A stretch of 64,000 bases of DNA. Origin: Candidatus Aldehydirespiratoraceae bacterium (lineage in GTDB: Bacteria; Actinomycetota; Acidimicrobiia; Acidimicrobiales; Aldehydirespiratoraceae). Location: positions 391,096-455,095 of the forward strand of contig OZ240616.1 in NCBI GenBank assembly GCA_965198315.1. The letters are read 5' to 3'. Of the stretch, positions 1-64,000 are shown piece after piece (positions within the stretch are counted from its first letter, which is position 1; each line of letters starts with the position of its first letter). The notes under the pieces are model-generated. The model had not been told where the DNA came from. It saw only the letters and a list, made by a program, of their open reading frames with translations, and did not search any database. The position numbers and the translations under genes were made by a program.

Positions 1-331
1 TCTCCAAACCAACGACGCGGCGAGTGATCTCTTCGGCTAGGCGAACCTCGGCCTGCGTCGGCGCACCGTAGCTTGTGCCCAGAGCCGCTGCGGTTTGCAC
101 CGCTTCGGTTACAGCCGGGTGGGCGTGACCAAGAATCGTCGGGCCGTAGCTTTGGACGTAGTCGATGTAGCGGTTTCCTTCGACGTCGTAAACATAGGGA
201 CCGCTCGCTCGGGCAACGAAATACGGTGTCCCGCCCACCGACCCGAAGGCCCGCACCGGCGAATTGACACCTCCGGGGATGACTGCCTGAGCGCGGTCGA
301 ACAGCGCGCTGTTGGAAAGGTCGCTGCTCAC
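1..331 (-). CDS. hemL: glutamate-1-semialdehyde 2,1-aminomutase, N-terminal part (gene runs off the left edge)
   Basis: My own reverse-strand translation from GTG 331-329 gives [72 protein letters not shown], a canonical HemL N-terminus. The GTGA start/stop overlaps hemB. It is missing from the ORF track because it is truncated. Confidence 0.85.
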
Positions 332-1308
332 TGGAGTCGCTCGGCAAGCAAACGTGCGAAGTAGCTGCAGACCAGATCTGCCCCGGAGCGCTTGATAGCC
401 AGAGTGTGCTCTAACGCCACCGCTTCAAGTTCCAACCAGCCCAATTGCGCGGCGGCGTGAACCATCGCGTATTCGCCGCTCACGTGGTAGGCCGCGATGG
501 GAATGTCGAACTCGGCTCGGGCACGAGCGATCACGTCGAGATACGGCAGAGCCGGCTTGACCATCACGATGTCCGCACCTTCAGCGATGTCTTCGCGAAT
601 TTCTTCGGCTGCCTCTCGGGCATTGGCCACATCTTGCTGGTAGCCGCGTCGGTCACCTCCACCGACAATGGTCACGTCGACCGCGTCACGGAAAGGGCCG
701 TAGAGAGCGGTCGCGTATTTCGCGGAGTAGGCGAGTATGGCGATTCGTTCCAAATCTGCTTCGTCGAGGGCTTTGCGGATGGCTGCTACTTGCCCGTCCA
801 TCATTCCCGAGGGTGCCACGATGTCGACACCGGCTTGTGCCTGGGCGACAGCGACTTGCGCATAGAGCTCAAGGGTGGCGTCGTTGTCTGGCTGACCGCT
901 GGGGTCCAGCACGCCACAATGACCATGATCGGTGTACTCGTCAAGACACAGATCGGCAATCAGTACCATCTCGTCGCCATGGTCCTCACGCAGCTCAGCG
1001 AGGGCGACTTGCACAATGCCATCGGGGTTCCAAGCTTCTGATCCTTCGGCGTCTTTGCTTTGCGGGATCCCGAAGAGCACGACCGCGCCGACGCCAAGGT
1101 CTCGAAGTTGGCTCACTTCGGCTCGCAGCGACTCTCGAGTGTGCTGGTAATGGCCGGGCAACGACGAGATCGGCTGCGGTTCGTCGATGCCTTCCCGCAC
1201 GAATAGCGGGGCGATCAGGTCATCGACATGAAGATGGGTTTCGGACACGAGGCGCCGTAAAGCGGGAGTTCGGCGCAGGCGGCGCAGGCGGCGTTGAGGA
1301 AACGGCAC
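328..1308 (-). CDS. hemB: porphobilinogen synthase (delta-aminolevulinate dehydratase)
   Basis: 326-aa ORF with [18 protein letters not shown] and [10 protein letters not shown] motifs typical of HemB. It lies in a hem gene block. Confidence 0.95.
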
Positions 1309-1395
1309 CCTGCAAGGTTAGGGCCTAGCGGGACCAGAGCGAAGCGAACCGGAGCGAACAGCGCGAAACGAACCGGAGCGGAAAGCACCGCGCCG

Positions 1396-2058
1396 TTAGA
1401 ACATGCGGCCCTCAATGCGGCTGGCGGCCAGCCACACCCCCATGTCGTAGATGGTCTGAGCCATCGCCTGACCAATGAGGTCCAGCTTGCGCACCTGCTC
1501 AATTCGGACAGATGCCTGCTCGAGTTCTCGCCTTGGCAAAAGTTCCCGGAAGAGACCACAAGCGTCGGCCAAGCAGATGATCACAACGTCGCGGGGGTCT
1601 GGGATCTCGTCGCTGAACAGCACACCCAAAATCCGCAGCTTCACTTCGCGTTCGGCTTTGCCGTCGATGACCGGGTAGCGACGTGACTTGAACACCCACA
1701 AGAAGCGGTCGTCTTCACGTTCCAAGATCCCCACTTCGACAAGACGGTTGAGCGCCTCCTCGCGGATCTCTTCAGCGTGTGTGGCTTCCTGTTCAACCCA
1801 GTAACGGGCGTCACGCTCCGCACCATCCCGGTCCTCAACGATTCGAGCTAACGTCGGGTCTAGAAGGCTGTCACCAACTGGTGTGTCATCAAGCAGAACC
1901 AGTCTCTCCGGGTCGGTGTCGATGCGATATTCCATCGCCAAGTCCATCAGCACTGCACCGGCAAGGATCCGGTCCAGTAGCCAACTCGGCACATGCACGA
2001 ACTTCCCGTCGTCGTCACGCAACAACAGGAGAACGACTTCCTCAGCAAATCTCAACAT
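1396..2058 (-). CDS. GPP34/GOLPH3-family protein
   Basis: 220-aa ORF. The N-terminal LRFAEEVVLLLLRDDDGKF...ILAGAVLMDL pattern resembles bacterial GPP34 family members. Recognised from memory only. Confidence 0.65.
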   Translation of the reverse strand: MLRFAEEVVLLLLRDDDGKFVHVPSWLLDRILAGAVLMDLAMEYRIDTDPERLVLLDDTPVGDSLLDPTLARIVEDRDGAERDARYWVEQEATHAEEIREEALNRLVEVGILEREDDRFLWVFKSRRYPVIDGKAEREVKLRILGVLFSDEIPDPRDVVIICLADACGLFRELLPRRELEQASVRIEQVRKLDLIGQAMAQTIYDMGVWLAASRIEGRMF

Positions 2059-2151
2059 GGTCTCTATTGACCCCCTGTCTTGTTTGATTTCGCAACTCTA
2101 GAACGAGTCCTGAGTCCGGACCGAGGTTAGCAGCCCCACATTGACCGAACT

Positions 2152-2934
2152 TTATCGCTCGGTTCTGGTGGCGTCGGAGCCGCAATCGGTCCCGTGGAAG
2201 TCGACGATTGCGGACACGAGTCCGCCAATGGTGTGGGGTTCGGCTACAACGCTGACCGTCAGGCCCAACCCATGTGCGGTGGCGGCTGTCGCTGGACCGA
2301 TGCAGGCAACGATTTCGGGGAGGTTGTCAGGGCCGACAGCCGCATACAAATGACTGACTGTCGATGACGAGGTGAACGCCACCACATCACTTTGACGACA
2401 AGCCAAGATATCGGCGTCGCTGACCGGTACGCCGACTGTTCGGTATGCCGCTACATCGTGAACTGTCCATCCCAGCTCGCGGAGTCCTTCTGGAAGCAAC
2501 CTGCGAGCTTCATAAGCGCGGGCCAATAGAACCGTCGCGTCCGGGTGGCGGGGTTGAGGAAACGATTCGAGCAGGCCTTCTGCAATTGAGGTATCCGGGA
2601 CGAGATCAACTTCGATGCCCAACTCTTGGGCACGGTCGCAGGTGCCGGGGCCTATTACGGCAACAGAGACCCCCTCGGCCAGCGGTGCCAGAGCCAGAGC
2701 TTCGGAGACTTTGTTTGCGCCGTTGGGGCTGGTGATCACGAGCCAGTCATCACCGCCCAGACCGGCGAGATGTTCTCGCAAGCCAGCACCTCCATCGGCG
2801 GGGTCCACGATCTGGATCACCGGCACGACGACTGCTGTGGCGCCGAGTTCTTCTAGTGCGTCGGCAAGCCCCCCAGCTTGATGGCGGGCCCTGGTCACCA
2901 CCACCCGAACACCGTCGAGGGGACGTTCAGCCAT
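2152..2934 (-). CDS. hemD: uroporphyrinogen-III synthase
   Basis: 260-aa ORF with HEM4-like two-lobe pattern (VVVTRARHQAGGLADAL, VVAFTSSSTV). It overlaps the hemC stop by 8 nt and sits between hemC and hemB. Confidence 0.85.
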   Translation of the reverse strand: MAERPLDGVRVVVTRARHQAGGLADALEELGATAVVVPVIQIVDPADGGAGLREHLAGLGGDDWLVITSPNGANKVSEALALAPLAEGVSVAVIGPGTCDRAQELGIEVDLVPDTSIAEGLLESFPQPRHPDATVLLARAYEARRLLPEGLRELGWTVHDVAAYRTVGVPVSDADILACRQSDVVAFTSSSTVSHLYAAVGPDNLPEIVACIGPATAATAHGLGLTVSVVAEPHTIGGLVSAIVDFHGTDCGSDATRTER

Positions 2935-3883
2935 TGTCTGCCCATCGGGATTCCGCTAGCAGAGCGCGGCCTCCAGCGTCGTTGAGCAGGTAGCGGCCCA
3001 CGCCACGGCCGAGAGCATCCGGGTCTGTGCCGCGGCGTTGTTCACGAACCAACCTCTGACCGTCGAGTGAGGCCAGCATTCCTACCAATTCGATATTGCC
3101 GTCACCGCCGGCAGCATCGTTGAGCACTGCAACCGCACCCGCTGGAAGCGTGCAATCACCGCCGAGTTCGTGAAGAAACGCGCGTTCGGCATCCACGACT
3201 AGCCGTGTTCTGGGATCCTCAATAGCACGCAGCGCAGCAATCGTGTCTTCGTCGTCTGCTCGGCATTCGACTGCCAGCGCACCTTGGGCAACTTGGGGGA
3301 CCATCACCTCAGGATCAAGTGGTTCAACTACTTCGATGTCTAGTTCGAGGCGTTGGATAGCTGCCATGGCCATCACGATCGCGTCAAACTGTTCGGCCTT
3401 CTTCAGACGCGTTGCGATATTGCCACGCAGTTCAGAGAACTCCAGGTCCGGTCGGTGCCAAGCGAGTTGGGCGCGTCGGCGCACGGATCCGGTGGCGACT
3501 CGGGCCCCTTCACGCAAATCTTGCAGGCGGGTTCCCACCAGCGCGTCACGGGCATCACCGCGCTGTGGCACCGCCGCAAGCAGCAGCCCATCGGGTGTAG
3601 AAGACGTGAGGTCTTTCGCGGAATGAACTGCAATATCGGCGCGACCATCAAGCACCGCCTGTTGTACTTCTTTGGAGAAGACTCCCTTGCCGCCCATTGA
3701 GTGGATTGGAGTGTCTGTTCGTCGATCACCCGCTGTCGACACCGCGAGTTCTTCCAGGCTCTCAACCAGACCTGCCCCGACCAGCAGTGACGCCACATGA
3801 CGGGTCTGCCACAGAGCCAAAGGGCTTTGACGTGTGGCTGCAAGCATTTTTCGCCGCCTCGCCTCAGAGATCGTAGAGATCAC
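2927..3883 (-). CDS. hemC: hydroxymethylbilane synthase (porphobilinogen deaminase)
   Basis: ATRQSPLALWQT and GGKGVFSKEVQQAVLDGRADIAVHSAKDL motifs. An alternative start (Met13, nt 3847) would remove the overlap with hemA. Confidence 0.95.
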   Translation of the reverse strand: MISTISEARRRKMLAATRQSPLALWQTRHVASLLVGAGLVESLEELAVSTAGDRRTDTPIHSMGGKGVFSKEVQQAVLDGRADIAVHSAKDLTSSTPDGLLLAAVPQRGDARDALVGTRLQDLREGARVATGSVRRRAQLAWHRPDLEFSELRGNIATRLKKAEQFDAIVMAMAAIQRLELDIEVVEPLDPEVMVPQVAQGALAVECRADDEDTIAALRAIEDPRTRLVVDAERAFLHELGGDCTLPAGAVAVLNDAAGGDGNIELVGMLASLDGQRLVREQRRGTDPDALGRGVGRYLLNDAGGRALLAESRWADNG

Positions 3884-5138
3884 GCAGAGATTCAGCTAGA
3901 CGATCTCCGCGGGCCCGTCCTGCAGCGTCTTTGAGATGCGTTGACGGCCCGTGCAACATCTTGTTGACTATCCGCTTGGTCAAAGTTTCGACGACCGCCA
4001 GTTGTTCGGCATTGAGGTCCGACAGTTTCGCGGTTATCCGCTCGAGTTCTGCCAACCTGATCTCGTCGGCCTGCTGACGCAACGCGCTGATCAGCGGCGC
4101 CACCTCACGTGCTGAAGTGATCGATTGGTAGCGCTGAACTTCAGCGTCGACGATCTCTACGACACTGGCCACTTCGCGGTTGCGGCTCTGGAGGCCACCA
4201 TCGATGAAATCGCCGATGTCGTCCATGTTGAGCAGTGTGACTCCTTTGAGTCGGCTGGCCGCCGGGTCGACATCACGGGGAACGGCAATATCAACGATCA
4301 CCAGCGGTAGATCGCCGCGCCGAACGGACATCGTTGCCACATCCGTGGCCTGCAGGATCAGTTCCTGAGCTCCGGTGGTGGTTACCAGCACCGCTGCTCG
4401 CGAAAGAGCGTCAGGAAGTTCCTCAATATGAACGGCGGTGCCGTCGCAGACCGCGGCTAGTTGCTCGGCTCGGTCATATGTGCGGTTGGCTACAACAATC
4501 TCCGAGGCGCCGGCCTTAGCCAAAGATTTGACGGTTCCTTCAGCCATCTCACCAGCACCGATCACCAATACGCAGCGCCCGGCTATGCCGCCGATACGTT
4601 CGTTGGCCATCGCCACTGCAGCTTGAGAGACCGAGGCGATTCCACGGCCGATTGAAGTCTCAGACCGGGCGCGTTTTCCCACTTCAATGGCGTGACGGAA
4701 GAGAGCACCGAGCACCGATCCGACGGCGTGTTCGGTGACGGAACAATCCCAAGCGTCCCGCACCTGCCCCAGGATTTCATGTTCGCCGACAACGGCGGAA
4801 TCAAGTCCTGCGGCGACCGAGAATAGATGTCGAACAGCGTCAGCGTCGTGGTATGCGTAGAGATGGTCAGCCACATCCTCGGGGGCCAGACCTGCATGGC
4901 GAGCCAGAAACTCGCGTACATCTTGGTAACCGCCGTGGAAGCGCTCGGCGAAGGCGTACACCTCAACACGATTGCAAGTGGACAGCACCACAACTTCAGA
5001 GAGATGGTCTGCTTCCGACAACCCGCTCAGCACCTTCGGCAGTTGATCGGCAGCGACGGTCATCTGCTCAAGCTTGGCGAGCGGAGTCGACCGATGATTA
5101 CAACCAATCGCAACGATCGACACAGCCAAATTCCTCAA
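3864..5138 (-). CDS. hemA: glutamyl-tRNA reductase
   Basis: VLSTCNRVEVY catalytic-Cys motif and VIGAGEMAE NADPH-binding fold. 424 aa. Confidence 0.95.
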   Translation of the reverse strand: MRNLAVSIVAIGCNHRSTPLAKLEQMTVAADQLPKVLSGLSEADHLSEVVVLSTCNRVEVYAFAERFHGGYQDVREFLARHAGLAPEDVADHLYAYHDADAVRHLFSVAAGLDSAVVGEHEILGQVRDAWDCSVTEHAVGSVLGALFRHAIEVGKRARSETSIGRGIASVSQAAVAMANERIGGIAGRCVLVIGAGEMAEGTVKSLAKAGASEIVVANRTYDRAEQLAAVCDGTAVHIEELPDALSRAAVLVTTTGAQELILQATDVATMSVRRGDLPLVIVDIAVPRDVDPAASRLKGVTLLNMDDIGDFIDGGLQSRNREVASVVEIVDAEVQRYQSITSAREVAPLISALRQQADEIRLAELERITAKLSDLNAEQLAVVETLTKRIVNKMLHGPSTHLKDAAGRARGDRLAESLRDLYDL

Positions 5139-5204
5139 ATCCGACGCTCGAGCGGGTCGCTCGTGGCACCGTTCGATTTCCAGACCAACAAAACGGTACC
5201 GGGC

Positions 5205-5870
5205 TCAGGAGCTTTCGGCGACCCCGCCGGTGTCTTGTGGTTGTTGGCGTTGGAGATGGAACCCGAGAATCTGCAGTTCGGTGGAGAGATCGACGGAGCG
5301 GACGTCAATCTCGGAGGGCGCCACGAGCACCGCGGGGGCAAAGCTGAGAATCGAGCGAACCCCAGCTTCGACAAGCAGGTCCACGGTTTCCTGTGCTGCT
5401 TCGGCAGGAGTGGTGATCACCCCGATAGCGATCTGATGGGTGGCCACGACCTCAGCCAGGTGCTTGGGATGGTGCACGGTCACCCCGTCGATGGTGGCGC
5501 CGATCTTGTCGGGATCGGTGTCCACTGCGGCGACCACCGGGAACCCTCGGTCTGTGAAACCGGTGTGGTTGGCGAGCGCTCGGCCAAGGTTGCCGAGTCC
5601 GCAGACTACGACCGGCCAAGTGTTGGTCACGCCCAGAGCACGGCTGATCTCGACGATCAGATGGTCAACGTTGTAACCCACGCCTCTCGTTCCGTGCGGA
5701 CCCAGATAGCTGAGATCCTTTCGGACTTTTGCGTCGTTGACACCGGCCAATTCAGCAAGGCCCAGCGACGAAACCGTTGTTGGGCCGCTCGCAGCCAACT
5801 CCACAAGGCTCCTCAGGTACACGGGCAAGCGAGCAACAGTGGCTTCTGGGATGGGTTCGTGGTCGTTCAC
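5205..5870 (-). CDS. rex: redox-sensing transcriptional repressor Rex
   Basis: ATVARLPVYLRSL winged-helix segment and VVVCGLGNLGRALA Rossmann motif. The track ORF extends to 6059, but that extension overlaps the upstream ligase gene. GTG at 5870-5868 (VNDHEPIPE) is the plausible start. Confidence 0.9.
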   Translation of the reverse strand: MNDHEPIPEATVARLPVYLRSLVELAASGPTTVSSLGLAELAGVNDAKVRKDLSYLGPHGTRGVGYNVDHLIVEISRALGVTNTWPVVVCGLGNLGRALANHTGFTDRGFPVVAAVDTDPDKIGATIDGVTVHHPKHLAEVVATHQIAIGVITTPAEAAQETVDLLVEAGVRSILSFAPAVLVAPSEIDVRSVDLSTELQILGFHLQRQQPQDTGGVAESS

Positions 5871-5904
5871 TGACACAACCGTAGCCTTGCGAGTTACTGC
5901 CGAG

Positions 5905-7398
5905 TTAACGCAGTTCGCGACGCAGCACCTTGCCACCCATGCCCCGCGGGATCTCGTCGACGAAATCGATCTTGGTGGGACATTTGTAACGAGCCAACTC
6001 GTTGGCACACCATGCCACCAGTTCGTCCTCCTCCACCATGTGGCCGTCTTCGGCCACAACGAAAGCCTTCACTGTCTCTCCGCTGTGTGGGTGCGGTATC
6101 CCGACAACACCTGCTTCGCGAACCGCCGGATGGGTGACGAGCACCTGTTCAACTTCGGCTGGGAATACGTTGAATCCAGAAACAATGACCAGATCCTTGG
6201 CTCGGTCCACCAGGTAGAGATAGCCGTCGTCGTCGACCACTGCGATGTCACCGGTGTGGAGCCATCCCGCCTCATCAATGACCCTGGCGGTGGCGATCGG
6301 ATCACCGAGGTACCCGCGGAACACGTTGGGGCCTCTCACTAGAACCTCACCCGGGTCACCGACGTACACATCTCCGCCATCGTCAACAAGGCGTACTTCC
6401 ACGCCCGGTATTGGCTGGCCTATTGAACCGATGGGAGCGTCTGTGCCGGTCGCGAGCGTTACTGTCGGGCTTGCCTCGGTCAGGCCGTAACCCTCATAGA
6501 TCCGAATTCCGAAGCGGGTCTGTGCTTCTTCCACCACCCGGTCCGGGATTGCCGCGGCACCAGAGGCGGCCAAGCGAATCGAGGAGAACGCCCCTTCTTC
6601 AACGTCTTGGAGATGGGTCAACGCCGACCACATGGTGGGTGGACCGGCCATGGTGCTGACTTGTTCTTCGACTACGAGTTCGACCATCGACACCGGATCA
6701 AACCGTTCAACCAACACGAGCGTCGCGCCGACCCAAAGCGAGACATTGAGGATCGAGTTGAGTCCCAGCACATGAAAGAGGGGAACGACACATACAGACA
6801 CATCGTCTGGGCGGGCAATCTGTTCGGGTCGGGCCAGTACCTGGCGAATATTCGACGCCAGGTTGCCGTGGGTGAGCATGGCGGCTTTGGGGCTGCCTGC
6901 GGTGCCGCTCGTGAACAGCAGGGTCGCCAACTGCTCGTCGTCCCTGTCGACGATCGGCACCGGTGCGGCTCGGGCGACGGCTGCGTCGAGATCGATCGCG
7001 CCTTCGAATACTGAACCTGCCGGCACAAGGCAATGTTCAAGCGCCGCAACCTCTGTTCGGTCGAGCGTTTCCAGAGCAGCCACTCCTGCGGGGCCGGCAA
7101 TCACTGCTCTGGCATTGACAACCGACAGTTCACGTTGGATCTCAGCCGCGGGTGCCTGCGGATTGAGGGGAACCGCAACCATGCCTGCTCCAATCGCCGC
7201 ATACCACCCACGCACAAACCGTGTGTTCGTGCCGCAAAGAATGGCGACTCTGTCTCCCGGCTCGAGGCCGCGACCAACGAGCACACCTCGGGTGGCGGCG
7301 ATCTCTTCTCGGAGTTGGCCATACGAGACGCGGTCGCTACCGGAAACGATGGCCGTGCGGCTACCGGGATGGTCTTCGAGCAGAGTGGCGAGGTTCAC
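5905..7398 (-). CDS. AMP-dependent synthetase / long-chain fatty-acid--CoA ligase
   Basis: LFTSGTAGSPKAAML (AMP-binding), GYGLTE and TGDIAVVDDDGYLYLVDRAKD motifs. 497 aa. Confidence 0.85.
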   Translation of the reverse strand: MNLATLLEDHPGSRTAIVSGSDRVSYGQLREEIAATRGVLVGRGLEPGDRVAILCGTNTRFVRGWYAAIGAGMVAVPLNPQAPAAEIQRELSVVNARAVIAGPAGVAALETLDRTEVAALEHCLVPAGSVFEGAIDLDAAVARAAPVPIVDRDDEQLATLLFTSGTAGSPKAAMLTHGNLASNIRQVLARPEQIARPDDVSVCVVPLFHVLGLNSILNVSLWVGATLVLVERFDPVSMVELVVEEQVSTMAGPPTMWSALTHLQDVEEGAFSSIRLAASGAAAIPDRVVEEAQTRFGIRIYEGYGLTEASPTVTLATGTDAPIGSIGQPIPGVEVRLVDDGGDVYVGDPGEVLVRGPNVFRGYLGDPIATARVIDEAGWLHTGDIAVVDDDGYLYLVDRAKDLVIVSGFNVFPAEVEQVLVTHPAVREAGVVGIPHPHSGETVKAFVVAEDGHMVEEDELVAWCANELARYKCPTKIDFVDEIPRGMGGKVLRRELR

Positions 7399-7555
7399 GG
7401 TGACGGGGTCCTTATCGAGATCACCGTAATGATGGCACGCGCTCCATCAGCAAGCCGTGGAACCTATCGGGTTGTTCACAACAACAGGAACTGCAACGCT
7501 GAGGCACCCAGAATCAGGACCAGCAGGATGACAACGACGATGGTGGTTCCGCTTC

Positions 7556-8497
7556 TCATTGGGAGCGTTCCTTTCTTTGGATCTCGACTGCGATGGTCGC
7601 ACCGCCTTGTTGCGCTTGTGTTTGGGCTGTGCTGGGGTCGGTTGCTGCTAGGCGAACCTCGTCGCCTTCGGCCAGGTCGAATTCGCTTGCAGATGATCCT
7701 CGCGCGATCGCCAGTGAAAGCAAACCACTGGAGTCGACCATCAGGCCTGCTCGACCGGTGGGGATCTGGTCGTATGCCTCGGTTCGCATCCCGATTCTCT
7801 CCGTGTTCGGCATGACAACCAGCATTGTTGTACCGAAGCGGTCAACGTCGACGGGATCGACGTTCAACTGGCAGTTGCCGAAGCGGTCGATCCACAACAC
7901 TTCGGCCACGAGTTCGTCGCCGTCTTGGTGGCTTACCGGCAGCACACCGGGTACCAGGCCGGCGGGGTCGATATCTTCTCCGAGTTCTTCTGGTGGAACC
8001 CCATTGCACAGGTGCGCTGCAGCCGGCGCGAACACGTCACGGCCATCGAAGGTTGCACCTCCAGCCAAGGGCACGCGGTGGTCTTGCGATGTCAGTTCGA
8101 TGGCCCGTGTGGCACCGCCCACGAGACCGACCGCCGGGGCCAACAGCCCGTTGTCGGGTCCGATCAGATAGGACGCTCCGTCGCCGACTTCGATTGCGAC
8201 CGCTCGTCGCTGGGTTCCCACACCCGGGTCGACTACCGCCACAACCACGCCGGGGCACAGATAGTTGGCGGCTCGGGCGAGGGCCAGACCTCCGGCTCGG
8301 GTGTCGTGCGGGGTTATTCCGTGTGTGACATCGATGATCGCGACGTGCGGGGCGATTGAGCGGATCACCGAGTGGACTACGCCCACGAATTCGTCTTCGT
8401 GCCCGTAATCGGACAGGAACGAGATGGTGTCGAATCGGGCGGTCACGACGACGTCAGCTTCCGAGTTCGCGTGATCTCTGTGTGGCTGCCCGCACAA
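7556..8497 (-). CDS. SAM hydrolase / SAM hydroxide adenosyltransferase family protein (DUF62)
   Basis: SFLSDYGHEDEFVGVVH and VVAVVDPGVGT motifs. The real start may be GTG at 8446, which avoids overlap with proC. Confidence 0.8.
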   Translation of the reverse strand: MCGQPHRDHANSEADVVVTARFDTISFLSDYGHEDEFVGVVHSVIRSIAPHVAIIDVTHGITPHDTRAGGLALARAANYLCPGVVVAVVDPGVGTQRRAVAIEVGDGASYLIGPDNGLLAPAVGLVGGATRAIELTSQDHRVPLAGGATFDGRDVFAPAAAHLCNGVPPEELGEDIDPAGLVPGVLPVSHQDGDELVAEVLWIDRFGNCQLNVDPVDVDRFGTTMLVVMPNTERIGMRTEAYDQIPTGRAGLMVDSSGLLSLAIARGSSASEFDLAEGDEVRLAATDPSTAQTQAQQGGATIAVEIQRKERSQ

Positions 8498-9248
8498 CCC
8501 TGCCTACGAGTTCGACCAGATCGGCTTCGACAAACACGGCCAAGCCCGCTGCGGTGGTGCCTCCCGGTGAGGTGACGTTGCTGCGCAGTACTGCCGGGTC
8601 TTCACCCGATTCTGAGAGCAGTGTGGCCGCCCCCAGAAGGGTTTGACGGGTGAGGGCATCGGCTACTTCGGGAGCTAAGCCTTCGGCGATTCCGGCTGCG
8701 GTCAGCGCTTCGGCTAGGTGAAACAGATAGGCGGGGCCTGATCCGGACAGCCCGGTGACTGCGTCTAGGTCGCTTTCAGCGACGATTTCGACGGTGCCGA
8801 CCGCGCCCATGATGCTGGACGCCCAATCAAGATCGTCTGGACCTGCCGCAGCGCCTTCGGCGATGGCCGCTGCTCCTTTTCCGACCAGCGCCGGAGTGTT
8901 GGGCATAGCGCGCACAACCACCGTGCCGGCCGGCAGCTGCGCTTCGATCACCTCGGTCCGCACACCCGCGGCGATAGACAGCACTCGGCTGACTCCGGCT
9001 TTTGCCAAACCCCCCAAGACCGCGGCTACCACATCCGGTTTGACGGCGATCAGCGCGTCGATTTCGTCAATCGGTTCGGTCCCGATCGACATCGTCGGGT
9101 GTTCTGCCGCGAGCAACGCCCGGCGCTCGGCGACAGGCTCTACGACATGCAGTTCGTCGGCTGTCGCCCAGCCGCGATCGACCAGTCCCCCTAGTAGCGC
9201 CTCGGCCATTTTGCCGCCACCAATCATCTGCAGCTTCATCCGACGCAC
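8454..9248 (-). CDS. proC: pyrroline-5-carboxylate reductase
   Basis: N-terminal MIGGGKMAEALLGG dinucleotide fold and C-terminal VTSPGGTTAAGL motif. Confidence 0.9.
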   Translation of the reverse strand: MRRMKLQMIGGGKMAEALLGGLVDRGWATADELHVVEPVAERRALLAAEHPTMSIGTEPIDEIDALIAVKPDVVAAVLGGLAKAGVSRVLSIAAGVRTEVIEAQLPAGTVVVRAMPNTPALVGKGAAAIAEGAAAGPDDLDWASSIMGAVGTVEIVAESDLDAVTGLSGSGPAYLFHLAEALTAAGIAEGLAPEVADALTRQTLLGAATLLSESGEDPAVLRSNVTSPGGTTAAGLAVFVEADLVELVGRVVRAATQRSRELGS

Positions 9249-9307
9249 CGTAGCCCACCAGGCCTCGTTTCATTGGCAGTTTGGCCGCTGGGCAGTAGCG
9301 TGCGCGT

Positions 9308-10228
9308 ATGCATGGAGGGGACTTGTTGGCTGGGTCGTGTGCGTCAACCGGTTCGATTGCTTGTGTGGGCTTGGATCCTCGGCCGGAGCTCATTCCCGGT
9401 GAGATCGTCAGATCTGCGGTCGCGCAGAGTGATGACCCGCGCCGGCAGGTGGCGATTGCTTTCGAGACGTTCATGGTGTCGATCGTGCGTGCCGTGGCGG
9501 GCCATTGTGCGGCGGTGAAGCCGCAGGCTGCGTGTTACGAAGCTTACGGTTCAGCTGGTTGGCAGGTGTTGGAACGGGTTGTGGCCGAGGCTCGGAGGCT
9601 CAAGGTTCCCGTCATTGTGGATGCCAAACGCTCCGACATCGGTTCAACTGCAGTGCACTATCGACAGGGCTTGCTGACGTCTGCACCCGGGCTGGTCGGC
9701 TCCCAACAACTACCGGGGTTGGGTGCTGACTGGATCACCGGCAACCCATACCTGGGGGGTGATTCTGTCGAACCGTTGCTCGGTTCGCCTGGAGAGGGCA
9801 AAGGTGTCTTTGTGCTGGTGCGCACTTCCAACCCGGGCGCACAAGATTTTCAGGACCAGATCGTTGGCGACGATTCGCTGTTGACGGTCGTAGCGGCAAA
9901 AGTTCACGAATGGGGACAGGGGCGCCAGGGTGCTAACGGGTTTTCTGATGTTGGAGCCGTGGTCGGAGCTACTTGGCCCTCCGAAGCGGCAGAGTTGCGG
10001 GCCATTCTTCCCAACACGCTGTTCTTGGTGCCCGGGTTCGGAGCTCAAGGAGCTGGCGCCGAACAGGCTGTGGCTGGTTGCACCGCTCAGGGAACCGGGA
10101 TTATCGTCAATTCCAGTAGGGCAATCCTGGGAGCTTGGCAATCAGAGCCCGACGGGACCAACCCAGTCGAAGTGGCCCGCGCCGCCCTGGACGAGATGAA
10201 CCTGCAACTATCGGCCGCTCTCCCATAG
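9308..10228 (+). CDS. pyrF: orotidine 5'-phosphate decarboxylase, type 2
   Basis: VGLDPRPELIP, AVKPQAACYE and VDAKRSDIGST motifs typical of the long actinobacterial PyrF. Confidence 0.85.
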   Translation: MHGGDLLAGSCASTGSIACVGLDPRPELIPGEIVRSAVAQSDDPRRQVAIAFETFMVSIVRAVAGHCAAVKPQAACYEAYGSAGWQVLERVVAEARRLKVPVIVDAKRSDIGSTAVHYRQGLLTSAPGLVGSQQLPGLGADWITGNPYLGGDSVEPLLGSPGEGKGVFVLVRTSNPGAQDFQDQIVGDDSLLTVVAAKVHEWGQGRQGANGFSDVGAVVGATWPSEAAELRAILPNTLFLVPGFGAQGAGAEQAVAGCTAQGTGIIVNSSRAILGAWQSEPDGTNPVEVARAALDEMNLQLSAALP

Positions 10229-10238
10229 AGGGAGGGGG

Positions 10239-10294
10239 GACCGGCGGGAACGAAGATGCACACTTCCCCGAGTACACCGCCGTCCCGCCGGGTC
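10239..10294. terminator. imperfect GC-rich hairpin between convergent pyrF and the YbjN-like gene
   Basis: gaccggcggga (10239-10249) pairs with tcccgccgggtc (10283-10294) with one bulge. The loop is long (~33 nt), so this is a weak call. Confidence 0.3.
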
Positions 10295-10354
10295 AATGAC
10301 TAATATACATGAGACTGATTGAAACCCAACCAAAAATGGGATCAGTTTCAAATA

Positions 10355-10819
10355 TTACGAGAAGCGGGAGGCGAAGCCGATCCGTAGGGCTGGTCTGAAG
10401 CAGAGTTCGACGGCCGCCCACAATGATCCCAAGATTCGGTCAAGTTCAGCTTCGGTCACCGCTGCTACGGGCAACGACCCGGCCAAGAACACCGCATCCT
10501 CCTCGCCGATCTCGAATGCCAGCCCGGTCAATTTGTGGTTGCGGCGCAACAGTTGGCGATAGAACTCGGCTTCGTTCTCTTCGGGTGCCGGCATCACGTA
10601 GGTCTCGAACTGCAGGGTGCGCTGACGCAGGGTGAGCCAGGCTGTCCAGACATCCTTCTCTTCACCGAGTACCCGGACGAACCAGCGGACATGGTCATCG
10701 GTATCGCGTTCCACTGCGTCGATCAGCGGATTGGACGCCGCGGCTTGTTCCAGCCAGGCGTCGATGCGCTGCTCTACGGCTGCCAGCTCGGCGGGTGTGG
10801 CGAGAGGCGACTCCATCAC
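10355..10819 (-). CDS. YbjN-domain protein (sensory-transduction-regulator-like)
   Basis: 154-aa acidic protein immediately downstream of mshA, the same arrangement I recall for Mycobacterium Rv0486-Rv0487. Fold assignment is from memory. Confidence 0.65.
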   Translation of the reverse strand: MMESPLATPAELAAVEQRIDAWLEQAAASNPLIDAVERDTDDHVRWFVRVLGEEKDVWTAWLTLRQRTLQFETYVMPAPEENEAEFYRQLLRRNHKLTGLAFEIGEEDAVFLAGSLPVAAVTEAELDRILGSLWAAVELCFRPALRIGFASRFS

Positions 10820-10845
10820 GCGACGTTACCGAGAGTGCCTGAGGT

Positions 10846-12096
10846 TCACGTGCAGTCAACCGGCACGCGAGCCGCGATGTCGTCATAGACACGGCGCAAC
10901 CGTCCGGCCATCGTCGTCCAGGTGTAGGACCGGGCCGAAGTCGCGGCATTGCGTGACAACTCATCGGCGAGCAACGGTGAAGCCAAGATCGAACCAGCTG
11001 CCTCGGCAAACTCGGCCGGATCACGGCCCGCAATTCGGAATCCCGTGCGACCGTGCTCTACAAGCGTGCGCAGCCCTCCCACATCGGATGCAACAACGGG
11101 CGTTCCGCAGGCCGCTGCTTCAAGGGCCACTAGGCCGAAGGACTCCGAACGGCTCGGTACCAGACACACATCGGCAGCCCGGTAATACGTCGAAAGCAGA
11201 TGGTGCGGTTGTGGCTCGACAATCTCTACCCGCTCGGCGAGGCCATTGTTGGCTATGAGCTTTTCCAACCGGGCAACTTCGGTGTCACCGTCAGTACCGC
11301 TCGCCCCTCCCACGATCAGCAGTCGAGCCTCGGGATCGTTGAGTTCGGCCAGCGCCTCAACAGCAACATCAGCGCCTTTCAATGGCTGGATACGACCGAC
11401 GAACAACAGCACTGGGCCAGAACCCAGTCCGAGGGCCTGGCGTGCTCCGTGTTGTGCCCCAGCAGAGAAGAAGGCGTGGTTGACTCCTGGGGGAACGATC
11501 TCAATGCGGTCCGGGTCGGCCCCGTAATGCGACACCAACTCGTGCAACTCAGTCACGGAGTTGGCGGTGATCACGTCGGAGCAGCGGATCACATCGATCT
11601 CGGCGTCGATGCGCAGTTGCGGCTCGGGATCACCAGTTTCGGCCTTTACCCGCGCCAGCGTGTGAAAGGTCGCTACCAACGGCAAATCGAGTTCGTGTTT
11701 CAACCGGTGACCTGCAACTCCAGACAGCCAGTAGTTGGCGTGGATCACGTCGACAGGATCGCGCAGCAGGTAACCCCGAACCTGATCAGCAAAGTCATCG
11801 ACAATTCCGGGTAGTGCCTCTTTGGCGAGGCCGACGGGGCCCGCTTCGATGTGCACGACTCGGAACCCGGGTTCCACATCAACAACCTCGGGTAGCGCAT
11901 CGGCCCAGCGTCGGACATAGACGGTGGCATCGGCTCCAGCTTGGGCCAACGAGGAGACGAGTTCCCTGACATAGACGTTCATGCCGCCCGCGTCGCCTCC
12001 GCCGGGTTGCACCAGCGGCGACGTGTGGAGCGAAAGAACTGCGACCCGACTCACCACGCCACCTCGTAAGGTCCGCCCGCGCATGTTCGGTGGCAA
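10846..12096 (-). CDS. mshA: D-inositol-3-phosphate glycosyltransferase (mycothiol biosynthesis)
   Basis: VAVLSLHTSPLVQPGGGDAGGMNVYV N-terminus and ESFGLVALEAAACGTPVVAS GT4 motif. Confidence 0.9.
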   Translation of the reverse strand: MPPNMRGRTLRGGVVSRVAVLSLHTSPLVQPGGGDAGGMNVYVRELVSSLAQAGADATVYVRRWADALPEVVDVEPGFRVVHIEAGPVGLAKEALPGIVDDFADQVRGYLLRDPVDVIHANYWLSGVAGHRLKHELDLPLVATFHTLARVKAETGDPEPQLRIDAEIDVIRCSDVITANSVTELHELVSHYGADPDRIEIVPPGVNHAFFSAGAQHGARQALGLGSGPVLLFVGRIQPLKGADVAVEALAELNDPEARLLIVGGASGTDGDTEVARLEKLIANNGLAERVEIVEPQPHHLLSTYYRAADVCLVPSRSESFGLVALEAAACGTPVVASDVGGLRTLVEHGRTGFRIAGRDPAEFAEAAGSILASPLLADELSRNAATSARSYTWTTMAGRLRRVYDDIAARVPVDCT

Positions 12097-12136
12097 TCCA
12101 TTTTTTGAACGATACCCAACCTTTGAGCCGACGACG

Positions 12137-12254
12137 CCGCAGACCCCCCAACATCAACCTCCCGAGACAGGGGGCAGCACGGCGCGTTGCCCACGCTGCG
12201 GACGGCACCGCAGACCCCTCCCCGTCAACCTCCCGAGACAGGGGGCAGCACGGC
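12137..12254. repeat. 47-bp imperfect direct repeat pair duplicating the 3' end of moaD
   Basis: 12137-12183 and 12208-12254 both read ccgcagacccc..tcaacctcccgagacagggggcagcacggc, with 4 mismatches. The right copy contains the moaD stop and the last codons (AVLPPVSGG). Confidence 0.9.
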
Positions 12255-12467
12255 AATCTCGTCGCTGTCGGTGACGCGCTCGTCCCGCTCGGTCGGGTCG
12301 CCGTTGCGCCAGATAGCGCATGTCTCCAGCACCGCCTCGAAATCTGATCCATAGCAATCGACTGCGGCCTCAAGAATGTCGCCGACGGTGGAACCAGCGA
12401 ATTCGTCGCTGCGACGCCCAGCTGCTTCCCGGGCCGAAGCAAACAATCGGATCGTGGCCATCACCAA
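12225..12467 (-). CDS. moaD: MoaD/ThiS-family sulfur-carrier protein
   Basis: 80 aa with a C-terminal ...LPPVSGG di-glycine end and beta-grasp-like length. Confidence 0.8.
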   Translation of the reverse strand: MVMATIRLFASAREAAGRRSDEFAGSTVGDILEAAVDCYGSDFEAVLETCAIWRNGDPTERDERVTDSDEIAVLPPVSGG

Positions 12468-12543
12468 ACGCTACCGGTCAGTTTCGCAGCCTGGGGTGGT
12501 ATCCCCGATCTTGTCACACGGCACCGGTACGGTCGGCGCCATC

Positions 12544-13137
12544 ATGTTGAACGTGCTTATTGCCCGCCACGGGCAGTCGGAATGGAACCAACTCGGGCGC
12601 TGGCAGGGCCAAGCCGACCCCCAGCTTTCGGAGTTCGGATTCGCTCAGGCATCCGACGCGGCGGCGCATTGCGGTTCCTTCGACGCGATCATTTCAAGCA
12701 ACCTTCAGCGAGCCAGCCAAACGGCCGTGGTGATCTCAGAAGTCACAGGTATCGGCCCCGTGCTGATCGACGACTCTTTCTCAGAACGCGATGTCGGTTC
12801 ATACCAAGGGTTGACCCGCGAAGAGATCGACGAACGGTTCCCCGGTCAACTCGACGCCGGTGTCTGGCCCGAGGGTTGGGAACCCGACGAGTCGGTATTG
12901 CGGCGTGTCTTAGAAGGACTGGAGAGGCTACGCCGGCAGTGCGAAACCGGCGATGTGCTCGTTGTCGCCCACGGTGGGGTCATCTACGCCCTGGAACGCC
13001 AATTCGGCAACGAATACAACCGGATCCCCAATCTCGAAGGCCGTTGGTTTCACCACGACGGCACAAGTTGGCACCTCGGCGAGCGGGTAGCGCTCACCCA
13101 AAAAATCACACCTCAAAAACAGGATCTGATCCTATGA
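12544..13137 (+). CDS. histidine phosphatase (phosphoglycerate-mutase-like) family protein
   Basis: MLNVLIARHGQSEWN (RHG motif) and VVAHGGVI. ATG at 12544 chosen; the upstream part of the track ORF overlaps moaD antisense. Confidence 0.8.
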   Translation: MLNVLIARHGQSEWNQLGRWQGQADPQLSEFGFAQASDAAAHCGSFDAIISSNLQRASQTAVVISEVTGIGPVLIDDSFSERDVGSYQGLTREEIDERFPGQLDAGVWPEGWEPDESVLRRVLEGLERLRRQCETGDVLVVAHGGVIYALERQFGNEYNRIPNLEGRWFHHDGTSWHLGERVALTQKITPQKQDLIL

Positions 13138-13718
13138 CCGACATTCCATCCTCGAATTTCATGTCCTCGCGCTACCCGATAGAAGTCATCCGCAGCGACC
13201 GCAGAGTCAAAACCGTCTCCGCCCGCATCGTTGAGGGGGTGATCCGAGTACGGATCCCCTCTTGGATGACTTCACGGGATGAAGCCGAGTATGTCAGCGA
13301 CATTGTTGACCGCATCGAGAGACAGCGACGCTCCCACGGAATCGACCTAGCAAGCCGCGCTCGGGTGCTGGCAGAAAAGTTCGATCTGCCACTACCGACT
13401 TCGATTCGCTGGTCCAAGACCCAACGACAGCGATGGGGTTCCTGCTCCCCCCACAGCGGTCACATCCGCATCTCCGACCGACTCGTGGATGTGCCTCCCT
13501 GGGTGTTGGATCATGTGATCGTGCATGAACTGGCGCACCTTGTGGTTCCCAACCACTCCCCGGCCTTCGACGCGTTGGAGCAGCGCAACCCTCTGACGGA
13601 ACGGGCTATTGGATACCTGATGGCCCTGAACGATCGAACTGACCCGGTTGCCACGCTCTCCCCCGTGGCTGATCTCCCGGCGCAGGTCGACACCAGCGGT
13701 TTACCTCAGGCCGGCTAG
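13134..13718 (+). CDS. YgjP-like (DUF45/M48-type) zinc metallopeptidase
   Basis: HELAHL zinc motif. The ATGA start/stop overlaps the preceding gene. The longer track ORF (12582-) is an Arg-rich out-of-frame shadow. Confidence 0.8.
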   Translation: MTDIPSSNFMSSRYPIEVIRSDRRVKTVSARIVEGVIRVRIPSWMTSRDEAEYVSDIVDRIERQRRSHGIDLASRARVLAEKFDLPLPTSIRWSKTQRQRWGSCSPHSGHIRISDRLVDVPPWVLDHVIVHELAHLVVPNHSPAFDALEQRNPLTERAIGYLMALNDRTDPVATLSPVADLPAQVDTSGLPQAG

Positions 13719-15209
13719 CTCCTCTGACCCAACCCCGTGATCCGGCGAAGTGCTCGATGTCGGCTGGACTCTTCCGGCTAGCCAGGCAGCCTCGGCGTGG
13801 CCCATTGGTGTGCTGGGAGGCGCGTCGGTCCATTCCCAGAGTTCCTCAGAAATCCTCCTCCAATTGGCCCTGGCTCCCAGTTTCCCCAGGATGGAGAACA
13901 AGCCGAGGTTGATGCGCTGAATCAGGGCGAACGTGGGCGGCACGTTGGTGTGCTTCAAAATCGCATGGGTCTTGGCATCGAAGGTTTGACGGAGGAGCCC
14001 GGCGCTGTAGTCGGAGGTGAACGTGACAGGGGCGTCGTCGAGGATCATCTCGTAGTAGGCAGCAAACCAATCAAAGATTTCCTGATCCTCAAATGGCGCA
14101 TCCGCCCGCAGCACTTTCACCTCCTCCGCAGTGCTGCGGAATTCGGCGGGATCCCGTCGAATCATTGCCCGAATCAGCCGGGCGAACTGCTCTACTTCGG
14201 TGGGTTCGAAGTGTTTCACCAGCCCGAAATCGAGGAAAGCGATGCGGCCATCGTCGGCTAGCAGATAGTTGCCCGGGTGGGGGTCGCCGTTGAACACATG
14301 CAGGCGGTTCAAGCTGCGAAACACGAAACGGTAGACAACTTCAGCGACTCGCTCCTTCACCTCGTCCGTTTCGTCATAGACGGTCTCAAACGGTCGTCCG
14401 GCAACATATTCGGTGGTCAGAACTCGATCCGTGGAACGCTCCGGGTCAACATCAGGTACCCAAATATGGGGGTGGCCGCGGTAGTAGTCGGCGAAGAGCA
14501 TCTGGTTCGCCGCTTCGTGGTGATAGTCGAGTTCTTCGCTGATGCGAGCACGAAGTTCGGCCACTAGGTCGTCGGGGTGAAGCCCCGGGTAGACCATGCT
14601 CAAGAGCCTGGCGAGGGTTTCGCTGTTGTCAAGATCGGCCGCTATGGCTTGGGCGATCCCCGGGTACTGAACCTTCACCGCCACTGCCTTCCCTTCAGTG
14701 GTGATGGCTCGGTGAACTTGGCCGATCGAAGCAGCGGCTATTGGTTCTGGATCGATTTCTGCGAACACCTCGTGGAGCGGACGGCCCAGTGCCCGTTCGA
14801 TCTCGGTGAGGGCCAGATCCGAGGGCATCGGTGGGGCGCCGCTGCGCAAGCTGGCGAGCGCTCTACTCATCGCGGGTGGCATACCTTCGTCGAGGTAGCT
14901 CGCCATCTGACCGAGCTTCATCAACGCGCCCTTCATTTCTCCAAGGGCTGCCACGACATCTTCGGCTTCACGACGTTCGAGGTCAGCTTGCAGACGACGC
15001 CGTGACCCGTCGGCAGCTAGTTTCAGGCGCGCCTTGGTCATGCTCCTGTCAAAGGCGCGGCGAACCATCAGTCGCGCCATCTCAGCGCGGCGCTGGGCTC
15101 GGCTCAACGCCGCGATTGGCGAGGTTGCCGACCGCTGGGGGCGTCGAAAACGAAACACGCCCGCGACCACGGCCAACAGAGCAACCAGGGTCAATCCTCC
15201 GCGTCGCAT
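13701..15209 (-). CDS. ABC1/UbiB-family atypical kinase
   Basis: ASIGQVHRA, AVKVQYPG, HGDPHPGN and LDFG motifs. N-terminal TM segment. Confidence 0.85.
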   Translation of the reverse strand: MRRGGLTLVALLAVVAGVFRFRRPQRSATSPIAALSRAQRRAEMARLMVRRAFDRSMTKARLKLAADGSRRRLQADLERREAEDVVAALGEMKGALMKLGQMASYLDEGMPPAMSRALASLRSGAPPMPSDLALTEIERALGRPLHEVFAEIDPEPIAAASIGQVHRAITTEGKAVAVKVQYPGIAQAIAADLDNSETLARLLSMVYPGLHPDDLVAELRARISEELDYHHEAANQMLFADYYRGHPHIWVPDVDPERSTDRVLTTEYVAGRPFETVYDETDEVKERVAEVVYRFVFRSLNRLHVFNGDPHPGNYLLADDGRIAFLDFGLVKHFEPTEVEQFARLIRAMIRRDPAEFRSTAEEVKVLRADAPFEDQEIFDWFAAYYEMILDDAPVTFTSDYSAGLLRQTFDAKTHAILKHTNVPPTFALIQRINLGLFSILGKLGARANWRRISEELWEWTDAPPSTPMGHAEAAWLAGRVQPTSSTSPDHGVGSEELAGLR

Positions 15210-15215
15210 CTCGGT

Positions 15216-15575
15216 TCAGTTCTCGTCGGGAAGGTCCGGGCTCTCGAGCCGTTCCGCCAGTTCTTCTGCTCGTTCCAGTTCATCTTGGTCGAGCGCTTCG
15301 AGCACTTCGTCCACCAGATCAAGCGCGGCGCTTGCGCCGATGACTTCCGCATCGGATCCGCGAGAATCCGCGGATCCGCGTTCGCTGGAGCTGGCGGCTG
15401 TGCTTTTGCCGATGACTTCCGCATCGGCTGTGCTGGCGCCAATGACTTCCGCATCGGCTGTGCTTTTGCCGATGACTTCCGCATCGGATCCGCGGTCACC
15501 CTCGGGGACGGGTGTTGTGGGGTCTTGGTCGGGGTTTGGTGGGGGGGTCGTGTCTGGGGAGGGTTCGTCGGGCAT
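15216..15575 (-). CDS. small acidic repeat protein (DAEVIG-x-STA decapeptide repeats)
   Basis: ATG at 15575-15573, 119 aa, and the stop lies 6 nt before the ABC1-kinase start. Three consecutive 30-nt units start at 15409/15439/15469, with a fourth copy at 15336. Coding status is unproven. Confidence 0.4.
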   Translation of the reverse strand: MPDEPSPDTTPPPNPDQDPTTPVPEGDRGSDAEVIGKSTADAEVIGASTADAEVIGKSTAASSSERGSADSRGSDAEVIGASAALDLVDEVLEALDQDELERAEELAERLESPDLPDEN

Positions 15576-15660
15576 TAGGGGTGAGGGTAACCAACCCGAA
15601 CCGCGCTTTTTCGTTCGGCCCGATCTGACATGTGCTCGCGGGGCGCGGCAGGCTACGGCA

Positions 15661-17607
15661 ATGAATACCCGCCACCCCCACGCCGGCCAGCCGTTCACTG
15701 ATGATGACGCTGCTATTGCCGCGGCTCTCGAAGAGGTCAGCATCCCCACCCTGATGTGCACGATGGTCCACATCACCGGGGATCTCAGTTGGATCCGCGG
15801 TGATATCAAACCTGCCGGCTTGTTCCTCAACGAGTACCAGGGCTACATGGATGAAGAGTCCAAAGCTGAGGTGCGGCGCAGTGCCCTGCCTGAGATCATC
15901 GCCTACCGCGACCGCGGCTGTGTCTTGGCTGAGCCACAGCTGGATGCTGATCTTCTGCACGAAATGATGAATTTCATCGGGGTTGCCGAGATCCCGGGGG
16001 AAGTCGTGCCGATGATGCTCGACGAGATGGGACTCGGCGACACCGATGTGAACCGCATTGATTGGTCCGAGCAGATTTCAGATGACGTCAAGAGAGCCTT
16101 CCCGGTCGTGGTGATCGGTTGTGGTCAGTCGGGCCTGTTGGCCGGCATTCGTCTGAAAGAGGCCGGTCTTCCCTTCACGATCCTCGAAAAGAACGGTGGA
16201 CCTGGTGGTACCTGGTGGGAGAACCGCTATCCGGGAGCCCGGGTTGATGTCGGCAGCCACTTCTACTGCTACTCCTTTGAGCCCTCGGACCATTGGACGG
16301 AGTACTTCTCTCAACAACCCGAACTGCAGCAGTACTTCGTCGACGTGATGAAGCGCAACGAAATCACCGATCACTGCCGCTTCGACACCGAAGTCGTCGG
16401 AGCCACTCTCGACGAGTCCACAGGAATCTGGACCGTTGAGATTCGTACGGCCGACGGTGTCGAGGAGTCGCTGCCCGCCCGTGCGATCATTAGCGCCGTC
16501 GGTTCCCTGAACCGCGCGAAAATGCCTGAAATCGACGGCATCAGCAACTTCGAGGGGCCGTCGTTTCACTCCACTCGCTGGGACCACACGGTCGACATCA
16601 CCAACAAACGGTTCGCTCTGGTCGGAGCCGGAGCGAGTGGCTTTCAGATTGCTCCCACCATCGCCGATCAGGTCGAACATCTATCGATCTTTCAACGTAC
16701 GGCTCAATGGATGTTCCCCAACCCGAACTACCACGAGAAAGTACCCGAAGGGCAGAAGTGGGCGATCCGCCACCTGCCGTTCTTCGGGCGCTGGTTCCGG
16801 TTCTTACAGTTCTGGCCGGGTTCTGGAGGAGATCTGAGCAGCAGTCGTATCGACCCTGACTACGACGACAGCGACGGATATGCCATCAGCGAACGAAATC
16901 TGGCAACTCGAGGTTTCTTTGAGGGTTGGCTACGGCAACAGGTCGGCGACGACGAGGAACTGTTGGCCAAGGTCATTCCCGACTATCCAGCGACCGGAAA
17001 ACGGACTTTGCAGGACAACGGATCGTGGCTCGCTGCGTTGACCCGCGACGATGTCGACCTCATCCGCACCGGTATTGAGCGCATCGAGCCGACCGGCGTG
17101 CGCACAACCGACGGCGAGCTGCACGAGATCGACGTGATCTGCTACGCAACCGGATTTCACCACAACCGTTTCCTGTGGCCGATGGACATCCGCGGGCGCC
17201 GAGGCAAGCTCCTCAATGACTACTGGGGCGAGGAACCGACCGCCTATCTCGGAATAACCATCCCGGAGTTCCCCAACTTGTTCTGCATGTACGGACCAGG
17301 CACCAATCTGGCTCACGGCGGAAGCCTCATCTTCCACTCCGAATGCCAGATCACCTACATCATGGGGTGCTTGGAACAGCTTCTCGACGGGGACCACCGT
17401 CTGATGGAACCCCGACCGGAGATACACGACGCCTACAACGCTCACCGCAAGAGAGAGATCGACCAGATGGTCTGGAGCCACTGGTCGATCCCCCACACGC
17501 ATTACAAGAACGCCAACGGCGACGTGTTCACCCTGTCGCCCTGGCCGATCCATACCTACCAGCAGTGGACCAAGGCCCCCGACTCCAGCGAATACACCTT
17601 CACTTGA
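15661..17607 (+). CDS. flavin-containing (Baeyer-Villiger-type) monooxygenase
   Basis: VVVIGCGQSGLLAG FAD motif, GGTWWENRYPGARVD and ALVGAGASG NADPH motif. ATG at 15661 chosen; upstream track-ORF residues are low-complexity repeat translation. Confidence 0.85.
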   Translation: MNTRHPHAGQPFTDDDAAIAAALEEVSIPTLMCTMVHITGDLSWIRGDIKPAGLFLNEYQGYMDEESKAEVRRSALPEIIAYRDRGCVLAEPQLDADLLHEMMNFIGVAEIPGEVVPMMLDEMGLGDTDVNRIDWSEQISDDVKRAFPVVVIGCGQSGLLAGIRLKEAGLPFTILEKNGGPGGTWWENRYPGARVDVGSHFYCYSFEPSDHWTEYFSQQPELQQYFVDVMKRNEITDHCRFDTEVVGATLDESTGIWTVEIRTADGVEESLPARAIISAVGSLNRAKMPEIDGISNFEGPSFHSTRWDHTVDITNKRFALVGAGASGFQIAPTIADQVEHLSIFQRTAQWMFPNPNYHEKVPEGQKWAIRHLPFFGRWFRFLQFWPGSGGDLSSSRIDPDYDDSDGYAISERNLATRGFFEGWLRQQVGDDEELLAKVIPDYPATGKRTLQDNGSWLAALTRDDVDLIRTGIERIEPTGVRTTDGELHEIDVICYATGFHHNRFLWPMDIRGRRGKLLNDYWGEEPTAYLGITIPEFPNLFCMYGPGTNLAHGGSLIFHSECQITYIMGCLEQLLDGDHRLMEPRPEIHDAYNAHRKREIDQMVWSHWSIPHTHYKNANGDVFTLSPWPIHTYQQWTKAPDSSEYTFT

Positions 17608-17727
17608 GAACTGAGCGCACCTGAGAGCCGAGTCACCTGACGATTCTTGCTTGGCGGGCGTCACAGGCTGTGTCGTAGGGGTCGTCTATGCTCCAAACAA
17701 TCCACGCTGGGATCGGAGGTGATCGAT

Positions 17728-19236
17728 ATGGCGGTGATCGAAACCACGAGAATCGTTACAGGTAGGCTCGACGCGGCCAACAATTTGAGGCACCTGGCCG
17801 ACTCTCTGAACGAGGAGTTGGAACAGATCACCGACCGGGTCCGACGGTCTGGCATAGGGCAGTTCACGACTCCTTCTGATGTCGCTCGCACCATCGCATC
17901 GCTAGTTGAACCCACCGGTCAACCACTCAGAGTGATCGACCCCGGTGCCGGAACTGGCGCATTGATGCTCGCCTTGATCGCCGATTTCATCGAACGAGGC
18001 ATCGAAGTACCGATAGAAGTTGACCTCATCGAGACCGACTCCACCGCGATCAATCTGTTGCAAAGAGCCGCACAAGCGGCGCGAGTAACCGCGGACGCCT
18101 ACGGGATACCGCTCGAAACTCGGATCGTCGAACGCGACTTCTGCGACATCTCCGACTGGGCAGGAGACCGCCGGTTTGATATTGCGATCATGAACCCCCC
18201 GTACATGAAACTCAACTCTCGAGATCCTTGCCGCCGGATGGTTCTTCGTCGCCACGGTTTCGACTGCCCCAACCTGTATGCCGCGTTCCTCGCGGTCGCA
18301 ACTGACCTGTTGCAAGACGGCGGCCAACTTGTCGCCATCACACCTCGGTCCTTTACCAACGGTCTCTACTTCACAAAATTCCGCAAGGAGTTGATGAGCA
18401 GAGCCGCGTTCCGCCGAGCCATCCTCTTCGACCGCCGTGACCGGCTCTTTCGGTCTTCATCTGTGCTCCAAGAAACGATCATCTTCTCGCTGAAGATGTC
18501 TACCCCTGCCGACAGCGACTCAGTCCGAGTTGAGACTCGCTCCGATCATCTCAGCGAACCTCACCAACTCCACGATGTCCTACATGACAACATCGTGTCG
18601 CCCCAGGACAGCCAGAGATTCATCAACCTTCCCGCAAGCCCCGCAGAAACGCATGTATCCAGCCAGGTAGCGGCACTTCCCGCCGACCTGACTTCGCTGT
18701 GCTTGAGTGTCTCAACAGGGCCCATCGTGGACTTTCGATCCCGCGAGTATCTTACCGAAGCCGGAGTCCCCGGATCCGTGCCTTTGATTTATCCGGCAAA
18801 CATCAAGACGACCGGTGTCGAGTGGCCCGTTGCGACCACCAAACCTCAAGGTTTCGCCGTCTCCAACACGAATAGACGAATGCTGTTTCCAAACGGCCCA
18901 TACGTGCTGACCAAGCGTTTTACCGCCAAAGAACAGCGCCGCCGAGTAGTCGCCGGGGTATACCTCCCAGTCAAGGGCTATGACTACATAGCGTTTGAGA
19001 ACCATGTGAACGTTGTTCACCGCGACCGAAAACCGATCAACCAGTCCGAAGCGATACAACTAGCGGAGTTCCTGAACAGCGAACTAGTCGATACCTATTT
19101 TAGAATGTTCAGTGGAAGCACCCAAGTAAACGCCTCCGATCTGAGACGACTGCGCTTCCCTCAACTAGAAGACGCCGATTCGACTCACGGAACTCATACT
19201 CAGAGACGCTTGTCGTTCACTGACATCACTGAGTAA
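17728..19236 (+). CDS. N6-adenine DNA methyltransferase, M.PstI/M.BsuBI-like
   Basis: VIDPGAGTGAL (motif I) and NPPY (motif IV, in DIAIMNPPYMK). ggagg RBS before ATG 17728. ~500 aa, as I recall for M.PstI. Confidence 0.85.
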   Translation: MAVIETTRIVTGRLDAANNLRHLADSLNEELEQITDRVRRSGIGQFTTPSDVARTIASLVEPTGQPLRVIDPGAGTGALMLALIADFIERGIEVPIEVDLIETDSTAINLLQRAAQAARVTADAYGIPLETRIVERDFCDISDWAGDRRFDIAIMNPPYMKLNSRDPCRRMVLRRHGFDCPNLYAAFLAVATDLLQDGGQLVAITPRSFTNGLYFTKFRKELMSRAAFRRAILFDRRDRLFRSSSVLQETIIFSLKMSTPADSDSVRVETRSDHLSEPHQLHDVLHDNIVSPQDSQRFINLPASPAETHVSSQVAALPADLTSLCLSVSTGPIVDFRSREYLTEAGVPGSVPLIYPANIKTTGVEWPVATTKPQGFAVSNTNRRMLFPNGPYVLTKRFTAKEQRRRVVAGVYLPVKGYDYIAFENHVNVVHRDRKPINQSEAIQLAEFLNSELVDTYFRMFSGSTQVNASDLRRLRFPQLEDADSTHGTHTQRRLSFTDITE

Positions 19237-19241
19237 TTCCG

Positions 19242-20183
19242 ATGACCACCACCGTCTCAGTCGAAGACTGCCGCTTGTTGCTACGCAATCTCGTATTGGA
19301 TCATGAACGTCAAAACGAACGTTCGGCGCTTGTCCTGCTGGCGCTGCTAGCCCTGCGGCCCAATGACTCATGGTCTGATGCAACAGCAGTTCCTCTCAGG
19401 ACCGTCGAAATCATGGCTTGGATCCGGGAACACTACGACATTGACTACAAGCCGAACACCCGTGAAAAAATTCGAAGCCAAACCCTCCACCAGTTTATTC
19501 AGGCTCACCTGGTCATTGAGAACCCTGACGACCCATCCCGTCCCATCAACTCTCCAAACTGGTGTTACCAAGTAACCGACGAGGCCCTCAGACTCATTCA
19601 ATCGCGTGGGACGGCCTACTTCGTCGAGAACCTGGACCGGTATCTTGACGCCAAGCCGGGGCTGGCGACGACTTACCGGCAAGAGCGCGAGTTGGCGAAG
19701 ATCCCGGTCACGTTGCCAGACGGGTCCAGCATCGTGTTGTCTGCTGGCGGTCAGAACCCCCTGCTCAAGAGCATGATTGAGGAGTTCTGTCCCAGATTCA
19801 CTCCTGGAGGCTCAGTTCTCTACGTTGGTGATGCCGGGGCGAAGTGGCTCATTTATCAAAGCGACGATTTGAATGCCCTAGGTGTCTCTATCGACGCTCA
19901 CGGAAAGATGCCCGATCTTGTGGTCCACATGGAGGATCGAAACTGGATTGTCCTGTTGGAAGCGGCGTCTACTCATGGACCCGTCGACCACACACGCCAC
20001 CTCGAACTCAAGAGTCTGTTTCAAAACTGCAAAGCGGGGCTTGTTTTCGTTTCCTGCTTCACAGATCAAGCAACGATGAAAAAATACCTGACCGATATCT
20101 CGTGGGAGACTGAGGTCTGGACCGCAGACCATCCCACTCACTTAGTGCACTTCAACGGCGACCGGTTCTTGGGACCCCATTAG
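19242..20183 (+). CDS. BsuBI/PstI-family type II restriction endonuclease
   Basis: 313 aa, 5 nt after the methylase. Overall pattern (N-terminal HTH-like part; C-terminal ...PDLVV....WIVLLEA.. nuclease core) matches my recollection of the BsuBI/PstI family. AT-richer than neighbours. Confidence 0.75.
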   Translation: MTTTVSVEDCRLLLRNLVLDHERQNERSALVLLALLALRPNDSWSDATAVPLRTVEIMAWIREHYDIDYKPNTREKIRSQTLHQFIQAHLVIENPDDPSRPINSPNWCYQVTDEALRLIQSRGTAYFVENLDRYLDAKPGLATTYRQERELAKIPVTLPDGSSIVLSAGGQNPLLKSMIEEFCPRFTPGGSVLYVGDAGAKWLIYQSDDLNALGVSIDAHGKMPDLVVHMEDRNWIVLLEAASTHGPVDHTRHLELKSLFQNCKAGLVFVSCFTDQATMKKYLTDISWETEVWTADHPTHLVHFNGDRFLGPH

Positions 20184-20226
20184 TCAAACTGCCATGTGGA
20201 GAAGCTGAATCTCCCATAGTCTCCGA

Positions 20227-21645
20227 TCAGTGTGTTGAGGCTTGACGGGCGGCGGCTGAACCTGATGGATAGCCGACCAGCATCACCATCCCGGAGACAA
20301 CAAAACAGGCGATCACCCATATGAAACCGCTGTAAATGCCGTCGTAGCTGAACCCGGCAGCGAGGGTGCTCACCACGCTGATGCCAATGGCGTACCCGAC
20401 CTGTTGAAAGGTGCGGAGCGTGGCATTGGCGCTCGCAAACTGGTCGACTCCGACCTCTGCCATCGCCGCGCTCTGATAACCGGCGATAGTTGCTCCGACG
20501 CCCACTCCGATAAGGACCGCAGACGGCAAGTAGACGAGGACATAATCCTGTTCCGACGTGAAAGTCAGCAATATCCAGAGGTAGCCCGCGGCAACCACCC
20601 AACAGCCGATTGACACTATCCAGCGGTGTCCGATCCGGTCGGCCATCCCTCCCAAGCGCGCAGATGTCACCGCGGCGATCAGAGGACCCGGAGTGAGACC
20701 AAAACCGGTCTTCAGCACGCTCATACCCCAAAGCTCTTGAAACATGAACGAGTTGAGGAAGAATCCGGCCGTGAAAGCCAGCGAATAGGCCCAAAACGCC
20801 GCCGTTGACACTGAGTAGGGACGACCGGCGAACAGCGACAGATCAAGCAGCGGGGCAGGGTGGCGTGTTGATCGCCAAACCACAAAAGGAACGACCGCGA
20901 TCCCGGCCAGGATCAGCAGGAGCACACTCTGATCGGTCCACCCGTGCTGTTCTGAACGAACGATTCCGTACATGACCAGGGCCACGCCGGCCACACCTAC
21001 GGGAACACCGATCAGATCGAGCGGTCCCTCGGCGGTTTCATCACGCGTTTCAGCGACCAGACGTCGGGCTAAGACAGCGACGATCAGTCCTAACGGAACG
21101 TTGACAAGGAATATCCCCCGCCAGCTCCATGCGCTGATCAACACGGCACCAACAGAGGGGCCGAAGGCCGCTCCCAACGCGCCGGCGGCACCCCAGATTC
21201 CGATCGCTACACCTCGTCGAGAGAGCGGGAACTGGGGCAAGACCATCGCCAGCGAAGCAGGCATGAGAAATGCGCCCCCCGTCGCTTGCACTACCCGGGC
21301 GACGATCAGGGTTATTGGGCTATTGGCCATTCCGCACAGGGCGGAGCCGGCAAGGAACAGGTACAACCCAGCCGTGAACGTCGCCCTCCGGCCACGACGG
21401 TCTGCTGTTCGTCCTGCCAGCAGCAACAGTGACGCCAAGGCGATGTTGTAACCGGAGATCACCCAGGGGAGTTCGACCGATGTCGCTTCGAGGTCGCGTG
21501 CTATCGAGGGCAGAGCAACGTTGACCACAGATACGTCAAGCACCACCAGAAACGCCGCCGCGGTAACTACGATCAACGCCAGCCAACTCTCCCGGGTGAT
21601 CTCTTCGGGCGCTGCGGCGGGCATAAACCGCCGACCGTAGTTCAC
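20227..21645 (-). CDS. MFS transporter, DHA2 (14-TMS EmrB/QacA-like)
   Basis: 472 aa with many hydrophobic helices, LDVSVVNVALPSI and GRTADRRGRR motifs. Confidence 0.9.
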   Translation of the reverse strand: MNYGRRFMPAAAPEEITRESWLALIVVTAAAFLVVLDVSVVNVALPSIARDLEATSVELPWVISGYNIALASLLLLAGRTADRRGRRATFTAGLYLFLAGSALCGMANSPITLIVARVVQATGGAFLMPASLAMVLPQFPLSRRGVAIGIWGAAGALGAAFGPSVGAVLISAWSWRGIFLVNVPLGLIVAVLARRLVAETRDETAEGPLDLIGVPVGVAGVALVMYGIVRSEQHGWTDQSVLLLILAGIAVVPFVVWRSTRHPAPLLDLSLFAGRPYSVSTAAFWAYSLAFTAGFFLNSFMFQELWGMSVLKTGFGLTPGPLIAAVTSARLGGMADRIGHRWIVSIGCWVVAAGYLWILLTFTSEQDYVLVYLPSAVLIGVGVGATIAGYQSAAMAEVGVDQFASANATLRTFQQVGYAIGISVVSTLAAGFSYDGIYSGFIWVIACFVVSGMVMLVGYPSGSAAARQASTH

Positions 21646-21716
21646 GGGCTCGGTTTCTACTCATCGCCACGCCAAACTTGTGTGCCGCCCAGTCCAAAGG
21701 GCGCTAGACAAAGGCC

Positions 21717-22370
21717 GTGGCACCAGTCTCTGATCGTGATCAACGCCGATTTGCGCGGAGGGCTGTCTTCTTGAGAGTTGTGAGTCGTCTGTTGTGTCGC
21801 ACCCGCCAGACTACGGACGGTCCGATCGACACATTCGGAAGGCCCGTGGTTGTGGTCGCCAACCACAGGAGTTTTTTTGATGTGCCCGTGGGGTTCGCGC
21901 TACTTGAGAGTCTCTCACTGCGAGCTCGGATCTTGGTGCGCGCCAAGTACTTCGACATTCCGCTGGTGGGGAGGTTCCTCAAATCGGCTGGTTGTATCAG
22001 TGCTGGTAGTGGATGGCGAGCAACGATCAATACCGCTGTTGAGACGCTCGCAGCTGGTCGCCCGGTGGCGGTGATGCTTGAGGGTAGGATCGTGCCTCCC
22101 GAAAAACGTGATGAATCGGGTCTCGGCAAGGTCCGCAGAGGGTTTTTGGAGATCGCCAGAGCAGCCGACGCGGTTGTGTTGCCCGTCGCTTTTGTCGGTT
22201 CTGATGAGGTCTGGCCAGGTGACAGTCGGTTCCCGCGGATTCCTTGGCGCGGCCGACCGCTGGTGCAGATCCATGTTGGTGAGGTGATGATCATTGATGA
22301 CCTCACCAACAGCGAAACCCTAGAAACCATCCGTTCAGTTATGGCTTCTCATATAGCTCGGCTGAGTTGA
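21717..22370 (+). CDS. 1-acyl-sn-glycerol-3-phosphate acyltransferase family (PlsC-like)
   Basis: NHRSFFD (HX4D) and MLEGR motifs. Confidence 0.8.
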   Translation: MAPVSDRDQRRFARRAVFLRVVSRLLCRTRQTTDGPIDTFGRPVVVVANHRSFFDVPVGFALLESLSLRARILVRAKYFDIPLVGRFLKSAGCISAGSGWRATINTAVETLAAGRPVAVMLEGRIVPPEKRDESGLGKVRRGFLEIARAADAVVLPVAFVGSDEVWPGDSRFPRIPWRGRPLVQIHVGEVMIIDDLTNSETLETIRSVMASHIARLS

Positions 22371-22388
22371 GCGTTCTACGCTGCCACA

Positions 22389-23867
22389 ATGGACAAACAA
22401 CCCAACATTTTGTTGATCGTTTCCGATGAGGAACGACGCAACGATTGGCTGACCGGCAAGGCTGACCTTCCGGCGCACGATCGGCTACGAACCGACGGGT
22501 TGACTTTCAACCGCTACTACACACACTCCTCGCCCTGCTCGCCGTCCAGGGCGAGTCTCTACACCGGTAGTTATCTCGCCGAGCATGGGGTGGTCGACAA
22601 CGTCTCGTTCCCGGCTCACACGGCTCTCGATCCGGCAATTCCGACAATCGGGAGTCTTCTGGCAGACCACGGATATTACAGTGCTTACCTGGGCAAATGG
22701 CATCTTTCGCACGAGCACATCCCTGAAATGACCGCCCACGGCTACCAGGATTTTCGGGGTAACGACGTGCATTACACAGGGTCGGCTTGGAGCGGTCGCT
22801 TCTTCGATCCGATCATTGCAGCGGATGCGATCAACTGGCTGCGCACGCATGCCGACGACGACAAACCCTGGCATCTCACGGTGGCCCTCGTGAACCCGCA
22901 CGACATCATGTGGTTTCCGATTGACCATCTGAGTTACCAGGCCCAGCACCCAAAAGACGCCAAGGTTTTCGAGTTCATGCACCACCTGCGACTTGAGGGG
23001 GTACCGGTGGAGGCAATGTCAGAGGACTACCCGGAGCGGTTCAGCGAACTTCCCGCCAACTTTCACGACGATCTCCATTCCAAACCGGAGATCCAGCGGG
23101 CCTGGCGCCAGGTACGCAACCATGAACACTTCGTGGGCCGGATGGACCTCGCCGATGAGCGGGCCTGGCTACGGCAACTCGACTACTACGCCTACCTGCA
23201 TGAGGAACTTGACCAGAATCTCGGCGACTTGCTCAGCACCCTGGACGAACTCGGCATATACGACGACACGGTCATCGCCTACACCTCTGATCACGGTGAC
23301 GCCTGCGGCAGCCACGGCCTGCGCGCCAAGTTGCCGTGTGTCTATGAGGAGGTCATGGGTGTGCCGCTGGTCATCAAGGTTCCTGGTGTTACCGAGTCCG
23401 CAACGACGACCGATGCTTTGGCTACTCATGTTGATCTCGCCGCGACTCTGTGCGCGCTCGGCGGAGTTGACCTCGACGAGACGCCTTCGTTGTCGGGTGT
23501 CGACCTGATGCCCGCGCTTGCCGACTCGGACGCCCGGCCGCGTGACCATGTGTTGTTCTCCCAGGACAGCGCCCAGTCTTCGCTGCTTCGAAATTGCCGT
23601 TACGCGGTCCGCGGCTTTTTCGATGGGGTCACCAAATATGCCCGCTACTACGGGATCGGCGGTGGCATTGAGCGTGACGGCTCCCGGTCTTCTGCAACCA
23701 AACTCTTTGATGTCGATGCTTCTTTTGAGGATCACGATCATGAGTGGTACGACACCGTCGAGGATCCATTGGAACTGGTGAATCTGGCCCATGATCGCAG
23801 TCGGCGCGATGAGCTTCGAGACAATTTCGAGCGATTGTTGAAGATCGAAGCCGACGCGGGAGTCTGA
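22389..23867 (+). CDS. sulfatase (formylglycine-dependent)
   Basis: NILLIVSDE... and SSPCSPSRASLYTG (CxPxR) motifs. Confidence 0.9.
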   Translation: MDKQPNILLIVSDEERRNDWLTGKADLPAHDRLRTDGLTFNRYYTHSSPCSPSRASLYTGSYLAEHGVVDNVSFPAHTALDPAIPTIGSLLADHGYYSAYLGKWHLSHEHIPEMTAHGYQDFRGNDVHYTGSAWSGRFFDPIIAADAINWLRTHADDDKPWHLTVALVNPHDIMWFPIDHLSYQAQHPKDAKVFEFMHHLRLEGVPVEAMSEDYPERFSELPANFHDDLHSKPEIQRAWRQVRNHEHFVGRMDLADERAWLRQLDYYAYLHEELDQNLGDLLSTLDELGIYDDTVIAYTSDHGDACGSHGLRAKLPCVYEEVMGVPLVIKVPGVTESATTTDALATHVDLAATLCALGGVDLDETPSLSGVDLMPALADSDARPRDHVLFSQDSAQSSLLRNCRYAVRGFFDGVTKYARYYGIGGGIERDGSRSSATKLFDVDASFEDHDHEWYDTVEDPLELVNLAHDRSRRDELRDNFERLLKIEADAGV

Positions 23868-23904
23868 GGCAGTAGCGCGCAGCGCGGCCTGTAGCCTGCT
23901 TGGT

Positions 23905-23977
23905 GGGCCGCTAGCTCATCGGGTAGAGCAGGAGACTTTTAATCTCAAGGTGCCGGGTTCGAGCCCCGGGCGGCCTA
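23905..23977 (+). tRNA. tRNA-Lys (anticodon TTT)
   Basis: Hand-folded cloverleaf. Acceptor gggccgc/gcggcct (G1-U72), D arm gctc..gagc, anticodon loop cttttaa, T arm ccggg-ttcgagc-cccgg. Confidence 0.85.
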
Positions 23978-24085
23978 CGAATCCCATTGGTGTAACCAAA
24001 AGCCTGTTCTTGCACCGGAAAGCACAGTGTCGTGTGATAAGTTCCGAACTGTCCGATATCACACCCCAAGCAGCCCGGTTGAGTC

Positions 24086-24871
24086 ATGTCACCACGTCAG
24101 ATTGCAGTTACTCTCGTTGCCTTAATCTTCATCGTCGCCGCAGCCCTTCTCATAATCAGTCGGGGCGACGGCGACGATTCTGAAGACGAATCAACAACTA
24201 CGAGCAGTACGACCACGAGGTCTACCACGACTTCGGACACTGCGGCTGATCCGGGTGGCGACGACGGATCTGACGACGCTGACGACCCGTCTGAGACGCC
24301 CATTACCACGAGCACAACAACTTCGATTCCGCTTTCGGTGCCAGTCAACGTTCCGGTTGTTTGTACAGCCGACGGTGCTGGTGCTCAGGTAGTTGCCGAT
24401 GTCGCAGAAGACGCGGTTCCGCAACTGGGCCCCAGCTCGTCAATCAGCACGGTCGGGCTCGGAATCGTCACCTTCGGGCTGACAGTACCCAAGGCTGCTG
24501 AGGTGAGCGGGTCGGCCATGCTCTCCTGTGAGCCCCTGAGCGAGTGCTATCACGTCACGCCTGCCGCGGCTCCTCCCGGGATCAGCTTCTTGGTGCATGC
24601 ATCCACAATTGAGCGGGTCGACATTGTTGATGGCCCGATCACAACACGTTCGGGAATAGGGATCGGAACCACCGCCGAACATCTAGTCAATACGTTCGGA
24701 GACAAGCTTGAGCGACAGGTGATCGATGCCGATACTGTCAACTTGATCTTTGTGCCATCTGATGCCTCTGACGCCAACTTCCGAGTTGTGTTCACGGTCG
24801 AAGACGGCGTGGTGACGACTTATCGGTCGGGTCGCTTGCCGATGATCCTGCAAGACAACCCCTGCGCCTAG
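24086..24871 (+). CDS. membrane-anchored Ser/Thr/Asp-rich hypothetical protein
   Basis: N-terminal TM (VTLVALIFIVAAALLII), then a T/S/D-rich linker and a ~170-aa globular C-terminus. No family recognised. Confidence 0.55.
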   Translation: MSPRQIAVTLVALIFIVAAALLIISRGDGDDSEDESTTTSSTTTRSTTTSDTAADPGGDDGSDDADDPSETPITTSTTTSIPLSVPVNVPVVCTADGAGAQVVADVAEDAVPQLGPSSSISTVGLGIVTFGLTVPKAAEVSGSAMLSCEPLSECYHVTPAAAPPGISFLVHASTIERVDIVDGPITTRSGIGIGTTAEHLVNTFGDKLERQVIDADTVNLIFVPSDASDANFRVVFTVEDGVVTTYRSGRLPMILQDNPCA

Positions 24872-24880
24872 GACGCCCTC

Positions 24881-25411
24881 TTACTCAAGCCTTTCGTCCT
24901 CGAGCCTTGCGTCGGGTAGTTCGGCCTCGTAGCTGCGACATTCAACGACCACCGAGCCCATTCCCGCGGGTGTGTATTCGCCGGTGTCAATATTGAGATC
25001 GGTGACGAAGTCAACGTTGTCGAACCGCACGATGTCGTGCCCGAAGGTGAAATCCAGCAGCACTCCAAGACGTGGCTCGAAGAGCACTTCTTCGCCCTCA
25101 TCACCAACTTTCAAACCCACGTAGGGTTCACCGACGAATGCTTGAACGAAGGCCTCGACAGGTTTGTTGTTGACGTCTCTTCCGACGCCGACCGCGAGGA
25201 TTTCACCGGCGCCACCGTCGACGCATGTGAACACAAGGTCGTAAGCAGAAGGACCGACACGCACAAGTCCCACCGAATGCGGAATCGTTGTCGTATCGCT
25301 GGCGATTGATGACGAGTCGGCTTCTAGTTCTGACTGATCCTCGTCATCGCCGTTGCCTTGCAGCGCACAACCCGCAACAAAGACGGCGATCAGGCATAGC
25401 AACCTGCGCAC
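24881..25411 (-). CDS. hypothetical lipoprotein
   Basis: MRRLLCLIAVFVAGC signal peptide with lipobox. No family recognised. Confidence 0.6.
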   Translation of the reverse strand: MRRLLCLIAVFVAGCALQGNGDDEDQSELEADSSSIASDTTTIPHSVGLVRVGPSAYDLVFTCVDGGAGEILAVGVGRDVNNKPVEAFVQAFVGEPYVGLKVGDEGEEVLFEPRLGVLLDFTFGHDIVRFDNVDFVTDLNIDTGEYTPAGMGSVVVECRSYEAELPDARLEDERLE

Positions 25412-25468
25412 GTCCCGAGGCTACAGAACGCTTGGAGCCCGTGCAGGCAGGCGCTAGCTTCTACTGCA

Positions 25469-25651
25469 GTGGCCACGAACCCCAACACCCGCAAGCGACG
25501 CGTAAAGACCGCCCAGCAACAGCACCACACCCAAGCGGTGTCCAGGTATGAGCAACGCCGCCGTCGCCTCCTTCTCTGGTTGGTCGTGGGTTTGGCTGTG
25601 GCGATGATCCTGCCGCTCGCCGCGGGAATAATGTTCACGCTCTTGAGCTAA
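25469..25651 (+). CDS. possible small basic membrane protein
   Basis: 60 aa with a basic N-terminus plus one TM helix. Weak support. Confidence 0.3.
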   Translation: MATNPNTRKRRVKTAQQQHHTQAVSRYEQRRRRLLLWLVVGLAVAMILPLAAGIMFTLLS

Positions 25652-25714
25652 GAGGCCGAGCGGATTGATCCCGCACACGGCCGCGACCGAACGAGGCCGT
25701 GGCCCGAGCGGCCC

Positions 25715-26716
25715 GTGAACGCAGTGAACAAGAGCGGGAGACAACAGGCCACGGTCCGAAATTGGCGGGACCAGCCGATAGCCTGCGATGCGGTGAGTAC
25801 CGTCAAACGCGCCCGTCAGAAAGCCAACCGAGCCAGCCGCGTCGCCGCGGCGCAGGCAGCCGAAGCGAAAGCCAGAACCCGGCGGCAGACGATCCGCTGG
25901 GGTTCGGGGGTCGCCGTGATCGTGATCCTGATCGTCGGTATCGGATGGTTTCTGAACCGTGGCGATGACGACCCGTTCGACGGTTTTGACCCGGTGGTGA
26001 CGGACACCACGCAGCCCCCGACCGAACCCGAACCTGATCCGGTCGTCACTGAGGCCGTCAGTACGACATCGCCCACGGAGCCGGTGGAGATTTCGGAGCC
26101 GTCCAATCCGGATTGCCCCGCTCCCGACAAGAGCAGCCCTCGTACGCTCGACTTCGGTGGTCCGCAGCCGATGTGTATCAACCCCGTCCACAACTACCAA
26201 GCGGTGTTCGACACCTCCGAAGGCGAGATCGTCATCGACCTCGACACCGAGAACACCCCCAACACGGTCAACAATTTCGTGACCCTCTCCCGTTGGGGAT
26301 ACTACGACGGCACCACTCTGTTCCGAACCGATCCCAGCATCGACATCATTCAGGGCGGCTCGCCCCACACAGATTCAGCCAGCGATCCGGGACCCGGCTA
26401 CACGATCCCCGACGAGCCGACCTTCAATGACGAGGGTGGTTTCCTCACTGGGCCCTACCGGTATGTTCCGGGCCAGTTGGTGATGGCCCGAAGTGGTGGT
26501 CCTGATGCCTCCGGCGCCCAGTTCTTCTTCACGACCGGCCCCAACACCGCTCTGCTCGACGGCCAGGGTACCTACATCGTGTTCGGGCAGACCCACGAAG
26601 CCGGTCTCGGCGTGATGCAAGACATCATCGGCTTGCACCAACCCGACGACAGCGGGCTCGGAGGTCGGCCGTCTCGGACCGTCACTGTCAACTCGGTGAC
26701 GATTCAGGTGGGCTGA
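25715..26716 (+). CDS. membrane-anchored cyclophilin-type peptidyl-prolyl isomerase
   Basis: TM anchor and Pro/Thr/Glu linker, then NNFVTLSRWGYYDGTTLFR and MARSGGPDASGAQFFFT cyclophilin motifs. The start may be downstream of 25715. Confidence 0.85.
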   Translation: MNAVNKSGRQQATVRNWRDQPIACDAVSTVKRARQKANRASRVAAAQAAEAKARTRRQTIRWGSGVAVIVILIVGIGWFLNRGDDDPFDGFDPVVTDTTQPPTEPEPDPVVTEAVSTTSPTEPVEISEPSNPDCPAPDKSSPRTLDFGGPQPMCINPVHNYQAVFDTSEGEIVIDLDTENTPNTVNNFVTLSRWGYYDGTTLFRTDPSIDIIQGGSPHTDSASDPGPGYTIPDEPTFNDEGGFLTGPYRYVPGQLVMARSGGPDASGAQFFFTTGPNTALLDGQGTYIVFGQTHEAGLGVMQDIIGLHQPDDSGLGGRPSRTVTVNSVTIQVG

Positions 26717-27323
26717 TCGGCCACCGCACCCTCGCTTCCACGAACGGGCGGAACGGTGCCGACACGGTCGGCACTTCGAAGCGCTGCAGATCGGTGATCG
26801 TCAGTCCCAGTGCTCGGATCTCCGCCGGCAGGTCCCAGTCGAGGCGTAATCCGCCGACTGCGCGGCCAACACGCCCACCGAGCGCCAGCAGGCGACCGGT
26901 TCGACCGGCCCGTGCCACCGGTTCAAGGAAGAGCAGGCGACCTTCGTCGGCGAGTAGCTCCCTGAGGGTTCGAAGGAAACGATTCAGGTCGGCCACGAGG
27001 GGGGTACGGATCAGGCTGACGATCGTGTCGAAGGGGCCGTGGCCGAGTTCGCTCAGTTCCTCGGGTTCGGCATCGATTCTGGTAACGCCTTGAGGATCGT
27101 GTGCGGGGGTGCCGGCCCTGATGTCGCCCAGGCGATCGAGCATTGTGACCGAATCGACTTCGGTGGCGATCTGATAGCTGTCGAGATGGTCGGACCAACC
27201 GCCCAGGTCGAGGACTCTGCCGCTCGCCACTGAGGCCAGATTGCTCCGGCGTTTGCGCAGCGCGGGCGCCAACTCCATGGGCAACGGGTTCATCCAGGCA
27301 ACGAGAGGGGGGCGGTTCGCCAT
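26688..27323 (-). CDS. class I SAM-dependent methyltransferase (putative)
   Basis: VLDLGGWS glycine-rich motif-I-like segment and ~210 aa length. Moderate support. Confidence 0.55.
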   Translation of the reverse strand: MANRPPLVAWMNPLPMELAPALRKRRSNLASVASGRVLDLGGWSDHLDSYQIATEVDSVTMLDRLGDIRAGTPAHDPQGVTRIDAEPEELSELGHGPFDTIVSLIRTPLVADLNRFLRTLRELLADEGRLLFLEPVARAGRTGRLLALGGRVGRAVGGLRLDWDLPAEIRALGLTITDLQRFEVPTVSAPFRPFVEARVRWPISPPESSPS

Positions 27324-27374
27324 CCGGGCAACCTAGCGCGCCCTAGCCTTGTCCCATGCCTGTCGAACCTGCGC
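27251..27374. repeat. 124-bp direct repeat, copy 1 (left flank of the AbiE islet)
   Basis: Identical to 29489-29612 except one position (27361 t versus 29599 c). Covers the first 73 nt of the methyltransferase gene, the 32-nt divergent intergenic region and the first 19 nt of aat. Confidence 0.95.
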
Positions 27375-27435
27375 TGGACTGATGCATTCACTTCGGGCGA
27401 ACAGGTTCGTAGACCTGACCGGTACGGACAGCGAA

Positions 27436-28563
27436 TCAGAACTCGACGAGGTAGCGGGGGGTGAAGCTCTCGGACTCGATGCTGACTGCGCGGATGCGGT
27501 CGGCGCGGTAGCTGCGTATCTGTTCTCTATCGTTTACGACGAAGACCAGCAGCTTCCCTTCTTGCGAGTAGCGGAGGGAATAGGGCTCGACCGTGCGTAG
27601 CCCGATTCGGCCCTGCTTGGCGTGATAGTCGATGGTGACCTTGAGACGGTTCGCTCCAGCGAATCGTATGAGCTCGATCGGCGAGCCCTGTTGCCATGAG
27701 GTCATGTGCCGGGCTGGCCGCCAGCCAGTGACTGGCTCCGTCGGCCGGATCTCCGTCAACTGCGGCACGGGTCGGTCCCCGTCCAGCCAAGCGAACACAT
27801 CGTCGAGTTGGGACCAGAAGTCGTCAAAGCTCGGCAGGTGAGGCAGTTGGTGGCCGAGCATGTTCGACCACTCGGTCTCGATCTCGTCCCTGAACGGAGT
27901 AGAGCGGATCGTGGCAAGCGTCGGAGTGTCGATGCGTGCGTGGGCACACTTCGCCTCGAGGACCTGCACCACGTCGTCGGCGCGACCGATCAGGTCCGGA
28001 TGACGATGGGTGTGGACGACGTCGTAGAGGTCGCGGGGACGGCAGCGCTCAGCGAGTGCTCTGATCTTCTCTCCCAGGAGTTCTGGCAGCGAGTAGCAGA
28101 CCACACTGGTGAGGTGACTGGTGGCAGAGCTCGCTGGTGCGTCGCTGAACGGGTGTTGCACGGGTCGTGACTCCAAGCCTCGCACGATGGCTTCATCGGC
28201 CGTGAGGTCGAGCTTGACCTTGGGTGGCGTGGGCATGCCTAGCGGCCCGAGGCAGCCGACCCGTCCTTCGATCGTCGGTTTGCCTCGCTTGTTCTGGCGC
28301 TGTCGGAACGAGCCGTCGTCCACGATCAGCCGTAGCCCGCACCTGTCATCCAGCCATGCGGCGATCTCCGCGAACGTCTCTCCCAATCGTCCGACATCGA
28401 GATCGGATTCTGTGACAGTGAAGTCGAGGTCCTCAGAGAACCGGTAGGTCTCGAACCAGCACTTCCGAAGACATGTCCCGCCCTTGAACACCCAGGACCG
28501 CGTCTGCGGGTGCTCCGCGATGCCGGCAAGGAGCCAGCCAAGTACGTAGTCCTTCTCGACCAC
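27436..28563 (-). CDS. AbiEii/AbiGii-family nucleotidyltransferase toxin with C-terminal WYL-like domain
   Basis: MVEKDYVLGWLL...FKGGTCLRKC...YRFSEDLDF N-terminal NTase motifs. The C-terminal ~90 aa (ELIRFAGANRLKVTIDYHAKQGRIGLRTVEPYSLRYSQEGKLLVFVVNDREQIRSYRADRI) looks like a WYL domain. Confidence 0.85.
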   Translation of the reverse strand: MVEKDYVLGWLLAGIAEHPQTRSWVFKGGTCLRKCWFETYRFSEDLDFTVTESDLDVGRLGETFAEIAAWLDDRCGLRLIVDDGSFRQRQNKRGKPTIEGRVGCLGPLGMPTPPKVKLDLTADEAIVRGLESRPVQHPFSDAPASSATSHLTSVVCYSLPELLGEKIRALAERCRPRDLYDVVHTHRHPDLIGRADDVVQVLEAKCAHARIDTPTLATIRSTPFRDEIETEWSNMLGHQLPHLPSFDDFWSQLDDVFAWLDGDRPVPQLTEIRPTEPVTGWRPARHMTSWQQGSPIELIRFAGANRLKVTIDYHAKQGRIGLRTVEPYSLRYSQEGKLLVFVVNDREQIRSYRADRIRAVSIESESFTPRYLVEF

Positions 28564-28616
28564 ATGGTGAGCAAGTTGCTACTCACCTGCGAAGTTGGCG
28601 ATCTCTCGATTGGTGA

Positions 28617-29414
28617 TCACGCCGACACATCTGCGTTGATCCGCAGGCCCCACCGAGCCGACCGCGTGCCTCCCGAGGGCAGCGACGGGTCGAGCAGCGG
28701 AAACCCTGAGGTCAAAGGCCGAACAATCGCCCTAGTGTCGTGTCCCAGCACTTCCAGGAGATACCCGAGCCTCTTGATTGCCGCTCCGTTGTCCAGTCGT
28801 TCAAGGGCACCCACCAGATCCTCGAGCCTCCCAACCGAGAGCAGCGTGTCAAGGACCTCCATCGTGTGACGGATGCCGCCACCCAGTACTGGGTCCGACA
28901 GCATGTCGGCAACCGTGCGTTCCCGGCTAGACACTTTGACCTTCCGGTCACCCCGCCACTCCCCAACGAGTCCCCACTCGAAGCGGTCGATGTTGACATG
29001 ATGGACCAGATAGCTGGCACCAGCCAGCTTCTGATCAACTCGGCGCACCCGTTGTGCGGTGGAAACGACCGTAGAGCGAAAAACTTGGTCGGTGAGCGCC
29101 CAGTGATTCGCAGCCGACCACCCGGCGATGTAGCACGGATCCCACACCAAGTCCGCCAGATACCAGGGGTCCTCCTTCCAGGTCGCCGGATCCCGCGCGT
29201 CCACCGGAACTGCGATGTACAGACCCCGTCGGACACGCCTCAGCCACCCCCTCGATGCCCAAGCCGACAACCGCCGCGCAGCAGACTCGCGACTTACCCC
29301 CAACGCCGTGGCCGCAGCATCCACCGTGACTGTCCGCTGTCCCGCCCCGAACAACGTGGCAAGATCACGCCGACCCCGCGCTGACAATCCTCCCGGCTCG
29401 ATGCTCGGACTCAT
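28617..29414 (-). CDS. AbiEi-family antitoxin/transcriptional regulator
   Basis: N-terminal wHTH (VTVDAAATALGVSRESAARRLSAWASRGWLRRVRRGLY), 265 aa, located directly upstream of AbiEii. Confidence 0.8.
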   Translation of the reverse strand: MSPSIEPGGLSARGRRDLATLFGAGQRTVTVDAAATALGVSRESAARRLSAWASRGWLRRVRRGLYIAVPVDARDPATWKEDPWYLADLVWDPCYIAGWSAANHWALTDQVFRSTVVSTAQRVRRVDQKLAGASYLVHHVNIDRFEWGLVGEWRGDRKVKVSSRERTVADMLSDPVLGGGIRHTMEVLDTLLSVGRLEDLVGALERLDNGAAIKRLGYLLEVLGHDTRAIVRPLTSGFPLLDPSLPSGGTRSARWGLRINADVSA

Positions 29415-29488
29415 GCAGACATCCTAAGTCCAATACTTACGGCTTGAGTGGAATAACTGGCTTTGCGTTGTCATTTCGGGTCTGCTCA

Positions 29489-29612
29489 GTTTGCGCAGCG
29501 CGGGCGCCAACTCCATGGGCAACGGGTTCATCCAGGCAACGAGAGGGGGGCGGTTCGCCATCCGGGCAACCTAGCGCGCCCTAGCCTTGTCCCATGCCCG
29601 TCGAACCTGCGC
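29489..29612. repeat. 124-bp direct repeat, copy 2 (right flank of the AbiE islet)
   Basis: See copy 1. Contains a dead 73-nt methyltransferase 5' fragment and the live aat start. Confidence 0.95.
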
Positions 29613-30265
29613 CATGTTCGTGGAGCTTTCCGCCTGTCGAGAGCGCGGAGCCCTCTGGGTTGGTCGGGGTCGGTGCCGATCTGGAACCGGAAACGATCTT
29701 GGCTGCCTACAGGTCTGCGATGTTCCCGATGCCGATACAGGCTGACGGGTTGATCGGCTGGTGGTCGCCGGATCCACGAGGGGTTCTCGAACTCGGTTCA
29801 CTGCATGTGAGCCGTTCCCTGCGGCGCTCGGCTCGCCGATTCGAGATTCGCATCAACAGTTCGCTGCCTGCGGTTATTGATGCTTGTGCCAACTCAGGTC
29901 GGCCCCATGATTGGATCGATGCGCAGATCCGCGATGCCTATGTTCGGCTCGGCTCTCTGGGCTGGGTTCACAGCGTCGAGACCTGGCTGGACGGGGAATT
30001 GGTCGGTGGTATGTACGGCGTTGCTGTCGGTGGTTTGTTTGCAGGCGAGTCGATGTTTCACCGCGTCACGGATGCTTCCAAGGTTGCACTGGTGGCGCTC
30101 GTGGATCTCTTGGGTGACGGTCAGCGACGGCTGGTTGATGTGCAGTGGATGACGCCTCATCTCGCAACGCTCGGGGTTGTCGAGTGGCCTCGCACCCATT
30201 ATCTCGATGTCTTAGGTGAGCTGTTGGCGAGCCCTCTTCCAGAGCCGTTCCAGCATCCTGGTTAG
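29594..30265 (+). CDS. aat: leucyl/phenylalanyl-tRNA--protein transferase
   Basis: ILAAYRSAMFPM, WWSPDPRGVL and GGLFAGESMF motifs. Confidence 0.9.
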   Translation: MPVEPAPCSWSFPPVESAEPSGLVGVGADLEPETILAAYRSAMFPMPIQADGLIGWWSPDPRGVLELGSLHVSRSLRRSARRFEIRINSSLPAVIDACANSGRPHDWIDAQIRDAYVRLGSLGWVHSVETWLDGELVGGMYGVAVGGLFAGESMFHRVTDASKVALVALVDLLGDGQRRLVDVQWMTPHLATLGVVEWPRTHYLDVLGELLASPLPEPFQHPG

Positions 30266-30445
30266 CGCACACGCTGATTGACCGCGTCCAAGATGTCGAC
30301 AAACACGGTTAGGACATGCGAAAGCCCGGCCACTCACCGTCTGGAGAGGTACCGGGCTTCACTTCCAAGGACTAGTGCGGAGCGCGAGCCTTACCCGAAC
30401 TGTTGGCGAGCCCTCTTCCAGAGGCCTTCCAGTATCCTGGTTAGC
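30218..30445. repeat. 49-bp imperfect direct repeat pair duplicating the aat 3' end, enclosing a 130-bp insert
   Basis: 30218-30266 versus 30397-30445 show 4 mismatches. The insert contains the stem aagcccgg (30322-30329) / ccgggctt (30352-30359). Confidence 0.85.
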
Positions 30446-30446
30446 T

Positions 30447-30531
30447 GGAGGGATGGCAGAGCGGACGATTGCACTGGTCTTGAAAACCAGCGGGCTTCAC
30501 GGCCCCGGGGGTTCGAATCCCCCTCCCTCCG
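30447..30531 (+). tRNA. tRNA-Ser (anticodon TGA)
   Basis: Hand-folded. Acceptor ggaggga/tccctcc, anticodon stem ctggt/accag with loop cttgaaa, long variable arm, T arm ggggg-ttcgaat-ccccc. Confidence 0.85.
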
Positions 30532-30538
30532 CAATGTG

Positions 30539-31792
30539 ATGTGTCAAGACATAGGAAAGGTGTGAACCTGCGCGGGGCGGGGTTTTTTAGGGTTGGTTTT
30601 GGGGTTGGTAGTCGCGGTTGGGGTTGAGGGTTAGGTGTCGGAGGAGTTCGCCGGTTTGGGTTGCGATGACTCTGATGTCGAGATCGGCGACGAGGAGGGT
30701 TACGGGGGTGTGTTTGTGGGCTCTGCCGATGCCGATGTGGTGGAGTCGGCTGTTGTGGCGGAGTGTGACGGAGCCTGTTTTGTCGATGCGGTCGTGTCGG
30801 ACTCTGAAGTGGATGTCGGCACCGTTGTGTTCAGGACCGGTTTTGGGGAGACGCTGGTAGGCGGCGGCTGGGGTGGTGCGGCCGAGGCTGCGGTGGGGGC
30901 GGTTGTGGTTGTAATGGCGGGTGAATTCGTCGATGAGGCCTTGGAGCTGGTCGAGGCTGTGGGCAGCGGGTTGGGCGGTTAGCCATTTTTTGAGGGTTTG
31001 TTGGAAGCGTTCGACTTTGCCGCAGGTGGTTGGGTGGTTGGGTGTGGAGTTCTTCTGTTCGATGTCTAGGGCTACGAGGCGGGCCTCGAAGGCGTTTCTG
31101 CCTCCTTTGCCGCCCGAGAAGCGGGTGGTGTAGACCATGGCGTTGTCGGTGAGCGTGGACGCGGGAACGCCGTGGTCAGCACACGTTTGGTTGAAGGTGT
31201 CAACCACGATCGGGCCGGTGATACGCCGATGGACGGTGACCGACAGTGCGTAGCGGGAATGGTCGTCTAGCCAGGTGATGATCTCGACCTCGGCACCTGT
31301 GGCGAGCCGCCAGTGACAGAAGTCTGACTGCCACATCTGGTTGGGCAGATCGGCGGCGAAGCGGACATAGGACGACTTCGGGCGTTTCTTCGCGTTGGAC
31401 TCCACCAGACCCAGATCGACGAGGCGGCGCCGGACCGTCGAGGGCGACACGGTGATCTGGTGACGCTGTTGAAGGTGCCAGCAGACGGTGTGCGGGCCGG
31501 CGTCGAGGCCTCGGGAGGACAGCTCTGAGCGTAGGTTCACCACCAACTCGACTATCTCGTCACAGACCTTGGATGGTGAGCTACCGGGACGCCGCGACCG
31601 GTCTTGGAAAGCCGTGTCGCCCTCAGCACGCCAGCGGGCCACAAGCTTGCAGACCCAACCCTCAGACACCCCATAGAGCCTGGCCGTTTGGGCCTGGGTC
31701 CGACCCTCCAACACCACCGACAAGACAACCGATCGACGTTTCGACATGCCCCAACATCAGCCGACCAGACCCTTTCCTATGTCTTGACACAT
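30539..31792. mobile_element. IS481-family insertion sequence (1254 bp)
   Basis: Perfect 22-bp terminal inverted repeats: atgtgtcaagacataggaaagg at 30539-30560 and its reverse complement at 31771-31792. They enclose one transposase gene. Confidence 0.85.
30587..31747 (-). CDS. IS481-family transposase (DDE/rve integrase core)
   Basis: N-terminal HTH (RTQAQTARLYGVSEGWVCKLVARW), rve-core pattern (WQSDFCHW...DDHSRY...TDNAMVY) and C-terminal YNHNRPHRSLG. Confidence 0.9.
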   Translation of the reverse strand: MSKRRSVVLSVVLEGRTQAQTARLYGVSEGWVCKLVARWRAEGDTAFQDRSRRPGSSPSKVCDEIVELVVNLRSELSSRGLDAGPHTVCWHLQQRHQITVSPSTVRRRLVDLGLVESNAKKRPKSSYVRFAADLPNQMWQSDFCHWRLATGAEVEIITWLDDHSRYALSVTVHRRITGPIVVDTFNQTCADHGVPASTLTDNAMVYTTRFSGGKGGRNAFEARLVALDIEQKNSTPNHPTTCGKVERFQQTLKKWLTAQPAAHSLDQLQGLIDEFTRHYNHNRPHRSLGRTTPAAAYQRLPKTGPEHNGADIHFRVRHDRIDKTGSVTLRHNSRLHHIGIGRAHKHTPVTLLVADLDIRVIATQTGELLRHLTLNPNRDYQPQNQP

Positions 31793-32560
31793 ACCTTTCC
31801 TATGTCCTGAACCACAACACCTCCAGCTCCGCAAATGTGATGTGTCAAGACATGTGCTGAGCATCCCCCCTTTGGCCGGACACCTCGATTAGGAGGTAAG
31901 CCCCGAGAAGGCTACCCAACAACGTGACAGGGGTCTATATTGTCACGTCTATGGCTGGTTCGTGTCCAGGTCGTGATTCAAGTTCAATGGTTGGGTTGAG
32001 CCGTGTCTGGTTGAGCCTCGGGTGTGGATGTCGGCCAAGGGGAGTGTATGTTCCCACCAGGTGGCGCATTTAGACGTTTGGGAGCACAGCCCCCAACCGG
32101 AAGGCCTTCCGCAAGTGCGGCTCTCTTGAGCGTCGGAGGCGTCGGAGTCAATGGCTTTTTCAATGTCGGTCCCGGTCATTGCCTCCAGGATGGTGTAGTG
32201 GTCGATTTGGACGCCATGGAGGCTGGGGAGTCCCCCCTCTGTACCGGGGACCTCCTTCAGATTCGGTGTTCGCTCAACCCTGATTCTGGAGGCCCCCACC
32301 CCTGTCACCGAGGACTCAGTGCCTGCTTAAATCCGAAGAGCCGACTTACGACTTGTTGATGAGTGATATACGATTTGCTTATGAAGTTCAGCATGTTGAT
32401 GAAGTTCAGTAACCGCGCTCATAGGGCGGTGCACGACGCCGCCAACTCTGACACCGGCCGTGCCGCGCCGGAGACCCCTTTACCTTGTTGGTGGCCCTGG
32501 TGTGGCAATGTCGGGGTTGGTTGCTCGCTGCGGTGGGTAGGACTGTAGTCCCCTGTCATT

Positions 32561-34606
32561 TTGATGGCTTGGGGGGTGTTGTCGCCTGCTGTGGTCGGGT
32601 GTCTGGGACCTCTTACAGGGACATGCTTTAGGGCTGAATGTAAAGTGGTTGAGGCGCAGGCTCCGGGAGCATCCGAGTTAGGAACAATCCCAGAGCTAAG
32701 GAGCGTCTGTCTGTGGTTCGTGGACGACGCGGGGTTTGAGGAGGGGCCCGAGTCTTTGTGCAGCGAGTTCACTGATCCGGTGAGGGTGCCGGAGGGGCCT
32801 GCTGTGGAGGCGGTGCGGCCCCAGTTGGCCGCGGGCGGCTATCACTCGTGTCTGGTGACGTTGAGCGGCAATATCCGTTGCGCGGGCGACAACCTCCACG
32901 GCCAGCGCAACACGCCCTTGCCTGATGAGGGCCATTGGTATGTGAGCGTGGCTGCTGGGGGGTTCCATACTTGTGGTCTCCAGGACGACGGGGTGGTCAA
33001 GTGCTGGGGCGACGACACCTACGGCCAGAGCACCGTCCCGCAGGACGATCTTGTGTTCGCGTCGGTGTCGGCGGGGCCGTGGCACACGTGCGCGTTGACC
33101 GAGCCCGAGCCCGATGGGGCCGGGGGGTTGTTGAAGTGCTGGGGCAACGACTACGACGGCCAGCAGAGGACGTCGAAGGTGCGGCCCGATGACCTGTTCA
33201 GGTTGGTGTCGGCGGGCGGGTGGACGAATTTCCGGCCTGCGCACTGGAACTGGAACGGGACGGTGTACCGGGGCTTCCACGCGAGCCGCACCTGCGTGCT
33301 CGGCACCGACGGCTTCATCGTCTGCGAGGGAAACGACATGGGCAACCACACCTTGGAGCGCGTACTCGATCCCGACACCGGATCTTGCGTAAAAGATCCC
33401 GTCACCAAGGAGTGTCGCACGACCGGCGACGTCGGCCGTCACGGGCCGCTGGGACTGAGCGACGAAGGCACGCTGCATCACACCGCGGTGTCGGCGGGCG
33501 GCGGCCATGCCTGCGCGGTGATCTCTGACGGCACCATGGACTGCTTCGGCAGAAACCAAGAAGACCAGCTCGTCCCAATACGCCCGAACGGCGATCCGGG
33601 TCCGCTGTTCGACCCCGACAATCCCGACAATCCCGACAATCCCGACAACAAAGGCTGCCCCGCAACCGACGACGGCTCCGACGATACCGGCAACAACGGC
33701 CGCCCCGTCGCCGACCCCGACTACCGGTGGATCGAGGTCGCCGCGGGCGGCAGCCACACCTGCGCCACCATGCAACAGATCGGCGGGACCAGCACCAGGC
33801 TCAAGTGCTGGGGCTACGAGCAGTTCTTCAACAGCGAAGGCCACGGCGGCCACCCCACCAGCGCCGACGCCGGAATCAACCCCCGCAACCCCGTCGCCGG
33901 CACCAGCCACTACTGCTGGCTCCACGGCCCCGACAACAACACCCAAGTCAGCTGCCGCGGCGACGACGCCTTCAACGCAGCCCGCTGGAACAACCGAAAA
34001 ATCAGCTCCTTCGACCCGATGATACCCGCCGGCGTGGAGCCCGACGTCGACCAATTCCGCCTGCTGTTCGTCACCTCCGCAGTACGCGACGCCACCAGCG
34101 ACGCCATATCTGACTACAGAAACTTCGTCAAGGAACTCGCCGCCAACGGGCACCCCGCCATCCGCCCATTCAGCTCCAACTTCCGCGTCGTAGCCACTCT
34201 CTCGATGGGTTCGGCCTTCGGAAACAGCGACACCGCCTTCTCAAGCGACGCGGGCCATCCGATCTACTGGTTCGGCGGCGACAGAGTCGCAGGCGACCAC
34301 CGCGACTTCTGGGACGCAAACTGGGACTCCACCGATCGGCCCAGAGACGAATTCGGCCGCCTTGTGACCGAACAAGACCTCGAAGTGTTCACCGGTGCCG
34401 GCATACGAGGAAGCCCCCTCCAGATCGAAGACGTAAACTCAGCCTTGGGCAATGACAACGTCGGGATCGGATACCTGAACCACGCCGAAATCAGGCCCTT
34501 TTACGCCGACGACGCTGTCCTGGCGAACACCGAAGAAAGACGCTTCTACGCGATATCGCCGCTCCTCAAAATAACAGCCGACGGCCAGTACTACAAAGCC
34601 GACTAG
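32561..34606 (+). CDS. RCC1-repeat (beta-propeller) protein with unassigned C-terminal domain
   Basis: Repeated blades AAGGYHSCLV...CAGDNLHGQ, AAGGFHTCGL...CWGDDTYGQ, SAGPWHTCAL...CWGNDYDGQ, SAGGGHACAV...CFGRNQEDQ and AAGGSHTCAT...CWGY. PDNPDNPDNPDN linker. The C-terminal ~190 aa (FRLLFVTSAVRDATS...) is unassigned. Start uncertain. Confidence 0.75.
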   Translation: MMAWGVLSPAVVGCLGPLTGTCFRAECKVVEAQAPGASELGTIPELRSVCLWFVDDAGFEEGPESLCSEFTDPVRVPEGPAVEAVRPQLAAGGYHSCLVTLSGNIRCAGDNLHGQRNTPLPDEGHWYVSVAAGGFHTCGLQDDGVVKCWGDDTYGQSTVPQDDLVFASVSAGPWHTCALTEPEPDGAGGLLKCWGNDYDGQQRTSKVRPDDLFRLVSAGGWTNFRPAHWNWNGTVYRGFHASRTCVLGTDGFIVCEGNDMGNHTLERVLDPDTGSCVKDPVTKECRTTGDVGRHGPLGLSDEGTLHHTAVSAGGGHACAVISDGTMDCFGRNQEDQLVPIRPNGDPGPLFDPDNPDNPDNPDNKGCPATDDGSDDTGNNGRPVADPDYRWIEVAAGGSHTCATMQQIGGTSTRLKCWGYEQFFNSEGHGGHPTSADAGINPRNPVAGTSHYCWLHGPDNNTQVSCRGDDAFNAARWNNRKISSFDPMIPAGVEPDVDQFRLLFVTSAVRDATSDAISDYRNFVKELAANGHPAIRPFSSNFRVVATLSMGSAFGNSDTAFSSDAGHPIYWFGGDRVAGDHRDFWDANWDSTDRPRDEFGRLVTEQDLEVFTGAGIRGSPLQIEDVNSALGNDNVGIGYLNHAEIRPFYADDAVLANTEERRFYAISPLLKITADGQYYKAD

Positions 34607-34619
34607 AACCGGAGTCCAG

Positions 34620-34850
34620 ATCGGCCGACGCGGTGGGCGTATTGGGGACCTTGCGATACTTGGGTCGTCCCGAGACGCCACGCAGCCCTGCCTGTCTCAT
34701 CAGCATCTGGACGGTCTGGGGGCACACTGCTGTGCCCCGGCCCAAGACGAGCTCGGCACGGACCCGAATGGCTCCATAGGTCTGCCGGGAGTCGGCACCG
34801 ATCTCGCCGATGATCTCGCTCAGCGAGGCGTATCGGATCGACCGCGCTGT
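34620..34850 (-). pseudogene. IS3-family transposase (OrfB N-terminal/HTH_21) fragment
   Basis: SRQTYGAIRVRAELVLGRGTAVCPQTVQMLMRQAGLRGVSGRPKYRK matches the conserved IS3 OrfB N-terminal pattern (G.YG..RI.AEL......V....V.RLMR.AGL.G). No DDE core follows. Confidence 0.6.
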
Positions 34851-34890
34851 CGGCGGACGACCCAGCTGGCCGCAGTAGCCCGAGCACGGG

Positions 34891-36591
34891 ATGACCCGGC
34901 ACGGAGCTGGCCGTCGAGCTTTTGACACAAATCGGGTCGTTGGTCGGTTAGCCTGCGACTCGACCGGCACTCGGAGGTTCAAATTGGGTTCGCTGAATTC
35001 TCTAGGCCTGGAGCGCAGTTGCGGCTCTTGGCGTCTTGCGACTCGACATTTTCTCTTGGTGGCCTTGTTGGTAATTGCGGCTTGCGCTTCTGGAGACGAG
35101 GGCACTCCAGACCTGGGTTCGAACAGTTCTGTCGAAAACGACGAAGCCGCTCAGTCGGGCACGACCGCATCCGAGAAAGTCCAGGGATCAACAGACGCCG
35201 ACGATCGGATCGAACCGTCCGAGCGCGATTGTTCACCTCATATCCCCGACGATCTTCGCTTGTCCCAACCCTCTCCAACGGCTGCCAGCATCGAGATATC
35301 ACAGGCCACCTATGACTGCGCCCACGAGGTCGGTCTTGCGTTCGCCACCGACCCTGCCGCGATCTCCACGCTTCAGTCTCAGGGGATTCAGGGGCCGCTG
35401 CTATTCGTCGATCGTCAATTTGATGTTCCTCTGATGGACGAGCTCGGGCGTCTCGCTCCAGAGAAGATCATTGCTGTAGGAATCGACGACCGGCACCTTG
35501 ACGACGAACTGGCCGACTTCGTCTCCGAATCGGTAACTGTCGATCAGCAGGCAGAACTATTGCCTCAAGGTGGGTCTTATGACCGCGTCTGGCTCGTCGA
35601 CAACTACACCGAGGCTGTGCCGCTGGCGGTTCTCGGCAACCAAATCGGTGTCAGGGTGATCACTGTGCCTGGAGACCTCCGAGCCGCATCTGTCGAGGAA
35701 CGGGAGATGATCGCCGCTGCTTCTGAGGTGGAACTGCTTTCGGACTACGGCGAGGACGCAGCCTGGCAATTGGATGTAATCCGCCGTGGCCCTGAACTAC
35801 CCGGGGGTGGTTTCCTCCTGTTCGATCCAAACCAACCCCGCCGCATGGTTGCCATGTACGGCCATCCACAGACATCAGGGCTCGGAGTGTTGGGAGAACA
35901 GAGTCCCGATAGGAGTATCGAACGCCTCCGCTCCATCGCTCAGGGCTACGACGCTGACGGTTTCGCCGTATTACCCACCTTCGAGATCATCGCCACCGTT
36001 GCCGCGGGCAGCGCCGGCTACGACGGGAACTTCTCCAATGAGACCGCTTTGGACATACTCAGGCCCCTAATCGAGACAGCGGCCGCTAACGACTTCTATG
36101 TGGTCTTGGATCTTCAGCCGGGACTATCCGACTATCTCTCGCAGGCAAAGATCTACGAGGAGTTCCTGCGCCTCCCTCATGTGGGGCTGGCATTGGATCC
36201 CGAGTGGAGGCTGAAGCCCGGCCAACGTCATCTGCAGCAGATCGGCACGGTCGACGCGGGTGAGATCAACCAGGTTGTCGAGTGGCTGGCCGGGATCGTC
36301 CGTGAAGAAGCACTTCCCCAGAAGCTGCTGGTCCTCCACCAGTTCAAGTTCTCCATGATCACGAACCGTCATCTGGTCGAGACTCCCGCCGAGCTGGCGG
36401 TTCTGGTTCATATGGACGGTCAGGGTCCGCTACCGACCAAGTACAGCTCCTGGAATGCCCTCACCCGCCAGCCCGACGCAGACCAGTTCTATTGGGGTTG
36501 GAAGAACTTCTACGACGAGGACTCCCCCACCGCCACCGCTGCTCAAGTGTTGGCCCTGACCCCCACCCCCCTGTTCGTCTCGTACCAGTAA
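34891..36591 (+). CDS. hypothetical secreted/lipoprotein (LLVIAAC lipobox-like)
   Basis: Long ORF with good codon structure and a hydrophobic segment HFLLVALLVIAACASG. The start codon is uncertain, since ATG 34891 lies ~50 aa upstream of the signal-like segment. Family not recognised. Confidence 0.6.
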   Translation: MTRHGAGRRAFDTNRVVGRLACDSTGTRRFKLGSLNSLGLERSCGSWRLATRHFLLVALLVIAACASGDEGTPDLGSNSSVENDEAAQSGTTASEKVQGSTDADDRIEPSERDCSPHIPDDLRLSQPSPTAASIEISQATYDCAHEVGLAFATDPAAISTLQSQGIQGPLLFVDRQFDVPLMDELGRLAPEKIIAVGIDDRHLDDELADFVSESVTVDQQAELLPQGGSYDRVWLVDNYTEAVPLAVLGNQIGVRVITVPGDLRAASVEEREMIAAASEVELLSDYGEDAAWQLDVIRRGPELPGGGFLLFDPNQPRRMVAMYGHPQTSGLGVLGEQSPDRSIERLRSIAQGYDADGFAVLPTFEIIATVAAGSAGYDGNFSNETALDILRPLIETAAANDFYVVLDLQPGLSDYLSQAKIYEEFLRLPHVGLALDPEWRLKPGQRHLQQIGTVDAGEINQVVEWLAGIVREEALPQKLLVLHQFKFSMITNRHLVETPAELAVLVHMDGQGPLPTKYSSWNALTRQPDADQFYWGWKNFYDEDSPTATAAQVLALTPTPLFVSYQ

Positions 36592-36602
36592 CCCGGCCTG
36601 AG
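36528..36602. repeat. 75-bp direct repeat, copy 1 (left flank of the TA islet)
   Basis: Matches 38678-38752 with 3 mismatches. Covers the last ~64 nt of the 34891-36591 gene plus 11 nt after its stop. Confidence 0.9.
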
Positions 36603-36685
36603 CGGACTGTACATTCACTTCATTCTCGCCAGCCATCGAAGGAATACATCAGAGCATCATAAATTTGAGATGCTACGATGTCTGA

Positions 36686-36943
36686 ATGCGAACAACGTTG
36701 ACTCTCGATGATGACTTGGCCGCGGCCCTCAGAGAACACGCCCAACGGGTGGGAGTGCCGTTCAAGCATGTCGTCAACGACACCCTGCGGCGGGGCCTGT
36801 CCCCGGTGCTCGCAAAGACGGAGTCCGATTACAAGATCAGGCCCCACGACAGCGGTTTCAGACCCGGCGTCGATCCGTTGCGGCTGAATCAGCTCAACGA
36901 CTCGCTTGCGGCCGACGACTTCGCTGGTTCGCCGCCACAGTGA
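36686..36943 (+). CDS. type II antitoxin, VapB-like
   Basis: MRTTLTLDDDLAAALREHA N-terminus typical of antitoxins paired with PIN toxins. 4-nt overlap with the PIN gene. Confidence 0.75.
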   Translation: MRTTLTLDDDLAAALREHAQRVGVPFKHVVNDTLRRGLSPVLAKTESDYKIRPHDSGFRPGVDPLRLNQLNDSLAADDFAGSPPQ

Positions 36944-37365
36944 TTGTCCCGGACCTGAACCTGCTCGTCTACGCCCACAGCACCGGCGCGCCACTGCACG
37001 ATCCGGCCCGGCAATGGTGGGAGGATCTGGTGAACGGAACCGAACGAGTCGGGGTTCCGTGGCTGGTGGCGGCAGGTTTCGTGCGACTGCTCACCCACCC
37101 CAGGGTCATGAACACCCCAGCGGATCCGGCGCACGCCGTTGACCTCATGGCCCAATGGTTCAACTCACCCACCGTTTCACCGCTGAACCCGGGCCCCCAG
37201 CACATCGCGCTCTTGCGCAACATGCTGGCTGCCGCCGGCACAGGAGGAGACCTCGTCACCGACGCCCACATCGCCGCGTTGGCCGTTGAGCACCAAGCAG
37301 AGGTCCACTCCAACGACAGCGACTTCACACGCTTCCCCGGGCTGAGCTGGCGCAACCCGCTCTGA
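36940..37365 (+). CDS. vapC: PIN-domain ribonuclease toxin VapC
   Basis: MIVPDLNLLVYA (first acidic residue), TDAHIAALA and SNDSDF motifs. Confidence 0.85.
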   Translation: MIVPDLNLLVYAHSTGAPLHDPARQWWEDLVNGTERVGVPWLVAAGFVRLLTHPRVMNTPADPAHAVDLMAQWFNSPTVSPLNPGPQHIALLRNMLAAAGTGGDLVTDAHIAALAVEHQAEVHSNDSDFTRFPGLSWRNPL

Positions 37366-37416
37366 GTTCACCCAACGTCAAGCGAATTCTTCGGCAAAAA
37401 CAGTGTTGTTGGTCGG

Positions 37417-37686
37417 TTAGAGGTAGGAGTCGAGGGCGTCTCGGATGACTTGGCTCTCGGTGGTCTTGTCGGAAGCTGCCCGCTGCTTGATCCGGCTCTT
37501 GTAGCTGTGGGGAGCGCGGAATGTGTACACCTCGGCCCGTGTCTCTCCGATTCTCGGTGAGCGGCGGCGCGTCCGCTTGATCTTGGCGAGCTCGTCGGGT
37601 GTGAACTCGCGCCCCTCGAAGTCCGTGGCGATGGCCTCTGTCTCATCGCCGGTCAAGGTCTTGTCGGTCTTAGTCTCGTTGCTCAT
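37417..37686 (-). CDS. putative antitoxin (RHH-like C-terminus)
   Basis: ATG 37686 overlaps the upstream gene stop (ATGA). The C-terminal YKSRIKQRAASDKTTESQVIRDALDSYL resembles CopG/RHH antitoxins. Confidence 0.55.
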   Translation of the reverse strand: MSNETKTDKTLTGDETEAIATDFEGREFTPDELAKIKRTRRRSPRIGETRAEVYTFRAPHSYKSRIKQRAASDKTTESQVIRDALDSYL

Positions 37687-37934
37687 GGTCGCTCCCCGGT
37701 GAGGTAGGTGCGGAATACTGGGCGCAGTGGCATCGCGTGAACGACCAAGTCCTGTTCTGCTGCCTGGAGGTACAGGAGTTCGAGTAGGTTGCCCGCACGG
37801 TCGGGACCGATGCACAGGCTTTTGGTCGGTTCATGTTCGCTGTCGATGTCATAGAAGCCCATGGCGTGTTGCCATGCATGCCGGATGTCCTCGTCGGTCA
37901 ACCCGTGCCGGTAGGCCGACTCAAATATCTGCAC
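37683..37934 (-). CDS. small toxin-like protein of a conserved actinobacterial TA family
   Basis: 83 aa. The pattern AYRHGLTDEDIRHA...IGPDRAGNLLELLYL...VVHAMPLRP recurs in small actinobacterial proteins paired with RHH partners. Family name not recalled with certainty. Confidence 0.5.
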   Translation of the reverse strand: MQIFESAYRHGLTDEDIRHAWQHAMGFYDIDSEHEPTKSLCIGPDRAGNLLELLYLQAAEQDLVVHAMPLRPVFRTYLTGERP

Positions 37935-38025
37935 CGCTTAAGCGTAACACGTTTAAGGGTGGCTTGAGTCCGCGGACCTCGTCTGGGAGGACGCTGTTGG
38001 TGTTCTGTCTTGTTTTCTGTACAGT

Positions 38026-38304
38026 TTGAGTATGACCGCCAACATCACCACCAGTTCCAGCAGCTACACAGCGCCATTGACTGATGCCCGTAGTCGCCTG
38101 AGCGAGATCGTCGACGAGGTCGAGTCCACCGGGGCCGAATTCATCATCACCAAGCACGGCCGCCCAGCAGCTGTGATCGTGGGGCACGAAGACTACGAGT
38201 CGCTGATTGAGACGCTCAACATCCTTGCGGACAGCGACACCGTGGCCGCTATCGCCGAAGCTGAGGCTGACCTCGCTGCCGGCGATCTCGTTCCCCTCGA
38301 TTGA
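38026..38304 (+). CDS. Phd/YefM-family antitoxin
   Basis: LTDARSRLSEIVDEVESTGAEFIITKHGRPAAVIVGHEDYESLIETL is a classic Phd/YefM fold signature. Confidence 0.85.
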   Translation: MSMTANITTSSSSYTAPLTDARSRLSEIVDEVESTGAEFIITKHGRPAAVIVGHEDYESLIETLNILADSDTVAAIAEAEADLAAGDLVPLD

Positions 38305-38311
38305 TCAAATC

Positions 38312-38554
38312 GTGCCCAAACTGACCGCCAGAGCTAAAAGAGACCTGGATGGGTTACCCCCGGCGCTCTCGCAGAAAGCGCGTGAGCTCATCAGACGACT
38401 CGACGACGAGCCTGGACTCGGCAAAAAACTCAAGGGCCAACTACGGGACAAGCGCTCCGCGCGCCTAGGACGCTCTCATCGCATCATCTACACAGCGCGA
38501 CACGGTGACATTGTCGTGCTCACGATCGGTGCCAGGAAGGACATCTACCGTTGA
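38312..38554 (+). CDS. RelE/ParE-family toxin
   Basis: GTG 38312. A..DLDGLP....A..L...L...P..G..L.G.L.....ARLG.SHRIIY......I.VL.IG.R.D.Y is the RelE/ParE pattern. Confidence 0.75.
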   Translation: MPKLTARAKRDLDGLPPALSQKARELIRRLDDEPGLGKKLKGQLRDKRSARLGRSHRIIYTARHGDIVVLTIGARKDIYR

Positions 38555-38677
38555 TGGGATTCGAACTACCATCGAATAAGAAGGAGCGCTAGCTATGCCC
38601 GGGCTGTGACGTCCGCCAGCGCACCGTCGGCCCATGGCACTTGAGTAGACCGATCAGAGGACGAGGATCGCCGTCAG

Positions 38678-38752
38678 CACCGGCACCGCTGCTCAAGTGT
38701 TGGCCCTGACCCCCAACCCGCTGTTCGTCTCGTACCAGTAACCCGGCCTGAG
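38678..38752. repeat. 75-bp direct repeat, copy 2 (right flank of the TA islet)
   Basis: See copy 1. This is a dead duplicate of the upstream gene's 3' end. Confidence 0.9.
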
Positions 38753-38754
38753 TC

Positions 38755-39402
38755 TCAGGCTCTATGAGTTGCCAGGTAGGCCAGTACTTCTTGTTCGGAG
38801 ACTACGTCTGCGTATTTTGCGTCGAGGTCGAACAGGTTGGACTCGTGCACCTGCGGGTCTCGGTCTCCGCAGGCGTCACGCACCACGATCGGCACAAACC
38901 CGTGCTGGCAGGCATCCAGCGCCGTGGCTCTAACGCAACCACTGGTGGAAACACCGGTGTGGATCAGCGTGTCGACACCCATCGAGGTGAGCGTCGAAGC
39001 CAGCGACGTTCCGAAAAATCCTGAGGCGTACTGCTTCACGACCACCACTTCCCCAGCGGTGGGTTCGAGTCCGGCGCCGTACTCGCCGAGCGGGTTACCC
39101 CTCACGAAACACTCGAGGGCACCGACTTTGCGGAAGAATATGCCGCCGTCGGCTCCACCGGGCTGGAACTCCACTCTGGTGTGCAGCACCGGGATCTGAG
39201 CGGTTCGGGCAGCGTTCAACACCCGCACACACGAAGCGCGGGCGTCCTCCACCCCGGCGTAGAGCGGCGACGCCTCATCCAGGTAGGCCCGACAGAAGTC
39301 GATGACGACGAGGGCGGGCCGCTTGCCGAACCCCAGCCGGTTGTTGAACCCCGCACGGCGGTAATCGTCTAGCAACCCGTTGTCGGTCACTTCCTCGCTC
39401 AT
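38755..39402 (-). CDS. isochorismatase-family cysteine hydrolase (N-carbamoylsarcosine-amidase-like)
   Basis: ALVVIDF, HTRVEF and TGVSTSGCVRATALDA (catalytic Cys) motifs. Confidence 0.85.
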   Translation of the reverse strand: MSEEVTDNGLLDDYRRAGFNNRLGFGKRPALVVIDFCRAYLDEASPLYAGVEDARASCVRVLNAARTAQIPVLHTRVEFQPGGADGGIFFRKVGALECFVRGNPLGEYGAGLEPTAGEVVVVKQYASGFFGTSLASTLTSMGVDTLIHTGVSTSGCVRATALDACQHGFVPIVVRDACGDRDPQVHESNLFDLDAKYADVVSEQEVLAYLATHRA

Positions 39403-39418
39403 ATCGTCACGCTCCGCA

Positions 39419-40615
39419 TCAACCGATCACCCCGTCAACCCGAAGCCGATCCAGAACATCGGCACTGAGTCCCAGGATCTGGCCGAAAACCTCGTCGTTG
39501 TGCTCACCCAAAGCCGGACCCGACCAATTGATCGACCCCGGGGTGTTCGACATCTTCGGCACTACGTTCTGCATCGGTACAGAGCCGAAATCGGGTGTGT
39601 CAACCCAGACAATCGCCTCGCGGGCCGCGAAATGATCGTCGGCCAGCATTTCTGGGGCGCGGTACATCTGACCGTTGGGGACGCTGTGTTCGTTGAGCAG
39701 TTGATGTAGCTCCTCGGCGTCGACGGTTACCGACCACTCAGCAATCAGTTCGTCCAGCTCAAGCTGGTTGTCTCCTCGGGCGATGTGGGTGGCGAAACGG
39801 GGGTCATCGCCAAGTTCGGGACGGCCCATCGCTTCAGCGAGCCGCCGCCACACGGTGTCCTGGTTGCCTGAGATCAGGTGAATCTTGTTGTCGCGGGTCG
39901 GATACGCGTTGGCCGGAGCGATATTGGGGATCATCGAACCGGTGCGTTCACGGATGAACCCGGCCACGTGGTATTCGGTCAGCAGAGACTCCATCACAGC
40001 TAGCACCGACTCATACAGCGCGGCGTCGACAAGCTGGCCCTTGCCGGTGCGCTCGCGGGCGTGAACAGCGTTGAGGGTGCCGATCGTTGCGAACATGGCA
40101 GTGAGCGTGTCGCCGATGCTGATGCCGGTTCGGCTGGGCATCTTCTCGGGATCACCGGTCGTGTAGCGAATACCGCCCAACGCCTCACCGATGGCCCCAA
40201 AACCCGGCTGCGCCGAGTACGGCCCGGTCTGGCCGTAACCCGAGACGCGAGTGACGATCAATCGCGGGTTGAGAGCTTGCAGATCTTCGGGAGCAAGACC
40301 CCATTTCTCCAACGTGCCCGGCCGGAAGTTCTCCACCAGTACATCGGCGTCGGCTACCAACTGGCGCACCAAGTCCTGACCGGCGGCTTCGCGAAGGTTG
40401 ATGGTGACCGACTTCTTGCCCCGGCCCACTACCGGCCACCACAACGATTTACCGTCGGCTTTTTCTTGGCCCCAGGCGCGCATCGGGTCACCGGTTACGG
40501 GTGGTTCGATCTTGATGACCTCAGCACCGTGGTCAGCTAGTTGTTGACCACAGAACGGCCCGGCTAGCAGCGTGCCCATCTCGATCACACGGATATCGGA
40601 AAGCGCCCCGGTCAT
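39419..40615 (-). CDS. family III CoA-transferase (CaiB/BaiF)
   Basis: IRVIEMGTLLAGPFCGQQLADHGAEVIKIE N-terminus and VENFRPG motif. Confidence 0.9.
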   Translation of the reverse strand: MTGALSDIRVIEMGTLLAGPFCGQQLADHGAEVIKIEPPVTGDPMRAWGQEKADGKSLWWPVVGRGKKSVTINLREAAGQDLVRQLVADADVLVENFRPGTLEKWGLAPEDLQALNPRLIVTRVSGYGQTGPYSAQPGFGAIGEALGGIRYTTGDPEKMPSRTGISIGDTLTAMFATIGTLNAVHARERTGKGQLVDAALYESVLAVMESLLTEYHVAGFIRERTGSMIPNIAPANAYPTRDNKIHLISGNQDTVWRRLAEAMGRPELGDDPRFATHIARGDNQLELDELIAEWSVTVDAEELHQLLNEHSVPNGQMYRAPEMLADDHFAAREAIVWVDTPDFGSVPMQNVVPKMSNTPGSINWSGPALGEHNDEVFGQILGLSADVLDRLRVDGVIG

Positions 40616-40626
40616 GCGTCACCAGT

Positions 40627-41541
40627 ATGCTCGGCAGGGTGACCGAGTCCATCCAAATCGTCGAGGTTGCCCCCCGAGATGGATTGCAGGCCGATCCCGC
40701 CGATCTCAGCACGGCACAGAAAGTCGAGCTCATCGAACGGCTGATCGCCGCCGGCCATACCCGCATCGAAGCCACCAGCTTCGTCAACCCCGAAGCCGTG
40801 CCGAAAATGGCCGACGGAGACGCAGTCATGGCCGCAGTGCCCCGATCCAGCGGCGTGAGTTACAGCGCCCTGGCGCTCAACCAGCGGGGTGTCGAACGGG
40901 CAATAGCAGCGGGCGTTGACGAGGTCTGCGGCGTGGTCGTTGCGACCGAGACCTTCTCCCAAGCCAACCAGCGGGCCACGATCGCCGAATCGATACAGCG
41001 CTGGCGCACCATCAGCGACACTGCCCGCTCGGCCGGGATCAAGACCGCTGTCACAATCTCGGCGGTGTGCGGATGCCCTTATGAGGGTCGGGTCGATACC
41101 GACAAGGTGCTCGACATTGTGTCTGATCTGGCCGACACGCAACCCGACGAACTGGCCCTTGCCGACACGATCGGCGCAGGCGTGCCCACCGGAGTCGGGG
41201 CTCTGTTCGCCGGCGCCGCGCAACGTGCTCCGGGAATCGCTCTGCGCGGGCATTTCCACAACACCCGCAACACTGCGTTGGCCAACATCGCGGCTGCCAT
41301 CGACGAGGGCGTGCGAATCTTCGACTCCAGCCTTGGCGGAGTCGGCGGTTGTCCCTTCGCCCCGAGAGCCACCGGCAACGTGGCCACCGAAGATGTGGTC
41401 TATCTGGTGCATGAGATGGGCTTTGACACCGGTCTGGATTTGGACGCGTTGATCGCTGCGAGCACTTGGCTGGAAACCCAACTCGGCCACGGCGTGCCCA
41501 GTCTGGTCGCCAAGGCCGGCGGTTTCCCTCAACCTCGCTGA
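40627..41541 (+). CDS. hydroxymethylglutaryl-CoA-lyase-like (HMGL family)
   Basis: IVEVAPRDGLQ, HFHNTRNTALAN and GGVGGCPFAP motifs. Confidence 0.9.
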   Translation: MLGRVTESIQIVEVAPRDGLQADPADLSTAQKVELIERLIAAGHTRIEATSFVNPEAVPKMADGDAVMAAVPRSSGVSYSALALNQRGVERAIAAGVDEVCGVVVATETFSQANQRATIAESIQRWRTISDTARSAGIKTAVTISAVCGCPYEGRVDTDKVLDIVSDLADTQPDELALADTIGAGVPTGVGALFAGAAQRAPGIALRGHFHNTRNTALANIAAAIDEGVRIFDSSLGGVGGCPFAPRATGNVATEDVVYLVHEMGFDTGLDLDALIAASTWLETQLGHGVPSLVAKAGGFPQPR

Positions 41542-41573
41542 ACTCACAGGAGGCGCAAACCAAGCCGCGCCGC

Positions 41574-43037
41574 TCATGTCGGTCTCTTCTGATATTCGCC
41601 GGCCGGATCGCCAACCACCACCCCGTCCGCGAGGATGCGTTGGCCCCGCAACCAGACACGGCGCACCTTGCCGTTGAGTTCCTGGCCCTCGAACGGTGTG
41701 TAACCCTGGCTGGATTCTGACTCCGCCGCTGACACCACATGGCTGACTGCCGGGTCCAACAATGCGATATCGGCGTCGAAACCAGCAGCGATAGTTCCTT
41801 TGGTACCGAGCGCGTATCGCTGGGCCGGGTTCCATGCCAGCATGCGAGCCATGTCCACCAGACCCAAGCCCCGTTTGGTCCCTTCGGAATAAAGCCCGTT
41901 CAGCAGGTATTCGGTGCCCCCGAAGCCACTTTTGGCGAGCCAGATGTCGTCAGGATTCTCAGCAGACACCTTGGCCTCGGTACGACAGCAGGCATGATCG
42001 CTCACCACCCAATCCAGTTCACCGGCGAGCACATGGCTCCACAGCGCCTCCACATCAGCACGGGGACGGATTGGCGGGTTGACCTTCCCCCACGGATCGC
42101 CGGAAGTTTCGATGTCCACCAGCAGATGCCCGATCGTGACTTCGCGGCGGAAGTTCACGTTCTCAAAGCACCGCTCCATGCGCAGGGCCGCGTCGACGGC
42201 CTTCGCCGACGACAGGTGCAGCAGGTTGATGTTGACCACATCGGTCTCATGGGCCAGATATGAGGCGATGGTCACGGCTAGTCCCTCCGAGTGCGGAGGG
42301 CGAGAAGCCGAGTACGCGGCCAGCCCGGTGAGGTCTCCCGCTGCTTCGACCAACTTGGTGTACGCCGTCATGATCTCAGCGGTTTCGCAGTGCAGAGACA
42401 GCGACAGCGCATCGGCCAGATCCGGGTGGTTGCGGCGGGCGTCGGCGATGCCCCGCATGATGAACTCGAAGTGGGCGTAGTCGTAGCGTTCGCCGGGTGG
42501 GGTCATCAGAAACTTGGACTGGTCGTCGCTGGCGCCATGCAGGCCATGACCGCCGTAGAACATGAAAATCTTGAACGAAGTCACCCCGTATTCGCTGGCC
42601 AGCATGGGGATCTCGTCGATGTGGCTTGCCTGCATCGGGGCGAGGTGGAAGGCGTAGTCCACATGGCTGTGGCCTTCGATCTGTTGCAGTACTTCCGGGA
42701 AGAACTCGGCGTAGGGCCCGCCTCGGTTCAAGTAGTACTGACCCGTCCGCATGTAGTTGAGCACCGTGGTCGTGCCGCCTTGGGCCGCGGCCCGGCTCTC
42801 GCTTGCAGCATCGACAGGCAACGGGTTGTAAATGCCCATGTGAGTGTGGGCATCCACCGATCCCGGGAAGGCGATGAGGCCCGAAGCGTCGAATATCTCT
42901 GTGGTTTCGGGCGCGGCTGCAGCAAGCCCGACACCGAGTTCGCTGACCTTCCCGGCGCTGATGGCTATGTCTGTCTGGTCAGCTTCGCCCACGTCCGGGC
43001 GGACCACGGTGGCGCCGGTGATGATCAGGTCGGTCAT
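41574..43037 (-). CDS. cyclic amidohydrolase (hydantoinase/dihydropyrimidinase/allantoinase-like)
   Basis: IITGATVV...FPGSVDAHTHM metal-binding motif. 487 aa. The ATGA overlaps the PrpD-like gene. Confidence 0.85.
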   Translation of the reverse strand: MTDLIITGATVVRPDVGEADQTDIAISAGKVSELGVGLAAAAPETTEIFDASGLIAFPGSVDAHTHMGIYNPLPVDAASESRAAAQGGTTTVLNYMRTGQYYLNRGGPYAEFFPEVLQQIEGHSHVDYAFHLAPMQASHIDEIPMLASEYGVTSFKIFMFYGGHGLHGASDDQSKFLMTPPGERYDYAHFEFIMRGIADARRNHPDLADALSLSLHCETAEIMTAYTKLVEAAGDLTGLAAYSASRPPHSEGLAVTIASYLAHETDVVNINLLHLSSAKAVDAALRMERCFENVNFRREVTIGHLLVDIETSGDPWGKVNPPIRPRADVEALWSHVLAGELDWVVSDHACCRTEAKVSAENPDDIWLAKSGFGGTEYLLNGLYSEGTKRGLGLVDMARMLAWNPAQRYALGTKGTIAAGFDADIALLDPAVSHVVSAAESESSQGYTPFEGQELNGKVRRVWLRGQRILADGVVVGDPAGEYQKRPT

Positions 43038-44449
43038 GGGCGTTCCTTCGTCGGTGCGTCAATTCGTTGCAGAGGATCCAGCAGCCCGGCGGTGGAGTCA
43101 ATACCGGCGAGGCCCGACAAGGTCTCGTGCGTTCTGCAGGCGTCTTGGCTCGACAAAAGGCCGGCGGTGTTGTCGGTGTACTTGGCTGCCAACTCCGACG
43201 CTGACAGGGGCCGGTCCGGTCCACCCCGGTTGGCGAGCACCTCTTCCACCAACGTTTGACCCGCCCTGGTCGTAACGCTCAAGCGGGCGGGAAGCTGGTA
43301 CGGATATATCTGCATCAGCTGAGGATCACCCACGACATCAACCCGCTCCATCAGTTCACGACGAAGCGGGTCACGGGCCAGCGCATCACTGAAATCGCCC
43401 AGACCGACGCCCAGTCCTCCGCCGCCCAGCAAACCGGCGACCACCGTGTACGGCCCGCTGAACTGGGCGTGATATCCGGTTTCGGGCATCCGTTTAGCCT
43501 CAATCGGGTCGCCGATAGTGCGCACGGTCGGCGGCGCCACTTCCAGGGTGGCACTAGCGAGGTCCTCGGCGCAGACACCCCGCTGGCGAAGGGCCATAGC
43601 GGCGTCGATTCCGGTGTGGGTGAAGTGGTTCGCTGGATACGGCTTGTAGAAGATTTCATCGCAATGCCAGCGATCTGACAGGTGCGCGGTGACCGAGTCG
43701 AGGTCGGATTGGTCACCCAGGAACGCTTGGAACAGTCCGAACCGGCCTTCGATTGCGGTCGGTGGTCCGGTAATGCCCCGTGCCGCGAGTTGAGCCGCGG
43801 TGACCCCGGCCCGAGCGGCCCAACCGCAGTGGAGTCGTTTCACAGTTCCACCAGACCGGTTGGCTTCAATGATTCCGCTGGCCATGCTGCAGGCAATGCC
43901 CATGGCGTGGGTGATCCCGTCACTACCGAGGCCGAGCAACCGACCAGCGGCGGCCGCTGATCCCACCGCGCCGCATATCGACGTGGCGTGTTGGCCTCGT
44001 TCGAAATACACCGATTGACGGGCATGGGGGTCGTAGCCGCCCATACCGAGACGCACGGTTGTCTCCAAACCCACCGCCACAGCATCAAGTAGTGCTGCGC
44101 CGGACACCGACTGCCACTCAGCCACCGCCAGCGCGGCGGGCACCACCGATGCGCTGGGGTGCAGGATGGACGGCAGATGCGTGTCGTCATAGTCCAACGA
44201 GTGGGCCAGTACACCGTTGACGAAAGCGGCTTCGGCTGCCGACATGGCCTGTCCGGCACCGATCGCGGTGGCTTGGGCGGCGGAGCCCTGATCGACCGCG
44301 AACCCGATGACCGCGCGGGAGGTCTCCAGCGTGGAGGCCCGTACGGCAATCCCCACGACGTCGATGATGCGAGACGGGATACCGGCTCGGACGGTTTCTG
44401 GCACCGGGGCGGCAGCCAGGCCCGCCAGTTGCGAAACCACCGGACTCAT
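43034..44449 (-). CDS. MmgE/PrpD-family protein
   Basis: ~470 aa with LDYDDTH and PYPANHFTHTGIDAA patterns typical of the PrpD family. Confidence 0.85.
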   Translation of the reverse strand: MSPVVSQLAGLAAAPVPETVRAGIPSRIIDVVGIAVRASTLETSRAVIGFAVDQGSAAQATAIGAGQAMSAAEAAFVNGVLAHSLDYDDTHLPSILHPSASVVPAALAVAEWQSVSGAALLDAVAVGLETTVRLGMGGYDPHARQSVYFERGQHATSICGAVGSAAAAGRLLGLGSDGITHAMGIACSMASGIIEANRSGGTVKRLHCGWAARAGVTAAQLAARGITGPPTAIEGRFGLFQAFLGDQSDLDSVTAHLSDRWHCDEIFYKPYPANHFTHTGIDAAMALRQRGVCAEDLASATLEVAPPTVRTIGDPIEAKRMPETGYHAQFSGPYTVVAGLLGGGGLGVGLGDFSDALARDPLRRELMERVDVVGDPQLMQIYPYQLPARLSVTTRAGQTLVEEVLANRGGPDRPLSASELAAKYTDNTAGLLSSQDACRTHETLSGLAGIDSTAGLLDPLQRIDAPTKERP

Positions 44450-44459
44450 GCGATGGCCC

Positions 44460-45284
44460 TCATGCGATGGCCAATGGGCGGACCGGGGCTCCGGTAGCGC
44501 CGTGGATGTTCAGATGGGACAGCACGAACACGAACTCATAGACCCCGGCGGCGGCCAGACCATCCAGTTCCAGGGCCTCGATGATGTTGATGCCCTGCTC
44601 CACCAGCAGGACCCGGTGAGCCGGCAACAGGGCATGTCCTTGTCCAGCGGGGATGCACTCGAAGGCCAGCGTGTCGGCCCCGACGAGGGTTGCGCCCTGT
44701 TCAGCCAACCATTGCGCACCCTCCTCCCCGACTCCCGGCACTCCAGTGTCTTTACCGCCATAACGGTCGGGGTCGTCGAAGTAGGCCCCCCAGCCGCTGC
44801 GTATCAGTACCGCGTCACCCGAGCGCAGAGGGGTGCCTTGACGTGTCGCCGCGCCTTTGAGTTCGGCCACGCTGATCTCGTGGCCGCCATCGCACACCTC
44901 CTCCTCGAGCAGCCCGGCTATGTCCAGCAGCACGCCGCGACCGACGAACGGTGGCAGTTCTTGAATCCCCAACACCTCGAAGTTGCCGCCTGACTGAGCC
45001 TCTTGCGCATCTATGCCGCCATGCAGCAAGCCTTGGTGGCTGACATGGGCCAGCGCGTCCACATGTGTCCCGACGTGGCAACCGGTTGTCAGCAGGTCAG
45101 CCGCCGCCGAACCACCGTCGGCTCGCACCCGTTCGCCGTGGCGCCGGTCCAGACAGTGGTTGAACATCGGGTGGTTCGGTGATTGCGCCATACCGTTTCG
45201 CATCAGGCGACCGAGATCGTAGACGGTGGCTTCAGCGAGCACGCCCAGAAGCTCCGTGACTGGCCCTGAGATATTTCTGCTCAT
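44460..45284 (-). CDS. cyclase-family protein (kynurenine-formamidase-like)
   Basis: TTGCHVGTHVDALAHV (HxGTHxDxxxH) motif. Confidence 0.85.
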   Translation of the reverse strand: MSRNISGPVTELLGVLAEATVYDLGRLMRNGMAQSPNHPMFNHCLDRRHGERVRADGGSAAADLLTTGCHVGTHVDALAHVSHQGLLHGGIDAQEAQSGGNFEVLGIQELPPFVGRGVLLDIAGLLEEEVCDGGHEISVAELKGAATRQGTPLRSGDAVLIRSGWGAYFDDPDRYGGKDTGVPGVGEEGAQWLAEQGATLVGADTLAFECIPAGQGHALLPAHRVLLVEQGINIIEALELDGLAAAGVYEFVFVLSHLNIHGATGAPVRPLAIA

Positions 45285-46471
45285 GCGATCACTCCCCGGT
45301 CTCGCAGGTCGGCCAGTCGTTCGGCGCTCATCCCGGTATCTGTCAATACCTGATCGGTGTCTGCGCCGAGGGTTCGCCCAGAGTGTCGGACCTCGCCGGG
45401 TGTGTCCGACAAACCGAACAGGACGTTCTGCATCAGTAGCGGACCCAAGTCGGGGTCGTCGACCGACACCACGGCTCCGCGGGCCTGCACCTGCGGATCT
45501 GCGACGTACTGCTCCACGTCGTACACCGGAGCGAGCGCCACGTCGGCACCGGCGAACGCTTCAACGACTTCGGCGAGCGGGCGTTCGCCGATCCATGCGG
45601 CCATGGCATCGTCGATCTCATCGCTGTGGGCGGCCCGGCCGGCACCGGTGGCGAACCACGGTTCACCCACCAGGTCGCCCCGACCGATCAATTCCATTGT
45701 GCGGCGAGCTACCGCGTCGGCGCTGCTCGACACAGCCACCCAGCGGTTGTCGGCGGTGAGGTAGGTGTTGCGGGGGGCGTTGTTGAGCGAGCGGTTCCCA
45801 CTCCGCTGAGTGATATGGCCGGTCTGGTCCCAGGTGATGACATGGGGGCCGAGCGCGGTGGCGAGCGGTTCGAGGATCGACAGGTCCACTACTTGGCCCT
45901 GTCCAGTGGCGTGCCGGTGGTGCAGTGCCATCATCACCGCGGCGACCCCGCTGATGCCGGCGAAGCTGTCGGCGAGTCCGAAGGGGGGCAGGGTCGGGGG
46001 CCGGTCGGCTTCACCGGTCATGTGGGCAAAGCCGCTCATGGCCTCGATCAAGGTCCCGAAGGCCGGCCGACGGGCATACGGGCCGGTCTGGCCGAATCCG
46101 CTGACCCGGCAGAGAATCAGCCCGGGGTTGCGCTCCGACAGTACTTCGGGGCCCAGGCCCCAGCGCTCGAGGGTGCCGGGCCGGAAGTTCTCGACAACTA
46201 CATCGGCGGAGGCTGCGAGGTCCAGGAACACTTCGGCTCCGTCGGGATCGCTCAGGTTCAAACCCACGCAGCGTTTGTTGCGTGCGACGATCTTCCACCA
46301 GAGTCCCTGACCATCCTTCTGCGCACCGTGACCCCGCATGCTGTCGCCTGTCTGGGGATGCTCTATCTTGATCACATCCGCGCCGAAATCGGCCATGATC
46401 TGGCCTATCACCGGCCCCGCGATCACGGTGGAAGCGTCAATGACGCGCAGGTCGGCCAGAGGACCCTTCAT
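45281..46471 (-). CDS. family III CoA-transferase (CaiB/BaiF), second copy
   Basis: MKGPLADLRVIDASTVIAGPVIGQIMADFGADVIKIE and VENFRPG. ATG 46471 preferred over the longer track ORF. Confidence 0.9.
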   Translation of the reverse strand: MKGPLADLRVIDASTVIAGPVIGQIMADFGADVIKIEHPQTGDSMRGHGAQKDGQGLWWKIVARNKRCVGLNLSDPDGAEVFLDLAASADVVVENFRPGTLERWGLGPEVLSERNPGLILCRVSGFGQTGPYARRPAFGTLIEAMSGFAHMTGEADRPPTLPPFGLADSFAGISGVAAVMMALHHRHATGQGQVVDLSILEPLATALGPHVITWDQTGHITQRSGNRSLNNAPRNTYLTADNRWVAVSSSADAVARRTMELIGRGDLVGEPWFATGAGRAAHSDEIDDAMAAWIGERPLAEVVEAFAGADVALAPVYDVEQYVADPQVQARGAVVSVDDPDLGPLLMQNVLFGLSDTPGEVRHSGRTLGADTDQVLTDTGMSAERLADLRDRGVIA

Positions 46472-46611
46472 GCGGAACGTCGTTTCTCCCAGGGGAACAT
46501 CGGCCCTAGTGTTCCGCACAATCGAGTCTGTTGGCAACCGTTCCCAGCGAAGATAGGCCTTACCAGCGAACATCCGCTAGCCTCATTCCCCTGAGCGGAA
46601 CAGCAGAACCA

Positions 46612-47394
46612 ATGGACTCAGTCACTGGCACAAGTCGCAGCGTGGCCGCTATTGAGCGGGCTGCTGATGTGCTGTTCCTGTTCGCCAGAGCACAGAGCAC
46701 TCTGGGCGTCACCGAGATTTCCAAGGAACTCGGCGTGTCCAAGGCGGTCGTGCATCGAATACTCACCTCGTTGCGTGAACGGAACCTGTTGACCATCGAC
46801 CCGGAGACCCGGCGCTACGCGCTTGGGCCGGCTGTGTTGGAACTGGCCACTGCTTACCGCGATCAGCTCGATATTCGGACCCTGGCCCTCGACGAGATGC
46901 GCAGACTCAGCGCCGCGACCGACGAAACCGCGACTCTGTCGGTACGCCACGGCAACAAACGTGTTTACGTCGCCCAGATAACGCCTCCCCGAGAGGTGAA
47001 GATGACCGTGCCCATCGGTGGGTCGTTTCCGCTGCACGCCGGCGCTTCGTCCAAAGCGTTCCTGGCTTGGCTCAGCGAAGGCGAGATTGACCTCTATCTG
47101 GCCGAGAATCCACTCGACGCCATAACTGGGGCCACCATCATCACTGTCGACGAACTTCGTGCCGAACTGGGCCGCATTCGTCAGCAGGGTTTCGCCGTCT
47201 CTCTCGGTGAACGTCAACACGACGCCGGTTCGGTCGCGGCTCCGATCCTCGACGACAACCAAGCGCCAGTCGCGGTGATCAGCGTCAGTGGACCGATTGA
47301 ACGCTTCCGCGACAAAATCGCCAGTTCGGCGGCTGCGGTGGTGGAGGTCACCCGAGCGCTGTCCACAAAGCTCGGAGCCCGCCCTGGTGGCTGA
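46612..47394 (+). CDS. IclR-family transcriptional regulator
   Basis: SVAAIERAADVLFLFA...LGVTEISKELGVSKAVVHRILTSL HTH followed by an IclR effector domain. Confidence 0.9.
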   Translation: MDSVTGTSRSVAAIERAADVLFLFARAQSTLGVTEISKELGVSKAVVHRILTSLRERNLLTIDPETRRYALGPAVLELATAYRDQLDIRTLALDEMRRLSAATDETATLSVRHGNKRVYVAQITPPREVKMTVPIGGSFPLHAGASSKAFLAWLSEGEIDLYLAENPLDAITGATIITVDELRAELGRIRQQGFAVSLGERQHDAGSVAAPILDDNQAPVAVISVSGPIERFRDKIASSAAAVVEVTRALSTKLGARPGG

Positions 47395-49171
47395 ACTGCC
47401 TCAGGTGACAGACCACTTGACGGTGGCGGCGGTGCAGTTCGCCACGGGCAGCGATCTCGAGGAGAACCTCGACACCTGCCTACGAATGCTCGATGCGACC
47501 GCCGCGCAGGGGGCTGATCTGGTGGTGTTTCCGGAGTTCTGCAACCACATCTCGGTCTACGACGATGCCGCGCACTGCCGGGCTGTTGCCGTAGCACTGG
47601 ATGGTCCCTGGATGCGGGCTTTTGCTCGGCGGGTTGCTGAGCACGGGATTTATGCCGCAATGGCTGTGACGATCCCCCGAGCTGACGGGCGGGTGACCGT
47701 GACCGGCCTGCTGTTCGACCCCGACGGGGAACTGCTGGCCACCGCGGACAAACAGATGCTCATGGGGAATGAAAGGTCCTTCCTTAGTACCGGTTCCGGG
47801 GCGAACCCGGTGGCCGATACTCGCTTCGGCCCCGTCGGCCTGTATTCCTGCATGGACGGCGTGACCTTCGAGATACCCCGCACGTTGGCGGTGCGCGGTG
47901 CTCGGTTGTTGCTCAACAACCTCAACTCGTTCGCCCGTGACGAGGCGGCGCTGCATATTCCGGTGCGAGCCGCCGAGAACGGCGTGTTCGTGGTGGCTGC
48001 CAACAAGGTCGGTCCTTTGTTGCCCCCTGACCGCGTGGACGCTTTCAGCGAGGCGCTGGGCGTGGGTGCCGAGACCTTGAACGGCGCCGGTGAAAGCCAG
48101 ATCGTGGGTCCCGACGGCACCGTGTTGGCTATCGGCCCCCTAACCGGCGAGGCGGTGGTCATCGCCGAGGTTGACCTGTCCGAGGCCGACCCGACCCGGC
48201 TGGTGGGCCGACGGCCCGGTGTGTACGCCCCGCTGGCGCAAGCCCCTACGGCACGACCGGCAACCGGTTTGGCCGCTGAGGTGGTCGTTGCCTGCGTGCC
48301 TGGAAGCCAAGCGAAACCAGAACTACTCGACGAGACCTTCGCTTCTTCGGCGGCGCTGGTGATCTTGCCGGAGCTGACACCGGTGCCCGCCACCATTCCC
48401 GAGGGCGTCTTGGTGGTGACCACAGCCCTGCGAGAAGACCGAGACGGGCACGGTCAACACGAACACGGTCAACACGGCGACGGTCAACACAGGGACCAGA
48501 TTTGGTCGTCGCAAGCCCTACAAACAAATCGAGACAGCGACCGTCAACCCGGCGACAGTGAACACAGTCACGGTCAACACGGTGACACTCAACACGGCGA
48601 CACTCAACACAGCCACATTCAACACAGGGGCCAGGTTTGGTCGGCGCAAGGCTTGGTCCACGAACAACCGCAGATCCACCGCAGTGATCGCTACCCGCAA
48701 GTCACCGACTTGGGCAGTGGCGTGGACTTGTATCGAACGCCGTTCGGTGATCTGGCCGTCTTGGTAGCCGACGACCACCGCTACCCCGAAGCCGTGCGAC
48801 TAGCAGCAGTGGCCGGCGCCCACATCGTTGTGGTGTGTTGGCAGCCTGAACACCCCTGGGAGTGGGATCTGGCTCTGGTGGAGCGTGCAGCCGAGAACCG
48901 AGTCAGCCTCGCTGCGTGCGCGCCGATGGGTTCAGCCGGCGCTGCGATAATGCTCGACCCACCGGCCGATTCGCTCTGGAATCCTCAGCGGTCAAGCGCC
49001 TATGACGGCACCATCAACACTCCAACAACCATTCGGGCCAAGCCGGATCAAGGGCTGCTTATTGCGACCTTGCACCCAGGCCGAGCCCTCCACCGGGAGG
49101 TCTCAAAAGACACCGATCTCGTGGGTGGCCGACCGTGGCAGGCCTCGCAGATACTCAACGCGGTGCCCTAG
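47387..49171 (+). CDS. tandem carbon-nitrogen hydrolase (nitrilase-superfamily) protein with His/Gln/Gly-rich insertion
   Basis: First domain has VAAVQF...VVFPEF (catalytic Glu) and GLYSCMD (Cys). The second domain looks degenerate (LPEL; LVADDHRYPE lacks the Cys). Start is GTG 47387, or GTG 47405 / TTG 47417. Confidence 0.8.
   Translation: MAELPQVTDHLTVAAVQFATGSDLEENLDTCLRMLDATAAQGADLVVFPEFCNHISVYDDAAHCRAVAVALDGPWMRAFARRVAEHGIYAAMAVTIPRADGRVTVTGLLFDPDGELLATADKQMLMGNERSFLSTGSGANPVADTRFGPVGLYSCMDGVTFEIPRTLAVRGARLLLNNLNSFARDEAALHIPVRAAENGVFVVAANKVGPLLPPDRVDAFSEALGVGAETLNGAGESQIVGPDGTVLAIGPLTGEAVVIAEVDLSEADPTRLVGRRPGVYAPLAQAPTARPATGLAAEVVVACVPGSQAKPELLDETFASSAALVILPELTPVPATIPEGVLVVTTALREDRDGHGQHEHGQHGDGQHRDQIWSSQALQTNRDSDRQPGDSEHSHGQHGDTQHGDTQHSHIQHRGQVWSAQGLVHEQPQIHRSDRYPQVTDLGSGVDLYRTPFGDLAVLVADDHRYPEAVRLAAVAGAHIVVVCWQPEHPWEWDLALVERAAENRVSLAACAPMGSAGAAIMLDPPADSLWNPQRSSAYDGTINTPTTIRAKPDQGLLIATLHPGRALHREVSKDTDLVGGRPWQASQILNAVP
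48441..48655. repeat. in-frame tandem repeats encoding (H-G-Q-H / G-D-x-Q-H)n inside the CN-hydrolase gene
   Basis: cacggtcaacac units recur. Two larger modules each end in cagggRccagRtttggtcgKcgcaagSc (RDQIWSSQAL / RGQVWSAQGL). Confidence 0.9.
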
Positions 49172-49970
49172 CAAGAACCGCTCGGGCTTGACGCACGACT
49201 GCGGTGTCCACGAACTTGCCGTCCACGATCAGTGCTGCACGGCCCTCGGCAGCCGCTGCTTCGTAGGCGGCCACGATTTTCTCAGCTTGAGCTATGGCAT
49301 TGGTTGAGGGGGTGAAGGCTGCGTTGACTGCCTCCACTTGCTTGGGGTGGATAACCGAGCGACCGCCAAAGCCGTGGCGGCGCAGCGATTCGCTGGAGGC
49401 GACTAGCGCTTCGTCGTCGTCAAGGTCGGTGGGTACGGGTCCGCACGGGGACTCAAGCCCAGAACCGACCGATGCGACCACCACGCGGGTGCGGATCGGC
49501 CACATTTCGAGGGCGTCGGCGGACGGTTCCATACACATGTCTGCAGCGAGGTCTGCTTCGCCCAAGGCCAGGCGCACCACCGCGGGCATCGCCGCGATCT
49601 CGTAGATGTCGGCCACGCCGACAGCCGACTCGATGAGGGCCATCACGGGGCTGCCCGCGAAGTCGACGGCGCAAACCGCGGTATCGGCTTTGGGCACGAC
49701 CACACCCGCGAATTCCACTCCGTCGGCGACCAAGGAACGCACCATCGCAGCATCGTCGTCGAGCAAGTCGGGGCGGCTGTTGACCCGCACCCAGGCGGCT
49801 GCCCCGGAGTTGGCTCGCAGCCAGTCCGCGACTGCGTCTCGGGCGGTTGCCTTGGCTGTTTCGGCAACCGCGTCTTCGAGATCGCAGATGATGGCGTCAG
49901 CTCCCGAACCGAGCGCCTTGTCGAAGCGGTCGGAGCGGTCACCCGGGACGTAGAGAGTGGTGCGGGTCAT
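49155..49970 (-). CDS. HpcH/HpaI aldolase / citrate-lyase beta-subunit-like (CitE) acyl-CoA lyase
   Basis: LYVPGDRSDRFDKALGSGADAIICDLEDAV N-terminal motif. Confidence 0.85.
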   Translation of the reverse strand: MTRTTLYVPGDRSDRFDKALGSGADAIICDLEDAVAETAKATARDAVADWLRANSGAAAWVRVNSRPDLLDDDAAMVRSLVADGVEFAGVVVPKADTAVCAVDFAGSPVMALIESAVGVADIYEIAAMPAVVRLALGEADLAADMCMEPSADALEMWPIRTRVVVASVGSGLESPCGPVPTDLDDDEALVASSESLRRHGFGGRSVIHPKQVEAVNAAFTPSTNAIAQAEKIVAAYEAAAAEGRAALIVDGKFVDTAVVRQARAVLARAPR

Positions 49971-50104
49971 TGTCGTGGCAGTTCCCTGATGTTGTTGGCA
50001 GTGTGGTTTGTTGACACTCGTCGCTGCTCAGCCCTACTGTCAGGCCGAATGAAACGTTGTTCCGCTTAACGGAACAACTTTCCTCTGACGATACCGGAGT
50101 ACCT

Positions 50105-50917
50105 ATGCGCGAGACGTTGAAGGGCGTCCAAGACATCTTCGACGAGCGAGGTCCGACAGATGCTACGGCAACGTTCAACCGCCTGTGGTCCATCACCGGT
50201 GAACTCATGGCCAAGATCGAAGCCCGGTTCGAGTTGACCCGAGACCCGAGCACCGACGATTTGGAGTCCTACCGAGGCGAAACTGAGCACCCCTCAGGAC
50301 GGCTTGCCGCCTATGCCGGACCCGAAATCGACTGGCTGGTCCACTCCTGGATCGGCAACCCGCCGCTGGGCTTCACCAACATGCACGTAACCGCCTGGCT
50401 CGGCCCGCAAATAAACGTTCCCCATCTCGGTATCGCCTGGGGAACCCTGCCCGACCTGTGGTTCTACATCGACTTCAATGCCCGTTCCGATCTCATGCTC
50501 GACACCGAAGCGCTGGACAAATACTTCGAACCGCTCAACGAAGAGTTCTTGGAGTTGCGCGCCGATGAGGGGCTGGCACCGTTCACCTCCAGGGCTTTGT
50601 ATATCCGCCAAGCGCTGAGCGACGTGGCCATCTGTTTCACCACCCCCAACCGCACCCACGACAAAGCACGGCTTGACCAGGTGAGCGAACTGGCCCATCG
50701 GCGGGTCGACCAATGGCTGCGCTGGGTTGATGAAGCCGAACCGGTGCCGCAAGCACGTCGCGAAAAACTTACCGCAGACGATCTGGCCCGGCGACGCAAC
50801 ATCGCCGAACGAGACCCCGCGAACGTGATGGCGGAACGGTTCTTCGGTCAGGAGATGACCGATCGCCTGGTTCGAGCTCTCTGGGGTGGCGACCGGCTAC
50901 TGCTGAGACCCAGTTAG
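50105..50917 (+). CDS. red-chlorophyll-catabolite-reductase-like (FDBR/RCCR family) protein 1
   Basis: ggag RBS before ATG 50105. Segments IDWLVHSWIG, VPHLGIAWG...YIDFNARSDLMLDTEALDKYFE, APFTSRALYIRQALS and ERFFGQEMTDRLVRAL line up with the Arabidopsis RCCR (ACD2) segments IDFVIGSWI, APNFVVEL...LDLPHRKDLVLNPDYLKEYYQ, NPYVSPSLFVRSAFS and PRMFGEEVSSRVVHAI as I remember them. Confidence 0.65.
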   Translation: MRETLKGVQDIFDERGPTDATATFNRLWSITGELMAKIEARFELTRDPSTDDLESYRGETEHPSGRLAAYAGPEIDWLVHSWIGNPPLGFTNMHVTAWLGPQINVPHLGIAWGTLPDLWFYIDFNARSDLMLDTEALDKYFEPLNEEFLELRADEGLAPFTSRALYIRQALSDVAICFTTPNRTHDKARLDQVSELAHRRVDQWLRWVDEAEPVPQARREKLTADDLARRRNIAERDPANVMAERFFGQEMTDRLVRALWGGDRLLLRPS

Positions 50918-50927
50918 GACGTATCGA

Positions 50928-52118
50928 ATGTTCATCAAGAACCACTGGTATGCAGTCGAGTTCGGTGCCGATGTCGTCGGCGAGCCTGTACTGGCCCGGG
51001 TACATGGCCACGACCTGGTGCTGTGGCGCAGTCCCGACGGCACCGTCAACGCCCAATCCGACCTGTGCGTCCACCGTGGCGGTTCACTTGCCGGAGGCAA
51101 GGTGGTGGGCAACTGCGTGCGGTGCCCTTACCACGGGTGGCGCTACGACACCGGCGGTGCGTGTGTGGAGATCCCCGCAAATCGGCAAGGTCTGCCCATC
51201 CCCAAAAAGGCCCGGATCGACACCTATCCCTGTATCGAGCGCTACGGGTTCGTATGGGTGTTCCTGGGCGACCTGCCTACAGAGCAGCGACCTCCGGTGC
51301 CTGTACTCGACGGCCTCGAAGAACACACCGAAGCCAAAGCCGAGGGTTACCGCGCCATATTCGGCGAGTTCACCTGGAACGCCAACTACGACCGGGTGTT
51401 GGAGAACGCAGTCGACATCGCCCACACCCCGTTCGTGCACTCCGGATCGTTCGGCAACGCTGAGCAACCTGAAATCGGTGACTTTGAACTCGAAGAGGAC
51501 CACCACGACGGCTATTTGACTTCGGTGACGGCCACGGTCGACCTTGAGCCACCACGCCCATCAGGGCTGTGGAAGTTCATCTCCAAGAAAGACCGCCCCC
51601 CGGTCAGCACAACTACCGGGTTCTATCCCCCCAATGTGTCGCTCTTGATCGTGCGCCTGCCAATGGGCGAGATTCGCATCTTCACCGCGGCGGTCCCCCG
51701 AGATGAGCACCTCACCGTCTCGAAGTTCGCCATGTTGCGCACGTTCTTCACAGGCGGTTGGGCCGACAAGAACTCCATGCAACGCACAATCAAGATTTTT
51801 CTGGAGGACCAGCCCACCGTGGAGGGGCAGCGGCCCGAGTTGTTGCCGTTCGATTTGTCGGCCGAACTGCATGTCAAGTCCGATTCGATCCAGTTGGCCT
51901 ACCGTCGCTGGCGCCAAGAGCAGCTCGACAAAGGCTGGGGACTTGAAGTGCTCTCGGACGAATCGGCCATGCGGGCCGCTGCGGTGATTCCCTCACCGGC
52001 ACGATCGGGCGATCCAGAACTGGCTAACGCCTGGGTGTTCCCCACCGTCACTGAGGCTGTAGCGCAACGGCCTGTCGGCGAGACCGCGCAACGGTCCGTC
52101 GGCGAGGCCGAGCGATGA
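50928..52118 (+). CDS. Rieske [2Fe-2S] non-heme-iron oxygenase, PaO/VanA-type single-component alpha subunit
   Basis: CVHRGGSL...CPYHGW Rieske ligands and ENAVDIAHTPFVH mononuclear-iron motif. The C-terminal FLEDQPTVEGQ and SDSIQLAYRRW resemble the PaO/Tic55/VanA lineage. Confidence 0.85.
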   Translation: MFIKNHWYAVEFGADVVGEPVLARVHGHDLVLWRSPDGTVNAQSDLCVHRGGSLAGGKVVGNCVRCPYHGWRYDTGGACVEIPANRQGLPIPKKARIDTYPCIERYGFVWVFLGDLPTEQRPPVPVLDGLEEHTEAKAEGYRAIFGEFTWNANYDRVLENAVDIAHTPFVHSGSFGNAEQPEIGDFELEEDHHDGYLTSVTATVDLEPPRPSGLWKFISKKDRPPVSTTTGFYPPNVSLLIVRLPMGEIRIFTAAVPRDEHLTVSKFAMLRTFFTGGWADKNSMQRTIKIFLEDQPTVEGQRPELLPFDLSAELHVKSDSIQLAYRRWRQEQLDKGWGLEVLSDESAMRAAAVIPSPARSGDPELANAWVFPTVTEAVAQRPVGETAQRSVGEAER

Positions 52119-52834
52119 GCCTGTCGGCTGATCTGTGCCTTGGGGCTGTCGAGGCGATTGAGGCTCGCTTGGGGTTGGCGGAGACCGTGAACACACCGCT
52201 GGTTTCGGCGCTGGACGGTTCGCCGGTTGGTGCCCACCGGGTGTTGGCGCGTGACGGGCTGGCCGCGTTGGTGTACGTGGGTATGACTGTGGAGGCATTC
52301 GGACTCGACAGCCACATGTGTTTCGCGTTCACGGATGCTCACAGTCCGGTCCCTCATTTCACAGTGGATTCGGTGTTGGCCGGTCCCCACTATGCGTTCC
52401 ACCTTGATCTGATCCCCCGCCTGGACCCGGGTGCGAACCTGGCCTACATCGACCATTGCTACGGCCCGCTCACCGAAACCCATGACACGGTCGTGGAGAT
52501 GGAGGGGCTGACACCCGCACATTTGTCACCGCGGCAATGGCAGTTGATGTCGGCCTGGATGCTGGCCCATCGCGCCGACGAAGACGGATTTCGGGGGGTG
52601 TTCGATGCGGTGTCCGCATATCGCGACCACTGGCTCAAGTTGGTGGTCGAGGGTGTGCCTGACGATGCCCTCGGTGGCGCGACCCCAGACGATCTGGATC
52701 GGCGTGACTTCCGCAACCGCGAGGCAATCTTCAGCCCCGAGGTGGACCCCGTCTGGGCTCGGGTCGACCAACTGCTCGGCCCAGAAACCAGCGCCAATAT
52801 CCAAACCAGTCTCAAAACCGCAGCACGCAGCTAG
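52115..52834 (+). CDS. red-chlorophyll-catabolite-reductase-like (FDBR/RCCR family) protein 2
   Basis: The ATGA overlaps the oxygenase gene. SPVPHFTVDSVL....FHLDLIPRLDPGANLAYIDHCY parallels RCCR APNFVVELI....LILDLPHRKDLVLNPDYLKEYY. The C-terminal DLDRRDFRNREAIF...VWARVDQLLG parallels ELERRDKSFRRKSI...FPRMFGEE. Confidence 0.6.
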   Translation: MSLSADLCLGAVEAIEARLGLAETVNTPLVSALDGSPVGAHRVLARDGLAALVYVGMTVEAFGLDSHMCFAFTDAHSPVPHFTVDSVLAGPHYAFHLDLIPRLDPGANLAYIDHCYGPLTETHDTVVEMEGLTPAHLSPRQWQLMSAWMLAHRADEDGFRGVFDAVSAYRDHWLKLVVEGVPDDALGGATPDDLDRRDFRNREAIFSPEVDPVWARVDQLLGPETSANIQTSLKTAARS

Positions 52835-52861
52835 AACAAGCACCGAGAACGGAGATCACCT

Positions 52862-53800
52862 ATGAGCGAAACCGAAGCCTCCGAGTGGCAGCAGCGCATC
52901 ACCGGTGAATGGTACGGCCTGCCGTCGGTTTTCGATGCCGACGGAAGCCACACAGGGTTCAACAAGGTCAGTCGGGCCAGCGTGTTCGCCGACGGCAAGG
53001 TCACCTATTGGATGCAGTGCAACTTCATGAACACCGGACCGTTGCGCAACCGCTTCGAGATCCGCGATTTCGAGTTCGGCGTGGACGATCAGGGCAACGA
53101 CCGCATCTATCATGGCCCCGACTTCTACGGGGCAGGCCACCCCTACGGTTCGCTGGTGGATTCGCACTATTACGCACCGGGTTGGCGGGCCGATCTCAAC
53201 ACCATGAACCAGATCCTCCCCGACGGAGTGACTCAGGTGTACTCGTCTCTGCTGTATGAAGGACCGACCATCTTTGCGGTGTTCAACGGGGTGTATCTCA
53301 ACGCCCACGACTACGACACCAATGCCGACACCAAAGAATGGATCGACACCCACATCGAGGCCGAACGCGAGCTGGCCTCATGGCCCCACACCGTGCCCGA
53401 CCGGATCGGCGGTGAATGGACCGGGCAATGCGAGGTGTTCGGGGCCGATCAACAACGTCGGGGCACAGTGGATGTGCGCTTGCGCAACGACCCCATCGAC
53501 TTGGTGTGCGCCAACTGCACTCTGGACATGTCCGGGACCATCGACCGGTCTCTGAGCTACATCCGCACCCGCTCTGGTGGCAACCGTTACACCTACGACG
53601 GCCCCGATTTCTGGGGCAACGCCATCGCTTACGGTCGGGCGCTGTACACGACCCAGCATCATGCGAGCGAGGCGTTCAAGATCAAAGGGCGGGAGTTCAT
53701 CCTTGACCGCAACTACACGCTGGCTGTGGCCTGGAAGCTCTACTCCGGCGACCGCATGACCGACATCGTGTTCGGCCCCCTCAACTGGTCATCCGACTAA
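52862..53800 (+). CDS. two-module GxWxG beta-barrel-like protein (DUF3598/nitrobindin/lipocalin-like, tentative)
   Basis: Two internal modules each open with the signature ITGEWYGLPSVFDADG / IGGEWTGQCEVFGADQ. 27 nt after RCCR-like 2. Confidence 0.55.
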   Translation: MSETEASEWQQRITGEWYGLPSVFDADGSHTGFNKVSRASVFADGKVTYWMQCNFMNTGPLRNRFEIRDFEFGVDDQGNDRIYHGPDFYGAGHPYGSLVDSHYYAPGWRADLNTMNQILPDGVTQVYSSLLYEGPTIFAVFNGVYLNAHDYDTNADTKEWIDTHIEAERELASWPHTVPDRIGGEWTGQCEVFGADQQRRGTVDVRLRNDPIDLVCANCTLDMSGTIDRSLSYIRTRSGGNRYTYDGPDFWGNAIAYGRALYTTQHHASEAFKIKGREFILDRNYTLAVAWKLYSGDRMTDIVFGPLNWSSD

Positions 53801-53879
53801 CGCGCCAACGGGGTGTTGCCGGTTGGGTTCAACCGATGGCCACCTCTACCAAGGGCCCGAGCGAATAGGTGGTTGTCCA

Positions 53880-54247
53880 GGTCTCCTCTGGTTGAGCCGC
53901 TGACGAACCACCGGGAACCATCATCGGTCCTACCCAACCAAGCAGGACTCAAACCACCGAGAACCATCATCGGTCTGCTCTGGTTGAGCCGCTGACGAAC
54001 CACCGGGAACCATCATCGGTCCTACCCAACCAAGCAGGACTCAAACCACCGAGAACCATCATCGGTCTCCTCTGGCTGGGCCACTGACAAACCACCCGGA
54101 ACCATCATCGGTCCTACCCAACCAAGCAGGACTCAAACCACCGAGAACCATCATCGGTCTCCTCCGGCTGGGCCACTGACAAACCACCCGGAACCACCAT
54201 CGGTCCTACCCAACCAAGCAGGACTCAAACCACCGAGAACCATCATC
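53880..54247. repeat. 4 x 92-bp tandem repeat (each unit is two 46-bp half-units)
   Basis: Units start at 53880, 53972, 54064 and 54156. Each half-unit ends in aaccaccgRgaaccatcatc. The period is not a multiple of 3. The array lies downstream of the DUF222-HNH gene. Confidence 0.95.
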
Positions 54248-54339
54248 GACCCCTCCCGACCGACCCGCCGCCTCACCGCGGCCGCGCCAGTCGACGTGCC
54301 TCAACCTCTCCTCTTTTGCTAGATGGCTGGGTGTCACGG

Positions 54340-55503
54340 TTAGGGGCCGTTTGGGGGGTTGTTGGGGTTGATGATTTTGTAGCCGGTGTTGGTTTTGATG
54401 ACGATGTAGCCGCGGTCGTGGATGTTGTGGTGGCAGTGTGGGCAGGCGAGACACATTTTGTCGATGTCGGTTAGTCCGCCGTCTTCCCAAGGCACGATGT
54501 GATGGATTTCGCAGCGTTCAGGACCTGCGGTGCAGTCTTTGCCTGTGCAGTGCCGGTCGCGGGCGATGATGGCTTTGATTTGGGCTTCGGTGGGGAGCCT
54601 ACGGTCGCGTCCCACCCAAATGGGTTGGCCTTTGCCGTCAAACACAACGCCGGTCACTGTGGCCATGCACATCAAGCGTTCCAGCACTGTTTGGGGTAAG
54701 GCTTCACCACCGACGATCTCAGCGACACAGGTGGGGTTGTCGCCTCGTAGACGTTCAACGTCGGCTACTGCGATCAGTTGCATCCTTGTGCTGCCCGGCC
54801 CGCAACGGCCCACATCGGTCAACAACGCCACGAACGCGTCGGCTAAGCGTTGTGGTGTTGTGCGAACATCGTCGGGGGTGCCGTCGCGGCCGCCGTCGTC
54901 ACGCCACATGCGGTCGTATTCAACATTGATTGCTTTGACCGCTTGTTGATAGCTAGTCGGATCGAGTTCTGCTAACAGCACACCCATACCTTCTTCGTTC
55001 ACCCAATGCTTGAACAACCGGTTGCGGCGTTGCTGTTGATACAACTCGGCGCCGTCGTCGGGTTGGTTGCGGTTCACCCACCGCCGCGACTGTTCAGCGA
55101 ACGCATCAACAGACGATGTCTCAGCAAGCTTCGACAACTCGTCGTCTACTTGCCCAGACGAAGTCTTGGCCGCAGCCCCAACCGCCACCGCGGCGTGTTC
55201 GACAGTGATGGCACCACTAGCCAACGCTTCGGCCAGCTTCGGCATCTCCGCGAGTCCAGCAGCAGTCTTCGCGACCGAATTAGCGGCACGAGTGGACATG
55301 CGCCCCGCCTCACGCAGCACCGTCTTGGAGTTCACACCACCATCATCAAGACCCTCGATCTCGGTTGCGCAGCGTGTCTGCAACGCACCCAACGCGGCGA
55401 TCACCCGCCCAGCACCCGCAACCAGACCCTCCAACTCGCCGCGGCACAGCCCAGAAACCACCACCCCCCGGGTCTGTTTGATCATCGAATCGAACATGAC
55501 CAC
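54340..55503 (-). CDS. DUF222 + HNH endonuclease protein (REP13E12-type actinobacterial repeat gene)
   Basis: N-terminal DUF222-like helical region. C-terminal ARDRHCTGKDC....CEIHHIVPWEDGG.TD..N....C..CH..IH HNH motif. Confidence 0.85.
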   Translation of the reverse strand: MVMFDSMIKQTRGVVVSGLCRGELEGLVAGAGRVIAALGALQTRCATEIEGLDDGGVNSKTVLREAGRMSTRAANSVAKTAAGLAEMPKLAEALASGAITVEHAAVAVGAAAKTSSGQVDDELSKLAETSSVDAFAEQSRRWVNRNQPDDGAELYQQQRRNRLFKHWVNEEGMGVLLAELDPTSYQQAVKAINVEYDRMWRDDGGRDGTPDDVRTTPQRLADAFVALLTDVGRCGPGSTRMQLIAVADVERLRGDNPTCVAEIVGGEALPQTVLERLMCMATVTGVVFDGKGQPIWVGRDRRLPTEAQIKAIIARDRHCTGKDCTAGPERCEIHHIVPWEDGGLTDIDKMCLACPHCHHNIHDRGYIVIKTNTGYKIINPNNPPNGP

Positions 55504-55800
55504 AACCTAGCCAAAGGGTGTGACACTACATGAAAATAGAGATCCACGATGGCTACGGTTGTGGCTACGGATCACCAATGGGTGACCGCGCACTTACACC
55601 GTCAGGGCCCGTTGGGAATCACAGAAATCTCGAGTGGTTGATGTGGATCTGGGCTCGTGGAATCCGCGTATCCGAGAACGCCGCCAAGCTGGAAGCGCTC
55701 GGCTCAGGATCCCCACGTCCCAAACAACCACACGACAGAACCTCGGCATGAATCACACAAAAAACAGTCTCTGATTCACCCTGGGACGTTCCTATAGATG

Positions 55801-56883
55801 TCAAGTGCGGGTTTTGAGGGTGGCGAGGTCGGCTCGCAGTGTGCGGTAGATCTCTCGTGCGAGGTAGCGCTTGAGGCAGCGGATGGCTTCTTTCTTGGTT
55901 TTGCCTTCGGCGACGCGGCGGTCGAGGTAGCTGCGGGTTCGGTCGCAGTAGCGGAGCCGGACGATGACGATCATGTGCAGTGCCCGGTTGGCGGCGCGGT
56001 TGCCGGCGAAGTTGAGCCGGTGGCGGCTGGTGCGCCCGCTGGATGCGGGCACCGGAGCGGTTGCGCACAGGTGGGCGAAGGACGCTTCGGAGCCGAGCCG
56101 GTCGATGTTCTCGCCGGCTGCGACGAGCAGCGCCGCGGTGTGGTGGGTGCCGCATCCCAGACGCGACACTGTCGTGGGCGCTGCGGCGGCGACGAGCCGG
56201 TCGAGTTCGCGTTCGAGTTCGTCGGCTTCGGCGCCGAGCCGGGCGATGCGGCGCCCCAGGCTGCGCAGTGCTGCTTTGGCGGCCTGGGCGGGATCGGCGA
56301 GCCGGGCGGGGTCGGGCCGCAGCCGGGCGCACACCGCGGCTTTGCCCTCGAGGGTGCGGCGGGTGTCGAGCTGTTCGCGCAGCGCGGCGGGGGCGGTGAC
56401 GAGCAGGTCGCCGAGCTGGCACAGCGCAGCGGAGCGGGCTTTGACAGCGCTGCTGCGGACGACGCTGAGCTGGCGGATCGACTCGACCACGCCGGTCGTG
56501 TCCTTGGCGGCTGCGGTCGCTTCGCCCGAGAGCACCTTGCGGGCGGCGGCCTCGGCGTCGATGGCGTCGTTCTTGCCGCGGCGCGAACGCAGATGCGCGT
56601 GCGGCTGGTTGACCTCGATCACCCGGCAGCCCTGCTCGGTCAGCGACCGGGCCAGGGCAGCTCCGTAGGACCCGGTCGATTCCACGCCGACCGCGGCGAT
56701 CGGGCCGAACGACAAGAGCCATTCATGAGTCGAGCGGTAGCCAGCGCCGGTCGCGGGGAACGACTCAGTGCCCAGCACCCGACCCAAGGGGTCGAGCGCG
56801 GCGGCTACGTGGAAGTCGGTGTGGCAGTCAATCCCGCCGATCACCGCCTGTGGTGGTGGTTCTGGCATCATGTTGTCCTTCAT
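55801..56883 (-). CDS. IS110-family transposase
   Basis: IGGIDCHTDFHVAA (DEDD N-terminal domain), VGVESTGSYG, NDAIDAEAAA and C-terminal LKRYLAREIY. ATG 56883 chosen. Confidence 0.9.
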   Translation of the reverse strand: MKDNMMPEPPPQAVIGGIDCHTDFHVAAALDPLGRVLGTESFPATGAGYRSTHEWLLSFGPIAAVGVESTGSYGAALARSLTEQGCRVIEVNQPHAHLRSRRGKNDAIDAEAAARKVLSGEATAAAKDTTGVVESIRQLSVVRSSAVKARSAALCQLGDLLVTAPAALREQLDTRRTLEGKAAVCARLRPDPARLADPAQAAKAALRSLGRRIARLGAEADELERELDRLVAAAAPTTVSRLGCGTHHTAALLVAAGENIDRLGSEASFAHLCATAPVPASSGRTSRHRLNFAGNRAANRALHMIVIVRLRYCDRTRSYLDRRVAEGKTKKEAIRCLKRYLAREIYRTLRADLATLKTRT

Positions 56884-57199
56884 CTCGGAGCGGCTCGCGT
56901 GCCGGGACGGGACGGACATAACAGTGATGAGGCATCTGTCAGCGCAGGTTCCTATGAGGTCACGTCGCTCGTTCCGGACCGGCCGCAGCTGGCAAGTCCA
57001 AGGAGCAGACCGCCGACATCGACGAGTCCCAGGCAAGGCACCCACAACACGCAGGGCCAGTTTTGCGGCAAGTCAGACGCCGACGGCCCGCTCCCCGCAC
57101 ACATCTTCACTGTTTTGCGCAGGCTCCAAGGATTGGAGCAAGCATGGGAGCTATGGACACACAAGCGAACACGGCGGGGACGTCTCGTCGGTATTCGGC

Positions 57200-57492
57200 T
57201 GAGCAGAAAAAGCACGCGGGTACGTGCCGACAACACAATCACCTGCTGGGGCAACAACACCTTGGGGCAGACTGGTGCGCCTGAGGGGAAGTTCCAAACT
57301 GTTTCCGCCGGCTCGGGGCATTCGTGCGGGTTGCGTGCCGACAACACACTCACCTGCTGGGGCAACTACTTCGATGGGCGGACTGATGTGCCTGAGGGTG
57401 CGTTCAAGACTGTATCCAACAGCGAGGAGTACTCGTGTGGGGTACGTGCCGACAACACAATCACCTGCTGGGGCTACATACGGATAGGTTGA
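57200..57492 (+). pseudogene. RCC1_2-like repeat gene fragment (about 2.5 blades)
   Basis: RADNTITCWGNNTLGQTGAPEGKFQTVSAGSGHSCGLRADNTLTCWGNYFDGRTDVPEGAFKTVSNSEEYSCGVRADNTITCWGY, with 111-nt periodicity and near-identical 33-nt segments at 57220 and 57442. No credible start. Abuts the IS110. Confidence 0.5.
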
Positions 57493-57620
57493 TGCGCCTG
57501 CGATGACGTGCTCGGCTCGCTGGGCACGTGTTGCATCTAGCAAGGGGCCGAGCAGACAGGCGGTGGTCCAAGTCTGTTCCGGCCCGGGTCCGTTCTGCTC
57601 GAACCGCCGGGAACCACCGG

Positions 57621-57682
57621 GTTTGAACTAGGACTTGACAAACCTTTGTTGTTATTGCAAACTAGTTTGTGTTACAAACTAG
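57621..57682. promoter_or_regulatory. candidate promoter/operator upstream of the membrane-protein/wHTH operon
   Basis: ttgaca at 57635-57640. Perfect 12-bp palindrome caaactagtttg at 57658-57669, with related half-sites gtttgaactag (57621-57631) and acaaactag (57674-57682). Confidence 0.4.
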
Positions 57683-57696
57683 ATGGAGGCGAGCAA

Positions 57697-58323
57697 ATGC
57701 AGACATTCGATGACAGCTCAGATCCCCTGACCGCCGAGGAGAGTTGGCAGGCCATCCACACCACCATGGACGATGCCCGGAGCTCGATGTACCTGGCCGG
57801 AAGCACGAAGATCATGCTGTTGTGGGGCGTGATCGTCTCAGTGGGATGGCTCTCCCAGTACGCCATCGAGACGCTCGCCACCGAGTTCGTCGAGGACAGG
57901 CCAGAGGTCTCAGGCTTGTTGTGGGCTGTCCTCGGCCCGGTGGGTGGGGTGAGTAGCGGCTTCATCGGTCACCGAGCGAGCCAGAACATTGCGGCAAGCG
58001 AAACGGCCCGCCGGGCAGGGATCCGGGTCTGCCTTTTCTGGGTCACCCTCGTGGTGGCCTCGTTCCTCCTCATTGGCGCGGCAGGGTTGTGGAACGATGC
58101 CGAGCACCTCCCGCGATTCTGGGTGGGCATGGCGGCACTCGGATACGTCCTGTTCGGCATCATGCACCGTCCCATGATCGCGGTGTTGGGTCTGGGCTTC
58201 GCAGCCGCGTTCTACATCCCGGAATACCTCCTCGGCGACGTGGCACTGGCGGTGTCCGGATCGGCGACGCTGGCCATGACGGTTGCCGGCTTCGTGTGGG
58301 TCCACAAGACCGGCGAATGGTGA
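57697..58323 (+). CDS. integral membrane protein (about 5 TM), unknown function
   Basis: ggagg RBS before ATG 57697. Hydrophobic helices throughout. Stop overlaps the regulator start. Confidence 0.65.
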   Translation: MQTFDDSSDPLTAEESWQAIHTTMDDARSSMYLAGSTKIMLLWGVIVSVGWLSQYAIETLATEFVEDRPEVSGLLWAVLGPVGGVSSGFIGHRASQNIAASETARRAGIRVCLFWVTLVVASFLLIGAAGLWNDAEHLPRFWVGMAALGYVLFGIMHRPMIAVLGLGFAAAFYIPEYLLGDVALAVSGSATLAMTVAGFVWVHKTGEW

Positions 58324-58727
58324 ACGACGAAGCCTCCATGACCAGTCAGCCGTCCCCGTCCACGGACGCAACTCCCGTGTCGACCGGCGAGGAGATCATC
58401 CTCGATGAGACCATCCATCAGCCGACCCGGCTGCGCATCATGACGCTGCTGGTCTCGGTTCTCGAGGCGGACCGCCTGGCCTACGGATTCATCCAGCAGA
58501 CCCTGCGGCTGACCGGCGGCAACCTGACGGTCCATCTGCGCAAGCTCGAGGCCGCGGGGCTGGTGACCATCACCAAGGAGTTCCAAGGCGCCAAACCGCG
58601 CACCTGGGTGCAGGCGACCACACAGGGACGACGGGCCTTCGCCGAGTACCTGTCGAACCTGGAGAGGGCGCTCGGGGTCAGTGTCCGCGGGGTGCCTGCC
58701 GACGATGGACAAGCAGGCAGCCAGTGA
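58317..58727 (+). CDS. winged-helix transcriptional regulator (ArsR/MarR-like HTH)
   Basis: HQPTRLRIMTLL........GFIQQTLRLTGGNLTVHLRKLEAAGLVTI...F.G.KPRTWV..T..GR.AF. Confidence 0.75.
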   Translation: MVNDEASMTSQPSPSTDATPVSTGEEIILDETIHQPTRLRIMTLLVSVLEADRLAYGFIQQTLRLTGGNLTVHLRKLEAAGLVTITKEFQGAKPRTWVQATTQGRRAFAEYLSNLERALGVSVRGVPADDGQAGSQ

Positions 58728-58808
58728 CCGACCGCATCTTGGCGCAGGGGAAACGACCAGCAATCGAAAGGATCGTTTGATGCGATGCGCCGGGTGGAGT
58801 TCTCCGGG

Positions 58809-59498
58809 TCAACCGATGGTCACTGTTACTGAACGGGTGTCGTCGTCGATGGTCTCAGCAAGGGCGATAGCGGTTGCTCCGATCGGGTCGTTCATGGTCC
58901 ATAGGCGGCGGTGTTGTGACGGCGCTGGCCAACAGGCCGCAACCAGCAGCGGGCCGACTGCACGGCGCAGTGGCCATTCATCGCCGTCTTCGGGCAGCGG
59001 GGCCGACAGGTCCAAGCGAGGCTCGATCCCGGACGCTTCCGGGACGGCTACTCCCACGATGTCGGCCACTGACCGTCCGGCTAGTGAGAAGAACCCGCCG
59101 GTGAGTTGGCGGTCGGGGGTGACAAGCACGCTGTAGGACTCGAACTCGTATCCGAATCGGGGCCACAGGCCCTGTCCGGTCATTGCCCCGGGCTGCCATT
59201 GTGTCGCGGTGCCCACCACATCGGGGCCCAGGTAGCGGCGCTGGTCACCGACCACTTCGAGATCGAATACCCATTCGCCTGCGAACGCGGCCATGGCGTG
59301 GCCGTCGAGTGCGAGCGACGGTTCGCATTGTTGGGTCACCCGCAGCCGCGCTTCGTCGATCTGTTCGACGCAACGGCGCTGGGCGACGGTTCCTCGGTAA
59401 GTACCGTCGGGGTCGTACACGTATTCGGTTACCCGCCAGGCGCCGCCGAAGCTGTCATCGCTGTTCACACTGTCGTTGCTCATGTCATCGCTGCTCAT
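58809..59498 (-). CDS. GxWxG-type barrel-like protein (paralogue family)
   Basis: FGGAWRVTEYVYDPDGTYRG opening signature. 4-nt overlap with the upstream gene. Family tentative. Confidence 0.5.
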   Translation of the reverse strand: MSSDDMSNDSVNSDDSFGGAWRVTEYVYDPDGTYRGTVAQRRCVEQIDEARLRVTQQCEPSLALDGHAMAAFAGEWVFDLEVVGDQRRYLGPDVVGTATQWQPGAMTGQGLWPRFGYEFESYSVLVTPDRQLTGGFFSLAGRSVADIVGVAVPEASGIEPRLDLSAPLPEDGDEWPLRRAVGPLLVAACWPAPSQHRRLWTMNDPIGATAIALAETIDDDTRSVTVTIG

Positions 59499-60397
59499 GC
59501 CGGATCGAAGGCCAGGGTGCCGTAGCTAGCCCCAACCCGCTCGGAGCCCCGATACCAGATGCAAAGCACCGCCTTCATGGTGCCGTCGAGTGCTGCTACT
59601 TCGCGGCGCCACACCCGCAGTCCGTCGGTCTGGTGATGGAACTGTCCGCTGAGACCCCTGCCGCCGCTGAGGGTTGCGCTACCTGTCACCTCGCCGTTCG
59701 GGGTCCAGGCAGACCAGCCGTCAGAGGTCAGCGGGAACGAGACATCGCCTGCGAACCCAAGCCCTGACAACTCCACTTGGAATTGACTGCTCCCTTTGGT
59801 GACCGTCTCGGCATATGCAGCCACCTCGGTAGGTTCAAGATCAGCATCGAGATGGTGCAACTGGCCCGACCAGCACCCCGAGCGCAGCAACAAAAGCTCG
59901 TCTCGGCCCGCCGCTGGGTCGTCTCCCAACTCCGCGGGGTCCATCGCTTGAACAGGCGGCGGTGTCGGCGCCTCAGCGTCAACTTGACGCTGATACTCGC
60001 CGACCACCGTCCAAACAAGCCTCACCCCCCGGCTCAGCAAAGCCAGAGACAACTGACGTGATCCGTCGGGCAGCACCATCAAGAAGAAGCGCTGTGACAG
60101 ACCAAGGTCCGGCCAGTAGTTGTGAGCCGCCACCAGGCCGTCGCCCAATGCCTCCGCGTAGCCCACGTTGAGCGGGCCCTCATAGGTCCGATACGAACCG
60201 TGATCGACGATGGTGTACTCCCCCGACAGCGAGAACGGCCCGTCGAAGGTGACTTCTACGGTTACTGTCCCGGCCTGGTCATCGGCCTGCACTGACCGGG
60301 TGTCGCGCCCCAACCCAGCGAAGCGACCTTGAGAGTCGTATACCTCAGCCGCGCCGATCCATTGACCGACACCCTGAGAGAACGACCCACTGCTCAC
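59495..60397 (-). CDS. two-module GxWxG barrel-like protein (paralogue family)
   Basis: Modules open with GVGQWIGAAEVYDSQGRFAG and RSGCWSGQLHHLDADL. 4-nt overlaps on both sides. Confidence 0.5.
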   Translation of the reverse strand: MSSGSFSQGVGQWIGAAEVYDSQGRFAGLGRDTRSVQADDQAGTVTVEVTFDGPFSLSGEYTIVDHGSYRTYEGPLNVGYAEALGDGLVAAHNYWPDLGLSQRFFLMVLPDGSRQLSLALLSRGVRLVWTVVGEYQRQVDAEAPTPPPVQAMDPAELGDDPAAGRDELLLLRSGCWSGQLHHLDADLEPTEVAAYAETVTKGSSQFQVELSGLGFAGDVSFPLTSDGWSAWTPNGEVTGSATLSGGRGLSGQFHHQTDGLRVWRREVAALDGTMKAVLCIWYRGSERVGASYGTLAFDPA

Positions 60398-61212
60398 GCT
60401 CGGACCAAGTGCACCGTCTGCGCCTCGATCGACGTCGCTGCCAGCTTCGCGGCGAGGTCGGTGCCCGCCGGTTGCGGAGAGAGGTAACGGCCCTCTGTAG
60501 CCAATTCGAGTTCACCGGCAGCAAATGGATACGGGTCCAGTTCGTAGACCGCACCGGGCAGTTCCACGACCGAGACGGTCACGTCGTCGCCGACCGCTCG
60601 GGGCACGTTGTGGAACTCTGATTCGCCGCGTTCGCCTTCGGGGGCCAGGTGCATGTAGAGGGAGAGCGTGTCGAAGAACTGGAGCTGTTTGTAGGCGTGG
60701 AACAGGTACTCGTTGCTTGCATGCTCAGGGTCGCTCACCGCTAGCTGCTCTCGGAGGCGGCTCTGACGGTCCTCTTCTGCTGCCAGCATGGCGTCAACTT
60801 CGGGACGCAGGTCCTCTCCGATGCTGTCGAGGAAGATCTTGTCGCTCAGCCCGTACCGTCCCCGATACAGGCCGTAGGTGTGCATCGACGAGATGATGCC
60901 GCTGAACGGGTGATGGCTCTCGTTGAACGCCGGCGACCCCGCCGAGGTGGCAACGATTTGCGGCAACGGCGTAGCTGTGAGGTTGTACGGCAGTCCGGTC
61001 GCCGGGTCTTGAGGGGCGGTGGCATCCAGGTCGGCCCATCCTTGGTCGTGGTGGTCGACGATGAACTGCATCGGTTCGGTGGGTTCGAGCCCGGCGAAGT
61101 CTTCGTTGCCGAAGTTCACGGCCAGCGACCCTGCGAAGGCGGTGTGCTGGTGCATTGCGATCACGAAGTGCGGGGCGTCAGCAACACCGCCGGGGGCGCG
61201 CTGGACGATCAT
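60394..61212 (-). CDS. DUF3891-like protein
   Basis: IAMHQHTAFAGSLA and VDHHDQGWADLD His-rich motifs resemble DUF3891 as I recall it. ATG 61212 preferred, since the upstream track ORF is Arg/His/Gln junk. Confidence 0.5.
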   Translation of the reverse strand: MIVQRAPGGVADAPHFVIAMHQHTAFAGSLAVNFGNEDFAGLEPTEPMQFIVDHHDQGWADLDATAPQDPATGLPYNLTATPLPQIVATSAGSPAFNESHHPFSGIISSMHTYGLYRGRYGLSDKIFLDSIGEDLRPEVDAMLAAEEDRQSRLREQLAVSDPEHASNEYLFHAYKQLQFFDTLSLYMHLAPEGERGESEFHNVPRAVGDDVTVSVVELPGAVYELDPYPFAAGELELATEGRYLSPQPAGTDLAAKLAATSIEAQTVHLVRA

Positions 61213-61664
61213 GGCCGTTGGATCCGGGCGAAGTCTTGAATCTGGAACAGGTTGGTTTCCCCGTCCCGCACTTTGTGGGTGATGATGCGCCGGGTGTCGG
61301 GGTTCAAGAAGTAGTGGTTGTTGTAGACGATGGTGTTGCTGACTCTGCTGTCGATGGTGAACACGTAGTTGTATGGCGTGAGTTCGGCGCCTTCGAGGCT
61401 GATCTGTTCGCTGTCGGCGAAGCACCGTTTGCCTTCAACTCCGATCGGCGTGTTGAAGATGGTTTCACCCACGCCGTAGAGGTTTTCGAAGTGTTCGTGG
61501 AGGTGCCAGGTCTGGTCGTCGAGCCAGTAGACATCCATGTGCACCGCGCTGGATTCAAGGAACTCCCCTTCGGGGCTGAAGCTCTTGCACAGCCCTTCCC
61601 AGCGGCCCATGAAACACTGATAGGGCCTATCCGAAGTGGGGCCGTAGCTTTTTTGTTCGCTCAT
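61209..61664 (-). CDS. single-module GxWxG barrel-like protein
   Basis: ATG 61664. FMGRWEGLCKSFSPEGEFLE signature. 151 aa. Confidence 0.5.
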   Translation of the reverse strand: MSEQKSYGPTSDRPYQCFMGRWEGLCKSFSPEGEFLESSAVHMDVYWLDDQTWHLHEHFENLYGVGETIFNTPIGVEGKRCFADSEQISLEGAELTPYNYVFTIDSRVSNTIVYNNHYFLNPDTRRIITHKVRDGETNLFQIQDFARIQRP

Positions 61665-61733
61665 GGCGCAATCGTAGAGTGCCCGGCCCGACAATGAAAC
61701 CGCGTTCCACTGAGCGGAACCATAAGCTGAAAT

Positions 61734-62696
61734 ATGATCGTTCGGGGATGGTACTTTGCGTTTGAGGCCGACGAAGACGCAGCTGTAGCCACGCTGTACT
61801 ACCCCGGTGACGACCAACGGTTGGCAGAAGCTCGGTTGACCGGGCGCGTCCCCCCGATCGAATCGCCCGATCCCTGGCCGGTGATCGTGATGATGCCGGG
61901 GATCAACATCGCTCCCGACGGCTACCGCTGGCTGGCTCACCGACTCGTGGCCGACGGATTCTGCGTTGTGACCTGTGCGGCTATCGGTTCACTCGGGCCT
62001 GCGGGGCGGGGCATCACTCCCGGTATCGATATGGGTGCGCTGTTGCCTGACACGATCGGTACCCGACCGTCGTCCACCGTGCTCGAACCGCTGCTGGCTC
62101 GTCTCGACGGCGCCACCGAAGACGACAGCCCCGTGGCTGGACTTCTGGATCTGACCCGGGTGGTGATCGGTGGTCATTCCGCCGGTGGCACGGTGGCGTT
62201 GCACAACAGCGACCCTGCCTGGGTCCCGGGCCTGCAAGCGGTGTTCACTTACGGCGCTCACACCATGACCGCCACTGCGTTGGGGCACGGCGAGAGCACC
62301 GTTGTGACCGTGCCGGCCAAGGTGCCACAGATGTTGCTGGGCGGGACTGACGACGGGGTTATCTCAGCGAGCCGTGACCGCTACCTCACAAAGCAAGACG
62401 ACACGGCCCACGACCCCATCCGCCGAACCTTCGACGAGGCCATCGGCCGTGACACCGGCGATTCCTGGCTGGTTGAGTTGGCCGGAGTGGGCCATTTCGC
62501 TATCTGCTGGCCGCTCGACACCACAAGCGGTCGCACTTTCCTGGAGTCCGACCCTGTCTCAGCAGACCCCGAGATCCGAGAACTGCTGGCCGACCTCATC
62601 GCCGCATTCATCGCCACGAGTCTCGACCGCCCCGTCCCCAAAAGCCTGGAGAGCCTTGTCGAGCATCGCCTGGTGACCCACTGGAGACGGCGCTGA
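61734..62696 (+). CDS. alpha/beta hydrolase, chlorophyllase/dienelactone-hydrolase-like
   Basis: YYPG....PWPVIVMMPGINIAPDGYRWLAHRLVADGFCVV parallels the chlorophyllase N-terminal pattern. GGHSAGG nucleophile elbow. Late GTDDG and GVGHF (Asp/His candidates). Confidence 0.7.
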   Translation: MIVRGWYFAFEADEDAAVATLYYPGDDQRLAEARLTGRVPPIESPDPWPVIVMMPGINIAPDGYRWLAHRLVADGFCVVTCAAIGSLGPAGRGITPGIDMGALLPDTIGTRPSSTVLEPLLARLDGATEDDSPVAGLLDLTRVVIGGHSAGGTVALHNSDPAWVPGLQAVFTYGAHTMTATALGHGESTVVTVPAKVPQMLLGGTDDGVISASRDRYLTKQDDTAHDPIRRTFDEAIGRDTGDSWLVELAGVGHFAICWPLDTTSGRTFLESDPVSADPEIRELLADLIAAFIATSLDRPVPKSLESLVEHRLVTHWRRR

Positions 62697-62733
62697 ACCC
62701 GGCGTTCTCGTACAATCTGCAGGAGAGGGCTAA

Positions 62734-63540
62734 ATGGGCAAGCGCATTGTTATCACGGGGAGCACGAGGGGGATCGGCAACGGGTTGGCCCGTGAGTTCC
62801 TGAAGCGCCAATGCCAGGTCGCCATCAGTGGACGCTCAGCCGACAGCGTGGCGACGGTGGTGGCCGAACTCGGTGAGTATTACGGGGCGTCCAAGGTCTG
62901 CGGCAAAGCCTGCGACATCACCAACCCCACCCAACTCCAGGAGCTATGGGACCACGCCGCACAAGCATTCGGCGGGGTCGACATATGGATCAACAACGCG
63001 GGAGTCAGCATTGAGCGCCGACCTCTGTGGGAACAATGCGACGACGACCTGGCTGGATTGGTCAACACCAACCTCACCGGAGCGCTGCTAGCCAGCAAGA
63101 CAGCTGTGTCCAACATGGTGCGCCAAGGCCACGGACAGGTTTGGAACACCGAAGGGTTCGGTTCTGATGGCGCCACTCAACCCGGTATGGCCGCCTACGG
63201 CGCCACCAAGCGCGCCGTCCGTTACCTGCAGAAAGCCCTACGCAAAGACACCGCCGACACCGATGTGCAGATCTGCACTGTCTCGCCGGGCATCGTCGTG
63301 ACCGACCTGCTCACCGGCGACTACGACCTCACCTCCGAACAGTGGGAGAAGTCGAAGAAGATCTTGAACATTCTGGGCGACGAGGTCCACACCGTCACTC
63401 CCTGGCTGGCCGACCACATTCTCGCGACCGACAAGTCCGGCGCCCGCGTGGTGTGGCTGACCCGCCGCAAAGCCTTCGCCCGTTTCATGACTGCGGCGTT
63501 CCGCAAACGCGACCTGTTCGTCGACATCAAGGGCGCCTGA
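62734..63540 (+). CDS. short-chain dehydrogenase resembling chlorophyll(ide) b reductase NOL/NYC1
   Basis: VITGSTRGIGNGLAREFLKRQCQVAISGRSADSV..VV.EL, VDIWINNAG, N.EG.GSDG.TQPGMAAYGATK, SPGIVVTDLL and ILNILGDEVHTVTPWL follow the NOL pattern ITGSTRGLGKALAREFL..GD.V.I.SRS..SV, INIWINNAG, N.DGAGSGG.STP..AVYGSTK, SPGMVLTELL and FNIICELPETVARTL (from memory). Confidence 0.8.
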   Translation: MGKRIVITGSTRGIGNGLAREFLKRQCQVAISGRSADSVATVVAELGEYYGASKVCGKACDITNPTQLQELWDHAAQAFGGVDIWINNAGVSIERRPLWEQCDDDLAGLVNTNLTGALLASKTAVSNMVRQGHGQVWNTEGFGSDGATQPGMAAYGATKRAVRYLQKALRKDTADTDVQICTVSPGIVVTDLLTGDYDLTSEQWEKSKKILNILGDEVHTVTPWLADHILATDKSGARVVWLTRRKAFARFMTAAFRKRDLFVDIKGA

Positions 63541-63546
63541 CGACCC

Positions 63547-64000
63547 TTAGGACTCGCTTACACCGGTGACCGCGGAGCCGCTGCGGGCTATGGCCGTCAG
63601 GTCGCCTCCGAGGTAGCTGCGCACCACGGCGGCGTCGGCTTGGACCTCGCTCGGGGTGCCCTCGGCGATGACGGAGCCCGTCTCCATGGCGATCAGCCGG
63701 TCGCAGACCGAACTCAGCAGCGGCATGTCGTGCTCGATCACTATCAGCGTCATCTGGTAGGCGTCGCGGATCTGGGTGATCAGTGTGCCCAGTGCCTCCG
63801 TTTCGGCTTGGGCGATACCGGCCGAAGGTTCGTCCATGAGCAGCAACCTTGGGCGCAGAGCAACGTTGGCCGCCAGCTCGACGAGGCGGCGGGTGCCGGT
63901 GGACAACAGGCTCACCGGCTGGTCAGCCAAGCCGCCGAGACCGAACACGGCGAGCGTCTCGGAAGTTTCGTCCTCGATTCGGCGTTCGGCTGACGATCCA
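63547..64000 (-). CDS. ABC transporter ATP-binding protein (LivG/LivF-like), C-terminal part; continues beyond the window
   Basis: LSTGTRRLVELA (signature-like), LLLMDEPSAGI (Walker B) and IEHDM (H-loop). The frame stays open to the window edge. Confidence 0.8.
   Translation of the reverse strand, partial: GSSAERRIEDETSETLAVFGLGGLADQPVSLLSTGTRRLVELAANVALRPRLLLMDEPSAGIAQAETEALGTLITQIRDAYQMTLIVIEHDMPLLSSVCDRLIAMETGSVIAEGTPSEVQADAAVVRSYLGGDLTAIARSGSAVTGVSES

Follow-up and report, generated by a model that had tools for sequence, protein, structure and literature searches.

A conserved bacterial operon encoding a Rieske oxygenase between two RCCR-fold proteins, and its possible role in tetrapyrrole-pigment catabolism

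Background

Chlorophyll is degraded in nature on a large scale, and in plants this goes no further than detoxification to colourless linear tetrapyrroles. To our knowledge, and as far as we could find, there is no description of an organism that channels a tetrapyrrole macrocycle into central metabolism, and our literature search returned no described pathway that consumes plant linear tetrapyrroles or heme-derived bilins in soil or sea. Among the closest described systems are the paralogous ferredoxin-dependent bilin reductases (FDBRs) PebA and PebB, which are encoded together and act in sequence on one tetrapyrrole, and the plant pair of pheophorbide a oxygenase (PAO), a Rieske oxygenase, and red chlorophyll catabolite reductase (RCCR), a single reductase of the same fold as the FDBRs that reduces the C20/C1 double bond of RCC in a ferredoxin-dependent reaction.

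The interaction of PAO with RCCR and channelling between them in plants are stated in the introduction of a recent preprint (Aliyu et al., bioRxiv 10.64898/2026.03.19.712979), which also reports 1,193 prokaryotic structural homologues of RCCR and predicts RCCR-type chlorophyll a degradation in Actinomycetota. In the same preprint, a mutant of Shewanella acanthi that lacks both hydrolase genes (PPH- and CLH-type), the only genes deleted, stays green. Prokaryotic RCCR homologues as such are already reported there, and the ‘SH-CCE’ genotype that it defines resembles the locus described below in combining homologues of RCCR with PAO-like and hydrolase ones, both in Actinomycetota (Micromonosporaceae and Streptosporangiaceae) and in further phyla, with the best matches in S. 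acanthi lying within about 11 kb. However, that genotype is one of presence or absence per genome, and does not include the operon, the second RCCR-like paralogue, the barrel proteins, the fusions, the regulator or the downstream module. Two further papers proved unrelated: one on riboflavin/lumichrome catabolism merely cites the PAO paper and has an alpha/beta dioxygenase as its Rieske enzyme, and one on bilins in Streptomyces atratus concerns a different, truncated Fe-S protein.

A compact four-gene operon

The window analysed here is a stretch of 64,000 nt from Candidatus Aldehydirespiratoraceae bacterium (GCA_965198315.1, OZ240616.1:391096-455095), a sponge-associated actinobacterium. ORF calls place four tightly packed genes on the same (+) strand at 50105-53800, which we refer to as g1 to g4:

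50105-50917, + strand: g1, RCCR-family protein (RCCR/FDBR fold), 270 aa, by Pfam PF06405 and PDB sequence matches
50928-52118, + strand: g2, Rieske non-heme iron oxygenase, alpha-only (VanA/SxtT/NdmA-like), 396 aa, by Pfam, PDB and motifs
52115-52834, + strand: g3, diverged RCCR-like paralogue, 239 aa, by hhalign, AF2 and Foldseek
52862-53800, + strand: g4, predicted tandem double beta-barrel with a DUF3598/BFA1-like fold, 312 aa, by AF2 and Foldseek

The initial annotation had described 10 nt between the first RCCR-like gene and the oxygenase, an ATGA overlap between the oxygenase and the second RCCR-like gene, and 27 nt to a barrel gene, and direct reading of the junctions bears this out (distances of 10, -4 and 27 nt). 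The TAG of g1 is followed by 10 nt, with AGGA inside, and the ATG of g2; the stop of g2 and the start of g3 share ATGA at 52115-52118; and the TAG of g3 is followed by 27 nt, with GGAGA inside, and the ATG of g4. We place the start of g1 at ATG 50105 rather than at the upstream TTG 50057, since homologues begin M-x-E-T-L-K and GGAG lies 7 nt 5' of this ATG. A terminator scan returned no convincing terminator between the four genes (two weak terminator-like matches within g2 are as frequent as expected by chance), and an Rfam search of 49-59 kb returned no RNA families. This layout supports a single compact transcription unit in which translation of g2 and g3 is probably coupled.

All four genes occur together in 72 of 82 related loci, spread over Actinomycetota and Chloroflexota, and the 4-nt overlap of g2 and g3 is retained in 42 of 73 loci, including those of Micromonospora, Actinoplanes and Actinomadura; consequently, the grouping of these genes is far above chance. 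The operon is a concrete and widely conserved gene set, and the carriers of g1 relatives include the culturable genera Micromonospora, Actinoplanes, Streptosporangium, Actinomadura, Streptomyces and Thermomonospora.

The two RCCR-fold proteins

By sequence, g1, earlier described as RCCR-like, is a true member of the RCCR family. It scores 54 bits against Pfam PF06405 (RCC_reductase; gathering threshold 24.9), and matches Arabidopsis RCCR (AtRCCR, 3agb) both as a single sequence (E 7e-9) and as a family profile (E 1.3e-16, against 5.7e-8 for GtPebB), with the profile aligning to AtRCCR over residues 28-256, in support of the shared fold. In contrast to the FDBRs, whose fold it shares, g1 stays below the threshold of their Pfam family PF05996 (18 bits versus 31), as does g3, and g1 reaches only about 21 bits with the NCBIfam PebA/PebB models, the cut-offs of which exceed 260. 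Also unlike PebA and PebB, g1 and g3 have a Rieske oxygenase rather than a heme oxygenase as neighbour, in a setting of catabolism rather than of chromophore biosynthesis. Homologues of g1 number 493, and relatives are encoded in 366 species-representative genomes. The view of RCCR as a plant-lineage branch, from which the initial annotation had started, is therefore outdated, given hundreds of bacterial PF06405 proteins and the 1,193 prokaryotic homologues of the 2026 preprint; within the bilin-reductase superfamily, RCCRs form a branch with broad bacterial membership, a point of relevance to the evolution of chlorophyll breakdown in plants.

Membership of PF06405 holds for g1 only, since g3 returned no match in Pfam (including PF06405 and PF05996), in NCBIfam or in the PDB by phmmer and profile searches. 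Nevertheless, profile-profile comparison and predicted structure identify g3 as an RCCR/FDBR-fold paralogue of g1, in agreement with its earlier description as RCCR-like. The two proteins share 26% identity (BLASTP, E 6e-6), and hhalign pairs their families with 97% probability (E 1.2e-10, 215 columns). In a Foldseek search with the AF2 model of g3 (pLDDT 94.2), AtRCCR chains occupy ranks 1-9 (E 2e-11 to 7e-10, TM 0.70-0.75), followed by PebA, PebB, PcyA, HY2 and PebS, and no unrelated fold ranks at the top. The significant matches with a named function are all tetrapyrrole enzymes (RCCR, FDBRs and, weakly, CPOX); two chains of plastid Ycf2/Orf2971-FtsHi motor complexes, for which no function is named, are also significant. 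g3 represents a hitherto unannotated RCCR-like family, linked to a function by its gene context.

Natural fusions of a Rieske oxygenase with a g3 domain exist (P0404 and P0510), and the g3 domain of P0404 weakly matches Fe_bilin_red. A gene for a SOUL heme-binding protein lies about 10 kb from a fused Rieske-g3 gene. In further proteins, a g3-like domain is joined to an NmrA/Rossmann NAD(P)-binding domain, so that a dependence on ferredoxin should not be taken for granted. An apparent 1189-aa ‘RCCR + g3’ fusion (P0469) was left out of the evidence, since its contig is frameshifted and the protein most likely a miscalled read-through.

The acidic pocket residues expected from RCCR and FDBR structures appear to be largely kept, the match to AtRCCR varying with the protein and the alignment method. 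At the level of motif alignment, to which comparison with the catalytic positions of PcyA, PebA and PebS is confined, both proteins have the FDBR-type Asp of the central strand and the C-terminal Asp-Pro: the D-x-Q-P strand of PebA (‘vlDfqP’) and PebB (‘aiDmqP’) has its Asp in register with g1 D123 (motif ‘yiDy’) and g3 D98, and g1 ‘erDPan’ aligns with PebB ‘ekDPar’ and PebA ‘erDPah’, so that g1 D237 and g3 D211-P212 occupy the ‘DP’ positions. In AtRCCR, the numbering of which we verified via F218V, we take Glu154 and Asp291 to be the acidic residues of the pocket, as in the RCCR structure papers. Asp291 falls in the same column as g1 D237 (HMMER) or two residues from it (MAFFT), with D211 as the equivalent in g3. 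The position of Glu154 is held by an invariant Asp (D85) in g3 but by Ala111 or a gap in g1, while that of Asn150 is His in the bacterial proteins (g1 H107, g3 H81). In all, invariant residues of the g3 pocket (D65, H67, H81, D85, H96, D98 and D211) coincide in the alignments with positions that are catalytic in RCCR and FDBRs.

The Rieske oxygenase

The protein encoded by g2 has Pfam Rieske and VanA_C domains plus a weak KshA_C match (scan at E<=0.1), and its Rieske ligands (C47/H49/C66/H69) and mononuclear-iron motif D163-x2-H166-x4-H171 are at least 97% conserved among 72 orthologues. These motifs (CxH...CxxH and DxxHxxxxH) are common to all Rieske oxygenases and so do not discriminate the PAO family. 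The PaO domain, which we take to be Pfam PF08417, is absent from g2 in the same scan, and g2 is consequently not classed with that family. A Pfam PAO-like domain is also the definition of PAO-like proteins used by Uzuka et al. (2019). On its domain content, g2 is an intact alpha3-type Rieske oxygenase that falls outside the PAO/LLS1 family (PAO, CAO, Tic55, PTC52).

The best solved relatives of g2 are SxtDIOX (E 2e-37), then SxtT, NdmA and DdmC, and the group of alpha3 Rieske monooxygenases to which these belong (SxtT/GxtA/SxtDIOX, NdmA/B, DdmC, VanA; E 2e-37 to 5e-23) resembles g2 in joining Rieske and VanA_C domains and in having no beta subunit. Unlike g2, its members are not known to have an RCCR-fold partner. 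The characterised nearest relatives act on small non-tetrapyrrole substrates (saxitoxin, methylxanthines, dicamba, vanillate, sterols).

The proposal that the operon follows the coupling logic of plant PAO and RCCR thus stands in part. As in plants, a Rieske oxygenase is associated with RCCR-fold proteins, one of which passes the RCCR Pfam threshold while the other has AtRCCR as its best structural match, and the stop/start overlap and the natural fusions mirror the reported interaction and channelling, the fusions being independent support for such coupling. However, the oxygenase has a VanA_C-type catalytic domain in place of PaO and its nearest solved relatives are the SxtT/SxtDIOX, NdmA and DdmC enzymes, there are two diverged reductase paralogues rather than one, and the bacterial genes are soluble, operon-encoded and surrounded by a catabolic cluster that includes a gene for an IclR regulator.

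The double-barrel proteins

The gene after g3 had been described as encoding a barrel protein, and structure prediction concurs. The AF2 model of g4 (pLDDT 91.5) contains two barrels linked by a helix (155-170), and Foldseek matches it to Arabidopsis BFA1 (5yvf, E 1.5e-8) and the DUF3598 protein Npun_R4044 (2o62, E 1.8e-7) at TM of about 0.55-0.69, with single-barrel matches to the CpeS bilin lyase and lipocalins. BFA1 is an ATP-synthase assembly factor, and we know of no function for DUF3598. We detected no family for g4 at the sequence level in Pfam (including a scan of 23 family members), NCBIfam, or phmmer and profile searches of the PDB, so that its identity as two tandem lipocalin-like barrels of the DUF3598/BFA1 type is one of predicted fold. 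Unlike those proteins, g4 belongs to a set of three paralogues in one catabolic cluster:

58809-59498, - strand: u229, barrel paralogue of g4
59495-60397, - strand: u300, barrel paralogue of g4

BLASTP relates g4 to u300 (24% identity, E 7e-14) and u300 to u229 (27% identity, E 6e-9), and in relatives u300 and u229 directly adjoin g4. Together they form an unannotated double-barrel family, linked to a function by context.

The surrounding gene cluster

Conserved partners of the core operon, identified by Pfam and synteny, and an upstream catabolic module, identified by Pfam, NCBIfam and conserved order, flank these genes:

38755-49970, no single strand: upstream catabolic module
60394-61425, - strand: DUF3891 protein
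61734-62696, + strand: alpha/beta hydrolase
62734-63540, + strand: SDR

The alpha/beta hydrolase is always near the core, and its chlorophyllase/PETase-type matches are weak and below threshold; in Streptosporangiales, Micromonospora and Actinoplanes, g1 and g2 are separated by this hydrolase, with the SDR located after g4. The upstream module encodes an isochorismatase-type amidohydrolase, a cyclic amidohydrolase, an arylformamidase-like cyclase, a CN-hydrolase and an IclR regulator, together with two family-III CoA transferases (mesaconate-type among them), an HMG-CoA lyase, MmgE/PrpD and a CitE/RipC-like (citramalyl-CoA-lyase-like) lyase. Its order is conserved in Acidimicrobiales, and its gene families also accompany the core in Anaerolineae and orders other than Acidimicrobiales. 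Clusters of other lineages add genes for Amdase, Aconitase_C and PEP-mutase/ICL, and those of Streptosporangiales a two-component flavin monooxygenase, an FAD_binding_3 hydroxylase and aldehyde dehydrogenases. The cluster contains no genes for a ferredoxin, a reductase, a Mg-dechelatase (SGR) or a heme oxygenase. This make-up fits a breakdown of tetrapyrroles into branched dicarboxylates, and, judging from family names, the amide/imide hydrolases, CoA transferases and lyases would be suited to pyrrole-ring fragments of the methyl-substituted maleimide or maleate kind.

Possible substrates and functions

Our preferred reading, which we hold tentatively as plausible rather than probable, is that g1 to g4 carry out the initial oxidation and reduction steps of a conserved gene cluster by which bacteria catabolise a tetrapyrrole pigment, the substrate most likely being derived from chlorophyll (pheophorbide or an already opened phyllobilin). 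In its favour are the RCCR and PebB matches of g1, the RCCR-like fold and pocket residues of g3, the intact iron motifs of g2, the conservation of the operon and of the g2/g3 overlap, the Rieske-g3 fusions, the nearby hydrolase, the make-up of the flanking genes, the operator-like palindromes shared by three promoter regions and the independent prediction in the preprint. For this substrate we infer the following order of reactions, with ferredoxin as a requirement and g1, g3 and g4 in catalytic roles. The oxygenase g2, supplied by a housekeeping ferredoxin or reductase, would cut or hydroxylate the pigment in an O2-dependent step, and the reactive product would be handed directly to g3, which is made together with g2 via the ATGA overlap and is fused to it in some organisms. 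In the linear tetrapyrrole, g3 and g1 would then act on separate double bonds, each reducing one, in a manner resembling plant PAO-RCCR and, by analogy, PebA/PebB, while g4, u300 and u229 may bind or process hydrophobic, photoreactive intermediates. Finally, the alpha/beta hydrolase, SDR, cyclic-amide and amide hydrolases, CoA transferases and citramalyl-/HMG-CoA-type lyases could turn the pyrrole-derived pieces into central metabolites. Several observations weigh against this reading, namely the missing PaO domain of g2 and the non-tetrapyrrole substrates of its relatives, Ala or a gap at Glu154 in g1, the lack of ferredoxin, reductase, SGR and heme oxygenase genes from the cluster, the sub-threshold chlorophyllase-type matches of the hydrolase, and the Rossmann domains joined to some g3-like domains.

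A bilin derived from heme or phycobilins (biliverdin, phycocyanobilin, phycoerythrobilin or a bilirubin-like compound), with the Rieske enzyme hydroxylating or cleaving a meso bridge of a tetrapyrrole that is already linear and g1 and g3 acting as true bilin reductases, is an unlikely substrate on present evidence. It would accord with the PebB match of the g1 profile and the retained FDBR-type Asp motifs, the Fe_bilin_red match of the P0404 fusion, the SOUL gene near a fused gene and the absence of a Mg-dechelatase, and cyanobacterial bilins and heme are abundant in sponge and soil habitats. However, the best matches of g1 and g3 are to RCCR rather than to FDBRs, no heme oxygenase lies in or near the cluster, and the conserved ester-type alpha/beta hydrolase would have no obvious role on free bilins. 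Degradation of a non-tetrapyrrole N-heterocycle or aromatic (pyrrole, indole, a pyridine-type metabolite or a dialkylmaleic natural product), with the RCCR-fold proteins recruited for other chemistry or for binding only, appears quite improbable. The substrates of the characterised g2 relatives point that way, as do the oxygenases and dehydrogenases added in Streptosporangiales and the resemblance of the amide hydrolases, formamidase-like cyclase, CoA transferases and lyases to N-heterocycle and itaconate/mesaconate pathways. Yet both RCCR-fold paralogues persist in more than one phylum with their pocket Asp and His residues conserved, the significant solved fold matches all handle tetrapyrroles save the two Ycf2/Orf2971-FtsHi chains of unnamed function, and the independent preprint ties prokaryotic RCCR homologues to loss of chlorophyll a.

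The role of g3 may also differ from that of a reductase. Its coupling and occasional fusion to the oxygenase, the joining of other g3-like domains to NmrA/Rossmann domains, the SDR as a constant neighbour and the failure of curated RCCR/FDBR sequence models to match g3 would all suit a non-catalytic subunit of the oxygenase, an acceptor or chaperone for the unstable product, with reduction left to g1 and/or the NAD(P)H-dependent SDR; we consider this rather unlikely, because a passive carrier would not be expected to keep invariant pocket residues at the catalytic positions of RCCR and FDBRs.

If the preferred chlorophyll-type reading is extended to the whole cluster, it would amount to complete bacterial mineralisation of tetrapyrrole pigments (e.g. 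chlorophyll catabolites) through Rieske opening, two RCCR-fold reductions, handling by double-barrel proteins, hydrolysis to maleimide-/maleamate-like monopyrroles and assimilation via citramalyl-/HMG-CoA-type lyases, a scenario that we regard as doubtful. Were it true, g3 would found an unannotated family physically coupled to an oxygenase, the barrels would be a new family, and g3-domain relatives in alga-eating protists would point to a wider role in detoxification. In sponge symbionts, such a pathway could allow the pigments of phototrophs, whether filtered or symbiotic, to be exploited or detoxified.

Operator-like sites

A candidate regulatory site precedes g1:

50056-50078, no strand: operator-like perfect palindrome GTTGTTCCG-CTTAA-CGGAACAAC, 27 nt 5' of the g1 ATG, in the divergent promoter region between the CitE-like gene and g1

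The palindrome also scored as terminator-like on both strands, an interpretation that we reject since it lies upstream of g1 in a divergent promoter, its half-sites are conserved, and similar sites occur in two other promoters. Its core, TGTTCCG-N5-CGGAACA, is retained at about -47 in many orthologous loci of Acidimicrobiales, and the related sites at 61704-61720 (1 mismatch) and 46585-46601 (2 mismatches) each lie in another divergent promoter region of the cluster, which is apparently under the control of the adjacent IclR regulator.

Organisation of the core operon

The genes for the RCCR-family protein (g1), the Rieske oxygenase (g2), the RCCR-like paralogue (g3) and the double beta-barrel protein (g4) are four ORFs arranged head-to-tail:

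50105-50917, + strand: g1, 270 aa
50928-52118, + strand: g2, 396 aa
52115-52834, + strand: g3, 239 aa
52862-53800, + strand: g4, 312 aa

While the ORF list begins g1 at a TTG at 50057, we prefer the ATG at 50105, because all homologues start there with M-x-E-T-L-K, and because a GGAG lies 7 nt upstream. The junctions consist of 10 nt with AGGA between g1 and g2, an ATGA stop/start overlap between g2 and g3, and 27 nt with GGAGA between g3 and g4, exactly the spacing claimed for this operon in the initial annotation. A pattern scan revealed no convincing terminator between the four genes, and Rfam detected zero RNA families over 49-59 kb.

In tblastn searches with the window proteins, g1, g2, g3 and g4 occur together in 72 of 82 related loci, and form a compact four-gene unit that has been kept in two phyla. 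In 42 of 73 loci, among them those of Micromonospora, Actinoplanes and Actinomadura, g2 and g3 overlap by 4 nt (ATGA or GTGA), and the spacing of g3 and g4 among relatives is also tight (-8, -4 or approximately 10 nt). A 24-bp repeat of 2.8 copies (52062-52128) encodes a repetitive g2 C-terminal tail (…AQRPVGETAQRSVGEAER) and reaches the g3 start codon; the length of this tail differs between orthologues, while the 4-nt overlap is retained.

Two RCCR-like paralogues

The first protein of the operon, g1, matches Pfam RCC_reductase (PF06405) with 54 bits (curated threshold 24.9), and Fe_bilin_red only below threshold. As a single sequence it matches Arabidopsis RCCR chains (E 7e-9), and a 21-sequence profile places Arabidopsis RCCR first (E 1.3e-16), ahead of Guillardia PebB (5.7e-8) and PebA (0.11). 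No match to g3 was found in Pfam, NCBIfam or the PDB, whether with the single sequence or a profile. We nonetheless identify g3 as a paralogue of g1, since BLASTP aligns the two at 26% identity over 231 residues (E 6e-6), hhalign of the two families gives 97% probability (E 1.2e-10, 215 columns; 97.7% and E 1.6e-12 when repeated with larger locus-derived alignments), and a confident AlphaFold2 model of g3, built with 22 homologues (pLDDT 94.2, pTM 0.92), has Arabidopsis RCCR chains as all of its best nine Foldseek matches (E 2e-11 to 7e-10, TM 0.70-0.75). These are followed by PebA, PebB, PcyA, HY2 and PebS, with coproporphyrinogen oxidase much weaker. The suggestion that two RCCR-like proteins bracket the oxygenase is thus borne out, remarkably so for g3.

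For comparison of pocket residues, the numbering of the Arabidopsis RCCR chain (AtRCCR, 3agb) was tied to the protein via the F218V site (offset 43). AtRCCR Glu154 corresponds to the invariant D85 of g3, whereas in g1 it is Ala111 or a gap. AtRCCR Asp291 corresponds to the invariant D237 of g1 in a HMMER alignment, and lies two residues off in a MAFFT alignment; its counterpart in g3 is D211. At the position of AtRCCR Asn150 both paralogues carry Pro-His (H107 in g1, H81 in g3). In profile alignments with ferredoxin-dependent bilin reductases (FDBRs), g1 D123 aligns with the Asp of PebB 'aiDmqP' and PebA 'vlDfqP', and g1 'erDPan' with PebB 'ekDPar' and PebA 'erDPah', a correspondence that we claim at the level of motifs only. 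The pocket residues of g1 and g3 are at least 97% conserved in the family alignments (81 and 74 sequences, respectively), and the catalytic roles considered for the aligned positions are those described in the literature on RCCRs and FDBRs. The proteins g1 and g3 are two paralogues of the RCCR/FDBR fold with largely preserved pocket residues. The acidic pocket, which the initial annotation had singled out for comparison, appears from these alignments to be largely preserved, more fully in g3 (D85, D211) than in g1, where D237 is kept and the equivalent of Glu154 is not.

The Rieske oxygenase and its fusions with g3-type domains

Pfam identifies a Rieske domain and a VanA_C catalytic domain in g2. 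In the PDB its nearest relatives are SxtDIOX/SxtT (2e-37), NdmA, DdmC, phthalate-type oxygenases, carbazole dioxygenase and KshA. Across 72 orthologues, conservation is 97% or higher for the Rieske ligands (C47/H49/C66/H69) and for the iron motif (D163-x2-H166-x4-H171), and g2 is predicted to be an intact Rieske monooxygenase. The PaO domain, by which PAO-like genes were defined in phototroph-feeding amoebae that induce them (Uzuka et al. 2019, PMC6898599), was not found in g2 at E<=0.1 in a Pfam scan. Given this domain content, we place g2 in the alpha-only monooxygenase class rather than the PAO family, and a reading of it as a PAO-type oxygenase has to be corrected.

A search of 1.84 billion representative proteins with a g3-family profile matched 283 clusters at E<=1e-3 (196 at E<=1e-10), several of them multidomain. 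Two proteins from metagenomic bacteria, P0404 (642 aa) and P0510 (675 aa), combine Rieske, VanA_C and g3 domains; in P0510, the C-terminal part shares 35% identity with g3 across 228 residues (E 2e-39), and the N-terminal part matches g2 (E 5e-12). These fusions provide the strongest independent support for what may be a direct functional coupling of g2 and g3, the two genes linked by the ATGA overlap. The fused gene (loci L087 and L088) is solitary, with no catabolic cluster around it, and adjoins BREX genes, with a SOUL heme-binding gene approximately 10 kb away. In further proteins (P0408 in locus L089, P0399 and P0476), the g3-like domain is joined to NAD(P)-binding Rossmann/NmrA domains. 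One of these proteins is bacterial, and two are transcriptome-derived and come from heterotrophic protists, Diphylleia rotans and Rigifila ramosa; the R. ramosa protein also carries ankyrin and FYVE domains.

A double-barrel protein family

No sequence-level family matches g4. Its model (pLDDT 91.5) consists of two tandem beta-barrels joined by a helix linker, in agreement with the earlier reading of the gene after g3 as a barrel, a remarkable call. Foldseek ranks BFA1 (1.5e-8) and the DUF3598 protein Npun_R4044 (1.8e-7) highest, with the bilin lyase CpeS and lipocalins among the proteins that match a single barrel. Two further members lie downstream:

59495-60397, - strand: u300, paralogue of g4 (24% identity, E 7e-14)
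58809-59498, - strand: u229, paralogue of u300 (27% identity, E 6e-9)

Together with g4, these proteins make up a new family of double-barrel proteins, present three times in the cluster.

Distribution and gene order

In a scan of one genome per species, 366 genomes carried relatives of g1. MAGs named Candidatus Aldehydirespiratoraceae (Acidimicrobiales) have the closest ones (97% and 96%); further relatives occur in genomes named Ca. Poriferisocius or Poriferisodalis, names that we read as denoting sponge association, and distant ones (approximately 50-57%) in Streptosporangium, Actinomadura, Micromonospora, Actinoplanes, Streptomyces, Nitriliruptoria and Anaerolineae.

Three gene orders are typical. 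In Acidimicrobiales, the order is CoA-transferase, HMG-CoA lyase, cyclic amidohydrolase, MmgE/PrpD, cyclase, CoA-transferase, IclR, CN-hydrolase and CitE, then g1, g2, g3 and g4, followed by u229, u300, DUF3891, alpha/beta hydrolase and SDR. In Streptosporangiales, Micromonosporales and Streptomyces, it is CN-hydrolase, g1, alpha/beta hydrolase, g2, g3, g4, SDR, a 225-aa protein and Amdase, with a two-component flavin monooxygenase, aldehyde dehydrogenases, an FAD hydroxylase and sometimes a PEP-mutase/ICL enzyme upstream. In Anaerolineae, CN-hydrolase, CoA-transferase, GntR, DUF3891 and two u300-like genes precede g1, hydrolase, g2, g3, g4, SDR, Amdase, Aconitase_C, CoA-transferase and amidohydrolase. 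No ferredoxin or reductase gene was found in any version of the cluster examined.

The flanking catabolic module

Module neighbours were placed by NCBIfam, together with Pfam. The HMG-CoA lyase scores above its NCBIfam cut-off; the nearest NCBIfam families are RipC/Ccl, the itaconate-degradation lyase, for the CitE protein, and the succinate-glutarate and succinyl-CoA:mesaconate transferases for the two family-III CoA transferases. The module also contains a cyclic amidohydrolase of the allantoinase/hydantoinase/dihydropyrimidinase type, a RutB/BiuH-like isochorismatase-type amidohydrolase, a nitrilase-superfamily amidase, an arylformamidase-like cyclase and MmgE/PrpD. Amdase, Aconitase_C and PEP-mutase/ICL enzymes occur in addition in other lineages. 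Hydrolases of esters, amides and imides are constant companions of the core, as are CoA enzymes of branched dicarboxylates. Such a toolkit would open cyclic amides or imides, remove nitrogen and cleave methyl-branched C5-C7 dicarboxylates as CoA esters, probably the fragments that a tetrapyrrole would yield from its beta-substituted pyrrole rings. A plausible route for these ring fragments would run from maleimide via maleamate to dialkylmaleate or citramalate-type acids.

The CN-hydrolase gene (47288-49171), the least conserved cluster member among relatives, encodes a 627-aa nitrilase-superfamily protein whose two halves are split by a low-complexity, His/Gln/Asp-rich insert encoded by 15/30-bp tandem repeats (48449-48627; …HGQHEHGQHGDGQH…HSHGQHGDTQHGDTQH…).

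Possible substrate and relation to published work

We infer that the substrate is a tetrapyrrole, and favour a chlorophyll-derived one, since both paralogues match RCCR better than the FDBRs, the cluster always includes an ester-type hydrolase, and a recent preprint links such genes to chlorophyll a ('Chlorophyll a degradation in Prokaryotes', 10.64898/2026.03.19.712979). The rivals that remain are a heme- or phycobilin-derived substrate and a non-tetrapyrrole heterocycle. With a tetrapyrrole substrate, g2 would make an oxygen-dependent cut and hand its product to g3, g1 and g3 would each reduce a different double bond, and the barrel proteins would bind or process intermediates. A further rival holds that g3 is a non-catalytic acceptor and that reduction is NAD(P)H-dependent. 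The functional analogy to PAO-RCCR logic drawn in the initial annotation is reasonable but unproven.

Bacterial relatives of RCCR are already known. Rockwell et al. 2023 (PMC10151467) used 'RCCRs and related sequences', bacterial ones included, as the FDBR outgroup, and the 2026 preprint reports 1,193 RCCR structural homologues from prokaryotic genomes, with approximately 33% of its 'complete RCCR-type' genomes belonging to Actinomycetota, among which Micromonosporaceae and Streptosporangiaceae are prominent. The view of RCCR as a plant-lineage branch therefore needs correction, its relatives being widespread in bacteria. In Shewanella acanthi, the best matches of the preprint lie within approximately 11 kb, and a double mutant without the PPH- and CLH-type hydrolase genes lost its decolouration phenotype. 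The preprint's main text does not use the words operon, synteny, neighbour or gene cluster, and it makes no mention of a second RCCR paralogue or of barrel proteins. Our literature searches returned nothing relevant on a described tetrapyrrole or maleimide catabolic cluster. As far as we could find, there is no earlier description of this operon architecture, of the g3 and g4 families, of the fusions or of the connection to a downstream assimilation module.

A candidate operator

Upstream of g1, at a distance of 27 nt, is a perfect palindrome, GTTGTTCCG-N5-CGGAACAAC, whose core, TGTTCCG-N5-CGGAACA, recurs at approximately -47 in many orthologous Acidimicrobiales loci with differing flanks. Matches to GTTCCG-N5-CGGAAC in divergent promoter regions are:

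50059-50075: CitE and g1, 0 mismatches
61704-61720: DUF3891 and hydrolase, 1 mismatch
46585-46601: CoA-transferase and IclR, 2 mismatches

At up to 2 mismatches the window holds 6 sites against 5.7 expected, no excess over chance, and the case for an operator consequently depends on where the sites lie and on those with 0 or 1 mismatch. These operator-like palindromes may be sites of the adjacent IclR regulator, which would place the core operon in one regulon.

An insertion between g4 and u229

In the window, g4 and u229 are split by a segment of approximately 53.8-58.8 kb, which we regard as an insertion because it is missing in most relatives, where u229 directly follows g4 (e.g. loci L006, L009-L012 and L086). 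It comprises:

53880-54248, non-coding: 92-bp tandem repeat, four copies, 96% matches, inner 46-bp period
54340-55503, - strand: DUF222/HNH endonuclease gene
55801-57045, - strand: IS110-family transposase
57646-58323, + strand: membrane ORF
58089-58727, + strand: HTH_34 regulator

The 92-bp array marks the edge of the inserted segment, between the g4 stop and the DUF222/HNH gene. The 97%-identical MAG loci L004 and L005 seem to share the insertion, as u229 is absent within 7 kb.

DUF3891 is a constant and entirely uncharacterised cluster member, and its protein has no match among PDB sequences. Its ORF (60394-61425, - strand) is 343 aa long, while L086 has a 272-aa DUF3891 gene with a distinct gene of 154 aa upstream of it; given the shorter call in relatives, the listed ORF may extend too far. 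Upstream in the window, a 681-aa RCC1-repeat protein is encoded at 32561-34606 (+ strand), and a short RCC1-like repeat stretch (…ADNTITCWG…) at approximately 57100-57492 (+ strand) adjoins the IS110 element, possibly as a gene fragment left by the insertion.

Follow-up and report, generated by a model that had tools for sequence, protein, structure and literature searches.

A NOL-like reductase and an adjacent hydrolase linked to an RCCR/Rieske gene cluster in a marine Acidimicrobiales genome

The window, that is, the whole 64,000-nucleotide stretch of DNA that was analysed, comes from a non-photosynthetic marine actinobacterium of the Acidimicrobiales. Towards its right end it carries a hydrolase gene followed by an SDR gene, with a block of minus-strand genes immediately upstream:

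58809..61664, minus strand: four-gene block encoding a 229-aa protein, a 300-aa protein, a DUF3891 protein and a 151-aa protein (Pfam, hhalign, synteny)
61665..61733, no strand: divergent intergenic region of 69 nt between the hydrolase gene and the minus-strand block (sequence read)
61734..62696, plus strand: alpha/beta-hydrolase, 320 aa (open reading frame list; stop codon TGA at 62694-62696)
62722..62728, plus strand: Shine-Dalgarno-like GGAGAGG, 5 nt before the SDR ATG (read from the sequence)
62734..63540, plus strand: classical SDR of the NOL/NYC1 subfamily, 268 aa (open reading frame, PF00106, comparison with NOL)

Both reading frames thus lie where the original prediction had placed an adjacent hydrolase and SDR (61734-63540). 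They are on the same strand, and the gap of 37 nt between the hydrolase stop and the SDR start is consistent with co-transcription; no terminator-like site was found within the scanned region (61400-63800). The divergent intergenic region presumably contains promoters and an operator, and a promoter scan that included it did not find a sigma-70 consensus.

An oxygenase operon had likewise been predicted near the pair, and 8-10 kb upstream we indeed found a gene for an RCCR-like protein followed by one for a Rieske protein. Together with the genes that accompany them, these are:

47288..49171, plus strand: carbon-nitrogen hydrolase (CN-hydrolase), 627 aa, a conserved cluster member (PF00795)
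50057..50917, plus strand: RCCR-like protein, 286 aa (PF06405, 53.8 bits; cut-off 24.9)
50928..52118, plus strand: Rieske non-haem iron mono-oxygenase with Rieske and VanA_C domains, 396 aa (Pfam domains)
52115..52834, plus strand: second, divergent RCCR/bilin-reductase-fold protein, 239 aa (hhalign against the RCCR-like family, probability 98.5%, E 1.5e-15)
52862..53800, plus strand: conserved orphan protein, 312 aa, accompanying the RCCR-fold pair (alignment)

When compared with the PDB, the RCCR-like protein matched Arabidopsis RCCR best (7.8e-9), with other bilin reductases reaching only 0.027. Six of the 12 members of the second RCCR-fold family matched PF06405 weakly, and its profile had no match in the PDB. 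The orphan protein matched nothing in Pfam, nor in the PDB in a profile search, and its single-sequence AF2 model was unusable (pLDDT 33.7); it is present in 21 of 82 SDR-centred loci and in 26 of 32 large RCCR-centred loci. The CN-hydrolase is found in 28 of these 32 loci and has 37-48% orthologues in gammaproteobacterial clusters. The Rieske protein is the candidate ring-opening oxygenase. Among solved structures it is closest to SxtDIOX/SxtT, NdmA/B and DdmC, and the PaO domain (PF08417) was not matched in 16 orthologues even at E<=1. About 8 kb separate the RCCR/Rieske operon from the hydrolase-SDR pair, and this interval includes genes for an HNH endonuclease and repeat proteins. The flanking island in the window also encodes an amidohydrolase, CoA-transferases and an HpcH lyase in addition to the CN-hydrolase.

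The SDR fold was recognized by PF00106 at 1.6e-40, and sequence comparison supports this protein as a specific relative of plant NOL. It is 39% identical to Arabidopsis NOL (At5g04900) over 254 aa, the C-terminal substrate region included. Each of the motifs quoted in the original prediction aligns between the two proteins: ITGST(R/K)GIG..LAREFLK, DIWINNAG, N-x-(E/D)-G-x-GSDG, AAYGATKR and the C-terminal (I/F)xN(I/V)L segment. The TGST(K/R)GIG, LAREFLK, DIWINNAG, GSDG and AAYGATKR blocks are identical in NOL and the window SDR, which also share the related C-terminal segment, a short Ser-Tyr spacing and basic residues of the NADPH type. The NOL query was validated by entry P0244, which bears the JGI name 'chlorophyll(ide) b reductase' and shows 100% identity to it across the mature region; the matches also included more than 100 named plant NOLs. 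Unlike NOL, the window SDR has no transit peptide or N-terminal extension, resides in a non-photosynthetic heterotroph, is encoded in a catabolic cluster that also contains RCCR-like and Rieske genes, and has no HCAR partner among the Pfam-annotated cluster genes examined.

Several comparisons set the SDR apart from generic members of its superfamily, as had been predicted. In phmmer searches it scored 154 bits (E 4e-44) to plant NOLs, and the top SDR of the PDB reached 87.7 bits (177,635 sequences, with the database size set equal to that of the NOL search). With a profile of the bacterial SDR family, plant NOLs scored ∼200 bits, while most other SDRs of the same loci scored ≤ 101 and one scored 168. 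Likewise, the best match of NOL in 72,556 plasmid records reached 106 bits, whereas NOL and the window SDR matched each other at 160 bits; in the reverse comparison, the window SDR was matched better by NOL than by any SDR of these plasmid records save one true family member. Seventeen positions kept in 84 bacterial family members and eight NOLs are rare in 13 generic SDRs, and the unusual Ser-Tyr spacing of 11 residues is common to the bacterial family and the NOLs. A FabG/glucose-dehydrogenase-type SDR was ruled out, all NCBIfam matches being far under their cut-offs.

The phylogenetic check against Arabidopsis NOL gave the same picture: in a neighbour-joining (NJ) tree built from capped distances with 11-12 generic SDRs as outgroup, the bacterial family and plant NOL grouped apart from the generic SDRs in 99 of 100 bootstraps. 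This tree covered plant NOL and the bacterial sequences, with NYC1, algal and cyanobacterial homologues left out; an earlier run with more taxa, saturated distances and the 168-bit intermediate SDR as outgroup had given 17 of 100. In the tree plant NOL branches within the bacterial sequences, with a weakly bootstrapped placement: a paralogue group was also excluded in only 33 of 100 bootstraps, and the bacterial family was monophyletic without NOL in only 20 of 100.

The SDR has a predicted catalytic tetrad of N113/S144/Y155/K159, and these residues, together with T8-G15 and N87-G90, are invariant across 21 family members. One basic residue is located within the Gly motif (R12, replaced by K in NOL), and another, the invariant R34, follows strand 2. 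According to the cofactor rules for SDRs, basic residues at such positions point to NADP(H), and from R12 and R34 we predict NADP(H) use by the window SDR.

The hydrolase proved harder to place. It is an alpha/beta-hydrolase of a small, uncharacterized family (a search of 1.84 billion gave only 379 representatives at E<=1e-3) whose nearest known relatives are enzymes of the PETase/cutinase type. It has a GHSAGG nucleophile elbow at residues 147-152 and a putative triad, S149/D207/H254, that is invariant in 43 homologues. The original prediction had termed it chlorophyllase-like, which holds only at the level of the superfamily; the Ser-Asp-His triad and GHSxG elbow are common to the whole superfamily and hence do not discriminate for chlorophyllase. 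Membership of the chlorophyllase family proper was not borne out, as neither the window hydrolase nor any of its 43 homologues matched PF07224 (Chlorophyllase) at E<=0.01. A pairwise comparison with the PF07224-type protein of Halioglobus gave 27% identity over 157 aa (E 1e-4). PF12740 (PET hydrolase-like) was matched by 31 of the 43 homologues at E<=0.01 and by the window hydrolase with 26.8 bits, under the cut-off of 28 bits; we take this family to have been formerly named 'Chlorophyllase2'. A pheophytinase-like or Abhydrolase_1-type hydrolase was rejected, since no Abhydrolase_1/6-type match passed and the window hydrolase bears no resemblance to the Abhydrolase_1 gene found in the Halioglobus cluster.

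Structure searches gave a similar result. The AF2 model of the hydrolase (pLDDT 83.7) found PETase/LCC as top Foldseek matches in the PDB (TM 0.51-0.59, probability 1.0, 15-19% identity), and all 50 matches listed were PETase/cutinase variants. The profile of the 43 homologues gave weak cutinase matches in the PDB (8e-5), with no chlorophyllase among the 60 matches listed. The closest characterized relatives are thus of the PETase/cutinase type, and several homologues carry the JGI label 'dienelactone hydrolase', which is the outcome that the original prediction had named as speaking against it on the side of homology. With the PET hydrolase/cutinase/chlorophyllase group (LCC, PHL7, IsPETase and wheat chlorophyllase 8FJD) the window hydrolase shares the alpha/beta core, the G-H-S-x-G-G elbow and the Ser-Asp-His order. 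In contrast to the PETase/cutinase enzymes it has no secretion signal: by eye, no signal-like hydrophobic segment is seen in its N-terminus, MIVRGWYFAFEADEDAAVATLYYPGDD. It also differs from them in its low identity and sub-threshold Pfam score, and its AF2 model has three additional elements: a beta-hairpin at the N-terminus, an insertion modelled with low confidence (residues 87-120) and a helix/strand extension at the C-terminus. In the plant pathway the serine esterases are PPH, which removes phytol, and MES16, which removes the C13(2) methyl group. Either reaction is a candidate for the window hydrolase, to which PPH and MES16 have no detectable sequence relationship.

Gene order in other bacteria supports a functional tie between the pair and the RCCR-like/Rieske operon, because both genes lie inside that operon or co-occur with it in other taxa. 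Specifically, a colinear six-gene operon with the order RCCR-like, window-type hydrolase, Rieske, second RCCR-fold protein, orphan protein and NOL-like SDR was found at nine loci of Nocardioides, Mumia, Streptosporangium and Nocardia, and on five soil metagenome contigs. The six gene families occur together again in marine Gammaproteobacteria and in Acidimicrobiales, in gene orders that differ from the Actinomycetota operon. In Halioglobus maricola, for example, the SDR gene lies beside an RCCR-like gene, a Rieske oxygenase gene and a PF07224 chlorophyllase-type gene. Overall, the SDR was present in 30 and the hydrolase in 28 of 45 cluster loci, and the SDR in 14 of the 20 loci having at least 8 kb on either side of RCCR. 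The window-type hydrolase occurred alone in 27 cluster loci, a PF07224/Abhydrolase_1-type hydrolase alone in one, and both in one; this nearly exclusive occurrence suggests one job carried out by different esterases and lends indirect support to phytol release as the reaction. In Acidimicrobiales the minus-strand four-gene block always stands between the two cluster halves (eight loci), and at three further loci it adjoins RCCR. The 300-aa protein of this block (59495-60394) is a paralogue of the cluster orphan protein (hhalign against the orphan family, probability 96.5%, E 9e-10). About half of the sampled loci of the SDR family, mostly from Chloroflexota and with 40-50% identity, had no cluster genes within 10 kb, and among 48 such loci we found no recurrent neighbours. 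In an unannotated Nonomuraea record, the one cluster-type neighbour of the SDR gene is a homologue of an unknown Halioglobus cluster gene.

The linkage to relatives of plant ring-opening and detoxifying enzymes indicates that the pair probably belongs to a bacterial chlorophyll-eating pathway. Prokaryotic gene clusters for chlorophyll a catabolism have been predicted before, with one experimental test (Aliyu et al., bioRxiv 10.64898/2026.03.19.712979, March 2026), and this preprint, whose gene sets are defined by the plant chlorophyll a enzymes, was the sole report on such sets that we found. Its RCCR-type sets combine an RCCR homologue, a Rieske oxygenase and alpha/beta-hydrolases, as does the window cluster, with a criterion for PAO homologues that is a structural one. 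The RCCR-type sets are stated to be enriched in Actinomycetota (Nocardioidaceae, Streptosporangiaceae, Mycobacteriaceae) and marine Pseudomonadota, the families in which we found the six-gene operon. Shewanella acanthi, with an RCCR-type set within ∼11 kb, is reported there to degrade chlorophyll a, and its PPH/CLH double mutant to be impaired. NOL, NYC1, chlorophyll b and SDR receive no mention in the main text, the sections examined name neither the CN-hydrolase nor the orphan protein nor a second RCCR-fold protein, and the supplement gives no gene-level description of the Shewanella cluster (10.64898/2026.03.19.712979).

We lean, with moderate confidence, towards a model in which the pair and the cluster degrade chlorophyll-derived tetrapyrroles, the hydrolase serving as a pigment esterase and the SDR as a reductase of the C7 formyl group of b-type pigments. 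Accordingly modelled, the hydrolase and SDR genes would form the distal, co-transcribed segment of a conserved cluster that is split by inserted genes in this Acidimicrobiales genome. The hydrolase would be a cytoplasmic serine esterase that de-esterifies pigments, most likely by releasing phytol from chlorophyll or pheophytin and less likely by removing the C13(2) methyl ester. The SDR would act as an NADPH-dependent carbonyl reductase, most likely on the C7 formyl group carried by chlorophyll b, pheophytin b or pheophorbide b, and the reduced b-type pigments would then be open to ring opening by the Rieske protein and reduction by the RCCR-like proteins. The homologies, the catalytic motifs and the conserved gene linkage are observed here, and from them we infer the substrates, the order of these steps and the direction in which the SDR works; that the pair supplies early steps feeding the oxygenase, as originally predicted, is a reasonable reading, with operon structure and synteny bearing out the functional tie itself. 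Mg removal and the step after the 7-hydroxymethyl product would be left uncovered by the cluster, as no FrhB/HCAR-type Pfam family and no SGR-like gene was found among the Pfam-annotated genes examined in the window and in the Halioglobus and Thalassotalea clusters.

Chlorophyll catabolism is favoured by the co-occurrence of RCCR (PF06405) and NOL, two independent chlorophyll-catabolic families. The invariant triad and tetrad and the fit of R12/R34 to NADPH also count for the model, as does the chlorophyll a degradation described for S. acanthi in the preprint. Against it count the lack of a PaO match in the Rieske protein, whose closest relatives of known structure are toxin hydroxylases and N/O-demethylases, the cutinase/PETase affinity of the hydrolase at 15-19% identity with no PF07224 match, and the many SDR loci that have no cluster genes. 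Moreover, the presence of the SDR in most clusters would be explained by a core step no less well than by an accessory one that serves chlorophyll b alone.

The last point bears on a rather less probable but serious alternative, namely that the cluster does act on chlorophyll but its SDR works on a carbonyl or alcohol of the pathway other than the C7 formyl group. Candidates are the formyl group that ring opening creates on the linear tetrapyrrole (RCC/FCC), the C13(1) keto group and the phytol/phytenal released by the esterase. By chemical reasoning, the formyl group of RCC sits on a pyrrole, like the C7 formyl group of chlorophyll b. An SDR that is a near-constant cluster member would suit a core step that is needed for chlorophyll a too, and the absence of an HCAR partner among annotated cluster genes also fits. 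In many clusters, moreover, aldehyde dehydrogenase and acyl-CoA dehydrogenase genes stand beside the SDR, but the window has no aldehyde dehydrogenase similar to that of Halioglobus. What argues for the C7 formyl group instead is that NOL/NYC1, the sole characterized relatives of the SDR, reduce this very group of b-type chlorins (PMC9306834, PMC7762049).

It is unlikely that the cluster has a different substrate altogether, such as haem-derived bilins, bacteriochlorophyll or another N-heterocyclic or aromatic ester, with the pair as generic tailoring enzymes; the likeness to plant chlorophyll enzymes would then reflect common ancestry, not a common substrate. RCCR is a member of the bilin reductase fold family (PMC10151467), which would agree with such a substrate, as would a VanA/NdmA/SxtT-like Rieske protein and a PETase/cutinase-like hydrolase, and the CN-hydrolase, amidohydrolase, CoA-transferases and HpcH lyase of the island are typical of small-acid/N-heterocycle catabolism. 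However, RCCR and NOL are unrelated families whose characterized members are chlorophyll-catabolite enzymes only, and they are linked across at least three phyla. The far better match of the RCCR-like protein to Arabidopsis RCCR than to other bilin reductases (8e-9 versus 0.027), the PF07224 chlorophyllase-type gene of the Halioglobus cluster and the chlorophyll a degradation reported for an RCCR-type carrier in the preprint (10.64898/2026.03.19.712979) likewise speak for chlorophyll. Finally, that the pair is an unrelated housekeeping esterase and reductase lying 8 kb from the operon by chance, as the intervening HNH endonuclease and repeat genes and the many stand-alone SDR homologues might suggest, is contradicted by synteny and highly improbable, given that both genes are part of the operon in Actinomycetota, accompany it in other gene orders in Gammaproteobacteria and Acidimicrobiales, and are separated from it here by a block that itself encodes a paralogue of the cluster orphan protein.

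A wider reading may also be entertained, which we put forward only tentatively: heterotrophs of several phyla would hold a complete modular pathway that mineralizes chlorophyll, b-type pigments included, and the NOL-type reductases of this pathway would be the stock from which plant NOL/NYC1 arose. The carriers would be sponge-associated Acidimicrobiales, soil Actinomycetota and marine Gammaproteobacteria, and steps without a plant counterpart would fall to the two RCCR-fold proteins, the orphan 312-aa family and the CN-hydrolase. A bacterial origin has already been proposed for the Mg-dechelatase SGR, and that of NOL/NYC1 would parallel it. Yearly chlorophyll turnover is very large, and its consumption by non-photosynthetic microbes is largely uncharted. 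The conserved place of a NOL-type reductase and of a distinct esterase family in RCCR/Rieske clusters adds two assayable enzymes to the pathway and turns the origin of plant chlorophyll b reductases into a testable question. Halioglobus maricola, Nocardioides gilvus, Streptosporangium amethystogenes, Nocardia alni and Mumia sp. offer culturable hosts for genetics. In sponge symbionts, the cluster suggests a pathway that would remove the phototoxic pigment of ingested phytoplankton.

Both predicted ORFs were recovered, on the same strand and separated by a gap of 37 nt:

61734..62696, plus strand: hydrolase ORF, 320 aa (ORF call)
62734..63540, plus strand: SDR ORF, 268 aa (ORF call)

The SDR ATG is preceded by GGAGAGG at 5 nt, 69 nt separate the hydrolase from a minus-strand block upstream, and the end of a convergent gene, for an ABC-transporter ATPase, falls 7 nt past the SDR. 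No terminator-like site was found on scanning 61400-63800. The sequence is consistent with co-transcription of a predicted Ser-Asp-His esterase and a putative NADPH-type reductase of the NOL subfamily. The closest genome match, an Acidimicrobiales MAG labelled Candidatus Aldehydirespiratoraceae, encodes a 98% identical SDR; further near homologues occur in Candidatus Poriferisocius and Poriferisodalis.

The SDR is of the classical type (PF00106 at 1.6e-40), and TGxxxGxG, NNAG and Asn113/Ser144/Tyr155/Lys159 are invariant in its family. No NCBIfam model attained its cut-off, and public databases name the homologues merely 'SDR family oxidoreductase'. The SDR is 39% identical to Arabidopsis NOL over 254 aa (160 bits), C-terminal region included; this NOL query was 100% identical over its mature part to P0244 ('chlorophyll(ide) b reductase' at JGI) and retrieved > 100 named plant NOLs from the protein database. 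With phmmer, the SDR scored 154 bits against plant NOLs (E 4e-44 at PDB database size) and 87.7 bits against the best of all solved SDRs in the PDB. Plant NOLs reached about 200 bits on the bacterial SDR-family profile; other SDR genes of the same 82 loci mostly scored ≤ 101 bits, the exceptions being one intermediate at 168 bits and two paralogue groups at 220-266. The bacterial family and NOLs share seventeen conserved positions that are rare in generic SDRs, and the Ser-Tyr spacing is 11 residues in both. Phylogenetic comparison by neighbour-joining grouped the family with NOL, apart from generic SDRs, in 99/100 bootstraps, in a tree that does not fix NOL's attachment inside the family. Among 72,556 plasmid records, the best match to NOL scored 106 bits, and the SDR had a single match above 97 bits, a true family member from Nonomuraea (192 bits). 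Phmmer scores, family profile, shared positions, tree and plasmid background bear out the original prediction of a NOL-like SDR, and at the sequence level this relationship is specific. In some gammaproteobacterial loci a second NOL-family paralogue (220-266 bits on the family profile) adjoins the main copy, either on the minus strand by the SDR (L036, L042, L044, L045, L048, L068) or as an upstream copy (L006, L011, L016).

The hydrolase carries a GHSAGG elbow, Ser149, Asp207 and His254 are invariant across 43 homologues, and its N-terminus lacks a signal-like segment. Its family is small, with 342 matches in 90% clusters, nearly all from Acidimicrobiia, and, out of 1.84 billion, 379 representatives at E ≤ 1e-3. 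The sole Pfam match was PF12740 (PET hydrolase-like; 26.8 bits versus a 28-bit cut-off); among the 43 homologues, 31 matched PF12740, 12 Abhydrolase_2 and one DLH. Sequence and profile searches of the PDB gave only weak cutinase/PETase matches among those listed, and a confident AF2 model (pLDDT 83.7) aligned to PETase/LCC structures with TM 0.51-0.59 at 15-19% identity (best 50 matches listed). The hydrolase is 27% identical over 157 aa to a PF07224-type protein of Halioglobus, itself about equidistant from PETases and wheat chlorophyllase 8FJD. The Pfam, PDB and AF2 comparisons therefore limit the predicted 'chlorophyllase-like' character, with its GHSAGG elbow, to the superfamily level. The hydrolase fell outside the chlorophyllase family itself: neither the window protein nor any of the 43 homologues matched PF07224 at E ≤ 0.01.

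The pair had also been proposed to serve an oxygenase operon nearby. That operon is a plus-strand run of four genes at 50057-53800:

first gene, plus strand: RCCR-like (PF06405 above cut-off; best PDB match Arabidopsis RCCR)
second gene, plus strand: oxygenase with Rieske and VanA_C Pfam domains
52115-52834, plus strand: second, divergent RCCR/bilin-reductase-fold protein, 239 aa (hhalign against the RCCR-like family 98.5%, E 1.5e-15)
52862-53800, plus strand: conserved orphan protein, family of about 300 aa

The 239-aa protein, which has no Pfam match by itself, is encoded almost always after the Rieske gene. The orphan family, a constant cluster member rich in invariant Gly/Pro/Trp/Tyr, matched nothing in Pfam or the PDB, and single-sequence AF2 of the orphan protein gave pLDDT 33.7.

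Scanning with the SDR alignment, one genome per species, yielded at least 593 loci. Nocardioides, Mumia, Streptosporangium, Nocardia and related MAGs carry a colinear operon of RCCR-like gene, window-type hydrolase, Rieske, second RCCR-fold protein, orphan and SDR. A reverse metagenome scan, starting from the RCCR-like alignment, agreed with this; pooling both scans left 45 cluster loci, each ≥ 12 kb, with the SDR in 30 and the hydrolase in 28. Where at least 8 kb was available either side of RCCR, the SDR was present in 14/20 and the hydrolase in 13/20. The hydrolase and SDR are thus conserved partners of the RCCR-like/Rieske module, and colinear operons and pooled loci alike uphold the proposed link; a hydrolase directly beside the SDR is Acidimicrobiales-specific. 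Within the clusters, window-type and PF07224/Abhydrolase_1-type hydrolases almost exclude each other: 27 loci carry the former alone, one the latter alone and one both. In Halioglobus maricola, the SDR (64% identical to that of the window) is accompanied by RCCR-like and Rieske oxygenase genes, two alpha/beta-hydrolase genes (one of the PF07224 chlorophyllase type), a CN-hydrolase, an MFS transporter and dehydrogenases for acyl-CoA and aldehydes; the genes in Thalassotalea are similar. SDR homologues of 40-50% identity, mostly from Chloroflexota, were stand-alone, with no recurrent neighbour found.

In the pathway we propose, the esterase would free phytol from chlorophyll or pheophytin, or possibly act on the C13(2) methyl ester instead; the reductase would convert the C7 formyl of b-type pigments, making them ring-openable; the Rieske enzyme would open the macrocycle and the RCCR-fold proteins would reduce the product. 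Homologues of HCAR and SGR were not found among the annotated genes of the window, Halioglobus or Thalassotalea clusters. The PaO domain (PF08417) was not found in the Rieske enzyme, whose nearest solved relatives are SxtT/NdmA/DdmC. The near-constancy of the SDR in the clusters would fit a core step equally well, e.g. reducing a formyl from ring opening, or phytol oxidation. Overall, the original interpretation is partly supported: it holds for the SDR identity and the pathway linkage but not for the hydrolase as a chlorophyllase, and the activities are predicted ones. In the plant literature, NYC1/NOL is treated as a family of Viridiplantae (PMC3541173, PMC9306834). Prokaryotic homologues of CLH, PPH, PAO, RCCR and SGR are predicted by structure in a preprint of March 2026, which places its 'RCCR-type' sets chiefly in Actinomycetota, Pseudomonadota and Cyanobacteriota; its main text nowhere mentions NOL, NYC1, chlorophyll b or SDR (Aliyu et al., bioRxiv 10.64898/2026.03.19.712979). 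In the literature covered, mostly from outside subscription journals, no description of NOL-type genes in bacterial clusters of this kind was found.

Three further regions lie beside or between the cluster halves:

38755-49970: catabolic island upstream of the RCCR-like gene
54340-58727: DUF222/HNH endonuclease, RCC1-repeat protein, membrane protein and HTH_34 regulator, between the halves
59495-60397, minus strand: distant paralogue of the orphan family (hhalign 96.5%), in the four-gene block by the hydrolase

The island encodes an IclR regulator, two family-III CoA-transferases, MmgE/PrpD and a lyase of the HpcH/citrate-lyase type, together with an amidohydrolase, an isochorismatase-like hydrolase, a CN-hydrolase of 627 aa and a protein of the PF04199 cyclase/formamidase type. 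Orthologues of its CN-hydrolase and isochorismatase occur in gammaproteobacterial clusters; speculatively, these enzymes might process pyrrole- or imide-derived fragments to small acids. An IS481-type transposase (rve, HTH_32 and LZ_Tnp_IS481 domains) lies upstream of the island at 30587-31747 on the minus strand, and another RCC1-repeat protein is encoded at 32561-34606. The 54340-58727 genes are absent at the equivalent position of L005, another Acidimicrobiales genome, where the minus-strand block alone separates the halves; this DNA may therefore be an insertion. The four-gene minus-strand block follows it. By eye, the products of 61209-61664 and 58809-59498 (both minus strand) and the orphan family have a common W..G...(F/Y)D.(D/Q)G..G start; a 151-aa protein of the block matched DUF3598_N at E 0.034 only. 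Judging from sequence, these small proteins and the orphan family may form a ligand-binding barrel.

Actinomycetota operons L018, L021, L028, L031 and L043 hold an aldehyde dehydrogenase gene at about 3.4-3.9 kb, co-directional with the RCCR-like gene, just upstream of it and 31-34% identical to the Halioglobus one; the window yielded none of that kind. Halioglobus also encodes an unknown 335-aa protein (L001:1055-2062, minus strand), whose gene lies between the Rieske and chlorophyllase-type ones; a 51% identical homologue (L163:7534-8460) directly adjoins the stand-alone SDR in Nonomuraea gerenzanensis. This protein may be one more recurrent partner. The latter locus comes from PLSDB record NZ_LT559118.1, filed as a plasmid with 10 annotated features and, at 11.85 Mb, evidently a chromosome.
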